Source of the DNA: Myxococcaceae bacterium
GTDB taxonomy: Bacteria > Myxococcota > Myxococcia > Myxococcales > Myxococcaceae
Assembly: GCA_022616315.1 (NCBI GenBank)
Contig: JAKEEX010000143.1
Span: 1 to 44,303 of the forward strand
Length of the DNA: 44,303 nt
Direction of reading: 5' to 3'
A program made the position numbers and the translations under genes. This document shows, piece by piece, positions 1-44,303 of the stretch (within the stretch, counting starts at the first letter, position 1; the number at the start of each line of letters is the position of its first letter). The notes below the pieces were generated by a model. It made no database searches and was not told the origin of the DNA. It saw only the letters and a list, made by a program, of their open reading frames with translations.

Positions 1-1614
1 ATCACCAAGCCGGACGGCAGCGTGGTGGAGGCCTACGGGGAGCAGGACCGGCAGATGAACGAGCCCTGGACGGGCATGTACTACGACGCGCGCGCGCGCG
101 TGCTCTCCTTCCCCGCGCTCAGCTCGGGTGACGTGCTCGAGCTCCAGTACCGCGTGGACGACACCGCGCAGGACAACCTCCTGAGCGACTACTGGGGGGA
201 CGTGGAGAGCGTCCAGGCCACCGCGCCCAAGGTGCGCTACCAGTACCAGGTGGACATGCCGCGCGAGCGGACCCTCTACTGGAACGAGGGTGAGCTGCCG
301 GGGCTGAAGCACGAGCGCACGGAGCCGGAGGCGGGCCGCACGCTGTACGCCTGGCGCGCCCGGAGCGTGCCGCGCGTGGTGCCCGAGCCTGGAATGCCCG
401 GCTGGTCCGAGGTGGCGAGCACGCTCCACGTGTCCACCTACCAGACGTGGGAGCAGGTGGGCCGCTACTACTGGGGCCTCGTGCGCGACCAGCTCACCCC
501 CAACGACGAGCTGCGCCGCACCGTGGACGAGGTGCTCAAGGGCGTAGACCGCAAGGACGAGCTCGCCGTCGTGCGCGCCCTCTACAACTTCGTCGTGACG
601 AACACGCGCTACGTGGCGCTCGAGTTCGGCATCCACGGCTACAAGCCGTACCGCGTGGACCGGGTGCTCGCGCGCCGCTTCGGCGACTGCAAGGACAAGG
701 CGAGCCTCATCCACGCGCTGCTGAAGGTGGCCGGCATCGACAGCAAGCTGGTGCTGCTGCGCATGCGCAACCTGGGCGCGCTCTCCGGCAAGCCCGCGAG
801 CCTCGCCGCCTTCAACCACGCAATCCTGTACGTGCCCAAGTTCGACCTGTGGCTGGACGGCACGGCGGAGTTCCACAACGCGCGCGAGCTGCCGAGCGCG
901 GACCGCACCGCCAACGTCCTGGTGGTGGAGCCCGGCGGCAAGAGCACCTTCCTCACGATTCCCGAGGCGCGCGCGGAGGACAACGTCACCGCGCTGTCCC
1001 TGGGCGTGGTGCTGAAGGCGGACGGCAGCGCGGAGATGACGGGCGAGAGCAAGGTGTCCGGCCAGGCCGCGCCCGAGCAGCGCCGCAGCTATCGTGCTCA
1101 CGCCACGCGCAAGGCCGTCTTCGAGCAGGGCTGGGCGCAGAGCTTCCCCGGCGTGTCGGTGGGCAAAGTGGACATCAACGACACCACCCGCCTGGACGAC
1201 GACGTGCGGCTCGCCTTCGACATGAAGGTGCCGCGCTTCGCAGAGGTGTCCAAGGACGGCACCTTGCGCATCCTCCCCTTCGGCACCGGGCGCGCGTACA
1301 CGCAGGCCTTCGCTCCGCTCGGCGAGCGTCGGTACGACCTCGTGATGGGCACGCCGTGGACGCACCGGTACACGTACCGCTTCACGCTGCCCGAGGGCTA
1401 CGCGCTCGCGGGCCAGCCGAGGGACGTGCGCGAGGAGTCCCCCTTCGGCGCGCTCACCGTGCGCTACCGCAGCGAGGGCAACCAGGTGGTCGCCGAGAGC
1501 GAGCTCGTTCTCTCCGTGGCGCGCGTGAAGGCTCAGGACTACGGCGCGTTCAAGGCGTTCCTCGGCAAGGTGGACCAGGCGTTCGCGCGGAAGCTGACGC
1601 TGGTTCGACGGTAG
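1..1614 (+). CDS. DUF3857/transglutaminase-like domain protein, 5'-truncated by the window edge
   Basis: Frame 1 is open from nt 1, so the listed GTG at 22 is internal. Stop at 1612-1614. It carries a transglutaminase-core style Cys/His/Asp context: RRFGDCKDKASLIHALLKVAGI ... FNHAILYVP ... LWLDGTAEF. It is paralogous to the C-terminal half of the 20444..24205 product. Confidence 0.75.
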   Translation: MTKPDGSVVEAYGEQDRQMNEPWTGMYYDARARVLSFPALSSGDVLELQYRVDDTAQDNLLSDYWGDVESVQATAPKVRYQYQVDMPRERTLYWNEGELPGLKHERTEPEAGRTLYAWRARSVPRVVPEPGMPGWSEVASTLHVSTYQTWEQVGRYYWGLVRDQLTPNDELRRTVDEVLKGVDRKDELAVVRALYNFVVTNTRYVALEFGIHGYKPYRVDRVLARRFGDCKDKASLIHALLKVAGIDSKLVLLRMRNLGALSGKPASLAAFNHAILYVPKFDLWLDGTAEFHNARELPSADRTANVLVVEPGGKSTFLTIPEARAEDNVTALSLGVVLKADGSAEMTGESKVSGQAAPEQRRSYRAHATRKAVFEQGWAQSFPGVSVGKVDINDTTRLDDDVRLAFDMKVPRFAEVSKDGTLRILPFGTGRAYTQAFAPLGERRYDLVMGTPWTHRYTYRFTLPEGYALAGQPRDVREESPFGALTVRYRSEGNQVVAESELVLSVARVKAQDYGAFKAFLGKVDQAFARKLTLVRR

Positions 1615-1627
1615 AGGAGCGCGCTTG

Positions 1628-1662
1628 CCCTCACCCTGTCCCTCTCCCAGAGGGAGAGGGGA
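1628..1662. repeat. Palindromic repeat copy A (CCCTCACCCTGTCCCTCTCCCAGAGGGAGAGGGGA), located between convergent genes
   Basis: 9-bp perfect stem CCCTCTCCC / GGGAGAGGG with a 3-nt loop. The 35-mer is identical to 11082..11116 and matches 24901..24935 at 32/35. It sits in the 55-nt gap between stop 1614 (+) and stop 1670 (-). Confidence 0.85.
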
Positions 1663-1669
1663 GCTTGGG

Positions 1670-3850
1670 TCAGTGGAGGGCCCGGAGCAGATTGAGAACG
1701 GCGGCCGGGTCCCGGAGCCGCACCTTGGCGCGTGAGGGGCGCTGGCCCACCGCGACCGCCACGGCTCCCTCGGGGAGCGCCGCGAAGAGGTCCTCGTCCG
1801 TGCGGTCGTCCCCGAAGGCGACCAGGAGCGCATCCGCGGGAGTGCACGCGCGCACGCGCTCCACGATGCGCCCCTTGTGCACGCCGCGCGGGCGGAGCTC
1901 GACAATCTTGTTGCCGGGCAGCACCTCCAGCCCGGACGCCGTGAAGAGCTCCGCCAGGTGCATCCTGAGCTCGCGTGCCTGCTGCACACCGAACTCCGGG
2001 TCCGCGAGCCTGTAGTGCCACGCGACGCTCGCCGTCTTCTCCTCCACCAGCGCGCCCGGCGTGCGGTCCGCGTACTGGCGCATCAGCTGGAGCGCGCGCG
2101 GCTTCCAGGAGAGGTCCAGGTCCGCGATCATCTCCCACGGCGCGTCGGGCGAGAGACGGCTCCACAGCCCGTGCTCCGCGTGCAGGCCCACCGGCAGCTG
2201 ACCCAGCCACTCCTCCAGCACCGTGCGCGGCCTGCCGCTCACCACGTGCACGAAGGTGCCCGGCACACGCGCCACCGCTCCGAGGATGGAGAGGAGCTCC
2301 GGCGTGGGTGCCGCCATCTCCGGCCGTGGCTGCAGGGGCACGAGCGTGCCGTCGTAGTCCAGGAGCAGCACCCGGGCCGGCGCCTTCCGCAGCCGCGACA
2401 CCAGGGCCGCCAGCTCCTCACGTGTCGCGGGGCGGGCGGCGGGCGCCTCCTCGGGCGCCGTCACCGCCTTCAGCGCGCCCAGGAAGCCGTGCACCCAGCG
2501 GTGGACGTCGTGCTCGAGCACCCTCGCGCGCATCCGTCCCATCCGCGACCGCCGCTCCGCCTCGGGCATGTGCAGCGCCTCGTGCAGCGCGCGCGCCATG
2601 CCCTCCACGTCGTAGGGGTTCACCTTCAGCGCATCCGCCAGCTCCCCCGCGACACCGGCGAACTCGCTCAGCACCAGCACGCCGTCCCCGTCCGGCCGCG
2701 ACGCGACGAACTCCTTGGCCACCAGGTTCATCCCGTCGCGCAGTGGCGTGACGTACATGACGTCCGCGCCGCGGTAGAGCGCCACCAGCGTGTTCTGCGG
2801 AATGGAGCGGTAGAGGTAGTGGATGGGCGTGTGGTTGACGGTGCCGTAGGTGCCGTTGATGCGGCCGACCAGCTCGTCCACCTGCTCGCGGTAGCGCGCG
2901 TAGTCCTCCACGCCGGTGCGGCTCGGCACCGCCACCTGGATGAGCCGCACCTTGCCGCGCAGCGAGGGCTCGCGCTCCAGGAGTCGCTCGAAGGAGAGCA
3001 GGCGTCTGGGAATCCCCTTGGTGTAGTCCAGCCGGTCCACGCCGAGGACGAGCTTGAGCTCCGGGTTGCGCACGCGCAGATTGCCCGCCTCGGCGAGCAC
3101 CGCCGGGGTCTCCGCCAACCGCTCGAACTCCCGCGCGTCGATGCCCATGGGGAAGGCGCCGAGGCGCACGGTGCGTCCCTCGTCGTGGACCTCGTCTCCG
3201 TCCACCTCGAGCCCCAGGAGGCGCAGGAGCGACGTGGCGAAGTGGCGCACGTAGCTGGGCGTGTGGAAGCCCACCAGGTCGGCCCCCAGGAGGCCCCGCA
3301 GCACCTCCTCGCGCCAGGGCAGCGTGCGGAACACCTCGGAGGATGGGAAGGGGATGTGCAGGAAGAAGCCGATGCGCGCATCCGGCAGTCTCTCGCGCAG
3401 CATCCGGGGCACCAGCATCAGCTGGTAGTCGTGCACCCAGATGGTGTCTCCCGGCTGATGGTGCTCGGCCACCTTGTCCGCGAAGCGCTGATTCACCCGC
3501 CTGTAGACTTCCCAGTCGCGGGAGTGCAGCGGGATGCGGTCCAGCATGTAGTGGCAGAGCGGCCACAGCACGCGGTTGCTGAACCCCTCGTAGAAGCGGT
3601 TGACCTCCGCGGCGGTGAGGTAGAGGGGGACGCAGCGCAGGTCGAGCAGCCGCGACTCCAGGTCCGCCACCTGCGTCGGGCCCAGACGCGTCACGTCGCC
3701 CGGCCAGCCGAGCCACAGTCCCTGCGACTGCTCGTGCGGCCCCGAGAGACCCGTGGCCAGCCCACCCGCGCTCCGCGCGACCTGCACCTGCCCCGACTCC
3801 AGCTTCACCGTCACCGGAAGTCGGTTGGACACCAGGAGCAGCCGCGACAT
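1670..3850 (-). CDS. otsAB: Bifunctional trehalose-6-phosphate synthase (GT20) / trehalose-6-phosphate phosphatase (HAD) fusion
   Basis: ATG at 3850 with GGAGG 8 nt upstream; the listed TTG at 3868 is less likely. The N-terminal ~470 aa carry OtsA hallmarks ([51 protein letters not shown]). The C-terminal ~250 aa carry the OtsB/HAD DxDxT motif ([11 protein letters not shown]). Confidence 0.9.
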
Positions 3851-3886
3851 GTCGCTCACCTCCGTCAAGCGGGATGCGCAGGCACC

Positions 3887-4960
3887 TTAAGGCTGGGCCT
3901 CGCCTGCGTGGGCCCAGCCGAGACGCGTGAGGAGTCGCGCGTCGCGCCCCGGCCTCCAGACGAAGGCGTCCAGCAGGTAGTGTGTCGCCTGCGGGAGAGC
4001 AAGAAGAGGAACTAACAGGGCAAGTGCATCGTCCGCCAGCGTGACGCTGCCCTCCCCGAAGAGGAGGGGTCGCTCGTGCCAGACGAGCCGGTCCCAGAGG
4101 AGCTCCTCGAGGAAGGCGAGCACGAGGAGGAAGCCGAGGAAGCCCGGCAGCCCCAGGCGGAGCAGCGTGGACGCCCTGCCCTCCTCCGCGGCGCGCCCCC
4201 GTGCGTATCGCCAGAGGAGAACGAGGTAGGGGACGCCGTGGAGCGTGACGTTCATCACCGTGAAGGCGAGGTCGTCCCGCGCCAGGACGATGCCGCCGAA
4301 CCACGCACTCCAGGTGGCGGCGACGAGCAGCACCTTGCCCGGGTGGACGCCGCTGCCGGCGAGGAGGCGCCCGAGCTGGAGGGTGCACCAGGCGGCGAGG
4401 ATTGCCGCGTGTGCGGCGAGCGCGGCGGTGCCCATCCATGTGGGGAGGGGCGCGAAGTCACCCTCGACGAACCACCAGAAGGGTCGCGGGAGGTTCGCGT
4501 GCCACCAGACCGCAGGCCCGAGTGTCGCGGCGTAGATGGCGGCCCCATCCAGGCGGCGCTCCCACGCGGGGGTGCCCGCGCGGCGTCCGTAGAGGGCCAC
4601 CCAGCCGTACTGCTGGCGGATGAAGTGGGCGAGCGCGGCGTAGGCGAGCAGGCGCCAGAAGACGAGGGGGCCGTACAGGGACGCCACGATGCCCACCGCG
4701 AGGGCGAGGAGCGGGGTGCCCACGTAGAGGAGGGGGCGGCGGCGCAGCTCTTCCCCGTCCAGGTAGGTGCGGAAGAGGGTCGCCCAGACGTGCGCCACGT
4801 CGATGGCCAGGACGAACATCACCCAGGCCCAGAGCGGTGTCTCGCCGGTGGAGGTGAGCCACGGCGAAGCCCAGGCGAGCAGGCCCGAGGCGAGCGCGCT
4901 GCCCGCGAAGACGGCCGCGTCTGTCCTCGGGCCGAAGAGCCACGCCCGGTGCGTGGACAC
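3887..4960 (-). CDS. Polytopic inner-membrane protein of unknown function with four His-containing motifs
   Basis: GTG at 4960 preceded by AAGGAAG. About 8 hydrophobic segments by eye. His motifs are DVAHVWATLFRTY, AHFIRQQYGW, LHGVPYL and THYLLDAFVWR. It lies 21 nt after the upstream stop and 36 nt before the otsAB start, on the same strand. Confidence 0.7.
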   Translation of the reverse strand: MSTHRAWLFGPRTDAAVFAGSALASGLLAWASPWLTSTGETPLWAWVMFVLAIDVAHVWATLFRTYLDGEELRRRPLLYVGTPLLALAVGIVASLYGPLVFWRLLAYAALAHFIRQQYGWVALYGRRAGTPAWERRLDGAAIYAATLGPAVWWHANLPRPFWWFVEGDFAPLPTWMGTAALAAHAAILAAWCTLQLGRLLAGSGVHPGKVLLVAATWSAWFGGIVLARDDLAFTVMNVTLHGVPYLVLLWRYARGRAAEEGRASTLLRLGLPGFLGFLLVLAFLEELLWDRLVWHERPLLFGEGSVTLADDALALLVPLLALPQATHYLLDAFVWRPGRDARLLTRLGWAHAGEAQP

Positions 4961-4981
4961 GTGTGGACTTCCTTTCAGGAA

Positions 4982-5923
4982 CTAGCTCCCCGTCCCGGCC
5001 TCCGGGGGTCCGCCCGCCGTCCCGAAGCGCACACCCAGCTGCACGCCCACGAGGAGCGGGTCCCTGACGCTGTAGTTCACCGTGGTGATGAACCTGTTGC
5101 CCCCGAAGAGCGGAAGCTCGACTCCCGCGGAGAGGACCAGCGGCTTGTCGTACTTCTGCCAGCCCCGGTAGCCGCGCGCCTCCAGGCGCACCGTGCCGAA
5201 GCGCAGGTGCGCGAGCACAGTCGCGCTCAAGGAGAGCGCGTCGTTCTGGCCGAAGCCCGCCTGCTGCCAGGCGAGGAAGCCCGCGGCGAGCCAGGCCTCG
5301 AGCCGGAGCGACTCGGAGATGGCGAACTGCTTCCCGCCGATGATGTCGAACAGGTAGCCCGGTGCGTCCATGAAGCGCCGGTCCGGGCCGCCCTTCCCGG
5401 TGGTCGTCTTGGTGAGCGCGCGGAAGGCCACGCCCGGAAAGGTTGGGCTGCCCTCGTAGAGGAGGAACTTGGCGCCGATGCGGATGTCCCCCTTGGTCAG
5501 CCCCTGCCCGCGCGTGGGGCGCCAGGCCTCGGCCGTCTGTTGCGAGACGACCCACGCCTCCACGGGCGTGCCCTCGACGATGAGCGAGACACGTCTGGCG
5601 AAGCCGTAGTCCACGCGGAACGGGAAGGTGAGGGAGAGGTCGCGCCCTCCCCCCACGGGGCGGGCCTGCTGAGCCGCCACGGAGAGGAGGACGCCCCACT
5701 CGTCCACCACCCAGGGCGCCTCGCCCGGCTGGGGCGGGAGGGCGTTGGCCCCCATGAGCCCGGGATTGAAGTGGTTCTCCTGCCCGCGCGCGCTCCCGGC
5801 CCAGACGAGCGCGAGGCACACGGCGAGCAATCCGCAGCGCCTCGCGCCCGCACGGCCCCACGGAAGAGTCCGGCCATGATGGCGCAGTGCCGGGGAGAAG
5901 AGAGAGAAAGGAGCCATGGGCAC
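4982..5923 (-). CDS. Secreted protein, possible outer-membrane beta-barrel (function unknown)
   Basis: Signal-peptide-like N-terminus (GLLAVCLALVWAGSARGQ). Alternating hydrophobic/polar strand-like segments run through to VGVQLGVRF. The start is ambiguous (GTG 5923 or ATG 5917). Confidence 0.55.
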   Translation of the reverse strand: MPMAPFSLFSPALRHHGRTLPWGRAGARRCGLLAVCLALVWAGSARGQENHFNPGLMGANALPPQPGEAPWVVDEWGVLLSVAAQQARPVGGGRDLSLTFPFRVDYGFARRVSLIVEGTPVEAWVVSQQTAEAWRPTRGQGLTKGDIRIGAKFLLYEGSPTFPGVAFRALTKTTTGKGGPDRRFMDAPGYLFDIIGGKQFAISESLRLEAWLAAGFLAWQQAGFGQNDALSLSATVLAHLRFGTVRLEARGYRGWQKYDKPLVLSAGVELPLFGGNRFITTVNYSVRDPLLVGVQLGVRFGTAGGPPEAGTGS

Positions 5924-6156
5924 CGCGGGGCCGCCGGAGCAGGTCGCGGGGTTCTGTGCCAGCGGGGGCCCGGACGCAAGCCTCGACTGTCAGTTTGCAC
6001 CCACACCGTCCCGTGACAGATGTGACGTCGGAAGCTTCGGCCGGGAGCCTGCGCGTTCGAGGGGCGCCGGTGCGTGGAACGAGCACGACACACCGCGCCT
6101 CGCCGGTGTATGGGAGCCTCGCCCGGAGACGGGTGGTTTCGCCCCGGACTCCAACC

Positions 6157-7050
6157 ATGGTCGCCGCAGTCACGCTCCCCCTCCTCCTGGGCCTGGCGCT
6201 CGCATCGTCCCCTCACGCGGGAGCTCCGCCGGCCCCGAAGGAGGCGCTTCCCCCGGCCGTGCTCGCACCGGGGCAGCCGCTCCGCTTCGACTGGATGCGG
6301 GACGGCCTGTTGGCCGGTGGCGGCGCGGTCCTGTGGCTGAGCGCGGAGACGTGGATGAAGCCCCTGCTCTCCGCGGAGCGCTGCCGCTGGTGCGACAGGG
6401 ATGGGGCCACCGGTGAGGACGCGCTCAACCCGCTGGACAGCCTCGGGCTCGGCATGGGGGCGATGGGCCTGGGGCGGCCCGCACAGGAGTGGAGCGACCG
6501 GCTCGGGTACGTGGCCGTTCCGCTCACCACGCTCGGCCTGCAGACGGTGCTGGCGTCCCGCACGGGGGACTGGGGCCAGGTGGCCGAGGACACGTTGATG
6601 GTTGCCGAGGCAGTGGTGCTCTCCGGGCTCGTCACGCACTCGGTGAAGTTCGCCGTGGCGCGCGAGCGTCCCTGGGCCTACAGGCTCACCGCGGAGGAGC
6701 GCGCGACCCTGCCCCGCTCCTCGGACCGCAACATGTCCTTCTTCAGCGGCCACACCAGCTTCGCCTTCGCGGCGGTGGTGGCCACCGCGACCGTGGCGGA
6801 GCTCCGCGGCCGCGAGGGGCGCTGGTTGCTGTGGGCGGCAGGGCTGCCGCTCGCTGCCACGGTGTCGGTGCTGCGCATGGCCGCGGACCGGCACTTCCTG
6901 ACGGACGTGCTCGTGGGGGCGACGGTGGGGGCCGCGGTCGGGTGGGCGGTGCCCGTGCTGCTCCATCCGCGCGGGAGTGGCGAGGCTGCTCCGCTGGAGC
7001 TCCGCGTGAGCGCCAGCCCGGAGCACGTCGCGCTCAGCGGGACCTTCTGA
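6157..7050 (+). CDS. PAP2-family (type 2 phosphatidic acid phosphatase-like) membrane phosphatase
   Basis: ATG at 6157 followed by a signal/TM segment (MVAAVTLPLLLGLALASS). All three PAP2 motifs are present: KFAVARERP (KxxxxxxRP), FSGHTS (SGH) and RMAADRHFLTD (RxxxxxHxxxD). The upstream part of the listed ORF (5887-6156) is Arg/Ser-rich and overlaps the divergent gene start. Confidence 0.85.
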   Translation: MVAAVTLPLLLGLALASSPHAGAPPAPKEALPPAVLAPGQPLRFDWMRDGLLAGGGAVLWLSAETWMKPLLSAERCRWCDRDGATGEDALNPLDSLGLGMGAMGLGRPAQEWSDRLGYVAVPLTTLGLQTVLASRTGDWGQVAEDTLMVAEAVVLSGLVTHSVKFAVARERPWAYRLTAEERATLPRSSDRNMSFFSGHTSFAFAAVVATATVAELRGREGRWLLWAAGLPLAATVSVLRMAADRHFLTDVLVGATVGAAVGWAVPVLLHPRGSGEAAPLELRVSASPEHVALSGTF

Positions 7051-7852
7051 TGGCCGGGTCCACCTCCACGCTCACCGGGCAGTGGTCACTCCCCATCACC
7101 TTCGCGTGGATGGCCGCCCCCTTCACGAAGGGCATGGCCCCCGGCGAGGCGAGCACGTAGTCGATGCGCCAGCCCACGTTGCGCTCGCGCACGCCGAAGC
7201 GCTGGCTCCACCAGCTGTAGTGCCCCCCACGCTTCTCGAAGTGGCGGAACGTGTCCACCCAGCCGGCGTCGAGCAAGCGGGAGAACTCCGCGCGCTCCTC
7301 GGGGCGGAAGCCGCTCGTCTCCCGGTTGTCCTTCGGGCGCGCCAGGTCCAGCTCGGTGTGCGCGGTGTTGAAGTCCCCCATGACGAGGACGGGTGTCCCG
7401 TCGCGCAGCGGCGCCTCGAGCACCTCGAAGAGGCGGCGATAGAAGTCCAGCTTGAAGGGGATGCGGCTGTTGTCGCGCTCCTTGCCGTTGCCGTTGGGGA
7501 AGTAGCCGTTGACCAACAGGAGCTTCCCGAAGCGTGCACACTGCAGCCGCCCCTCCGCGTCGAAGGCCGGCACGTCGAGCATGGTGTCCACTGCGTCGGG
7601 TGCCTGACGGGAGTACAGCCCCACGCCGCTGTAGCCTGGACGCTCTGCGGGGGAGAAGTGCGCGTTCCACCCTTCCGGGGCACGCAGCTCCTCGGGGAGC
7701 TGCTCGGGCCGGGCCCGCACCTCCTGGACCGCCACCACGTCCGCCTTCGCTCCCTTCATCCACTTCAGGAAGCCCTTCTGGTGACAGGCCCTCAGGCCGT
7801 TCACGTTCCACGAGACGATTCTCACCCCGCATACTCTAGCTGCGTGCGCCAT
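7034..7852 (-). CDS. xthA: Exodeoxyribonuclease III (AP endonuclease family 1)
   Basis: ATG at 7852 gives 272 aa, beginning MAHAARVCGVRIVSWNVNGLRA. Contains ADVVAVQEVR, LVMGDFNTAH, WRIDYVL and SDHCPV, which are typical of XthA/ExoIII. The 3' end overlaps the convergent PAP2 gene by 17 nt. Confidence 0.9.
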   Translation of the reverse strand: MAHAARVCGVRIVSWNVNGLRACHQKGFLKWMKGAKADVVAVQEVRARPEQLPEELRAPEGWNAHFSPAERPGYSGVGLYSRQAPDAVDTMLDVPAFDAEGRLQCARFGKLLLVNGYFPNGNGKERDNSRIPFKLDFYRRLFEVLEAPLRDGTPVLVMGDFNTAHTELDLARPKDNRETSGFRPEERAEFSRLLDAGWVDTFRHFEKRGGHYSWWSQRFGVRERNVGWRIDYVLASPGAMPFVKGAAIHAKVMGSDHCPVSVEVDPAIRRSR

Positions 7853-7958
7853 CAGACGCTGGCCCCATCCCCGGAACGGATTCACGCGGGGCCTTTCCCA
7901 GGTCACCTTGCCTCCACTCTGGAGGTGGGGACGGTCAGCAAGTCCCCGTGGCTCAACC

Positions 7959-10781
7959 ATGGTTCCGCTCGAGCACCGACCGTCCAGGGACGGGAGGCGT
8001 GTGGCGACGTGCGGCACCGTCGCTCGCCTCCCGCAGCACCTGCGCCTCAGCGTCTGGGTGCTGCTGGCCCACCTCCTGCCCGCCCTCCCGGCAGGCGCCA
8101 CGGAGGAGCCCGCAGCGGGGCCCGGGCTCACCCCACCCACGCTGCTCGCGGACGCGCCCGCGGCCTATCCGCCGGAGCTGGCGGCCGACGGCGTGGCCGG
8201 CGAGGTGGTGCTCGAGGTGGTGGTGGACGCCGAGGGCGAGGTCGAGCTCGCCGAGGTGGTGCGGAGCAACCATCCCCTCTTCACCACCGCGGCGCTGCAC
8301 GCGGCCCCTCGCCTCCGCTTCATCCCGGCGCGGCTGGACGGGGCACCGGTGCCGGTGCGACTCGCCTTCACCTACCGCTTCGAGGCGCCTGCGCAGGTGG
8401 CCGCGCCGGCCCACCGGCCCACCGGCCGGCTCGTGGGGACGGTGAGGACGCGGGGCAACCGCAGGCCCGTCCCGGGCGCCCTGGTGCGCGTCGGAGGTGA
8501 GAACGGAGCCCCGGTCGAGACGGACGCCGAGGGCGGCTTCGCGCTCGAGCTGCCGGAGGGGACGCACACGCTGGAGGTGGTGGCCCAGGGCCACCTGGCG
8601 GCGCGCTTCGAGGAGGTGCTGCGCGCAGGTGAGCAGGTGGAGGTGGTGTACGGGCTGGAGCCGGCGCACCTGGCCGCCTACGAGACGGTGGTGCGCGGCA
8701 CGCGCGAGCGCACCGAGGTGAGCCGCGTGCGGCTCGCCGGCGTCGAGGCGCGCGAGGTGGCAGGCGCCATGGGGGACCCCTTCCGCGTGGTGATGCTGAT
8801 GCCGGGCGTCAGCAGCGTGATGTCCGGCCTGCCCTACCCCGTCGTGCGTGGCACCCAGCCGGCGGCCACCGGCTACTTCGTGGACGGGGTGCGCGTGCCC
8901 ATGCTGTTCCACTCGCTGCTCGGGCCGGCGGTGGTGCACCCGGACTTCCTCGACGGGTTGGACTTCATGCCCGGCACCGCGCCGGCGCGCTACGGCAGGC
9001 TCACGGGCGGCGTGGTCGAGGGACGGGTGAGCCGCCCGCAGGGGAAGGGCCTCCATGCCACGGGCTACGCGGACCTCGTCAACGCAGGCCTCTTCGCCTC
9101 CTACCCCTTCCGGGAGACCGGGACCTCCGCGAGCGCGGCCGGCCGCATCTCGTACACGCCCCTCCTCGCGATGGGCCTGGCGGAGGGCCTCACGCGCGGC
9201 GAGGGGCAGGTGGTGCTGGACTTCTACGACTATCAGGGGCGGGTGGGACAGAAGCTGGGTGCCGGTGAGCTGCAGCTCCTCGCCTTCGGCGCCTCGGACA
9301 CCGCGGGGGTGCGCGTGGACGAGGAGGGAGGCAGCACCGTCCTGCAGTCCACGCGCTTCCACAGGGTGGACCTCCGCCACCGCACGCCCCTGGGGCCGGG
9401 CACCCTGGAGGCTGGGCTCACCTGGGGAATGGACCAGGCCGTCACCGAGGGCCTCACCGAGACCGCGCTCGGTGCGCTGGGGCTCACCATGCAGGTGGGG
9501 CAGATGTCCGTGGTGGGGAGGCTGGGCTACGCGTTGCCGCTCGCGGAGGGTGTCACGCTCTCCGTCGGCGCGGACCTGGACCGCCGCACGGCGGAGGCCG
9601 GGGTGGTGCGGCGTGAGCTGGAGCCTCAGCCCGCCAACCTGAATCGCGTGCCCAAGGTGCGCGAGGTCCGGGAGGTGCAGCCGCTCGCGGAGGTCCTCTT
9701 CTCCGGCGCGTGGACGGAGCTCTCGCACTCGGCGTGGGACGGCTGGACTCTCACGCCCGGGCTGCGCGTGGACGGCTACCGTCTGCTCGCGGGCAGCATG
9801 TTCTTCGCGGTGGAGCCGCGCCTGGCGGTGCGCAGGCGCCTGGGGGACGCGTTCACGTTGAAGGGTGGCGCGGGCCTGTACCACCAGCCCCCGACCACCC
9901 TCATCCAGCTGCCGGTGCTGGACCTCGCGGGCCTGTCCTCGGGACTGCAGGAGTCCTGGCAGGGAGCCCTGGGCGCGGAGTGGCACGTGCTTCGCGGGCT
10001 GGAGGTCAGCGCGGACGTCTACCTCAACCGGCTCACGCGCACGGTGGAGTTCGACCCGCTGGCCGAGCGGACGCCGCTGGCTCCAGAGGGGGGCGCCAGC
10101 GCGGAGGAGCCCCTGCGCGAGCAGCTCCCGAGCGCTGCGGACAGCCCGGCGGGGGACGGCTGGTCGTACGGCCTGGAGCTGATGGTGCGCCACCCGCTCG
10201 GAGACAACTGGTTCGGCTGGGTGAGCTACACGCTGTCGCGCAGCATGCGTCGGGAGACGTTCCCGCGCTACGACGCCGCTGGCCACGTCGTGAGTGAGGA
10301 CCGGCGGGAGGTTCCGTTCACGTACGACCAGACGCACGTGCTCAACCTGGCGCTCAGCTTCCAGCTTCCGGGCAGCGTCACCGCGGGAACGACGGTGCAC
10401 TTCAACACGGGGAGGCCCGAGTTCGGCACCATGGGCGCCTCGCGGCAGGCGCACACGCTGGAGCCGGACGACTTCGGCGGCAGCTGGAGGCCGGTGGACC
10501 GGGACCGTGTGGGCCGCCTGCCCTACTTCGTGCGTATGGACCTGCGGGTGGCGAAGGCGTTCGCGTTCGACGAGTTCGCGCTCGAGGCGTACCTGGACTT
10601 CCTCAACGTCACCTTCAGCCGCGAGGTGACGGGGTTCAACTACACGTACGAATCGGGGCCCGTGGCCCTGCCCGGCACGCCGGCACCGGTGGACCTGCGC
10701 CCGTTCCTCGGTGCCCCGCGGAAAGAGGCCATCAGCATCCCGCTCGTGCTGCCGCTGCTGGGTGTGAAGGGGAGCTACTAG
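7959..10781 (+). CDS. TonB-dependent-receptor-like outer-membrane protein with N-terminal TonB C-terminal-like domain and carboxypeptidase-regulatory-like domain
   Basis: TonB_C-like segment: YPPELAADGVAGEVVLEVVVDAEGEVELAEVVRSNHPLFTTAALHAAPRLRFIPARLDGAPVPVRLAFTYRF. CarboxypepD_reg-like segment: GRLVGTVRTRGNRRPVPGALVRV...TDAEGGFALELPEGTHTLEV. Plug-like segment: GDPFRVVMLMPGVSS...VVRGTQPAATGYFVDGVRVP. A long beta-rich C-terminus ends in an aromatic residue (GVKGSY). The start is uncertain (TTG 7908, ATG 7959 or a later GTG). Confidence 0.75.
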   Translation: MVPLEHRPSRDGRRVATCGTVARLPQHLRLSVWVLLAHLLPALPAGATEEPAAGPGLTPPTLLADAPAAYPPELAADGVAGEVVLEVVVDAEGEVELAEVVRSNHPLFTTAALHAAPRLRFIPARLDGAPVPVRLAFTYRFEAPAQVAAPAHRPTGRLVGTVRTRGNRRPVPGALVRVGGENGAPVETDAEGGFALELPEGTHTLEVVAQGHLAARFEEVLRAGEQVEVVYGLEPAHLAAYETVVRGTRERTEVSRVRLAGVEAREVAGAMGDPFRVVMLMPGVSSVMSGLPYPVVRGTQPAATGYFVDGVRVPMLFHSLLGPAVVHPDFLDGLDFMPGTAPARYGRLTGGVVEGRVSRPQGKGLHATGYADLVNAGLFASYPFRETGTSASAAGRISYTPLLAMGLAEGLTRGEGQVVLDFYDYQGRVGQKLGAGELQLLAFGASDTAGVRVDEEGGSTVLQSTRFHRVDLRHRTPLGPGTLEAGLTWGMDQAVTEGLTETALGALGLTMQVGQMSVVGRLGYALPLAEGVTLSVGADLDRRTAEAGVVRRELEPQPANLNRVPKVREVREVQPLAEVLFSGAWTELSHSAWDGWTLTPGLRVDGYRLLAGSMFFAVEPRLAVRRRLGDAFTLKGGAGLYHQPPTTLIQLPVLDLAGLSSGLQESWQGALGAEWHVLRGLEVSADVYLNRLTRTVEFDPLAERTPLAPEGGASAEEPLREQLPSAADSPAGDGWSYGLELMVRHPLGDNWFGWVSYTLSRSMRRETFPRYDAAGHVVSEDRREVPFTYDQTHVLNLALSFQLPGSVTAGTTVHFNTGRPEFGTMGASRQAHTLEPDDFGGSWRPVDRDRVGRLPYFVRMDLRVAKAFAFDEFALEAYLDFLNVTFSREVTGFNYTYESGPVALPGTPAPVDLRPFLGAPRKEAISIPLVLPLLGVKGSY

Positions 10782-12106
10782 CGCAACGGATTGATGTGCT
10801 GTGTGAGCACTGAGTTCGTCAATGCACGCCCGCAGACGACGAGCAGCACGACCCCCATCAGGACCCACGGCAGCAGCTGTGCACGCGCGTCGAGGAATCG
10901 CCCGAGTCGTGGCCAGCGCCGCAGCGCCTCCTGCGCCGCGGGAATGGCCAGCCACGGGTAGACGGGGAACACGTACCGCGCTGCCCTCCGCGTCATGAGA
11001 GAGACGCCGAGCACCGCTGCTCCGCCCGCGAGCATCACGAGGCGCAGGCCCGTGCTCGCGGTGATGCGCTGACGCACAACCCCCTCACCCTGTCCCTCTC
11101 CCAGAGGGAGAGGGGAAGTTGGAGGGGAATCTGGAAGAGAGCTCGGATGGGAGGTGAGGGGGCGTGAGGGACGCACCAGCGCGACCAGCAGGAGGAGTGA
11201 CCCTGGAAGCGCGAAGTAGAGGAGATTGGCCGCGTAGTACGCCGGAGTGAGCAGCTTCTGCCAGAGGCCCGTCTCCTCGGCGCGCTCCACGTAGGAGAGC
11301 TGTGCGCCCACGTAGCCCGCGAAGAAGCTTTCACCCGTGTGTGCTGCGTACGCCAGCTCGTACAGGGCGGCGGTGAGCCCCACGGCCACGAGTGCCGCGA
11401 CGAAGAGCCACACCTCGCGCCATCTCGGGCGTTCTGCGAGCCACAGCGCGAACGCCGCGGGGAACAGGAGGAGCCCCAGGACACCCTTGACCGCGAACGC
11501 GGCCACCGCCCACGCCACGAAGCCCACGGAGAAACGCAGGGCCTCGCGGCGCCGCAGGAAGCACAGCAAGGCCGCGGTGGTGCACAGCGCCCACGCATTC
11601 TCATGGTTCCCGCGCGCCACGTACTGGATGCCGAGCGGTGACACCGCGTACAGGAACACCGCGCCCCACGCGGCCGCCTCACCGGCCAGGTGGCGCGCCA
11701 ATCGGAACAGCGCCCATAGCGCACCCAGGTGGAACGCGAGGTTGGCCAGAAGCATGCCGCGCGTGAAACCCAGCCGCCCCAGCGCCGCCGCGGGCCAGAA
11801 GAAGATGGCCAGGTGCTCCTGGAAGAGGCCCTGCTTCCAGCGCCCCGGCTGCCAGTGCGGCGCCAACCACTCGGCGAGCGGACGCGGCTCGAGGGTGCGG
11901 ACGATGTACTCGTAGAGCGTGGAGTCAGGGTCGCGCAGCGTGAAGCCCGTGCCGGCCAGGATGGCGTACGATACCATCAGCGTGGTGAGCCATCCCACGG
12001 CGAGAACCGCGCGTGAGGAGGACGACAGCAGACGTGGACGGGCTCGCGCCGTCTGCACGGTGACGTCGTCCACGGAGACGGTTCCCGAGGAGTGGTCGGG
12101 CGTCAT
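10778..12106 (-). CDS. GT-C fold membrane glycosyltransferase (GT39/GT83, ArnT/PMT-like)
   Basis: About 11 hydrophobic segments by eye. The first extracytoplasmic loop has the acidic motif LRDPDSTLYEYI, typical of ArnT/PMT-like enzymes. Its ATG at 12106 overlaps the upstream GT2 stop (ATGA). It carries an in-frame copy of the palindromic repeat. Confidence 0.65.
   Translation of the reverse strand: MTPDHSSGTVSVDDVTVQTARARPRLLSSSSRAVLAVGWLTTLMVSYAILAGTGFTLRDPDSTLYEYIVRTLEPRPLAEWLAPHWQPGRWKQGLFQEHLAIFFWPAAALGRLGFTRGMLLANLAFHLGALWALFRLARHLAGEAAAWGAVFLYAVSPLGIQYVARGNHENAWALCTTAALLCFLRRREALRFSVGFVAWAVAAFAVKGVLGLLLFPAAFALWLAERPRWREVWLFVAALVAVGLTAALYELAYAAHTGESFFAGYVGAQLSYVERAEETGLWQKLLTPAYYAANLLYFALPGSLLLLVALVRPSRPLTSHPSSLPDSPPTSPLPLGEGQGEGVVRQRITASTGLRLVMLAGGAAVLGVSLMTRRAARYVFPVYPWLAIPAAQEALRRWPRLGRFLDARAQLLPWVLMGVVLLVVCGRALTNSVLTQHINPLR
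11082..11116. repeat. Palindromic repeat copy B, inside the GT-C gene and in frame
   Basis: The 35 nt are identical to copy A (1628..1662). Read on the minus strand, it encodes SPLPLGEGQGEGV within the 10778..12106 product. Confidence 0.9.
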
Positions 12107-12930
12107 GCGGACGCTTCACCTGGCACGCGCGCACGCTCGGTTGCCGGCGCTCCCGAGCCCAGCTCCCACAGCAGCGCGTACTTTGCGAACGCGTGGAAGG
12201 CCAGAGCGGAGGCGACCGTCAGCCCTCCCATGCCGAAACGGAACAACCGTTTCGCGACATAGAACTTGAGGAACGCGCCGGCGGTGTGGAGGCACGCGCG
12301 GAGCATGGACGCACGGCGCCCGCGTGCGTGGAAGTGCCGGGCGCTGCTCTGGGCGTAGACGAGCTGCTTGCGGAGCAGGTGCGACACGGAGTCGTACGAG
12401 CGGTGATGCAGCCCGTGCGTGAGCCGGCCTGCCTTTCCCTCGTGGATGGCCGGAACGTGCACCCACTGCGAGTCCGCCCAGCGCACGCGGCCCTTCCGGA
12501 GCAGGCGCTTCTGCGAGGTCCAGAAGAACACCGGCCGCTCCCAGTGGTCCGGGAGCACGTTCTTCTGGGGGACGTGGTAGGCGTCGTGCCGGGCCCCGCG
12601 GCGCAAAACGTCGCGGACCTCCTCGCCCAGTCCGGGCATCGCCCTCTCGTCGGCGTCCACGATGAGGATCCACTCTCCACGCGTCGCCTCGGCGAGCGCC
12701 CGACGGTGCGAGGCGAACGTGTCGAGCTTCCGCTGGAAGGCCCGGACCTGCCCGCCCCGGGACTGCAGGTACTCCCATGTCCCGTCGGTGGAGAAGTCGT
12801 CCACGACGACGATCTCATCGCAGAAGTCGAGCGAGTCGAGGCATGCCTCCAGCGTGCCCATGCTGTCCTTCGTCATCACCGCCGCGCTGAGCAGGATGGC
12901 CGTGCTGCCGGTCGAGTCCATTGCGAGCAC
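12103..12930 (-). CDS. Family 2 glycosyltransferase (GT-A)
   Basis: The N-terminal Rossmann-like segment LSAAVMTKDSMGTLEACLDSLDFCDEIVVVDDFSTDGTWEYL and the acidic motif LIVDADE are typical of GT2. The start is ambiguous (GTG 12930 or ATG 12921). The stop overlaps the next gene's start. Confidence 0.8.
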   Translation of the reverse strand: MLAMDSTGSTAILLSAAVMTKDSMGTLEACLDSLDFCDEIVVVDDFSTDGTWEYLQSRGGQVRAFQRKLDTFASHRRALAEATRGEWILIVDADERAMPGLGEEVRDVLRRGARHDAYHVPQKNVLPDHWERPVFFWTSQKRLLRKGRVRWADSQWVHVPAIHEGKAGRLTHGLHHRSYDSVSHLLRKQLVYAQSSARHFHARGRRASMLRACLHTAGAFLKFYVAKRLFRFGMGGLTVASALAFHAFAKYALLWELGSGAPATERARVPGEASA

Positions 12931-13002
12931 TCTACCGCGGGGGCTGCGCCCTCCGGCCGGGCAAGTACACCAAGCGGAGGAGCGCGCGGAGGCTGCCTGC
13001 TC

Positions 13003-14643
13003 TCACAGCCAGCTTTCCACCTTGCGTCCCAAGTCCGCCAGCGCTGACTCCGCCGCCCTGACTCCAAAGTGGTTGGCCTCCTCGAAGAGGGCAATCCCCC
13101 CGAGGTCCGTGTGGGCGAAGTGCACGGCCCCCACGGACGCTTGCGCCGCTCGCCGTGCCTCACCCCACAGGAGGCCCGGGGTGGGCCTCACCATGGCGTG
13201 CCCCCAGCGCATGACCTCGAGGCGCTCCGCGGTGTGCGCGAGCTCCGGGTGCGGCCGCAGGAGGTCCGCCATCACCAGCGCTTCCCACTCCTCGTAGCCT
13301 GCCGACAGCATGCGCGTGCGCCCGGCCCGTGGGTCCGTGTCCGCGAAGGGGTAGTACCAGGTGAGGACACACGTCCCATTGCGCGCCTGCCGCTCCTCCT
13401 GATGGCCCGCCACCACGTAGCCGAGGCTTCGGCTCTCGTGGAGGACGTTGTCCCACGCGAGGGGGAAGCCGCGTCCCTGCGGCGGTGCGGAGACGGTGAG
13501 GTTGGCCACGACCCAGGGTGCGTAGGTGAATGCCGAGAGCCACGCGGGCGGCGCCTTCCGCCAGGGGGCCAGCACACGGGCGGCCACGAAGCGCGGCCCG
13601 CAGAACACCACCTGGCGCGCCATGAGCCCCACCGGCGCGCCCGTCGCAGTGTCCACCGCGTGCACGCGGCAACCGCCGTCCATGGGTTCGAGCGTGTGGA
13701 CGAGCGTGGAGCGCAGCCACTGGCGTGGAGTCACGCTGCGCGCGAGCTGTGCCACGAGCCGTGCGTTGCCCTCGGGCCAGGAGAGGTAGCCCTCCGCGCG
13801 ACCGCCCGCGCCTTCCTGCCGCGCGGCGAAGTACCAGACTCCGGCCCAGGCGCTCGTCGATTCCGGCGTCGTGCCGAAGTCGTCGCGGCAGGCGTAGTCC
13901 ACGAGCCACTGGAGACGGCGGCTGGTGAAGCCCGCCTGTGCCATCCACTGCGCCATCGTCAGCAGGTCGAGCGCCGTCCACTCCCCGTCGTCGCTGGAAT
14001 GGGCGACCGGCACCGCGAAGGCCTTGCGTCCACGTGCGTCCCTGGCGGCGGCGAAGGCGGCCATGCGCGACTCGAAGCGTGCGAGCTGCGCGAGGTCCTC
14101 CGCGCTTGCACCTGCGCGGAGGTAGAGCCCTTCGTACCAGGCGCCCTTGAAGAACAGGCGTTCCTCGGGCTCTGAGATGAGGACGTGCTCGGCGAAGTGC
14201 GGTCGGCCTCGCGCGTCCACGCCTTCGACTGCGCCCAGCTCGTGGAGGAGGCGCATCACCGGGCCGGTGTCGTGGAGAGGGGTCGGAAGGTAATGCGCGC
14301 CCCAGGGGAAGGCGCCCACGTGGTTGCGACCTCCGCGCGCGGTGCCGCCTTCGTGTGCTTCGAGCTCGCACACGACGACGTCCTGAACTCCGGCCGCAGC
14401 GAGACGCCAGGCCGCGGAGAGCCCTGCGACGCCTGCGCCGACGATGGCGACGTCCACGGAGCGGAAGGGGCCTGTGTGCAGCGGGAGGCTGCCTTCGCGG
14501 AGCGCGTGCCCTGCGTGGACCGCGCGGTCCACGATGGCGCCGGGGACGGGGGAACGCGGCTGAGTGTCCTTGCACGCGGACTGGGCCACAGCCGCTCCGA
14601 GCACGCTTGCGATGAGCTCTCGGCGGGTGAGGCTCAGTTCCAC
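13003..14643 (-). CDS. Tat-signal FAD-dependent oxidoreductase, flavin amine-oxidase-like
   Basis: Proposed GTG at 14643 gives VELSLTRRELIASVLGAAVAQSAC, a twin-arginine-type signal with a possible lipidated Cys. The dinucleotide fold is VDVAIVGAGVAGLSAAWRLAAAG...VVCELEAHEGGTARGG. The listed ORF start at 14913 would overlap the upstream gene by 280 nt and was rejected. Confidence 0.75.
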   Translation of the reverse strand: MELSLTRRELIASVLGAAVAQSACKDTQPRSPVPGAIVDRAVHAGHALREGSLPLHTGPFRSVDVAIVGAGVAGLSAAWRLAAAGVQDVVVCELEAHEGGTARGGRNHVGAFPWGAHYLPTPLHDTGPVMRLLHELGAVEGVDARGRPHFAEHVLISEPEERLFFKGAWYEGLYLRAGASAEDLAQLARFESRMAAFAAARDARGRKAFAVPVAHSSDDGEWTALDLLTMAQWMAQAGFTSRRLQWLVDYACRDDFGTTPESTSAWAGVWYFAARQEGAGGRAEGYLSWPEGNARLVAQLARSVTPRQWLRSTLVHTLEPMDGGCRVHAVDTATGAPVGLMARQVVFCGPRFVAARVLAPWRKAPPAWLSAFTYAPWVVANLTVSAPPQGRGFPLAWDNVLHESRSLGYVVAGHQEERQARNGTCVLTWYYPFADTDPRAGRTRMLSAGYEEWEALVMADLLRPHPELAHTAERLEVMRWGHAMVRPTPGLLWGEARRAAQASVGAVHFAHTDLGGIALFEEANHFGVRAAESALADLGRKVESWL

Positions 14644-16130
14644 CGTCGCCACTCTTCCTCGTAGTAGTGCACCAGCACCTGGTTGTTGAGGCGGTTTACC
14701 TCCGCGGGGAGCGGCGACATATCCGCCGGGAAGAGCGTGAGCGTGGGGAGCAGCTCGCGCGAGAGGAAACGCAAGCCCTGTGGCAGCTCGCGCACGTGTG
14801 GGCGCTCCGTGTGGGCCGCGAGGATGAAGCCCCACTCGCCGAACGAAGGCACCAGCGCGTGGTAGGGCTCGGTCCAGAAGCCGGCTGCCTTCAACGTCGT
14901 GTCCACGCACCAATAGGAGCGGCGCGCAAACAGCGGCGAGGTGCTCTGGATGACGGCCACACCGTCTGGCGCGAGCCGCTTCTTGAGCAGCCCGTAGAAG
15001 CGCGTGGTGTAGAGCTTCCCGAGCGAGAAGTTGTTCGGGTCCGGGAAGTCCACCAGCACCACGTCGTACAGCCCCGTGTCCTCCGCGAGGAAGCGCAGCG
15101 CATCCTCGTTGCGCACCTCCACCCGCGCGTCCTTCAGGGAGTCACCGTTGAGCTCCGCGAGCTCCACATACCCCGTGGCCAGGGACGTGATGGCCGCATC
15201 CAGGTCCACCAGCGTCACCCGCTCCACCTCCGGGTAGCGCAGGGCCTCGCGCACCGCGAGCCCGTCCCCTCCCCCCAGCACCAGCACCCGCCGCACGCTC
15301 CCCGCGCGGAGGAAGGCCGGGTGCACCAGCGCCTCGTGGTAGCGATATTCGTCCACGCTGGTGAACTGCAGGTTGCCGTTGAGGAAGAGGCTGAAGCCGC
15401 GCGCCCCGCGCGTCATGACGATGCGCTGGTACGGCGAGGAGCGCGCGAAGACCACTTCGTCCGGGTACACCCCTTCCTCGCTCCAGGCCGTCATCCTGTC
15501 CGCGTAGCCGAAGCCCACGAGCAGCACCGCCACCACCACCACCGCCTTCACCCGCAGCCGCTCCACCGCAGGAAGCACCGGAGCGAGAAGCCACGTGCTC
15601 CACAGCCCCACCGCCGCGTTGAGGAGGCCGAAGAGCAGTGACGTGCGCACGAGGCCCAGGCGCGGCACCAGCAGGAGCGGAAACAGGAGGCTCGCCGCAA
15701 GCGCGCCCAGGTAGTCGAACGTCAGCACCTGGCTGACCAGCTCCTTGAAGCGCACCTGGTCCTTGAGGATGCGCAGGAGCAGGGGAATCTCGAGGCCCAC
15801 CAGCGTGCCCACGACGAGCACGCTTCCGTAGAGCACCACGCGGAAGGCATCGGTGAACGTGAAGGAGGCGAAGAGGAGCGGCGCGCACCCACCGCCCACC
15901 AACGCCACCGCCAGCTCCACCTCCACGAAGCGCTGGGCCAGCCCCCGCTCCACGAAGCGGCTCAGCCAGCTGCCCACCCCCATCGCGAAGAGGTAGACGC
16001 CGATGACGGTGGAGAACTGGGTGACGCTGTCCCCGAGGAGGTAGCTCGCGAGCGTGCTGGCGATGAGCTCGTAGACGAGCCCGCACGTGGCGATGACCAG
16101 GACGGAGACGAAGAGCAGGGAGCGGTTCAT
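14634..16130 (-). CDS. Membrane-fused polyamine aminopropyltransferase (spermidine synthase-like): 7 TM N-terminal domain plus SpeE-like catalytic domain
   Basis: ATG at 16130. Seven hydrophobic segments by eye in the first ~210 aa. These are followed by YQRIVMT...LFLNGNLQFTSVDEYRYHEALVHP, VLVLGGGDGLAVREAL, VTLVDLD and VVLVDFPDPNN, which match the SpeE family SAM/dcSAM and polyamine-site motifs. Confidence 0.85.
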   Translation of the reverse strand: MNRSLLFVSVLVIATCGLVYELIASTLASYLLGDSVTQFSTVIGVYLFAMGVGSWLSRFVERGLAQRFVEVELAVALVGGGCAPLLFASFTFTDAFRVVLYGSVLVVGTLVGLEIPLLLRILKDQVRFKELVSQVLTFDYLGALAASLLFPLLLVPRLGLVRTSLLFGLLNAAVGLWSTWLLAPVLPAVERLRVKAVVVVAVLLVGFGYADRMTAWSEEGVYPDEVVFARSSPYQRIVMTRGARGFSLFLNGNLQFTSVDEYRYHEALVHPAFLRAGSVRRVLVLGGGDGLAVREALRYPEVERVTLVDLDAAITSLATGYVELAELNGDSLKDARVEVRNEDALRFLAEDTGLYDVVLVDFPDPNNFSLGKLYTTRFYGLLKKRLAPDGVAVIQSTSPLFARRSYWCVDTTLKAAGFWTEPYHALVPSFGEWGFILAAHTERPHVRELPQGLRFLSRELLPTLTLFPADMSPLPAEVNRLNNQVLVHYYEEEWRRWN

Positions 16131-16146
16131 TTCACGGAGCGGAGAG

Positions 16147-16365
16147 TCAGGCGCCCACGGCGGCGGCGATGATGACCGCGAGCCCGAGGATGAAGCTGGC
16201 GATGACCACTGCCACCGCGACGTTCTGGTCCGCCTCGAGCTCCTTGTGGATGTCGAACGGAAGCAACTTGCGGATGACCCACAGGCCCACCGTGAACGAC
16301 AGGAGCCCCACCGCCGCGTAGGCGATGGAGTAGAGCACCCCTTCCCAGCTGAGGACCGCGAGCAT
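16147..16365 (-). CDS. DUF350-family small membrane protein (YjfL-like)
   Basis: ATG at 16365 with GGAGG 7 nt upstream. The product is 72 aa with two TM segments: MLAVLSWEGVLYSIAYAAVGLLSFTVGLWVIRKLLPFDIHKELEADQNVAVAVVIASFILGLAVIIAAAVGA, which is the DUF350 pattern. The longer listed ORF (to 16563) has an Arg-rich, non-coding-like N-terminus. Confidence 0.8.
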   Translation of the reverse strand: MLAVLSWEGVLYSIAYAAVGLLSFTVGLWVIRKLLPFDIHKELEADQNVAVAVVIASFILGLAVIIAAAVGA

Positions 16366-16529
16366 CACTTGCCTCCGTGTAGGCCACCCACCCACAGCCA
16401 CCCGCCTCCCGGTCCACGCCGCGCGTCCGCGGGCACGCTGCCGCGCTCCCTCGACGCGAACGGCTCGTAGCCGGTGAAGAGCATGGCTCCGTAGAGGAGC
16501 AGCAGAAGTCCACCCACCACTCTCGTCAC
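16365..16529 (-). CDS. Candidate unlisted 54-codon membrane micro-ORF between the DUF4178 and DUF350 genes
   Basis: The GTG at 16529 immediately follows the TAA stop of the upstream gene (16530-16532). Its TGA overlaps the DUF350 ATG by 1 nt (TGATG). The product is VTRVVGGLLLLLYGAMLFTGYEPFASRERGSVPADARRGPGGGWLWVGGLHGGK. 43 of 54 codons end in G/C. It is below the size cut-off of the ORF track. Confidence 0.35.
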   Translation of the reverse strand: MTRVVGGLLLLLYGAMLFTGYEPFASRERGSVPADARRGPGGGWLWVGGLHGGK

Positions 16530-18425
16530 TTAAGCACCTCCTCCGAACATGCTCTCCGCCCACCGCGCCGACTCGAAGGAGGAGGCCCGCATGGCGCTGA
16601 GCAGCGGCAACAGCGCGAGGAGCCCCCAGAAGACGAACAGCCAGAGGGCCCGCGGCCCTGCCATGGCGAGCACCACACCGTAGCTCCGGTCTCCAGGCGC
16701 GGAGAAGAAGGGCGTCGTCCGGAGCACGTAGCGCCCCGGCGGCACCGCGGACACGAAGGCCGTGGCCTTGCGGTCTCCCTCGCTCCAGGCGCCCTCCTCG
16801 TCGCGGCCCTGGTAGAAGGACAGCTCCTCGTAGAAGGTGTTCACCGCGCCGGTCTCCTCGTTCACGAGGTCGCCCTGCACCCCGAGCCAGTCGTTGCTGA
16901 CCGGGCTCGTGAGCTCCACGCGGAGGTTGCCGCGTCCAGACACCTCGAAGGGTGCGCTGAAGTGCATGGCCTCGGGCGAGCCGCCCTGCGCGTCCCGCGG
17001 CACCGCCACCTCCTCCGTGAGGAGCACCCCGCTCCCGCTCCGAAGGGAGAAGAGGAAGAACAGGAGGAGGCCCAGGCCCGCGTAGAGCAACGCCCAGCGC
17101 GCGTTCCGCCCGGCGCGCCCCTTCATGGGGTTCGGCTGGCTTGGGGCAATCCCGCGCGGGGGCGGCAAGGGCTCCTTCAGCCCGAAGGCCTTCCGCACCC
17201 CGTCCGGAGGAAGGTAGGTCCCGTGCGCGTACGTCACCTCCTCCGGGGTCCGGTCCTCACTCACGGAGTACGGTGGCGCCACGTACTCGGTGGCCTCCGC
17301 CGTCTCCCCCGCGCGTACCTCCCAGTAGAACTCCCCCACCACCGACTCCGTGACGGCGGTGACGGACTGGAAGGGACGGTAGCGGCGGCCCTGGTAGTGC
17401 GCGGACACGCCGTGCACGACCGTGACGTCGCCCGCGGCGATGGGCAGCAGGTGCGTCCAGTGCCCCTCGGAGCAGAGGAGGAAGGAGAAGCCCTGCGCCG
17501 GATGGAAGAGGAGGTACTCCTCCCACGGGTAGCGCACGCCCTCCACCGTGCAGCTGCGCACCATGAAGCCGATGCACGTCCACGAGGTGCCCTGCAGCAC
17601 GCCCTTCGCCCCCAGCGGGATTCGCGGCGGGTGCTCGGGCGGCTCGAGCGCCTGGAGGAAGGCGAGCTTCCCGTGGGAGGCGTCCAGCAGCGCGCCACAC
17701 CACTGGCAGGCCACGCGGCGCGTGCGGTCCGGGGCCTTGAGCTCGAGCGGGCCATTGCACTGCGTGCAGCGCGCCTGCAGAAGCTTCACCTCGCGGCGAG
17801 GCGGTTGAAGGACGTCCGTGGGGAAGCCCAGCTCCGGAAGCTGCACGCGCCGGCCGAAGAAGGCCTCCGCGCCCACGCCACGCACGCCGAAGTCCAGCGA
17901 GAGGAACTCCCCGTGCGAGCCGGTGGCGTCCACCGCCACACCCTCCGGCGTGCCGGAGACGTCCGAGGGCAGCTGGCCCGCCGCGGCCACGATGCGCGCG
18001 CGGCGCACCTCCTCCACCGTGAAGCGACGACCGCGAAGGCTGAGGCGCTCGCCGGGGCGGAGGCTTGCGAGTGACAGACCCGCCTCCTCCCCCGCGGGAA
18101 ACAACAGGTGGAGCGCCCCCTCGGACTCCGAGAGCCACGCGGTGCGTCCGTCGTCGAACTGGGCGTACCACTCGTCCCACGGGCCCGCGCCGTGGTCCTT
18201 CTGCACGTGTCCGACGAGCCGGAAGTCGCTGCCGCCGTGCCGTCCCGACAGGCCCAGCCGCAGGGGCGTCTGTGTGTCCACCAGCGCCGAGACACGCCCC
18301 CGGGCGGTGAGGTGCTCGCCCTCACGCGCCACGACCGTCTGGCAGTGCGCGCAGACCACCACCCGCGCGCTCCCGGCCGTGAAGGCGAGGGACGCCCCAC
18401 ACGAGGGACAGCGGCCCTCCGTCAT
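16530..18425 (-). CDS. Duplicated zinc-ribbon + DUF4178 domain protein with two C-terminal TM segments
   Basis: ATG at 18425 with a GGGGAGGGG element upstream. There are two CxxC...CxxC ribbons (CPSCG...CAHCQ and CTQCN...CQWCG). Each is followed by a DUF4178-like segment (GPWDEWYAQFDDGRTAWLSE and YPWEEYLLFHPAQGFSFLL). The TM segments are ALLYAGLGLLLFFLFSL and ALWLFVFWGLLALLPLL. Confidence 0.75.
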   Translation of the reverse strand: MTEGRCPSCGASLAFTAGSARVVVCAHCQTVVAREGEHLTARGRVSALVDTQTPLRLGLSGRHGGSDFRLVGHVQKDHGAGPWDEWYAQFDDGRTAWLSESEGALHLLFPAGEEAGLSLASLRPGERLSLRGRRFTVEEVRRARIVAAAGQLPSDVSGTPEGVAVDATGSHGEFLSLDFGVRGVGAEAFFGRRVQLPELGFPTDVLQPPRREVKLLQARCTQCNGPLELKAPDRTRRVACQWCGALLDASHGKLAFLQALEPPEHPPRIPLGAKGVLQGTSWTCIGFMVRSCTVEGVRYPWEEYLLFHPAQGFSFLLCSEGHWTHLLPIAAGDVTVVHGVSAHYQGRRYRPFQSVTAVTESVVGEFYWEVRAGETAEATEYVAPPYSVSEDRTPEEVTYAHGTYLPPDGVRKAFGLKEPLPPPRGIAPSQPNPMKGRAGRNARWALLYAGLGLLLFFLFSLRSGSGVLLTEEVAVPRDAQGGSPEAMHFSAPFEVSGRGNLRVELTSPVSNDWLGVQGDLVNEETGAVNTFYEELSFYQGRDEEGAWSEGDRKATAFVSAVPPGRYVLRTTPFFSAPGDRSYGVVLAMAGPRALWLFVFWGLLALLPLLSAMRASSFESARWAESMFGGGA

Positions 18426-18564
18426 GCCCCTCCCCTTTTCGCGCTCAAGGCGCGCACGTCCTTAGCACGCAGAACATCCCACTCGTAGCACATCGGAATG
18501 TTGCACCTTGGTCGTTGAGGAGAGGGGGGTCACCCGGGTAGCCTGAACGCCACTCCGCTGGCCC

Positions 18565-20370
18565 ATGCCTCCCTCGTCCGACTCCACCACCGTCCGCCGC
18601 CCGCGGCTCTCCAGCAACGTCCCCGGCTACCGCCTCGAGAAGCTCGTGGGGCGCGGGGGAATGGGCGAGGTGCATCGCGCGGTGCAGCTGTCGCTCGGGC
18701 GCACGGTGGCGGTGAAGATTCTCGCCACGGAGCTCGCGCAGGAGCCGAGCTTCGTCAGCCGCTTCCGCAAGGAGGCCGCAGCGCTCGCGGCGCTCTCCCA
18801 CCCCAACGTCGTCGCGGTGGTGGACCAGGGGGACGCGGACGGCGTGCCCTACCTCGTCATGGAGTTCGTGGACGGGCCCAGCCTGCGCGAGGTGATGCGA
18901 GCCCCCCTCTTCGACACCCAGAGCGCGCTGCGCATCTTCCACGAGGTGGCGCGTGCCATCGCCTACGCACACGGGCGCGGCATCATCCACAGGGACCTGA
19001 AGCCCGAGAACATCCTCTTCGCCGAGCAGGCGGGGGGAATCGCCAAGGTGAGCGACTTCGGGCTCGCCGGCTTCCTCGAGGAGGGCAGCGGTCGCTTCGC
19101 CCTGACACAGACGCACATGTCCATGGGGACGGTGGCGTACATGGCGCCCGAGCAGCGCCTGGACGCCAAGAACGTGGATGGGCGCGCGGACATCTACGCG
19201 CTGGGCGTGGTGCTCTACGAGATGGTCACGGGCGAGGTGCCCATGGGCACCTTCGACCCGCCCTCGCAGCGCCGCGCGGGGCTGGACCCGCGCCTGGACG
19301 GCATCATCGCGCGCTGCCTCAAGCCCATCCCCGAAGAGCGCTTCCCCTCGGTGTCAGCCCTCCTCGCGGAGATGGAGCCGCTGCTCCCGGCAGACACGCG
19401 CAGCAACCTTCCCCCGCGCTCCACCCGCGTGCAGCGGGCCCGTGTCGCGGCGGTCGCCGTCGGGCGGATGGTGGGACGTGCCGCCGCGGCCCTCCTCGTC
19501 CTCGCGGCTGTCGGCGTGCTGGGCCTCGACATGCTGCGCGCCCGGAATGCCAAGGTGCCTGCGCCCGAGGCCGCGGTGCTGGGTGGACCCCTCGGCTCCC
19601 CCATGGCGCTCGGCGCCCAGGGGCGGATGGAGTCGGGAGGCCGCTGGCGCCAGGTGTCGCTCGGTGCGGGACCGGACCTCGTGCCGCTACTCGCCTCCGG
19701 CCGCGCGGTGCGCCAGGAGGGCGAGGCGCTCGTCTTCGACGCCCCGGTGGACGAGGCGCGTGCCGGCCGCGTGGTGGTGGACACGCTGGAGCCCGAGAGC
19801 GAGTGGCTCGAGTGGGTGGCCGTGGCCCGTGCCGCGACGCCACCGGAGGACTGGATGGCCACCACGCGCCGGGTGGTCTTCGGCCCCCGTCCGCCGGCCC
19901 AGGTGGGGCTGCTCCTGATGGGGGACCCGGGGCGCTTCGTGGCGCTCGTCGTCTCCGAGCACGAGGGCGAGGCCCGCCTCGAGTGGGCGCTGGGGGAGCG
20001 CCGCGGCGCCCAGCTCATCCCCGTCTCCATGTCCGCACAGCAGCCGCTGCGGATGGAGATGGAGATCTCGACCGAGGGAGAGCTGCGCGCCTTCCTCGGT
20101 GCGGAGCGCAACCGCCGTCCGGTGGGCGAGCCCTTGCAGCTCGGTGAGGACTGGCAGCGCCTGTTCGGCCGCCTGCCCCAGGCCGCGCTCGGCTGTCTGG
20201 AGGGCGAGTGCCGCTTCGACGGGCTCCGCTTCTCGGTGCGCCGGCCCGGGGCTCCCGTGGTTCCCGCCGTGGCGGTGGAGAAGGCCGCTCCCACACCCGC
20301 GGTCACCAAGCGTCCTGCGCCTCCCCCGGCGCCAGCGCCCAAGCGTACGCCCCCCCGCAAGCGTCGATGA
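18565..20370 (+). CDS. Hanks-type Ser/Thr protein kinase with one TM segment and an uncharacterised C-terminal domain
   Basis: Kinase motifs present: GRGGMGEV (G-loop), VAVKIL, HRDLKPENILF, DFGLA, and MAPEQ (the APE motif). The TM segment is AAALLVLAAVGVLGL. The tail is Pro-rich and basic. Confidence 0.9.
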   Translation: MPPSSDSTTVRRPRLSSNVPGYRLEKLVGRGGMGEVHRAVQLSLGRTVAVKILATELAQEPSFVSRFRKEAAALAALSHPNVVAVVDQGDADGVPYLVMEFVDGPSLREVMRAPLFDTQSALRIFHEVARAIAYAHGRGIIHRDLKPENILFAEQAGGIAKVSDFGLAGFLEEGSGRFALTQTHMSMGTVAYMAPEQRLDAKNVDGRADIYALGVVLYEMVTGEVPMGTFDPPSQRRAGLDPRLDGIIARCLKPIPEERFPSVSALLAEMEPLLPADTRSNLPPRSTRVQRARVAAVAVGRMVGRAAAALLVLAAVGVLGLDMLRARNAKVPAPEAAVLGGPLGSPMALGAQGRMESGGRWRQVSLGAGPDLVPLLASGRAVRQEGEALVFDAPVDEARAGRVVVDTLEPESEWLEWVAVARAATPPEDWMATTRRVVFGPRPPAQVGLLLMGDPGRFVALVVSEHEGEARLEWALGERRGAQLIPVSMSAQQPLRMEMEISTEGELRAFLGAERNRRPVGEPLQLGEDWQRLFGRLPQAALGCLEGECRFDGLRFSVRRPGAPVVPAVAVEKAAPTPAVTKRPAPPPAPAPKRTPPRKRR

Positions 20371-20443
20371 GTGGTGAAGCGGGGCTGCCGAATAGGCGCC
20401 CCGGGTGGCTGTTGAGGGCGGTCTGAACTATCCAGGGCCCCTC

Positions 20444-23400
20444 ATGCGCACCCGACTGGCAACCGTCCCCCTGCTGACCCTGCTGCTCCTGTCCGGCTGC
20501 GCCCATGGCCCGGCCTCGCCTACCCAGGTGCTGGAGGATGCCGCACGACGCGGGGTGCGCGGTGACGCACGCTCCACCGCGCTCGCGGGCTTCCACGCGC
20601 TGCTCGTGGAGGGCAAGCCCGGGGAGGCACAGTCGCTCTTCGACGCGGCGCTCGCGAAGGACGGCGCGGACGCCTACGCGCTGTGGGGACAGCACCTGAT
20701 GGCGCGCCGGCGGGCGCGTCCGGAGCTGGCGCTTGAGGCGGCGCTCACGCTGGTGGAGAAGGCCCCTGCGCATCCATTGAGCGCGCCGGCCGCGCGCTAC
20801 GTGCTGGACTGGGCGGGGCAGTCCTCGGTGGGCGATGACGCGCTGCTCGCGCGCGTGCCCCGGGCCCTCGGTGGGACGCGTGGAGACACCGCACAGCTCC
20901 TCCGCGCCTCGCTCGCCGCCATCCACGAGGCGCGCGGTGAGGAGCCTGCGTCGGCGGCGGACCTCGCGGCCCTCGGTGTGCCACGCGCCTTCACCGTGGT
21001 GGGCCCGCTGTCCGCCTACGAGTTGCTGGAGTACGACGCGCCGCTCGAGGCGGAGAAGACGGGCTCGCTCGCGGGCGCCTTCCAGGGCCCCTACGGTCCG
21101 GTGCACCCGCGCACCCTTCCCTTTCCGGATGGCCGCTTGAGCCTCGCGCACGAGGGCGCGCCGGGTGACGTGTACCTCGTCGCGGTGGACGTGGAGGTGC
21201 CCGAGGGTGGCACGTACGTGCTGCGCACGCTCACGCCCGCGGCCCACAAGGTGTACCTGGACGGAACGAAGGTGGTGGAGCGCCGGCCCTTCGCCCGCGC
21301 CGAGTCGTCCGTGTCCTCGCGCGGCGTGGACCTGTCCGCCGGCCGGCACCGCGTGCTCGTGAAGATGGTGCGCGGGGACCGCAGCGGCGTGCTGACGCTG
21401 GCGCTGATGCGGGCCGACGGGCGGCCCGCGCGTCTCACGCTCACGCCCGCCAGCGGCCCGGCGCCGCGCTGGAGCGGTGTGGGGCTCTCGGACGCGCCGC
21501 TCGTGTACCCGGAAGCTTCGGACCTCTACCGGGCGCTCCTGCCCGAGGCCGGAGACGCCCTGGCGCGCGTGCTCGCCGCGCGGGACGGCATGGGCCGTGA
21601 CCGTGACGGGGCCAAGCGCCTGCTGGCGCCGCTGGAGCCGGTGCTGACCTCACCCGCCTTCCTCGTGCTGCGCGCGGAGGTGGCCATGGGGGACCGGACC
21701 GTGCCCATCAAGGTGGCCCAGGGGCGCATCACGCGGGACCTGGAGGCCGCCGTCTCGAAGGACCCGGGCGAGGTGGCCGCCCACATGGCGCGTGCCCTCC
21801 TCGCGCTGGAGGCGGAGCGTCCGCTCGACGCGGCGGCGTCCCTCGAAGCGGCGCGCAAGGAGAGCAAGACGCCCGGGGCACCGGTCCTGATGACGCAGGC
21901 GCGGGTGGCGCTGGCGCTGGAGGTCGCGGCGCAGGCGGACGCGCGTGCGCGCGAGGCGCTCGAGGCCATGCCGGGCCTCTGCGAGGCAGCGGGGCTGCGC
22001 TACGACATCGCACGCCGTCGCGATGCGCTCGCGGAGGCAGAGGCGCTCCTGACCGGACCGCTCGCGCGCTGCCCGGGTGCGCTGGCCCGGACCGCCGAGC
22101 ACGCACGCCTGCGCGGCCGGACGGACCAGGCGGTGGCGGCGCTGCGGAAGCTCGCCGAGCGCGAGCCCACCTCGGTGGCGACGGCCGTCCAGCTCTCCCA
22201 GCTGCTCTCCGGCCTGGGCCGCCACGACGAGGCGGCGCGCGTGCTCGAGGGGATGCGCGCCTTCTGGCCGCGCAACGCGGGCGTGCTCAAGCGCCTGGCG
22301 GACGCGCGGGAGCTCGCGGGGGCCCTCGCGGAGGCGCTGGCGTTGCGCGAGGAGGCGCTGAGGCTGGACGGGACCGACCTGGCCCTGCGTCGCATCGTGG
22401 AGCGCGCGCGGACCGGCAAGGAGCTCCTGGCGGACGTGGCCATCGACGCGAAGGCAGCCATCGCGGCCTACGAGGCGAACCGCGGCAGCGAGGATGCGGC
22501 GGCGGTCTTCGTCCTGGACGCGGGCGCGGTGCGCGTCTACCCGGACGGCACGCAGATCAACCGCATCCACACCATCCAGAAGGTGCTGCAGCAGAGCGGC
22601 GTGGACGAGGTGGCGGAGGCGAGCCTCCCCCCGGGTGCGCAGGTGCTGGCGCTGCGCACGCTCAAGGCGGACGGGCGCGTGCTCGAGCCGGAGGTCATCG
22701 AGGGCAAGGACTCGGTGAGCCTGCCGGGCGTGCAGGTGGGTGACTACGTGCAGACGGAGTACCTGCTGGTGGAGGGCCCACGCGCTCCCGGCCAGCCGGG
22801 CTTCGCGGCCTCGCCCTTCTACTTCCAGATTGCGCGGCAGCCGAACGCCTGGACGACGTACACCGTCATCGCGCCGCGCGAGCTCGGGATGCAGGTGGAC
22901 GCGCACAACGTGAAGGCCGCGGCCGTGCGGCGCGACGGAGAGCTGGACGTCTTCGTGCACGAGCAGCGGCACGTGCCGCCCTACATCCCCGAGCCGGACG
23001 GTCCCCCTTCCGGGAACGAGTACCTGCCCTTCGTGCAGGTGGGTGCGGGCGCGCAGGGACTGGAGTCGCTGGTGCGCGTGTACTCGGACGCGTTCCTGGA
23101 GAACGGCGCCCTCACCTTCGAGCTGGAGCGCTTCGCGCGCGAGGCCGCAGGGGACAGGAGGGGCGTCGAGGCGGTGCAGGCCGTGTACGAGGCGGTGTCG
23201 CGGCGGATGACGGGGCGTGACGGGGGGCTGACGCAGCCCGCGGCGGCCTCGCTCGCCACCGAGCGCGGCAGCAGGCTGTGGGTGATGAAGGCGGCGCTCG
23301 AGGCGGTGGGTGTGCCCACGCGCCTGGCGCTGGTGCGCACCTTCCACACGGACCCGGCCGAGTACCGCTTCCCCAATGCGGCGCTGCTCACCTACGTGGC

Positions 23401-24205
23401 GCTGCGCGCCGAGGTGCCGGGGCATGGGCCCGTGTGGCTGGACCCGGCCGTGCGCTTCGCACCCTTCGGCGAGCTGCCCGAGGCGGCCTCGGGCCAGGAG
23501 GCCTACCTGATGCCGGAGCCCGGGCGCGCGCTGGAGAAGGTGCGCACGCCGGAGCCGTCCACGAAGGAGGGCAAGCAGGTGACGCTGAAGCTGAAGCTCG
23601 ACGAGGACGGAACCCTCAGCGGGACGGGCGTGGAGTTCTTCCGTGGCTTCGAGGCGGCGCAGCTGGCCGAGGCGCTGGAGTCCATGGCGCCGGACAAGCG
23701 CAAGCAGGCCGTGGAGCAGAACCTCTCGCGCTACTTCGGCGGGGCGGAGCTGTCCTCGCTCGAGGTGGACATGAAGCGCGAGGTGGGTGGCACGGTGACG
23801 CTGCGCTATGGGCTGAAGGCGCCACGCGCCGCGCACCTGGAGGGTGAGGGCCGCATGGTCCTGTCTCCCGTCACGTTCCCGGCCGCGCTGGGCCGCCGCT
23901 TCGTCTCCGCGGGCAAGCGCAGCACACCGCTCTTCGTGGAGGGCGTCGAGGAGTCGTCGACGCGGGTGACGCTGGAGCTTCCGCAGGGGTGGAAGCTGTC
24001 GTCGCTGGTGCCGCCGATGTCCGAGAAGACGCCCTTCGGCGACTTCCGCCGTGCGGAGAAGCTCGAGGGCAACGTCCTCACCATCGACGAGGCCTACCGG
24101 CTGGAGCGGGGACGCGTGAGCCCGGAGGCCTACGCCGGCTTCACGCACTTCGCGGGCAACCTGGACCTCCTGCAGACACGGGACTTCACGCTGGTGAAGC
24201 AGTAG
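20444..24205 (+). CDS. Large lipoprotein: TPR-like helical N-terminal half plus DUF3857/transglutaminase-like C-terminal half lacking the catalytic Cys and His
   Basis: ATG at 20444 gives MRTRLATVPLLTLLLLSGCAHG, with the lipobox LSGC. The C-terminal half aligns by eye with the 1..1614 product. There, GDCKDKASL corresponds to ERGSRLWVM and FNHAILYV to PNAALLTYV. Confidence 0.75.
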   Translation: MRTRLATVPLLTLLLLSGCAHGPASPTQVLEDAARRGVRGDARSTALAGFHALLVEGKPGEAQSLFDAALAKDGADAYALWGQHLMARRRARPELALEAALTLVEKAPAHPLSAPAARYVLDWAGQSSVGDDALLARVPRALGGTRGDTAQLLRASLAAIHEARGEEPASAADLAALGVPRAFTVVGPLSAYELLEYDAPLEAEKTGSLAGAFQGPYGPVHPRTLPFPDGRLSLAHEGAPGDVYLVAVDVEVPEGGTYVLRTLTPAAHKVYLDGTKVVERRPFARAESSVSSRGVDLSAGRHRVLVKMVRGDRSGVLTLALMRADGRPARLTLTPASGPAPRWSGVGLSDAPLVYPEASDLYRALLPEAGDALARVLAARDGMGRDRDGAKRLLAPLEPVLTSPAFLVLRAEVAMGDRTVPIKVAQGRITRDLEAAVSKDPGEVAAHMARALLALEAERPLDAAASLEAARKESKTPGAPVLMTQARVALALEVAAQADARAREALEAMPGLCEAAGLRYDIARRRDALAEAEALLTGPLARCPGALARTAEHARLRGRTDQAVAALRKLAEREPTSVATAVQLSQLLSGLGRHDEAARVLEGMRAFWPRNAGVLKRLADARELAGALAEALALREEALRLDGTDLALRRIVERARTGKELLADVAIDAKAAIAAYEANRGSEDAAAVFVLDAGAVRVYPDGTQINRIHTIQKVLQQSGVDEVAEASLPPGAQVLALRTLKADGRVLEPEVIEGKDSVSLPGVQVGDYVQTEYLLVEGPRAPGQPGFAASPFYFQIARQPNAWTTYTVIAPRELGMQVDAHNVKAAAVRRDGELDVFVHEQRHVPPYIPEPDGPPSGNEYLPFVQVGAGAQGLESLVRVYSDAFLENGALTFELERFAREAAGDRRGVEAVQAVYEAVSRRMTGRDGGLTQPAAASLATERGSRLWVMKAALEAVGVPTRLALVRTFHTDPAEYRFPNAALLTYVALRAEVPGHGPVWLDPAVRFAPFGELPEAASGQEAYLMPEPGRALEKVRTPEPSTKEGKQVTLKLKLDEDGTLSGTGVEFFRGFEAAQLAEALESMAPDKRKQAVEQNLSRYFGGAELSSLEVDMKREVGGTVTLRYGLKAPRAAHLEGEGRMVLSPVTFPAALGRRFVSAGKRSTPLFVEGVEESSTRVTLELPQGWKLSSLVPPMSEKTPFGDFRRAEKLEGNVLTIDEAYRLERGRVSPEAYAGFTHFAGNLDLLQTRDFTLVKQ

Positions 24206-24222
24206 GGTCAGAGGCCCCAATC

Positions 24223-24528
24223 ATGTTGAATACCCCCACCGGACGTCTGCGCACCATTGGCTGGATCGAGGGCGCATCCTTCCTCATCCTCCTCTTCATC
24301 GCGATGCCCCTGAAGTACTTCGCAGGGATGCCGCTCGCGGTGAAGTGGGTGGGCTGGGCTCACGGCTTCCTGTTCGTGCTCTACCTGATGGCCCTGGGGC
24401 ACGCAGCAAGTGAGCCGGGGTGGACGATGCGGCGCATCTCCCTGGCGCTGGTCGCCTCGGTGTTGCCCTTCGGGCCCTTCGTCTTCGACGCGCACCTGCG
24501 GAGGGAGGAGCGCGGCCTCAGCGTCTGA
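24223..24528 (+). CDS. DUF3817-family small integral membrane protein
   Basis: ATG at 24223. The product is 101 aa: LRTIGWIEGASFLILLFIAMPLKYFAGMPLAVKWVGWAHGFLFVLYL...VLPFGPFVFD, which is the characteristic DUF3817 pattern. Confidence 0.8.
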   Translation: MLNTPTGRLRTIGWIEGASFLILLFIAMPLKYFAGMPLAVKWVGWAHGFLFVLYLMALGHAASEPGWTMRRISLALVASVLPFGPFVFDAHLRREERGLSV

Positions 24529-24533
24529 GGCGC

Positions 24534-25820
24534 TCAGATGAGGCGCGCGCAGACGGCGCTGTGGACCGCGAGCCCGGCGGGGGTGAGGGCGAGCTGGCCG
24601 CCTTCGCCCGTGGCGAGGCCATGCTTCTTGAGCATACGCACCGTGGGCTCTCGCTTCGCGTAGGACTCGCCGGCTTCAGCGCAGAGGCGCTCGAGGTCGA
24701 TGCCGGACTCGAGGCGCAGGCCCAGGGAGAGGCGCTCTTCGAAGCGCTCTTTCGTTCCGAGCTCCTCGCGGGATTCCTCGGGGAGGCGGCCGGACTCCAC
24801 GGCGGTCATGTACTTGTCCGCGCTTCGGTGGTTGGCGTAGCGGAGCCCAGGGGTGACGCCGGTGCCATGTGACACAGGCTGGAGCACCGTGTCTCCAACC
24901 CCCTCACCCTCGCCCTCTCCGAGAGGGAGAGGGGACCCGGTGACGAGGAAGCCCGTGGCCCCCGCTCCCAGTGCCAGGTACTCGCCTCCAGTCCAGTAGA
25001 GGCTGTTGTGGCGCGAGTGGAAGCCGGGGCGCGCGAAGTTGGACACCTCGTAGCGCTGCAGGCCCGCGGAGCCGTAGGCCTCCTGGATGGCGCGCGCCAT
25101 GTCCGCCACCGTCTCGTCCGGGGGCAGGTGCAGCTCGCCGCGCGCGAGCTGCTTGGCGAGCACCACGTCCTGTGCCAGCGCCTCGCGCTCCAGCGTCAGC
25201 GCGTACGCGGACAGGTGCTCCGTCCCGAGCGCCGCTGCGCGCCGCGCGTCTGCTCGAGCCTGCGCGAGCGTCTGCCCGTGCACCCCGTAGATGAAGTCCA
25301 TGGACACGTTGTCGAAGCCGGCCCTCCGCGCCGCATCCAGCGCGTGCTCCGCCGCCGCGCCGTCGTGGTCCCTCCCCAGCGCCTTCAGCGTCGAGTCCTC
25401 GAAGCTCTGCACCCCGATGGACAGCCGCGTCACGCCCGCCGCCCGGTAGCCAACGAAGCGCCCCGCGTCCGCCGCGTTCGGGTTGGCCTCGAGCGACACC
25501 TCCGCATCCGCAGCGAGCTGGAACTCCCGCGCGAGCGCCTCCAGCACCCGGCCGACGAGCGAGGGCGCCCACAGCGAGGGCGTGCCTCCGCCCAGGAACA
25601 CCGAGTCCAGCGCGCGTCCCCTCAGCGTCGGCCACGCCTCGAGCCGCAACCCCAGCTCGGCCACCACCGCGTCCGCGTAGCGCTCCTCGGGCACCTTGCG
25701 CGCGATGGAGACGGCGAAGTCGCAGTACGGACAGCGGTGGAGGCACCACGGGAAGTGCACGTACACGCCGAAGCGCGCCGCCCTCCACCCCGTCAGCCTC
25801 TCGACTCCGTCAGCCGCCAT
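24534..25820 (-). CDS. hemW: Radical SAM heme chaperone HemW (HemN-like, oxygen-independent coproporphyrinogen oxidase family)
   Basis: ATG at 25820 with a purine-rich RBS. CxxxCxxC cluster in VYVHFPWCLHRCPYCDF. Also SVFLGGGTPS, LEANP and RLSIGVQSF. The C-terminal HemN_C-like part is interrupted by the repeat-encoded SPLPLGEGEGEGV. Confidence 0.85.
   Translation of the reverse strand: MAADGVERLTGWRAARFGVYVHFPWCLHRCPYCDFAVSIARKVPEERYADAVVAELGLRLEAWPTLRGRALDSVFLGGGTPSLWAPSLVGRVLEALAREFQLAADAEVSLEANPNAADAGRFVGYRAAGVTRLSIGVQSFEDSTLKALGRDHDGAAAEHALDAARRAGFDNVSMDFIYGVHGQTLAQARADARRAAALGTEHLSAYALTLEREALAQDVVLAKQLARGELHLPPDETVADMARAIQEAYGSAGLQRYEVSNFARPGFHSRHNSLYWTGGEYLALGAGATGFLVTGSPLPLGEGEGEGVGDTVLQPVSHGTGVTPGLRYANHRSADKYMTAVESGRLPEESREELGTKERFEERLSLGLRLESGIDLERLCAEAGESYAKREPTVRMLKKHGLATGEGGQLALTPAGLAVHSAVCARLI
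24901..24935. repeat. Palindromic repeat copy C, inside hemW and in frame
   Basis: CCCTCACCCTCGCCCTCTCCGAGAGGGAGAGGGGA matches copy A at 32/35. Read on the minus strand in the hemW frame, it encodes SPLPLGEGEGEGV. Confidence 0.9.
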
Positions 25821-27858
25821 TCCTCTTCTTCGGCGACGCCAGCTGGGCCTCCAGCGCCTTGTACGCGGTGTCCCACTGGCGCGCCTGCTCCTCCAGCGCA
25901 AGCCGCTCGGCGTGCTCTGCCTTGAAGGCGGCGTCCCACTGGTGCACCTGCTCCTCCAGCGTCTTGCGCTGGCGCCGGGCCTCGTCGAGCGCCTCCTTGT
26001 ACTCGCGCAGCCGCGCCTCCAGCCGCCCGCGCAGCGTCCGTTCCTTCTCAACGCGCGCCTCGGCCTCCTTCATTCGCTCCTCGAGCTCCCGCTGCCCGGC
26101 CTGAGGAGCGCCCACGCCCAGGGACCGTCCGGCCCCCGACCCCTCCAGCGAGCCCGTGCGCTGCTGCTCGCCCTGCGCCGCGAGGATCTCCACCATCTCC
26201 CGGGCCTGCGCCTCGGCCTGCTCCGCGCGCTTGTGCGCCTCCCTCAGCTGCGCGGACAGCGCCACCTCGCGTGAGCGCAGCTCCTCCTCCCGCTTCGCCG
26301 CGCCGAGCGCCGCCTCGCCCATCTTCTGCATGGCCGAGCTGCGCCCCTTCAGCGCCTGGAGCTCGGTGGCGAGCTCACGCCGCGCGGCCTCCGCCTTGGC
26401 CTGGGCCGCGTTCGCGTTGTCGCGCTCGACCTGCAGCACCATCCGCGCGGACTCCGCATCCGACAGGAGGGCCCGCGCCTCGAGCAGCTCCTCCGCCATG
26501 CGCGCGCTCTCGTCGTCCTGCTCCCCGCGTGCCTCCTCGCTCCGGAACGCGCGCTCGGACGCGAGCGAGGCCCTGAGCCCCTCCAGCTCCGCCTCCCCCC
26601 GCCCCTGCTCCTCCGCCAGCGCGGCCTGTGCGGCCTCGAGCGCCCCCTGCAGCTCGGCCAGCTGGACGCCGGCCCCGGACTCCGCGGCGTCGAGCCTCTG
26701 GTTGAGGCGCCGCACGTCCGCCTCGCGCTCCCTCAGGAGCTGCCGCGCCTCGTCGCGCTCCACGGTGAGGGTGTGCACCTGCTGCTGGAGCGCCTCGAGC
26801 GAGCTCTGTGCCCACTCCTCCTCGCCCTTGAGCCTCCGGGCGCGCTGGACCTCCGCGTCGAGCTGCGCGCGGACCTCGCTCAGCTGCCGCCCCACCGTCT
26901 CGAGCTCGTGGGCGAGCCCGTCGCGGTCGGTCACCCCCACGTCCCGCTCCGCGAGCGCCGCGTCCCGCTCGGCCACGGTAGCATCCAGCTCGTCGCGCGC
27001 CTGGGCCAGCGCCTGCTCCAGCGCGTCGCGCTCCGGCCGGAGCTCCTCGAGCTCTGCGCGCGCCGCCTCCAGCGCGGCCCCCGTCTCCTGCGCCTCCTGC
27101 TCGAGCGCCGCCACCCTCGCGCGCGTCTGCGACAGCACATCGGACGCCGAGGTCAGCTCACGCGCCAGCTGCTCCCGCGTCGCGCGCTCCGCGGACAGCT
27201 GCTGCTGCAGCGGCGGGAGCTGGGCCTCCACCTCCGCGAGCGCGTGAGACAGGTCCTTCCGCTCGGTCTCGAGCGCCTCGAGCTCTGCACCGCGGCGCTG
27301 CGCGAGCGCCTCCGCCTCCCGCCCGCGCAGGCGCTCCATGTCCAGCTGGGCGGAGAGCACCTGGCCGCGCTCGGACACGTCACGCAGGCGCGCGAGCTCT
27401 CCTTGCGCCTCCGCGAGCCGTCCCTGCAGCGACTGCGCCGTGCCGCGCACCGCCGCGAGGTCCTCCTCCACGTGTGCGTAGAGGGTCCGCGCGCGCGCGA
27501 GCGTCTCCTGCTTCTGGCGCACCAGGACGCGGAAGAACTCGACCTTCTCCTCGGGCGCGCCGGACTTCGGCAGCCGGGGCTCGGGTGGCTCGCCGAAGGG
27601 GTCCTCGGTTGCTCCCCTACCAGGCTGCCTGGCAGGCACCGCGGTGCGCGCGCCTGCGTCACCGAGAGGTGGCGGCGCCCCCTCCGAACGCACGGGTGCC
27701 CCGGGCCCGCCTCCGACGCGCGTGCTGGTCCGCCGCTGCGGTGGGAGCGGGGGTGGCGACGAGGGAGGGGTCCCCGGCGTCTGCGGCGCGGGCGCAGCAG
27801 GGCCTTCGCGGCCCGGGCGGAGCGCCGCGAGTGGATCAACCGGGTCCTGGGAGGACAT
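25810..27858 (-). CDS. Long coiled-coil protein with Pro-rich disordered N-terminus (function unknown)
   Basis: ATG at 27858 (MSSQDPVDPL...). About 115 aa are rich in Pro, Gly and Ala. These are followed by ~560 aa of uninterrupted E/A/R/L/Q heptad-like sequence. The TGA at 25810-25812 overlaps the hemW ATG by 11 nt. The listed 1894-aa ORF continues upstream only as an antisense shadow of the M16 and prmA genes. Confidence 0.75.
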   Translation of the reverse strand: MSSQDPVDPLAALRPGREGPAAPAPQTPGTPPSSPPPLPPQRRTSTRVGGGPGAPVRSEGAPPPLGDAGARTAVPARQPGRGATEDPFGEPPEPRLPKSGAPEEKVEFFRVLVRQKQETLARARTLYAHVEEDLAAVRGTAQSLQGRLAEAQGELARLRDVSERGQVLSAQLDMERLRGREAEALAQRRGAELEALETERKDLSHALAEVEAQLPPLQQQLSAERATREQLARELTSASDVLSQTRARVAALEQEAQETGAALEAARAELEELRPERDALEQALAQARDELDATVAERDAALAERDVGVTDRDGLAHELETVGRQLSEVRAQLDAEVQRARRLKGEEEWAQSSLEALQQQVHTLTVERDEARQLLREREADVRRLNQRLDAAESGAGVQLAELQGALEAAQAALAEEQGRGEAELEGLRASLASERAFRSEEARGEQDDESARMAEELLEARALLSDAESARMVLQVERDNANAAQAKAEAARRELATELQALKGRSSAMQKMGEAALGAAKREEELRSREVALSAQLREAHKRAEQAEAQAREMVEILAAQGEQQRTGSLEGSGAGRSLGVGAPQAGQRELEERMKEAEARVEKERTLRGRLEARLREYKEALDEARRQRKTLEEQVHQWDAAFKAEHAERLALEEQARQWDTAYKALEAQLASPKKRNGG
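25865..25961 (-). repeat. Two 34-nt near-identical segments 63 nt apart (21-codon phase) in the 3' end of the coiled-coil gene
   Basis: 25865..25898 and 25928..25961 match at 31/34: GCGG(T/C)GTCCCACTGG(C/T)GC(G/A)CCTGCTCCTCCAGCG. They encode LEEQ(A/V)(R/H)QWD(T/A)A(Y/F)KA. Confidence 0.8.
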
Positions 27859-27924
27859 GACGCTGGAGAGACTACCGCCTCCCCCCCCATGCTGCCCAGT
27901 TTGCAACGTCAGGAGGTTGCTCGC

Positions 27925-30525
27925 ATGCCGCTGCGCTACCGGCTGTCCAATGGGCTCACCGTCGTCTTCGAGGAGCAGCACGCGGCCAGAGTGGCGGCCT
28001 TCCAGGTGTGGGTGCGTGCCGGCAGCGCGGACGAGCGCGAGGACCAGGCGGGGCTCGCCCACCTGCACGAGCACATGCTCTTCAAGGGCACCGCCCGGCG
28101 CGGGCCGGGCGAGGTGGCGCACGACATCGAGGCGCGCGGCGGGGAGATCAACGCCTGGACGTCCTTCGACCAGACGGTCTACCACGTGGTGATGGCCAGC
28201 CGGTTCGCCCGCGAGGGACTGGACGTGCTGGCGGACGCCGTGCGCTCCCCCGCGTTCGAGCCCTCGGAGCTCGCGCGGGAGATCGAGGTCGTCTGCGAGG
28301 AGATCAAGCGCAGCGAGGACATGCCCAGCCGGCGCGCCAGCCGCGAGCTCTTCTCCACCGCCTTCCGCGTTCACCCCTACCGCCGCCCCGTCATCGGCTG
28401 GGAGGAGACGGTGCGCGGCTTCTCCCGCGAGAAGGTGCTCGAGTTCTACGAGCGCCACTACACGCCGGAGAACATGGTGCTGTCCGTCGCGGGGGACCTC
28501 ACCGAGGAGCAGCTGCGCGCGTGGGTGGAGGAGACGCTCGGCGGGGACTGGGGCCGCTCCTACACGGGCCCGGTGCCGCGCGAGCACGAGCCCATGCCGG
28601 AGGGCCCCCGCGTCTCCCTGCGACGCGAGGAGGTGCGCGAGGCCTACCTCCACCTGGGCTTCCCCATCCCCTCGCTCGAGCATCCGGACACGCCCGCGCT
28701 GGACGTGCTCGCCATGCTGGGCGGCCAGGGGGAGGCGAGCCGGCTGGTGCGCGAGGTGAAGCGCAGAGCGGGCCTCGTCAACGACGTGCACCTCTCCGCC
28801 TACACGCCGAAGGACCCCGGGGTGATGATTGCGTCCCTCACGCTCCCGCCGGCGCACGCGGAGGCCGCGCTCGAGGCCACGGTGCGCACGCTCGCGGGGC
28901 TCGCGGCGGCCCCTCCCTCCGTGGAGGAGGTGTCCACGGTGCAGGCACTCATCGAGTCCGAGGCCGTCTACCAGCGCGAGACCGTGCAGGGCCTGGCGCG
29001 CAAGCTCGGCTACTTCGAGTCCGGCGCGGGAGGCATCGAGGCGGAGAAGCGCTACTACGAGGCCGTGGCGCAGGTGACGCCCGAGCGCGTGCAGGAGGTG
29101 GCGCAGCGCTACCTGGACTTCGACCGGGTGGTGGTGGCGGGGCTCCTGCCCGGGTCCGTCGCGCTCGACGAGGGACGGGTGCGCGAGGTGCTCGCGGGCG
29201 CCAGCCGCACCGCCCACGCGGCGCCGCCCCCGCGCCGCACGCCCCCCGCCCACGCGCCGCTCCAGGTGATGGCCTCCCTGTCGCGGCGCAGGGGTGGCCC
29301 CCTCACTGTGGAGCAGCTCCCCTCCGGCGCGCAGGTGGTGGTGCGGGAGGAGCGCGCAGTTCCGCTCGTGGCCATGCGCGCCGTCTTCCCCGGAGGACTG
29401 CGCTACGAGACGCCCCAGGACAACGGCATCACCACGCTCCTGGCACGCATGCTGACGCGCGGCACCGCCACCCGCGACGCGGAGGACATCACGGCCGAGG
29501 TGGACGCCCTCAGCGGCAGCGTCAGCGGCGCGGGCGGGCGCAACTCCGTGTCCCTGCGTGCCGAGTGCCTCTCGCGCCACTTCACGCGGGGCTTCGCCCT
29601 CGTGGCGGACTGCCTCCTGCACCCCGCCTTCCCGGAGGAGGAGCTCGCGCGCGAGAGGCGCCTGCTGCTCCAGGACATCCACACCCGCGAGGACAAGCCG
29701 GCCAGCATGGCGTTCGACCTCTTCGCCAAGACGCTGTGGGAGCGGCACCCGTACCGTCTCCACACGCACGGCGAGCAGCACACCGTGGAGGCGCTCACGC
29801 GCGAGGCCCTGCAGGGCTACCACGCGCGCCACATGGACCCCTCCCAGCTGACGCTCGCCGTGGTGGGGGACGTGGACACGGACGAGGTGCTGGCGCGGGC
29901 GTACGAGGCGTTCGGACACGCGCGGGGCCCCTCCGCAGCGCCTCCACCCGCGCTCGTGCCCGAGGACCCACCCAGGGAGGCGCGGCAGGCCAAGAAGGTG
30001 CTCGCGCGTGCCCAGTCCCACCTGGTGCTGGGCTTCCCCGGCGCCCGCGTGAGCGACGCGTGGCGGCACGCGCTGGAGGTGCTGGTGACGGTGCTCTCCG
30101 GCCAGGGCGGGAGGCTCTTCGTGGAGCTGCGCGACAAGCGCTCCATGGCCTACAGCGTGAGCGCCCTCTCCATGGAGGGCCTGGACCCGGGCTACTTCGG
30201 CGTCTACATGGGCACCAGCCCCGAGAAGGTGGACGCTGCGCTGGACGGCATCCGCGAGCAGCTGAGGCGCGTGCGGGAGGAGCCCATCTCCGAGGCGGAG
30301 CTCTCCCGCGCGAGGGAGCACCTCATCGGCACGCACGAGATTGGCCTGCAGCGCAACGGCGCGCGCGCCGCCCTGCTCGCGCTGGACCACGCCTACGGGC
30401 TCGGGGCGGAGACCTTCCTGCACTACGCGGAGGCGGTGTCCCGCGTGGACGCGGCCGCGGTGCTGGAGGTGGCCCGCAGGGTCATCCAGCTGGAGCGGGC
30501 CACGCTCGCCGTGGTGGGCCCCTGA
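27925..30525 (+). CDS. M16 (pitrilysin) family zinc peptidase, fused active + inactive halves
   Basis: ATG at 27925 with AGGAGG 8 nt upstream. The inverzincin motif HxxEH occurs in LAHLHEHMLFKG in the first half. The second half (from ~aa 450) repeats the fold but has LLARMLTRGT at the equivalent position, with no His. Confidence 0.85.
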   Translation: MPLRYRLSNGLTVVFEEQHAARVAAFQVWVRAGSADEREDQAGLAHLHEHMLFKGTARRGPGEVAHDIEARGGEINAWTSFDQTVYHVVMASRFAREGLDVLADAVRSPAFEPSELAREIEVVCEEIKRSEDMPSRRASRELFSTAFRVHPYRRPVIGWEETVRGFSREKVLEFYERHYTPENMVLSVAGDLTEEQLRAWVEETLGGDWGRSYTGPVPREHEPMPEGPRVSLRREEVREAYLHLGFPIPSLEHPDTPALDVLAMLGGQGEASRLVREVKRRAGLVNDVHLSAYTPKDPGVMIASLTLPPAHAEAALEATVRTLAGLAAAPPSVEEVSTVQALIESEAVYQRETVQGLARKLGYFESGAGGIEAEKRYYEAVAQVTPERVQEVAQRYLDFDRVVVAGLLPGSVALDEGRVREVLAGASRTAHAAPPPRRTPPAHAPLQVMASLSRRRGGPLTVEQLPSGAQVVVREERAVPLVAMRAVFPGGLRYETPQDNGITTLLARMLTRGTATRDAEDITAEVDALSGSVSGAGGRNSVSLRAECLSRHFTRGFALVADCLLHPAFPEEELARERRLLLQDIHTREDKPASMAFDLFAKTLWERHPYRLHTHGEQHTVEALTREALQGYHARHMDPSQLTLAVVGDVDTDEVLARAYEAFGHARGPSAAPPPALVPEDPPREARQAKKVLARAQSHLVLGFPGARVSDAWRHALEVLVTVLSGQGGRLFVELRDKRSMAYSVSALSMEGLDPGYFGVYMGTSPEKVDAALDGIREQLRRVREEPISEAELSRAREHLIGTHEIGLQRNGARAALLALDHAYGLGAETFLHYAEAVSRVDAAAVLEVARRVIQLERATLAVVGP

Positions 30526-30570
30526 CTTTCCACGTGCGCGCAGGTCCGCGTTTCGTCTAGAGGACCGCGC

Positions 30571-31437
30571 ATGGCGGACACCTACCTGTCGCTGACCGTG
30601 GACCTGCCCGAGGCGGAGGCCGAGGCGCTCGAGGACGCGCTGCACGAGGCAGGTGCGCTCGGGCTCGAGGTGCGGGACGCCGAGGCCCCGCCCATGCCGG
30701 GCGTGCGCGGGCCCTCGCCCGGCGAGGCCATCGTCGTGGCCTACTTCGACGAGCGCGCCGCCGCCGAGTCCGCGCGGGAGCGCGTGGCGAGCGACTTTCC
30801 GGCCGCGCGCCTCCGGCTGGAGGAGGTGGTGCAGCAGGACTGGTCCACCGCGTGGCGACAGCACATCCACGCCGTGGAGGTGGGCCGGCTGTGGGTGGGC
30901 CCGCCGTGGCAGCTGAAGGACGCTCCGGCGGACAAGGTGCGCCTCGTCATCGAGCCGAAGATGGCCTTCGGCACCGGGGACCATCCCACCACCTCGCTCT
31001 GCCTCGCCGCGGTGGACGACTTCATGGCCTCGCACCCCGGCGCCAGCGTGCTGGACGTTGGGACTGGCACGGGCGTGCTCGCCATCGCCGCGCGGCGCCT
31101 CGGGGCGGGCCGCGTGGTGGGCGTGGACAACGACGCGACGTCCGTGGAGCTCGCCCGCGAGAACGCGCAGGTGAATGGCACCCCGGAAGTGGAGCTCTCC
31201 GGTACGCCCCTCGAGGAGGTGCCCGGCACCTTCGACCTCGTGCTCGCCAACATCCTCGCCAACACCCTCATCGAGCTGGCCCCCGCGCTCGCCGCGCACA
31301 CGGGGCAGGCGCTGGTGCTGGCCGGCGTGCTGGCGCACCAGGCGGACGCGGTGGGTGCGGCGTTCCGCGCGCAGGGCCTCACGCAGCTCAAGGGCGCGCA
31401 GGTGGGAGAGTGGGTGAGGTTGGACTTCCGCCGCTGA
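30571..31437 (+). CDS. prmA: Ribosomal protein L11 methyltransferase
   Basis: 288 aa. Contains FGTGDHPTT and the SAM motif VLDVGTGTGVLAIAARRLGAGRVVGVDND, then LVLANIL. This is the canonical PrmA layout. Confidence 0.9.
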   Translation: MADTYLSLTVDLPEAEAEALEDALHEAGALGLEVRDAEAPPMPGVRGPSPGEAIVVAYFDERAAAESARERVASDFPAARLRLEEVVQQDWSTAWRQHIHAVEVGRLWVGPPWQLKDAPADKVRLVIEPKMAFGTGDHPTTSLCLAAVDDFMASHPGASVLDVGTGTGVLAIAARRLGAGRVVGVDNDATSVELARENAQVNGTPEVELSGTPLEEVPGTFDLVLANILANTLIELAPALAAHTGQALVLAGVLAHQADAVGAAFRAQGLTQLKGAQVGEWVRLDFRR

Positions 31438-31438
31438 C

Positions 31439-32176
31439 ATGGTCCGCCTCCTCCACCCCGTCCCGGCTCCGGACGCGCCCGCGCTCACCGTCACGGGCGA
31501 CGGCTTCCACTACCTCGCGCGCGTGCTGCGGCTGCGTGAGGGCGACACGCTGGAGGTGTTCGACGGTGCGGGGAGCAGCTGGCCCGCGCGCGTGGAGACG
31601 CTCGACGCCCACGCTGCGACCGCGCGCCTCTCGCTCGGGCCACGACGCACGGCCCCGCCGCCCATGAGCCTCACGCTGCTCCAGGGGCTTCCAAAGGGGG
31701 ACAAGCTGGAGCTCGTCCTGCAGAAGGCCACCGAGCTCGGCGCCACCGCCGTGGCACCCGTGGAGACGGCGCGCAGCGTGGTGCGCATTCCTCCGGAGAA
31801 GGCGCAGGAGCGGGTGCACCGCTGGGTCCGCATCGTCGAGGAGGCCGCGCGCCAGTGCCGACGCAGCGACGTGCCCACCGTCCACCCGCCTCGCCCGCTG
31901 CTCGCCGCCGCGCGCGAGCTGCCGCAGGGCACGCGGCTTCTCGTGCTCGACGAGGAGACGCACGCCACTCCCCTCTCGCACGCCGCCGCGGGTGCACTGG
32001 ACGCACCGCTCGCGCTCGTGGTGGGGCCCGAGGGAGGGCTCACGCGAGAGGAGGTGACGGCGCTCGTTGCGCTCGGGGCCCAGCCCGTCACGCTCGGCGC
32101 GCGCATCCTCCGCACCGAGACCGCCGCCCTCGCCGCCCTCGCGGTCCTCCTCCACCTGCGCGGCGAGCTCGGCTAG
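31439..32176 (+). CDS. rsmE: 16S rRNA (uracil1498-N3)-methyltransferase
   Basis: 245 aa. Contains HYLARVLRLREGD, LLQGLPKGDKLELVLQKATELG, VGPEGGLTREE and LGARILRTETAALAALA, which are RsmE/SPOUT hallmarks. It starts 1 nt after the prmA stop. Confidence 0.9.
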   Translation: MVRLLHPVPAPDAPALTVTGDGFHYLARVLRLREGDTLEVFDGAGSSWPARVETLDAHAATARLSLGPRRTAPPPMSLTLLQGLPKGDKLELVLQKATELGATAVAPVETARSVVRIPPEKAQERVHRWVRIVEEAARQCRRSDVPTVHPPRPLLAAARELPQGTRLLVLDEETHATPLSHAAAGALDAPLALVVGPEGGLTREEVTALVALGAQPVTLGARILRTETAALAALAVLLHLRGELG

Positions 32177-32321
32177 CCGGCCTCCGGCCTGGCATTCGCG
32201 CGGGCCTGCCCCCGGGCAGCCGTGGGGGCTGGCTGGGAATTCGCCCCGACCCCAGCTTTGGGCCGTTCATTGGTCCGCAGTGGGCCCTCCCCTCGGGGGG
32301 AGGAAGTGAAGGAGAGAGCGT

Positions 32322-32588
32322 ATGGGAATCCTGACCTTCATCGTCATCGGTGTTCTGGCGGGCCTCATCGCCCGTGCCGTCGTCCCCGGCCGCCAGCAGA
32401 TGGGCCTGTTGCAAACGACGCTGCTCGGTATGACGGGCTCCTTGCTGGGTGGGCTCATCTCTGCCCTCTTCACCCACAGGCGCATCACGGACATCACGTC
32501 AACGGGCATCATCATGTCCGTCGTAGGCGCGGTCGCGGTGCTCCTGTTGCTGGGGCTCGCCCGGGGCGGGCGCCGGGTCCACGTCTGA
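32322..32588 (+). CDS. GlsB/YeaQ/YmgE-family (transglycosylase-associated) small stress membrane protein
   Basis: 88 aa: MGILTFIVIGVLAGLIARAVVPGRQQMGLLQTTLLGMTGSLLGGLISALF, a Gly-zipper TM pattern typical of this family. AAGGAGAG lies upstream of the ATG. Confidence 0.8.
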   Translation: MGILTFIVIGVLAGLIARAVVPGRQQMGLLQTTLLGMTGSLLGGLISALFTHRRITDITSTGIIMSVVGAVAVLLLLGLARGGRRVHV

Positions 32589-32668
32589 CGCCGCAGCCGA
32601 AGGCCTCCTGCGTCCGGGTGCTGTCTGGTGGACGGCACCCGGGCGCCTCTGTTACCCGGGGAAGGGCT

Positions 32669-32696
32669 CAGCGGCCTGAACGGCCGCCTGTTTCTT
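32669..32696 (+). terminator. Candidate intrinsic terminator after the GlsB-like gene
   Basis: CAGCGGCC-TGAAC-GGCCGCCTG hairpin (8 bp with one bulged C) followed directly by TTTCTT. It lies 81 nt after the stop at 32588. Confidence 0.45.
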
Positions 32697-32776
32697 GCCT
32701 CGGGCGCGCGCAGCCTCTTTCATCGCACGCCCACCATCGCAGCGCGTAGCGAAGCGCTCGAGCGAGGAGGAGTGCG

Positions 32777-33793
32777 GTGTCCAAGTGCATCCAGTGCGGG
32801 GCGACGCTTCCCCCGGTGGGCGAGTGCGCCGTCTGTCAGGCCCGGGGCGGGAAGGCGCGCCCCACGCCGGCGCTGCTCGACCTCGAGCTGAAGCTCGACC
32901 GGCGCCTGCCGCAGCGCGCGTCCGGGACCGCGCAGGACGCACCGGGCCAGCGTCCACCGTCTCAGATGACCGCGCTGTCGGAGCCGCTGGGGCTCCGTCC
33001 CGAGCCGACGCTCAGCGGCATGTTTCCCCGCGCCACGCGGGTGCCCGTCCAGCCCCCTGCGCCCGGGACCGCGGCCGCACAGGCGCCCACTGCACCGGCG
33101 GCCCCCGTCGCTGCGTCCTCCCGGGTGCCCCCGCCGCTCGTGCCTCCACAGCATGCGTCCGCGCGCCCTGCGCCGGCAGCGCCGCCTCCTCCGCGCGCGA
33201 TGGCAGGCGGCGCGCAGTTGCCGGCGGCCCCTCCCGTGGTGGCCTCTGCGCAGCACGCCACGCCCACGCAGCCTCCTTCGCAGCCCGGCCCGGGGATGCC
33301 CGCCGCTCCTGCGCCCACCGCACCTGCCGTGCTGCACGCACGTCCGGCGGCGCTGTGGCGCCGTGCACTCGCCGGTGTGGTGGACGGCCTCCTCGTGCTG
33401 GGCGTTGCCACCCTCTATCTGCTCGCCGCCAGCGCCTTCATCGGCGTCAAGCTGCAGCGTTCGGCGAGCAGCCTGGACGCGCTGATGGAGCACGCGCATG
33501 CGCTGGAGCCCGCCCTGCTTCCGGGCTTCATCCTGATGATGGTGCTCGCCATGGCGTACGCCGGGTGGGGCGCTCTCTCCGGCGGTCGCACGCTGGGGCG
33601 GCGTCTCGTGGGCATCCGTCTCGTGGACGCGCGCGGCCTGACGCCGTCGCCCACGCGCGCGGTGGTGCGGGCGGCCCTCTCGGGCGCGTCCTTCCTACTC
33701 TTCTTCGCGGGCTTCTGGATGGCGCTGTTCGACCGCAAGGGTCAGACGCTCCACGACAAGCTCACGTCCACCTTCCTCATTCATCCCGGATAA
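32777..33793 (+). CDS. RDD-family membrane protein with N-terminal zinc ribbon and Pro-rich linker
   Basis: GTG at 32777 with GAGGAGG 6 nt upstream. The ribbon is CIQCG...CAVCQ. About 150 aa are rich in Pro, Ala and Ser. The RDD-type segment runs RRALAGVVDGLLVLGV ... GRTLGRRLVGIRLVD ... FDRKGQTLHDKLTSTFLI. Confidence 0.8.
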   Translation: MSKCIQCGATLPPVGECAVCQARGGKARPTPALLDLELKLDRRLPQRASGTAQDAPGQRPPSQMTALSEPLGLRPEPTLSGMFPRATRVPVQPPAPGTAAAQAPTAPAAPVAASSRVPPPLVPPQHASARPAPAAPPPPRAMAGGAQLPAAPPVVASAQHATPTQPPSQPGPGMPAAPAPTAPAVLHARPAALWRRALAGVVDGLLVLGVATLYLLAASAFIGVKLQRSASSLDALMEHAHALEPALLPGFILMMVLAMAYAGWGALSGGRTLGRRLVGIRLVDARGLTPSPTRAVVRAALSGASFLLFFAGFWMALFDRKGQTLHDKLTSTFLIHPG

Positions 33794-33804
33794 AGTTTCC
33801 CTCC

Positions 33805-36390
33805 ATGCCCTTGCGGCTCGTGAAGCACCTGGTCGGGCGCGGCCTCCTCCAGGAAGGCCAGGCCCGCGAGGCCCTCTACCGCCAGGCGTCCGCCGGGGGC
33901 GCGGTGGACAGCGCCGCGCTCGAGCTCTCGCTCGTGTCCGAGGCGGAGGTCCTGAAGGCCCTGGCCGAGGTGTCCGGTCTGCGTGCCGTCAACCTCGCGG
34001 ACTTCGAGCCCAACCCCCAGGTGGCACCGCTGGTTCCGCAGAAGATCGCGGAGCGCTGGTGCGTCGTGCCGCTGTCGGTGGAGGGTGCCACGCTCCACGT
34101 GGCCTGCGGGTACCCCGTGCCGCGTCGCGAGCTGGAGGAGATGGCGCTCCTGCTCGGCAAGCAGCTGGAGCTCTGGGTGGCCACCGAGGTCCGCGTGCGC
34201 GACTGGATCTCGCGCGTGTACGGCGTCGCGCTCGCGCAGCGGATGGTGGAGCTGCTCGGGCAGGTGGAAGCGGCGCGCGGCACCCACGACGACGAGGGAG
34301 CGCCCCCTTCCGCCCTGGGGCCTGCACCCGGAGGGGTGGCTCCGGCCGCTCCCGCGAGCACGGAGGCCTCCGCCGAAGCCATGGCGCGGGAGATGGTGGA
34401 GCAGCTCGCGCGCAGCGTTGCCGCGGAGCCGCTGCCTGCGCACCTTCGCCCGCAGCCGGCCCCCACCCCGCGCGAGGAGCAGCCCGTCTCCCGCGGACGG
34501 ACGGACATGCCCGCGCCGGTGGCTCCCCATGCTTCCGCCAACGGTACGCGGACGGGCCCGGACGTCCGCGCCACCGCCCGCGCAGCCCCCTGGCTGCCCC
34601 CGTCCCTCCAGGCGGCCATCGCGAGAGGCGAGGACATCCGCGAGCTGCTCGAGGCCTCGCCCGCGGCGGCGCCCGGGCTCCTCCCGCACTCAGCCACCGC
34701 CAGCCCGCACCCGCCTGCGAGCGCCGTCGAGGCCAGCGCGCCGGCGGCTCCCCGTGCTCCTGCGAAGCCCGAGCCGCAGTACCTCGTGTTCCCCGCGGCC
34801 TCGCCAGGAGCCCCGGCGCCAGCCGTCCCACCGCCGCCCGCGACACGCCCGGAGGGCCCCCTCCCGGCGGACGTCCCCGAGTGGACGCTGGCGCAGGCGC
34901 GCGCCGCGCTGAAGGAGGCGTCGCACGACCGGGAGCGCCTGCTCGACGTGGCGCTTCGCTTCGCGCGCCGCACCTTCGACTATTGCGCTTTCTTCGCCGT
35001 CATCCGCGGCCAGGCGATGGGCTGGGAGGCGCGAGGCGCGCTTCCGGGTGCTCCCTCGCTGACGGAGGTGAGCATCCCGCTCGACGTGGCGAGCCTCTTC
35101 CGCACGGTGGCCGTCACCCGCGGCAGCTACGTGGGCACCCCGCAGGACTCCCTCACGCACGGCTACCTCGAGGGCTTCGGCCGCAAGGCTCCCCGCGCCG
35201 TGTTCCTCTTCCCCGTGGAGGTGCGCTCGCGGCTCGTGGCGCTCTTCTACGCGGACAGCGGCCCCAAGCCGGTGAGCCAGCGCCGCCTCTCCGAGCTCGT
35301 CCTCTTCTGTCAGGAGCTCCCGGGCGCCTTCCAGGAGCTCATCCTCTACCGCAAGCGGCGCGTGGAGGACGCGAGCCTGCCCGTGGAGGACACCACCACG
35401 GGGACACCGTCGCCCGCGCAGGGTGTGGCCGGGCTCGGCTGGAGTCCCTTCACGTCCCTGGAGCGCACCGCGCTCGGCCGCGCCGCCACGCTCCCGCCCA
35501 TGACGCTGTCCCAGGAGGAGCGGCCGCCCCCGGACTTCGGGCCCGTCCTGCGCCGCCTCACCGGGCCGGACGCCGCCACGCGCGCGCACGCGATGGCGGA
35601 CCTCGCGCGCTCGCCCGAGGCCAGCGCGAAGGTGCTCGCACGCGCGTTTCCCGGGCCGTCCGCCTGGACCCGGATGCCCGTCACCGAGCTCCCGGAGGCC
35701 GACGAGCTCGGTCCCATCCCCGGCGCGCTCTCCCGCCTGGGGCGCCCCGCCGCCGTCGCGCTCGCTCCGCTGCTGGACAGTGACGATGGGGACGCGCGCT
35801 ACCTCGCGCTGCTGACCGCAGGCAACCTCCCCTTCGCGGAGCTGGTGGACGGCGTGCTGCGCGGCCTGTTCGACCTCGAGCCGGACATCTCCAGCGCCGC
35901 ACGCGCCGCGGCCGCGAGCCTCAAGCACGTGCCCCGGATGGAGGCCGCCATGCGGGGCCTGCGCCAGGAGCTCGCGAGCCGGGATGCCCTGCGCCGCTCC
36001 CTGGCGGCACGCGCGCTGGGGGCGCTGCACGACCGCGAGTCCATCGACGGCCTCATCAACCTCACGTCGAGCGACGACGAGATGTGCGCGCAGGCCGCCG
36101 CGGACGCGCTGAAGGAGGTGACGCGCGTCACCTTCGGCACCGACACGCGCAGGTGGACCATGTGGTGGGCCGAGGCGCGGAGCCGGCGGCGCGTGGAGTG
36201 GCTGGTGGCGTCCCTGCGCCACACGGACCTGGAGGTGCGCGTGGCCTCCGTCGAGGAGCTCGCGCGCGCGCTCGGGGACGCGCTCGGCTACGACGCCGGC
36301 GCACCGCCCCGTGAGCGCGAGGCCGCCGTGCGCCGCTGGGAGGCCTCCCTCGTGGAGCCCCAGCGCGCCCGCCGCCTCGCGCGGCTCTGA
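33805..36390 (+). CDS. Multidomain protein: GspE-N/MshEN-like domain, Pro-rich linker, GAF-like region, C-terminal HEAT repeats
   Basis: ATG at 33805, 11 nt after the RDD gene stop. The N-terminal ~105 aa resemble the T2SS protein E N-terminal domain (RLVKHLVGRGLLQEGQAREALYRQ ... LVSEAEVLKALAEVSGL ... IAERWCVVPLS...LHVACGYP). The C-terminus has HEAT-like repeats (LAARALGALHDRESIDGLINLTSSDDEMCAQAAADALKEV and LRHTDLEVRVASVEELARALG). The listed ORF start at 32695 overlaps the RDD gene in another frame and was rejected. Confidence 0.7.
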   Translation: MPLRLVKHLVGRGLLQEGQAREALYRQASAGGAVDSAALELSLVSEAEVLKALAEVSGLRAVNLADFEPNPQVAPLVPQKIAERWCVVPLSVEGATLHVACGYPVPRRELEEMALLLGKQLELWVATEVRVRDWISRVYGVALAQRMVELLGQVEAARGTHDDEGAPPSALGPAPGGVAPAAPASTEASAEAMAREMVEQLARSVAAEPLPAHLRPQPAPTPREEQPVSRGRTDMPAPVAPHASANGTRTGPDVRATARAAPWLPPSLQAAIARGEDIRELLEASPAAAPGLLPHSATASPHPPASAVEASAPAAPRAPAKPEPQYLVFPAASPGAPAPAVPPPPATRPEGPLPADVPEWTLAQARAALKEASHDRERLLDVALRFARRTFDYCAFFAVIRGQAMGWEARGALPGAPSLTEVSIPLDVASLFRTVAVTRGSYVGTPQDSLTHGYLEGFGRKAPRAVFLFPVEVRSRLVALFYADSGPKPVSQRRLSELVLFCQELPGAFQELILYRKRRVEDASLPVEDTTTGTPSPAQGVAGLGWSPFTSLERTALGRAATLPPMTLSQEERPPPDFGPVLRRLTGPDAATRAHAMADLARSPEASAKVLARAFPGPSAWTRMPVTELPEADELGPIPGALSRLGRPAAVALAPLLDSDDGDARYLALLTAGNLPFAELVDGVLRGLFDLEPDISSAARAAAASLKHVPRMEAAMRGLRQELASRDALRRSLAARALGALHDRESIDGLINLTSSDDEMCAQAAADALKEVTRVTFGTDTRRWTMWWAEARSRRRVEWLVASLRHTDLEVRVASVEELARALGDALGYDAGAPPREREAAVRRWEASLVEPQRARRLARL

Positions 36391-36483
36391 CGGACGGCCG
36401 CCCGCCTGCCCACCCTGATGGAGGCTCCCGGGCCCCACTTGTGGGCGCTTTCGCTGGCGCACCGGTGTATAGAGGCGCGCCAT

Positions 36484-38055
36484 ATGGACGGCACCCAGGG
36501 CAACCCCGAGAAGGACCCCCTCCGCGCACGGCTCGTGGAGCTGGAGAAGCAGGCCGAGGCGGGCGGCGGCGCGGACCGCATCGCCAAGCAGCACGAGGCC
36601 GGCAAGCTGACGGCGCGCGAGCGCATCGACCTCCTCCTGGACCCCGGCTCCTTCTGCGAGCTCGACAAGTTCGTCACCCACCGCGCCACCGAGTTCGGGA
36701 TGGCGGACAAGAAGATTCCGGGAGACGGCGTCGTCACGGGCTACGGCACGGTGGATGGCCGCCAGGTCTTCGTCTTCGCGCAGGACTTCACCGTCTTCGG
36801 CGGCTCGCTGTCCGGCGCGTACGCGCAGAAGATCTGCAAGATCATGGACCTCGCCACGCGCGTGGGAGCGCCGGTGGTGGGCCTGAACGACTCGGGCGGC
36901 GCGCGCATCCAGGAGGGCGTGGAGTCCCTGGCGGGCTACGCGGACATCTTCCTGCGCAACACCCTGGCGAGCGGCGTGGTGCCGCAGATCTCCCTCATCC
37001 TCGGCCCCTGCGCGGGCGGCGCGGTGTACTCGCCCGCCATCACGGACTTCATCGTGATGGCCAAGGACACCAGCTACATGTTCATCACCGGCCCGGACGT
37101 CATCAAGACGGTGACGCACGAGGAGGTGTCCAAGGAGTCGCTGGGAGGAGCGCTCTCGCACAACAGCAGGTCCGGCGTGGCGCACTTCGCCGCGGACAAC
37201 GAGCAGGCCGCCATCCTGCTCACGCGCGAGCTCCTGAGCTACCTCCCCTCCAACAACCAGGAGGACCCGCCGGTGGAGCCGTCCGACGACGACCCGTTCC
37301 GCACGGACGACGCGCTCAAGGCGCTGGTGCCCGCGAACCCGAACAAGCCCTACGACATCAAGGAGCTCATCCGGGCGGTGGTGGACAACAAGCACTTCTT
37401 CGAGGTGCAGGAGCACTACGCGAAGAACATCGTCGTGGGCTTCGCGCGCCTGAACGGCCGGAGCGTGGGCATCGTGGCGAACCAGCCGGCGGTGCTCGCG
37501 GGAGTGCTGGACATCGACGCGAGCCGCAAGGCCGCGCGCTTCGTGCGCTTCTGTGACTGCTTCAACATCCCGCTCGTCACGCTGGTGGACGTGCCCGGCT
37601 TCCTTCCCGGCACCTCGCAGGAGTGGGGCGGCATCATCACCCACGGCGCGAAGCTGCTCTACGCGTACGCGGAGGCCACGGTGCCCAAGGTGACGCTCAT
37701 CACCCGCAAGGCCTACGGCGGCGCCTACGACGTGATGGCGAGCAAGCACATCCGCGCGGACATCAACTACGCCTACCCCACCGCGGAGATCGCGGTGATG
37801 GGGCCCGAGGGCGCGGTCAACATCATCTTCCGCAACGAGCTCCTCAAGGCGGCCGACGCCAACGCCGAGCGCCAGCGGCTGGTGAACGATTACCGGGAGA
37901 AGTTCGCCAACCCCTTCAAGGCGGCGGAGCTCGGCTACATCGACGAGGTCATCCGTCCCGAGGAGACGCGCGGCAAGCTCATCCGTGCGCTGGAGATGCT
38001 GAAGGACAAGCGGCAGGAGAACCTGCCGCGCAAGCACGGAAACATCCCTCTCTGA
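36484..38055 (+). CDS. pccB: Acyl-CoA carboxylase carboxyltransferase beta subunit (propionyl-CoA carboxylase beta / methylmalonyl-CoA carboxyltransferase family)
   Basis: 523 aa. Contains [86 protein letters not shown] and ELGYIDEVI, the full set of carboxyltransferase family blocks. Substrate specificity is not determinable by eye. Confidence 0.85.
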
Positions 38056-38064
38056 TCCACCGTC

Positions 38065-38085
38065 CCCTCTCCCCCCGGGAGAGGG
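38065..38085. repeat. Core-only copy D of the palindromic repeat (CCCTCTCCC-CCC-GGGAGAGGG) in the pccB / lipoprotein spacer
   Basis: It has the same 9-bp stem as copies A-C with a different 3-nt loop. It lacks the CCCTCACCCTGT left flank. It lies 9 nt after the stop at 38055 and 13 nt before the ATG at 38099. Confidence 0.6.
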
Positions 38086-38098
38086 AGAGCGGATCCCC

Positions 38099-38803
38099 AT
38101 GCCTTCACTCCGTCCCTCGCGCTCCCGCCACCCCTGGGCGCCCCTCACGCTCCTCGCCCTCGCGCTGACGGCCTGCGCTCCGTGCGGCGGCACCCACACG
38201 CCCACCGCGACGCCCGCGGCCACCCGCATCACCGTGCTTCCCCTGGGCGAGGGCGCTGCGGCCCACGTCGAGGCGGTGCGCGCGGGCCTTACGGCCACCT
38301 ACCCGGGCCTGCCGGTGACGGTGGCGCCAGCCGAGCCGCTCCCCGCGGGCGTGGAGGGAGACAGCCCCGGGGCCGTGTCCGCGGAGAAGCTGATGGACAC
38401 GCTCGCCGCGCGCGGTCCGGGCCTCCTGGTGCTGCTCGACGCGGACCTCGGCTCGCGCGTCTTCAGCTCCGTCTTCTCCCAGGTGGACTTCCCCCGTGGA
38501 AACGCGGTGGTGGCGCTGGCGCGCTTCCACACGGCGGATGGGAGCCCGCCGGCACCGGGTGCGGCCCTCTCCGCGGAGGCCCAGGCGCGCGCGGGAATGC
38601 GCACGCGCAAGCAGGCCATCAACGCCGTGGGCAAGCTGCTGGCGCTCTTCCCGTGCAAGGAGGAGCGGTGCGTGCTTCAGCGGCCCTCCGGCGTCCAGGC
38701 GCTCGACAAGGCCGAGGGTCTCTGCCCGCGTCACGCCGGACTGGTGGACCTGAAGATGCGCGCCCTTCGAGAGGCACGCGGGGAGGCAACGGCTTCACCC
38801 TGA
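38099..38803 (+). CDS. Lipoprotein with archaemetzincin (peptidase M54)-like scaffold lacking the HExxH active site
   Basis: The lipobox is LALALTAC. The layout ITVLPLG..., LLVLLDADLG...VFS, AVVALARF matches the archaemetzincin fold pattern. At the motif HEXXHXXGX3CX4CXMX17CXXC, this protein has NAVGKLLALFPCKEERCVL-X15-CPRH. Confidence 0.5.
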   Translation: MPSLRPSRSRHPWAPLTLLALALTACAPCGGTHTPTATPAATRITVLPLGEGAAAHVEAVRAGLTATYPGLPVTVAPAEPLPAGVEGDSPGAVSAEKLMDTLAARGPGLLVLLDADLGSRVFSSVFSQVDFPRGNAVVALARFHTADGSPPAPGAALSAEAQARAGMRTRKQAINAVGKLLALFPCKEERCVLQRPSGVQALDKAEGLCPRHAGLVDLKMRALREARGEATASP

Positions 38804-38805
38804 CG

Positions 38806-39015
38806 TCAGCTGTCGGCGGTGCGCCAGCTGCGCGGACGCCACCGGCTCTCCAGCGACAGACGCCAGGCGCGCCGCTCTGCCACCTCGAGCTCGTGGATCG
38901 CACGCGCGTACCGCGAGCGCGCCGCCTCCGTTCCGGCCGCGAGCCCTCGCTCGGCCTCCTGCATCTCGTGCCGCACCGCGTTCAGCTCCACGGCGGATTC
39001 GATGGAACCACTCAT
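38806..39015 (-). CDS. Candidate small helical protein (69 aa), unknown function
   Basis: ATG at 39015 with GGGAGG 8 nt upstream. 60 of 69 codons end in G/C. The product is MSGSIESAVELNAVRHEMQEAERGLAAGTEAARSRYARAIHELEVAERRAWRLSLESRWRPRSWRTADS. It is the only part of the listed 406-aa ORF (38806..40026) that is not antisense or overlapping a better gene. Confidence 0.4.
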   Translation of the reverse strand: MSGSIESAVELNAVRHEMQEAERGLAAGTEAARSRYARAIHELEVAERRAWRLSLESRWRPRSWRTADS

Positions 39016-39137
39016 CTGGGACACCTCCCGCTGTATTGCCGCAGGCTCTGCACGGTCCGGACCAGGAAAGCCATCCGTGTAAGGGTGCAGAATCCGAGAC
39101 GTCTTCCGGACAGTGACTGCCTCCCGGTGGCCCGGGG

Positions 39138-39157
39138 CTGCGTAGCTCCCTACGCAG
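39138..39157 (-). other. Perfect 8-bp hairpin (CTGCGTAG-GGAG-CTACGCAG on the transcript) spanning the stop codon of the methyltransferase-like gene
   Basis: 39138-39145 and 39150-39157 are exact reverse complements with a 4-nt loop. The TAG stop (39150-39152) forms part of the stem. No U-tract follows. Confidence 0.6.
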
Positions 39158-39881
39158 GTGAGAATCTGGCGACGCGAGGTGGCGCCGCCTCGGGCAGCTC
39201 CACGCGCAGGTTGCGCGCGCGCCTGCAGCGGCGCCTGCTGAGCTCCACGCCCACGGCAGAGAGCCCCAGGGCGTTGGCCACGGCCAGCACGCTGCCCTCG
39301 CCGCAGAACGGGTCCACCACCGTGTGCGAGCGTGTGTTCTCCCGCACCCAGCGCACGGCAGCCACGCACGCGGCGAGCCCCATGGCGCGGCTCCACGTCA
39401 TCTCCCCCGTCTCCGGAAGCACATCCGCGGTGGAGCGCGCCAGGTCCACCCGCACGCCGCGGGAGAAGCAGAGCAGGTGCGCCCACGCCGGACGCCCGAA
39501 GGTGACGGTGCCCGGTGGCCGGCGGCACACCACCTTGTGCCACAGCAACGCGCACCCCTCGCGCTCCGCGGCCTGCTGGCAGAGGTAGCCCTTGTCCACC
39601 CAGGTCCCCTCCCTCTTGATGTCCGTCTGATAGAAGACGGCGACCCCGTCCGGCGGGACGCGCGAGAGGAGGAGCGCCGCGCAGTCCACGAACCACGCGC
39701 GCCACGCGGGAAGCTCCATCGCCACCTCGGACACGTCCGGCAGCGAGGTGATGGCGCTCCACCCCTCCCACACGGGCTGGCGGCTCAGCCAGGCCACCGC
39801 GTCCTCGCAGTGGACGGTCCGCGCTTCCTGCCCGCTCGTCGCATTTCCGTCCACGGTGCGCCTCGCCCCCAGTATGGCCAT
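39150..39881 (-). CDS. Beta-class N4/N6-type methyltransferase-like protein with non-canonical motif IV
   Basis: ATG at 39881 with a GGGAGGGAGGAAG element upstream. The motif order is IV then I, as in beta-class DNA MTases. Motif IV is ITSLPDV in place of (D/S/N)PP(Y/F). Motif I is VVDPFCGEGSVLAVANALGLSAVGVELS. No nuclease gene is adjacent. Confidence 0.55.
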   Translation of the reverse strand: MAILGARRTVDGNATSGQEARTVHCEDAVAWLSRQPVWEGWSAITSLPDVSEVAMELPAWRAWFVDCAALLLSRVPPDGVAVFYQTDIKREGTWVDKGYLCQQAAEREGCALLWHKVVCRRPPGTVTFGRPAWAHLLCFSRGVRVDLARSTADVLPETGEMTWSRAMGLAACVAAVRWVRENTRSHTVVDPFCGEGSVLAVANALGLSAVGVELSRRRCRRARNLRVELPEAAPPRVARFSPA

Positions 39882-39974
39882 CCCGCTTCCTCCCTCCCTG
39901 TCCACCGTTCCCCACACCGGGGCGACGCTGTCGGGGAGCGTTCGTTTCACCTGCACCAGGGGACCAGCCGGAAC

Positions 39975-39990
39975 GGGCGCCCGGCTTGCA
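39975..39990 (+). promoter_or_regulatory. Candidate sigma-54 (-24/-12) promoter upstream of the 40041 gene
   Basis: GGGCGC-CCGGC-TTGCA versus the consensus TGGCAC-N5-TTGCA. The GG and GC dinucleotides have correct spacing, and the -12 element matches 5/5. It ends 50 nt before the ATG at 40041. Confidence 0.25.
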
Positions 39991-40040
39991 CGGATGGACG
40001 ACACGGCGGACGGCGTGTGGCTCCACCGGACGGGGGAGAC

Positions 40041-40739
40041 ATGGACGACGTGACGGCGGTGACGATGCCGCTCAGACGCGTGCAACTCGTGGCGTCGGAA
40101 GCGCGCGTCGTGGCGCAGGCGCTCCGGTCTCCTGGCGCGGGGAGCACCGAGGCCGCGGGCATCTGCACGGACATCTACCTGGACGGGCCGGACGCGAGCC
40201 TCGCGGAGCGGGCACGTCAGGCCTCACGGAGTGCCACCCGCGCCGTGCTCCGGGACGTCCCAGGGGAAGATGCGCTGCTGCTGTCCCTCGAGGTGGAGCG
40301 GGATGGCTGGCTCGCCCTCCGACGCATGCGCGTGCCCCGCTCGCGCCGCTGGCTCGTGCTGGGCGCCTCCGCGGCGTCCGAGCTCTTCCCCCACCTCCCC
40401 GCGGGCGTGGCCCCCGTGCTCGCCGTGCGCTGTCGTCGCACGGTGCTGCGACACGCGGAGGGCTGGTGGGTGAGCCTGGACGAGGCGCTGCAGCGCTGGC
40501 GCACCAGCGCCGAGGCGCTCGCCACCTCACGCAACGAGCTGGTGGAGGCCGTGCCGGCACTGCCCGGCGCGGTCCTGACCCTCGAGGGCACTGGACGCTG
40601 TGTGCCGACGTGGCTCGAGCTGCTGCTGCAGACGGCCCCGCGCTGCACGGACGTCTTCACCTGGGGAGGCAGCTCGAGCGCCTCGCAGAGCACGCCCACC
40701 GTCCGACCCGCCAGCGCGGGGGACGATGCGCGACGGTGA
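40041..40739 (+). CDS. Hypothetical protein, weakly VTC/CYTH-like
   Basis: ATG at 40041 preceded by GGGGGAG. The segments ICTDIYLDGPDASL, PVLAVRCRRTVL and AVLTLEGTGRCVPTWLELLL loosely resemble the bacterial VTC-domain pattern (SlYFDtpd..., Y.R.a, vlElK....P.Wl..ll). The conserved basic residues are mostly absent. The upstream part of the listed ORF (39324-40040) is antisense to the methyltransferase-like gene. Confidence 0.4.
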   Translation: MDDVTAVTMPLRRVQLVASEARVVAQALRSPGAGSTEAAGICTDIYLDGPDASLAERARQASRSATRAVLRDVPGEDALLLSLEVERDGWLALRRMRVPRSRRWLVLGASAASELFPHLPAGVAPVLAVRCRRTVLRHAEGWWVSLDEALQRWRTSAEALATSRNELVEAVPALPGAVLTLEGTGRCVPTWLELLLQTAPRCTDVFTWGGSSSASQSTPTVRPASAGDDARR

Positions 40740-40807
40740 GCAACCTGGGGAGCACGGGCGCTCACCGTGAGGGCTTTCGCCCCGGCGAGTCCGTACAGTG
40801 GCCCCAC

Positions 40808-42766
40808 ATGCACGTCGGACCCCTCACACCCCAGACGCGCGCCACCGTGGCGGAGGCGCTGCACGCCCTGGGAAAACGGAACCTGGTGCTCGGCATCATG
40901 GCCCCGAGCTACCCCGGCCTTCCCGACGAGGACCCGGGGCGTGGAACTCCCTACTCCCGGGGTGGAAAGGCCTTCCTCCGCTTCGCGGCTGCGCTCGGCT
41001 TCACGGGCGTGCAGGCCGGCCCGCAGGGGCAGACCTCCGAGGACAACGCCTCGCCGTACGACGGGACGCTCTTCTCCCGGAACTTCATGGACATCCCGCT
41101 GACGTCCCTCGTGTCGGCGGAGCCGTGGGGCGGCCTCCTGAGCGCGCGGACGCTGGAGGCCATCGTCGCGAAGAGGCCGCCAGGCAGCCAGACGCGCGCG
41201 GCCCACCGCCACGTGTACCGCGTGATGGAGGGCGCGCTGCGCGACGCCTTCGGTGAGCTGTGTCGCCGGCGCGACGCGGGAGAGGCCCGCCTTCCGCTCG
41301 ACGCGCTCGAGGCCTTCGGACGCGAGCACGCCGGGTGGCTCACGCGCGAGGCGCTCTACGAGCCGCTCTGCCGGGAGCACCGCGCCGGCTGGTGGCGCGA
41401 GTGGCGCACGTCCGACGGCCGGCCCCATCCGGACCAGCGGCTGTGGGCGCCCCGGCCGGGCGAAGAGGCAGCGCTCACCCACCGTCGCGAGGCGCTGCTC
41501 ACGCACCACCGGGAGGCGCTCGAGCTCCATGCCTTCCGCCAGCTGCTCGTGCACACCGAGCACACGCGGCTGCGTGCGCTGGCGCGCGAGTGGGGGCTCA
41601 AGCTCTTCGGGGACCTGCAGATTGGCTACGCGCCGCAGGACGTGTGGGCCTACCAGGCCCTGTTCCTCGAGGACTACCTGATGGGCGCGCCCCCGAGCCG
41701 TACCAACGCCGAGGGGCAGGCGTGGAACTACCCGGTGCTGGACCCGGAGCTCCTGGCCGTGGATGCCGTGGGGGCGCCCGGGCCGGGCCTGAGGCTTGTG
41801 CAGGCGCGGATGGACAAGATGCTGTCCGAGTTCGACGGAGTGCGCATCGACCACCCCCACGGGCTGGTGGACCCGTGGGTGTACCGGACGGGCGCGCAGA
41901 ACGCGCTGCGAGCGGTGCAGCAGGGCGCGCGCCTGCGCTCCTCACCCACTGTGCAGGAGCACCCGCGTCTCGCGCGCTTCGCGATTCCCTCGCCGGCGCA
42001 GCTGAACGCGGACGCGCGGACGCCGCGCTATGCGGATGACTGGGTGGTGTCGCTCACGCCCGAGCAGGTGGAGCGCTACGCCGTCACCTTCGACGCCGTC
42101 GTCGCCGCGGCGCTGCGCCACGGTCGCGAGCGCTCGGACCTGGTGTGCGAGGTGCTCAGCACGCTGCCCTACCCGCTCGCGCGGGTGATGGCGCGCCACG
42201 GCCTGGGCCGCTTCCGCGTCACGCAGAAGGCGGACCCGCACCGGCCGGAGGACGTCTACCGCACCGAGCACGCGCGGCCGGAGGACTGGGTGATGGTGGG
42301 CAACCACGACACGAAGCCTCTCGCGCTGCTCCTGGAGGAGTGGCGCCGGAGCCCCGAGGCGTGGCGCGCGCAGGCGGAGATGCTCGCGGAGCGCCTGACG
42401 CCCGAGCCCTCCGGTCGCGCCGCCCACGCCGCCGCCCTGCAGGCGGACCCGCGGCGCATGGCGGAGGCGAAGTTCGCGGACGCCTTCGCGAGCCGCGCGG
42501 AGAACGTCTTCGTCTTCTTCACGGACCTCTACGGCCTGAAGGACGTCTTCAACACGCCGGGGACGGTGAGCGAGCAGAACTGGAGCCTTCGCCTGCCCCC
42601 GGACGCGGAGGCGTTCTACTTCCGCCGGGTCGCCCGCGGGGAGGCGCTCAACCTCCCGCGGGTGCTGGCGCTCGCACTCAAGGCGCGCGGTGAGGAGGCC
42701 GCGCGCCACGGGGCGCTGGTGTCGGCGCTCGAGCAGGACGCCCGGGCGCTCGACGCCGGGACGTGA
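40808..42766 (+). CDS. malQ: 4-alpha-glucanotransferase (amylomaltase, GH77)
   Basis: ATG at 40808, 652 aa. Contains SPYDGTLFSRN, LFGDLQIGYAP, FDGVRIDHPHGLVDPW and VGNHDT, the GH77 catalytic blocks. Confidence 0.85.
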   Translation: MHVGPLTPQTRATVAEALHALGKRNLVLGIMAPSYPGLPDEDPGRGTPYSRGGKAFLRFAAALGFTGVQAGPQGQTSEDNASPYDGTLFSRNFMDIPLTSLVSAEPWGGLLSARTLEAIVAKRPPGSQTRAAHRHVYRVMEGALRDAFGELCRRRDAGEARLPLDALEAFGREHAGWLTREALYEPLCREHRAGWWREWRTSDGRPHPDQRLWAPRPGEEAALTHRREALLTHHREALELHAFRQLLVHTEHTRLRALAREWGLKLFGDLQIGYAPQDVWAYQALFLEDYLMGAPPSRTNAEGQAWNYPVLDPELLAVDAVGAPGPGLRLVQARMDKMLSEFDGVRIDHPHGLVDPWVYRTGAQNALRAVQQGARLRSSPTVQEHPRLARFAIPSPAQLNADARTPRYADDWVVSLTPEQVERYAVTFDAVVAAALRHGRERSDLVCEVLSTLPYPLARVMARHGLGRFRVTQKADPHRPEDVYRTEHARPEDWVMVGNHDTKPLALLLEEWRRSPEAWRAQAEMLAERLTPEPSGRAAHAAALQADPRRMAEAKFADAFASRAENVFVFFTDLYGLKDVFNTPGTVSEQNWSLRLPPDAEAFYFRRVARGEALNLPRVLALALKARGEEAARHGALVSALEQDARALDAGT

Positions 42767-42769
42767 CGC

Positions 42770-44302
42770 CTACTCCGCCATGAACGGATAGCCCACACGC
42801 GTGGGCGGGACGAAGTTCTCCTTGATGGTGCGCGGGGACGTCCAGCGCACCAGGTTCAGCATGGAGCCAGCCTTGTCGTTGGTGCCCGAGGCGCGGCCGC
42901 CGCCGAAGGGCTGCTGACCCACCACGGCGCCGGTCGGCTTGTCGTTGACGTAGAAGTTGCCGGCCGCGTGGCGCAGCAGGCTCATGGCCGTGTCGATGGC
43001 CTTGCGCTCGCGCGCGAAGACGGCACCGGTGAGCGCGTAGGAGGCCGCCTGGTCGCACTCGCGCAGCGTCTCCTCGTAGGCCCCATCCTCATAGACGTGC
43101 GCACCCACGAGCGGCGCGAAGATCTCCTCCTGCATGATGCGGTGGCGCGGGTTGGTGAGCTGCACGAGCGTGGGCTTCACGAACCAGCCCACGCTGCGGT
43201 CCACCTCACCGCCGGCCAGCACCGGGGACTCCGCCCCTCCGGACCTCGCGAGCTCGATGTAGCCCGAGACGTTCTTGAAGGACTTCTCGTCGATGACCGC
43301 GCCCATGAAGTTGCGGAAGTCGGTGACGTCGCCCATGCGGATGTCGGCGATCATCTCCTGCAGCCGCACCTTGAGCTTCGGCCACATGGACTTCGGGACG
43401 TAGACGCGGCTCGCCGCCGAGCACTTCTGGCCCTGGTACTCGAAGCTGCCGCGCACGATGGCCGTGGCCACCGCGTCGAGGTCGTCCGCGGCCGAGGCGT
43501 GCACGAAGATGAAGTCCTTGCCGCCCGTCTCGCCCACGAGGCGCGGGTACTGCTTGTACTTCGAGATGTTCTCCCCCACCCCGCGCCAGAGCGCCTGGAA
43601 GGTGCGGGTGGAGCCGGTGAAGTGGATGCCGCCGAGGTCCGGGCTCGCGAGCGCCGCGTTGCCGATGGTGGGGCCGTCACCGGCGAGGAACTGGACGACG
43701 CCGTCCGGCAGGCCCGCCTCGCGGAGCAGCTCCATCAGGTACCAGGCGGAGAGGACCGCGGTGGGCGCCGGCTTGAGCAGCACGACGTTGCCCATGAGGG
43801 CCGGGGAGATGGCCAGGTTGAGCGCGATGGCCGTGAAGTTGAACGGGGCCACGGCCAGCACGAAGCCGTCCAGCGGCCGGTAGTCCGTCATGTTCCACAC
43901 CTGCGGCCCGCTCTCCGGCTGCATGGAGAGGAGCTGCTCGGCGAAGTGGACGTTGTAGCGGAGGAAGTCGATGGCCTCGCACGCCGAGTCGATCTCCGCC
44001 TGGTACACCGTCTTCGACTGGCCGAGCATGGTGGCCGCGTTGAGGATGGGACGGTACTTCGTGGACAGGAGCTCCGCGGCGCGCAGGAAGATGGCCGCGC
44101 GGTGCTGGAACGATGTGCGGCTCCAGTCCTCCTTCACGGCGAGCGCGTTCTGGATGGCCTGCTGCACGTGGCTCGCGTCCGCCTGGTGCACCGTGGCGAG
44201 CACGTGCTGGTGGCGGTGGGGCATGCGCGCCGTGTCGGTGTGGCCGGTGAGGATGCGCTTGCCGCCGATGAGGACGGGAATCTCGATGCGCTCTCCCTCC
44301 AT
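42770..44302 (-). CDS. pruA: L-glutamate gamma-semialdehyde (1-pyrroline-5-carboxylate) dehydrogenase; N-terminus lies beyond the window
   Basis: Aldehyde dehydrogenase superfamily. Contains FTGSTRTFQALW, ETGGKDFIFVHASAD, the catalytic-Cys block YQGQKCSAASRVYV and EEIFAPL. The C-terminal PFGGGRASGTNDKAG is typical of the PruA-type enzyme. It is open to the window end. Confidence 0.85.
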   Translation of the reverse strand: MEGERIEIPVLIGGKRILTGHTDTARMPHRHQHVLATVHQADASHVQQAIQNALAVKEDWSRTSFQHRAAIFLRAAELLSTKYRPILNAATMLGQSKTVYQAEIDSACEAIDFLRYNVHFAEQLLSMQPESGPQVWNMTDYRPLDGFVLAVAPFNFTAIALNLAISPALMGNVVLLKPAPTAVLSAWYLMELLREAGLPDGVVQFLAGDGPTIGNAALASPDLGGIHFTGSTRTFQALWRGVGENISKYKQYPRLVGETGGKDFIFVHASAADDLDAVATAIVRGSFEYQGQKCSAASRVYVPKSMWPKLKVRLQEMIADIRMGDVTDFRNFMGAVIDEKSFKNVSGYIELARSGGAESPVLAGGEVDRSVGWFVKPTLVQLTNPRHRIMQEEIFAPLVGAHVYEDGAYEETLRECDQAASYALTGAVFARERKAIDTAMSLLRHAAGNFYVNDKPTGAVVGQQPFGGGRASGTNDKAGSMLNLVRWTSPRTIKENFVPPTRVGYPFMAE

Positions 44303-44303
44303 C

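Follow-up and report, generated by a model that had tools for sequence, protein, structure and literature searches.

The 44,303-bp stretch of Myxococcaceae DNA analysed here (hereafter the window) carries five co-directional open reading frames on its minus strand (genes A, b, c, D, and E; Table 1). The original prediction had described these as a tightly packed operon, and the sequence bore out both their positions and the spacing of their junctions. The TAA of the DUF4178 gene A (16532-16530) is immediately followed by the GTG of gene b at 16529 (i.e., a 0-nt gap), the TGA of gene b (16367-16365) has its A in common with the ATG of the DUF350 gene c (16365-16363; a 1-nt overlap), the stop codon of gene c (16149-16147) is followed after a 16-nt gap by the ATG of gene D at 16130, and the stop codon of the synthase gene D (14636-14634) and the GTG of the oxidase gene E at 14643 give a 10-nt overlap. 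A Shine-Dalgarno-like stretch (GAGGAAGAG) is situated upstream of this GTG, the public gene call for gene E starting at another GTG (14652), and the ATG of gene A (18425) is preceded by a strong Shine-Dalgarno sequence (AAGGGGAGGGG). Judged by this spacing, the five genes are likely expressed from a single transcript with translational coupling. The divergent intergenic region upstream of gene A, which sits where most relatives have speD, is presumed to be the promoter region of the operon; no sigma-70 consensus was found within it, and neither a sigma-70-like promoter nor a terminator was detected for the five-gene set.

Table 1. Features of the locus, with coordinates in the window.
Feature	Position	Strand	Description	Basis
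Gene A	16530..18425	-	631-aa DUF4178 protein	Pfam, AlphaFold2, conserved residues
Gene b	16365..16529	-	54-aa microprotein, N-terminal TM helix, tail GGK-stop; gene in public record	
Gene c	16147..16365	-	72-aa, two-TM protein with single DUF350 repeat	Pfam PF03994
Gene D	14634..16130	-	498-aa protein, 7-helix membrane domain and SpdSyn-fold putative aminopropyltransferase domain	NCBIfam, AlphaFold2, Foldseek
Gene E	13003..14643	-	546-aa flavin amine-oxidase-superfamily protein	Pfam, Tat motif, alignment of orthologues
Gene G	3887..4960	-	357-aa, ~10 TM, His-rich membrane protein	Identity to ORFs right after the oxidase gene elsewhere
Divergent intergenic region	18426..18564	.	139 bp, flanked by gene A and a Ser/Thr kinase gene	Kinase by Pfam

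Profile searches recovered each of the anticipated families (i.e., DUF4178, DUF350, spermine/spermidine synthase, and amino-oxidase). Gene A matched Pfam DUF4178 (PF13785) in two stretches (1.6e-31, 109.7 bits vs. a cut-off of 25), and its AlphaFold2 model (pLDDT 83.7) agrees with the two zinc-ribbon plus DUF4178 units and two TM segments initially proposed. These units are followed by a TM helix (residues 433-462), a beta-sandwich of ~125 aa, a second TM helix (residues 593-623), and a short tail with conserved residues F617, E618, R621, and W622; the CxxC pairs and the tail motif are invariant. According to this model the protein crosses the membrane with domains on either side, the zinc-ribbon/DUF4178 units probably being cytoplasmic and the beta-sandwich, for which Foldseek returned only weak (collagen-binding/PPC-like) matches, periplasmic. 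Gene c matched PF03994 (E-value of 6.3e-13, 49.4 bits vs. a cut-off of 26) at positions 3-65 of the 133 model positions (i.e., half of the model), and a DUF350 gene was found in 66 of 86 loci.

Gene b matched no family in Pfam or NCBIfam, and is 63-65% identical to its Stigmatella copy. Its homologues, collected by jackhmmer from 52 loci, end in lysine without exception (52/52), mostly as GGK (45/52), and 15 further loci have an unalignable small ORF at the same position with HK or GK as C-terminus. The family is always found directly downstream of gene A, and in Ralstonia and Burkholderia, where the operon has been broken up, gene b remains with gene A and speD. This conservation argues firmly for a real protein family that always ends in lysine and is newly described here, although its membrane orientation is ambiguous by prediction.

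For gene D, Pfam Spermine_synth (1.7e-34), NCBIfam NF002956 / PRK03612 (674.1 bits vs. a cut-off of 472, residues 3-497), and the NCBIfam "fused MFS/spermidine synthase" model (42 bits vs. a cut-off of 40) were all matched, and the suspected fusion of an aminopropyltransferase to about seven TM helices was recovered by AlphaFold2 as seven TM helices plus a SpdSyn fold. The top Foldseek matches were 1UIR/3ANX (Thermus triamine/agmatine aminopropyltransferase), with 1JQ3 matching in fold as well. The features that define the aminopropyltransferase superfamily (i.e., YQ, YHE, GGGDG, an acidic ribose ligand, and D-x-x-D-P) are all present, and the motifs YQ, YHE, GGGDG, and D361-F-P-D364-P are invariant across 69 orthologues, as are Y234, Q235, Y264, H265, E266, D289, D311, D343, D361, and D364 (D309 being conserved in 68 of the 69). 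Soluble polyamine aminopropyltransferases share all of these catalytic motifs but have no membrane domain, and several of them (Thermus SpeE 1UIR/3ANX, Pyrobaculum SpeE 7XIF, and thermospermine synthase 6BQ6) resemble gene D in fold with a TM-score on target of 0.73-0.78 at ~30% identity. In canonical members, the central motif is D-S-T/S-D-P, whereas that of gene D is D-F-P-D-P.

The membrane domain of gene D is itself under constraint, with E21, D34, Q38, E114, R120, D139, and Y140 invariant in the 69 orthologues. Since it combines seven helices with invariant buried acidic residues, which as judged from the alignment are a new observation, this domain seems to be a conduit for cations and not just an anchor. 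Moreover, the K/R bias of the loops (11.5 vs. 2.5-3.5) leads the positive-inside rule to predict, likewise for the first time, a periplasmic catalytic domain. We know of no precedent for a periplasmic dcAdoMet-dependent domain, and such a location is at odds with SpeD working in the cytoplasm, unless dcAdoMet is carried out across the membrane.

Gene E matched Pfam NAD_binding_8 (6.8e-12, 45.9 bits vs. a cut-off of 21.9) and, marginally, Amino_oxidase (PF01593; 1e-5, 25.5 bits vs. a cut-off of 19.8, residues 72-533 on model positions 1-441). It has the FAD-binding N-terminal motif of flavin amine oxidases (i.e., putrescine oxidase 2YG3, polyamine, spermine, and monoamine oxidases, and Pseudomonas SpdH 7D9F), yet the similarity to these is very low (E-values of 1e-5 to 1e-9), and it differs from them by its own invariant motifs (GAHYLP, CRDDYG, SAWAG, WPEGN, WDNV, and GYVVATHQ) and by its signal. 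PDB sequence matches covered the FAD motif only, except for putrescine oxidase (residues 63-363), with SpdH also listed. Because the Amino_oxidase match is weak and only putrescine oxidase is resembled beyond the FAD motif, the substrate class is uncertain, and the enzyme could act on a lipid or on another C–N or C–C bond. At its N-terminus, a twin-arginine stretch (LTRRELI; LTRRELIASVLGAAVA) is followed by a hydrophobic region and a cysteine (AQSAC), in line with the orthologue-conserved pattern S/T-R-R-x-F/L-L/I plus hydrophobic region by which Tat signals were recognized. The twin arginines recur in 79 of 80 oxidase orthologues, which confirms that the motif belongs to the oxidase instead of lying upstream of its true start. 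The cysteine is conserved too, with a canonical lipobox such as LAAC in at least 59 of the 80, the Q at -3 in AQSAC being atypical vs. the lipobox L-[AS]-[GA]-C. Gene E is thus predicted to be a Tat-exported lipoprotein.

When genomic loci with enough flank to be testable (61 in total) were compared, 52 had DUF4178, DUF350, and synthase genes upstream of the oxidase gene on the same strand. This bears out the expected conservation of gene order and extends to at least eight phyla, including Myxococcota, Acidobacteriota, Planctomycetota, Gemmatimonadota, and Proteobacteria. Annotated examples occur in Novosphingobium and Ralstonia, tblastn recovered the operon genes from unannotated Gemmatirosa and Burkholderia records, and at least 597 relatives of the oxidase were confirmed among species-representative genomes. 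Recurrence of the arrangement in one phylum after another goes well past what chance would give, and the nearly unchanged gene order over at least eight bacterial phyla marks the five-gene set, by comparison of sequences, as a real operon.

The five genes grouped in the original prediction stood as one unit, but two members had been missed. The first is speD, which heads most relatives' operons (as a class 1b gene), being located upstream of gene A in Stigmatella and likewise in 38 of the 61 loci, and which tblastn did not find in the window. The second is gene G, which is 37-68% identical to ORFs directly 3′ of the oxidase gene in many phyla. This gene usually takes seventh place in the operon, and was moved ~8 kb downstream here by inserted genes. 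It had no relative in Pfam, NCBIfam, or the PDB, yet yielded 1090 clusters in a library of 1.84 billion proteins, and its invariant residues include H57, H112, H241, H327, D54, D331, R115, Q116, Q117, E285, and E286. As read from these alignments, the canonical operon is speD–DUF4178–microprotein–DUF350–7TM-aminopropyltransferase–Tat flavin oxidase (–His-rich membrane protein).

The module is not newly recognized, as the association was already noted by Ravi et al. 2024 (mSystems, PMC11237479). The passages of that paper that deal with DUF4178, DUF350, and polyamine genes describe a PspA-associated operon with a 7TM-spermidine-synthase-like protein, YjfL/DUF350, DUF4178, and a lipoprotein (e.g., Shewanella AAN56744-AAN56747), credit Li et al. 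2019 (Biochem J 476:2579) for the AdoMetDC linkage, and say nothing about a microprotein, a Tat signal, or gene G. The operon they outline has the same three core families as ours (i.e., DUF4178, DUF350, and a SpdSyn-like domain with N-terminal 7TM), and the associates they name correspond to the SPFH-SHOCT, speD, and oxidase genes of 14 loci here. In these 14 loci the SPFH-SHOCT gene lies upstream of the operon, a link between the module and proteins that organise membranes of the kind those passages describe. In contrast, the window is without the PspA, CesT/Tir, SPFH, and Ctha_1186 lipoprotein genes given there (the long, high-GC3 ORFs scanned contained no PspA, CesT, or SPFH domain). It thereby has neither the PspA plus CesT/Tir dyad nor the band-7 replacement that, in the same passages, delimits the PSP-linked operon, and its DUF350 protein is a 2-TM half as opposed to the 8-TM or 4-TM forms described. 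PADLOC anti-phage models gave no specific match in the window, only generic methyltransferase-fold (mad2) and FAD-motif matches.

The parallel drawn earlier with E. coli yjfIJKLMC agrees with these passages of Ravi et al. 2024, in which, as in the window, the gene of a DUF350 membrane protein (YjfL) neighbours that of a polyamine-related enzyme; in E. coli it also neighbours that of a membrane-stress protein. The E. coli enzyme is, however, a glutathionylspermidine-synthetase-type ATP-grasp ligase instead of an aminopropyltransferase, and its cluster is without DUF4178, an oxidase, or a microprotein of the gene b kind. In agreement with the lack of an assigned function claimed at the outset, no functional study of the operon was found in the literature.

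Taken as a whole, the locus is probably one copy of an ancient, widespread envelope operon encoding a pathway of envelope aminopropylation and oxidation, with an acceptor other than putrescine. In this pathway, dcAdoMet would be made in the cytoplasm, by the operon's SpeD in relatives and by a SpeD encoded elsewhere here, and would serve as donor for the membrane-fused aminopropyltransferase. An amine-bearing acceptor, not simply putrescine, would then be aminopropylated at the cytoplasmic membrane, after which the Tat-exported, lipid-anchored flavoprotein would oxidise a C–N bond of the product at the periplasmic face. The DUF4178 protein, the lysine-ended microprotein, and the DUF350 protein may assemble into a partner complex in the membrane, with a part to play as scaffold, regulator, or acceptor, and the physiological role would be envelope modification or maintenance, possibly under envelope stress. 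The modelled membrane-spanning architecture of gene A counts in favour of such a pathway, as does the modelled fold of gene D, which is nearest to broad-specificity aminopropyltransferases. Also in its favour are the gene order kept across phyla, the invariant catalytic motifs and membrane-domain acidic residues of gene D, the all but universal Tat signal of gene E, the constant terminal lysine of gene b, and the SPFH-SHOCT genes upstream in 14 loci. Clusters of AdoMetDC, a membrane-fused SpdSyn-like protein, and DUF350 were reportedly described in 2019 by Li, Kurihara, Kim, Liang, and Michael, and two of their results are said to point the same way: bacteria with such a fusion had a functional AdoMetDC but no spermidine, and the fusion protein did not complement an E. 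coli speE mutant. Their clusters have AdoMetDC and the relatives compared here have speD at the operon head, whereas the window has none, so that donor supply here is an assumption and counts against the pathway, as does the apparent lack of precedent for a periplasmic dcAdoMet-dependent domain. The uncertain substrate class of gene E and the negative search for a promoter or terminator weigh against it as well.

The constancy of gene b bears on a different reading, in which its invariant C-terminal lysine is the aminopropyl acceptor, like hypusine or silaffin lysines, and the oxidase processes or releases the adduct. The terminal lysine is kept even where the rest of the microprotein has diverged beyond alignment, the gene keeps to gene A (and speD, in the split operons), and the nucleophile of aminopropyltransferases is established to be an unprotonated primary amine. 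Given the ambiguous orientation of gene b, and with a terminal lysine that could equally be an attachment site (as in Braun's lipoprotein) or a charge anchor, we nevertheless regard this as unlikely; to our knowledge, no bacterial aminopropyltransferase acts on a protein lysine. Lipid head groups are another candidate acceptor: in an MprF-like scheme, the catalytic domain of gene D would modify phosphatidylethanolamine or ornithine lipid, its TM domain would flip the product, and the oxidase and gene G would remodel it. The joining of the synthase to a conserved polytopic domain, the membrane partners, the predicted lipoprotein nature of the oxidase, the frequent SPFH neighbours, and a His/Asp/Glu-rich site in the membrane helices of gene G, which may be typical of lipid-modifying enzymes, are in keeping with this scheme. 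We consider it equally improbable, however, as the TM domain is unlike MprF or any solved flippase (Foldseek matched the SpdSyn domain only) and as the catalytic domain, judged by the charge bias and the odd number of helices, falls on the other side of the membrane from that of MprF. Finally, ordinary membrane polyamine metabolism, with gene D supplying the cell surface with spermidine or a longer polyamine (a role proposed for Pseudomonas PA4773-PA4774) and gene E degrading or recycling it as an SpdH-like periplasmic oxidase/dehydrogenase, would suit the complete catalytic motifs, nearest folds, and NCBIfam name (polyamine aminopropyltransferase) of gene D and the putrescine oxidase (best full-length PDB match) and SpdH matches of gene E, but is very unlikely given the spermidine and speE complementation results reported by Li et al. 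2019, four conserved accessory membrane proteins that simple polyamine synthesis does not need, and the futile cycle that would arise if synthase and oxidase shared one free polyamine.

A bolder reading would place all of the chemistry outside the cytoplasm, the 7-helix domain exporting dcAdoMet, the periplasmic domain aminopropylating the C-terminal lysine of gene b, and the flavoprotein and gene G oxidising the adduct. We hold this to be quite unlikely, but if true it would mean that bacteria carry a polyamine modification on a protein outside the cytoplasm, and would explain the "polyamine-independent role" of AdoMet decarboxylase.

With the lysine-terminated microprotein and the His-rich protein G added, the gene set is now complete. 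The Tat signal predicts export of the oxidase in essentially all lineages, and the charge bias of gene D raises a sharp question of membrane sidedness. The operon, which is predicted to consume S-adenosylmethionine, is flagged by the polyamine field as evidence of an AdoMet decarboxylase role beyond polyamine synthesis, and by the envelope-stress field as a partner of the PspA and SPFH systems.

The five minus-strand genes of the operon (i.e., A, encoding a DUF4178 protein; b, a 54-aa microprotein; c, a DUF350 protein; D, a synthase combining a seven-helix membrane domain with an aminopropyltransferase; and E, a Tat flavin oxidase) are joined in the sequence exactly as first described, with A abutting b directly (0 nt, TAA-GTG), b overlapping c by 1 nt (TGATG), 16 nt separating c from D, and D overlapping E by 10 nt. 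Across the window (~72% G+C), gene calls were examined via a codon-position scan (GC3 ≥ 0.82 filter, 100-codon minimum ORF), and the same five genes, the 54-aa ORF included, are called in the public record of this sequence (GCA_022615785.1, contig JAKEFY010000105.1). The stretch GAGGAAGAG is situated upstream of the oxidase start codon (GTG 14643), and AAGGGGAGGGG upstream of the ATG of the DUF4178 gene. Scanning the window for promoters and terminators was uninformative, and no terminator was detected in the ~80-nt interval between the oxidase gene and the following glycosyltransferase (GT2) gene.

Features of the operon and its surroundings in the window
Feature	Position	Strand	Remark
A (DUF4178)	16530-18425	minus	codon-position G+C supports
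b (microprotein)	16365-16529	minus	under 100-codon limit of scan; rests on homology and public gene calls
c (DUF350)	16147-16365	minus	long ORF holding c supported by codon-position G+C
D (synthase)	14634-16130	minus	codon-position G+C supports
E (oxidase)	13003-14643	minus	below GC3 filter; rests on homology and public gene calls
GT2 glycosyltransferase (275 aa) and PMT_2/ArnT-like membrane glycosyltransferase (442 aa)	10778-12930	minus	4-nt overlap; start ~80 nt past oxidase stop
Endonuclease/exonuclease/phosphatase (EEP)-family gene	7037-8164 (in L088: 13996-15078)	minus	between oxidase and G
335-aa ORF	4985-5989	minus	high GC3; immediately upstream of G
G orthologue	3887-4960	minus	37-68% identical to G of other loci
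Fused trehalose-6-phosphate synthase/phosphatase (TPS/TPP)	1673-3886	minus	directly downstream of G
Ser/Thr protein kinase	18565-20370	plus	divergent from A
TPR/DUF3857 protein (1266 aa)	20405-24205	plus	after kinase gene
Aldehyde dehydrogenase	42773-44302	minus	~25 kb from operon

Profile searches recovered each of the families originally assigned, the last one weakly. Pfam placed DUF4178 in two stretches of A (1.6e-31), DUF350 in c (6.3e-13, with the match spanning half of the model), Spermine_synth in D, and NAD_binding_8 plus a weak yet full-length Amino_oxidase match in E, while D also scored far over the cut-off of the NCBIfam model PRK03612 (“polyamine aminopropyltransferase”). In the AlphaFold2 model of D (pLDDT 83), seven TM helices are followed by a linker helix and then by a SpdSyn fold, with the Thermus triamine/agmatine aminopropyltransferase, Pyrobaculum SpeE, and thermospermine synthase as closest solved structures. 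That of A (pLDDT 84) runs from two zinc-ribbon–DUF4178 units via a TM helix into a beta-sandwich, which is well predicted, and on to another TM helix. Since Foldseek returned generic beta-sandwich matches alone for A (TM-score of about 0.1 on the query) and no convincing DUF4178 relative, DUF4178 is left without a fold assignment. PADLOC yielded no defence-system assignment.

The same genes occur in identical order in Stigmatella, where a gene for a class 1b AdoMet decarboxylase (speD) stands in front of them. Moreover, tblastn revealed co-occurrence of the DUF4178 protein and the oxidase on plasmids and chromids of Gemmatirosa, Novosphingobium, Ralstonia, and Burkholderia, and recovered the gene set in all four regions with the window proteins as queries. 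Gene order was taken from deposited annotation for two of these four regions, being SPFH, DUF4178 (split into two genes), a 48-aa hypothetical protein, DUF350, polyamine aminopropyltransferase, FAD oxidoreductase, and speD in Novosphingobium, and two divergent units in Ralstonia. On the megaplasmid of Ralstonia solanacearum (L003), a five-gene ABC transporter of the branched-chain-amino-acid type (7462-12057) separates synthase–oxidase from DUF350–SPFH–DUF4178–microprotein–speD.

A genome scan with an alignment of six oxidases (one genome per species) yielded at least 597 confirmed relatives, the best 80 of which stem from Myxococcota, Acidobacteriota, Planctomycetota, Elusimicrobiota, Bacteroidota, Nitrospirota, Alpha-, Beta-, and Gammaproteobacteria, and a few otherwise-labelled MAGs. 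In 86 loci, iterative profile searches of six-frame ORFs detected D most often (72 loci), then A (67) and c (66), and b and speD in 52 loci each. Among the 61 genome-scan loci whose sequence extends 4.5 kb or more upstream of the oxidase, A, c, and D lay on the same strand in 52, D directly adjoined the oxidase in 48, and speD was present in 38, the most frequent architectures being speD-A-b-c-D-E and the same followed by a seventh gene, G. Because of these counts and recurring architectures, the proposed co-conservation of the genes easily withstands neighbourhood comparison. An SPFH-SHOCT gene was found upstream of the operon in 14 loci. In one locus (L011, BNCN01000002.1), whose record bears the title “Comamonas sp. 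KCTC 72670”, the operon shares 65-73% identity with the myxobacterial copies and has myxobacterial gene order, which suggests that this assembly is mislabelled or contaminated.

The microprotein, 63-65% identical between the window and Stigmatella, was always encoded directly 3′ of A in its 52 loci. All 52 homologues end in lysine, and 45 of them in GGK; 15 further loci contain an unalignable small ORF after A, with an N-terminal hydrophobic helix and an HK or GK end. Similar-sized ORFs from the same DNA end in lysine in 3.5% of cases, a figure that gives no formal probability since the b sequences are related. The key point is that the terminal lysine persists where the remaining peptide has diverged. 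The membrane orientation of b, judged by charge, was ambiguous.

Unbiased clustering of leftover ORFs identified G, a His-rich membrane protein of about 360-380 aa with about 10 TM segments, in 28 of the 70 genome-scan loci that extend far enough downstream (31 loci altogether, including the window), mostly immediately downstream of the oxidase. Four His and several Asp, Glu, Arg, and Gln residues are invariant. No relative of G was found in Pfam, NCBIfam, or (via profile search) the PDB, and comparing its halves by hhalign revealed no internal repeat (probability 4%). G accounts for 1090 clusters in a 1.84-billion-protein library. Rare long “fusions” of G to LptD or to an M1 peptidase resemble gene calls that were merged, and were set aside as uninformative. 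Adjacency of G and TPS/TPP is common to the window, Corallococcus (L006, L009), and L088, the closest relative of the window. For the 335-aa ORF, Pfam, NCBIfam, and PADLOC returned no match, nor did tblastn against the 85 related loci.

In the window, GT2, PMT_2, TonB-dependent receptor, EEP-family, and PAP2 genes and one unknown gene separate the oxidase from G. As L088 has only an EEP and a DUF6184 gene there, the greater part of this block is an insertion. The EEP gene occupies this interval in the window and L088, and not in other lineages. The GT2 and PMT_2/ArnT-like genes were rejected as operon members, and constitute a lineage-specific insertion of envelope glycosylation genes, because neither Stigmatella nor Corallococcus nor L088 has them at this position.

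With the Stigmatella protein as query (tblastn, 1e-3), no speD was found in the window, and Pfam identified no polyamine, PspA, or SPFH gene among its other long high-GC3 ORFs. Both the window and L088, its nearest long-contig relative, lack speD and have a divergent Ser/Thr kinase gene at the usual speD site; the kinase and TPR/DUF3857 pair flanks the operon in L088 as well. Kinase genes recurred close to the operon in 22 loci. Their position varied, however, and the phyla concerned are rich in kinases, so that they were not counted as operon members. The expected product of an amine oxidase is an aldehyde, and the distance of the aldehyde dehydrogenase gene gives no evidence of a link to the operon.

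By sequence, the oxidase is a remote member of the amine-oxidase superfamily, its PDB matches being confined to the FAD motif, putrescine oxidase excepted. RR motifs (i.e., TRRELI, TRRQVL, TRRSFL, GRRTFI, and DRRTFI) are located at the N-termini of all six distant orthologues and, more widely, in 79 of 80 evaluable orthologues, the lone exception being truncated by a contig end. At least 59 orthologues have a canonical lipobox cysteine 15-25 residues after this motif, and the window copy reads AQSAC, with the conserved cysteine and an atypical position –3. Family-wide, the oxidase is therefore predicted to be a Tat-dependent periplasmic enzyme, mostly lipid-anchored, and the export originally proposed for it holds as a signal prediction.

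In 69 orthologues of the synthase, the aminopropyltransferase catalytic and donor-binding motifs are invariant, as are E21, D34, Q38, E114, R120, D139, and Y140 of the membrane domain. Invariance of these charged and polar residues argues that the membrane domain has a role beyond anchoring. In these orthologues, mean K+R counts per loop, from the N-terminus onward, were 1.0, 0.0, 3.1, 0.7, 3.9, 1.8, and 3.5, with 1.0 after TM7. Together with seven helices, the positive-inside rule predicts an inside N-terminus and an outside catalytic domain, which would thus share its side of the membrane with the oxidase and with A's beta-sandwich. Such a topology would conflict with a donor made in the cytoplasm, unless the seven-helix domain conducts it across.

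Ravi et al. 2024 (PMC11237479) describe operons combining PspA–CesT/Tir, a 7TM-SpdSyn-like protein, YjfL/DUF350, a lipoprotein, and DUF4178, propose that these monitor polyamines or aminopropylation of other substrates, and cite Li et al. 2019. In the literature searched, no function was reported for any gene of the operon. The study by Li and colleagues reportedly found active AdoMet decarboxylases, no spermidine, and a fusion protein that did not complement an E. coli speE mutant; papers citing it added nothing specific about the fusion. The original prediction was correct in what it observed and largely right in its interpretation, including families, co-conservation, and export signal. The module it described is of an already known, uncharacterised kind, of which the window locus is a slightly reduced member.

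The most likely mechanism, favoured with moderate confidence, is that the synthase, working at the membrane with decarboxylated S-adenosylmethionine, aminopropylates an acceptor that is not putrescine, after which the product would undergo flavin-dependent oxidation in the periplasm, with three membrane proteins, small or scaffold-like, assisting. The two most attractive candidate acceptors would be an amine lipid and the microprotein's invariant lysine terminus. To this known module, the present analysis adds a full inventory of its parts, the finding that the Tat signal is universal, a topology prediction, and the lysine clue, each of which is directly testable.
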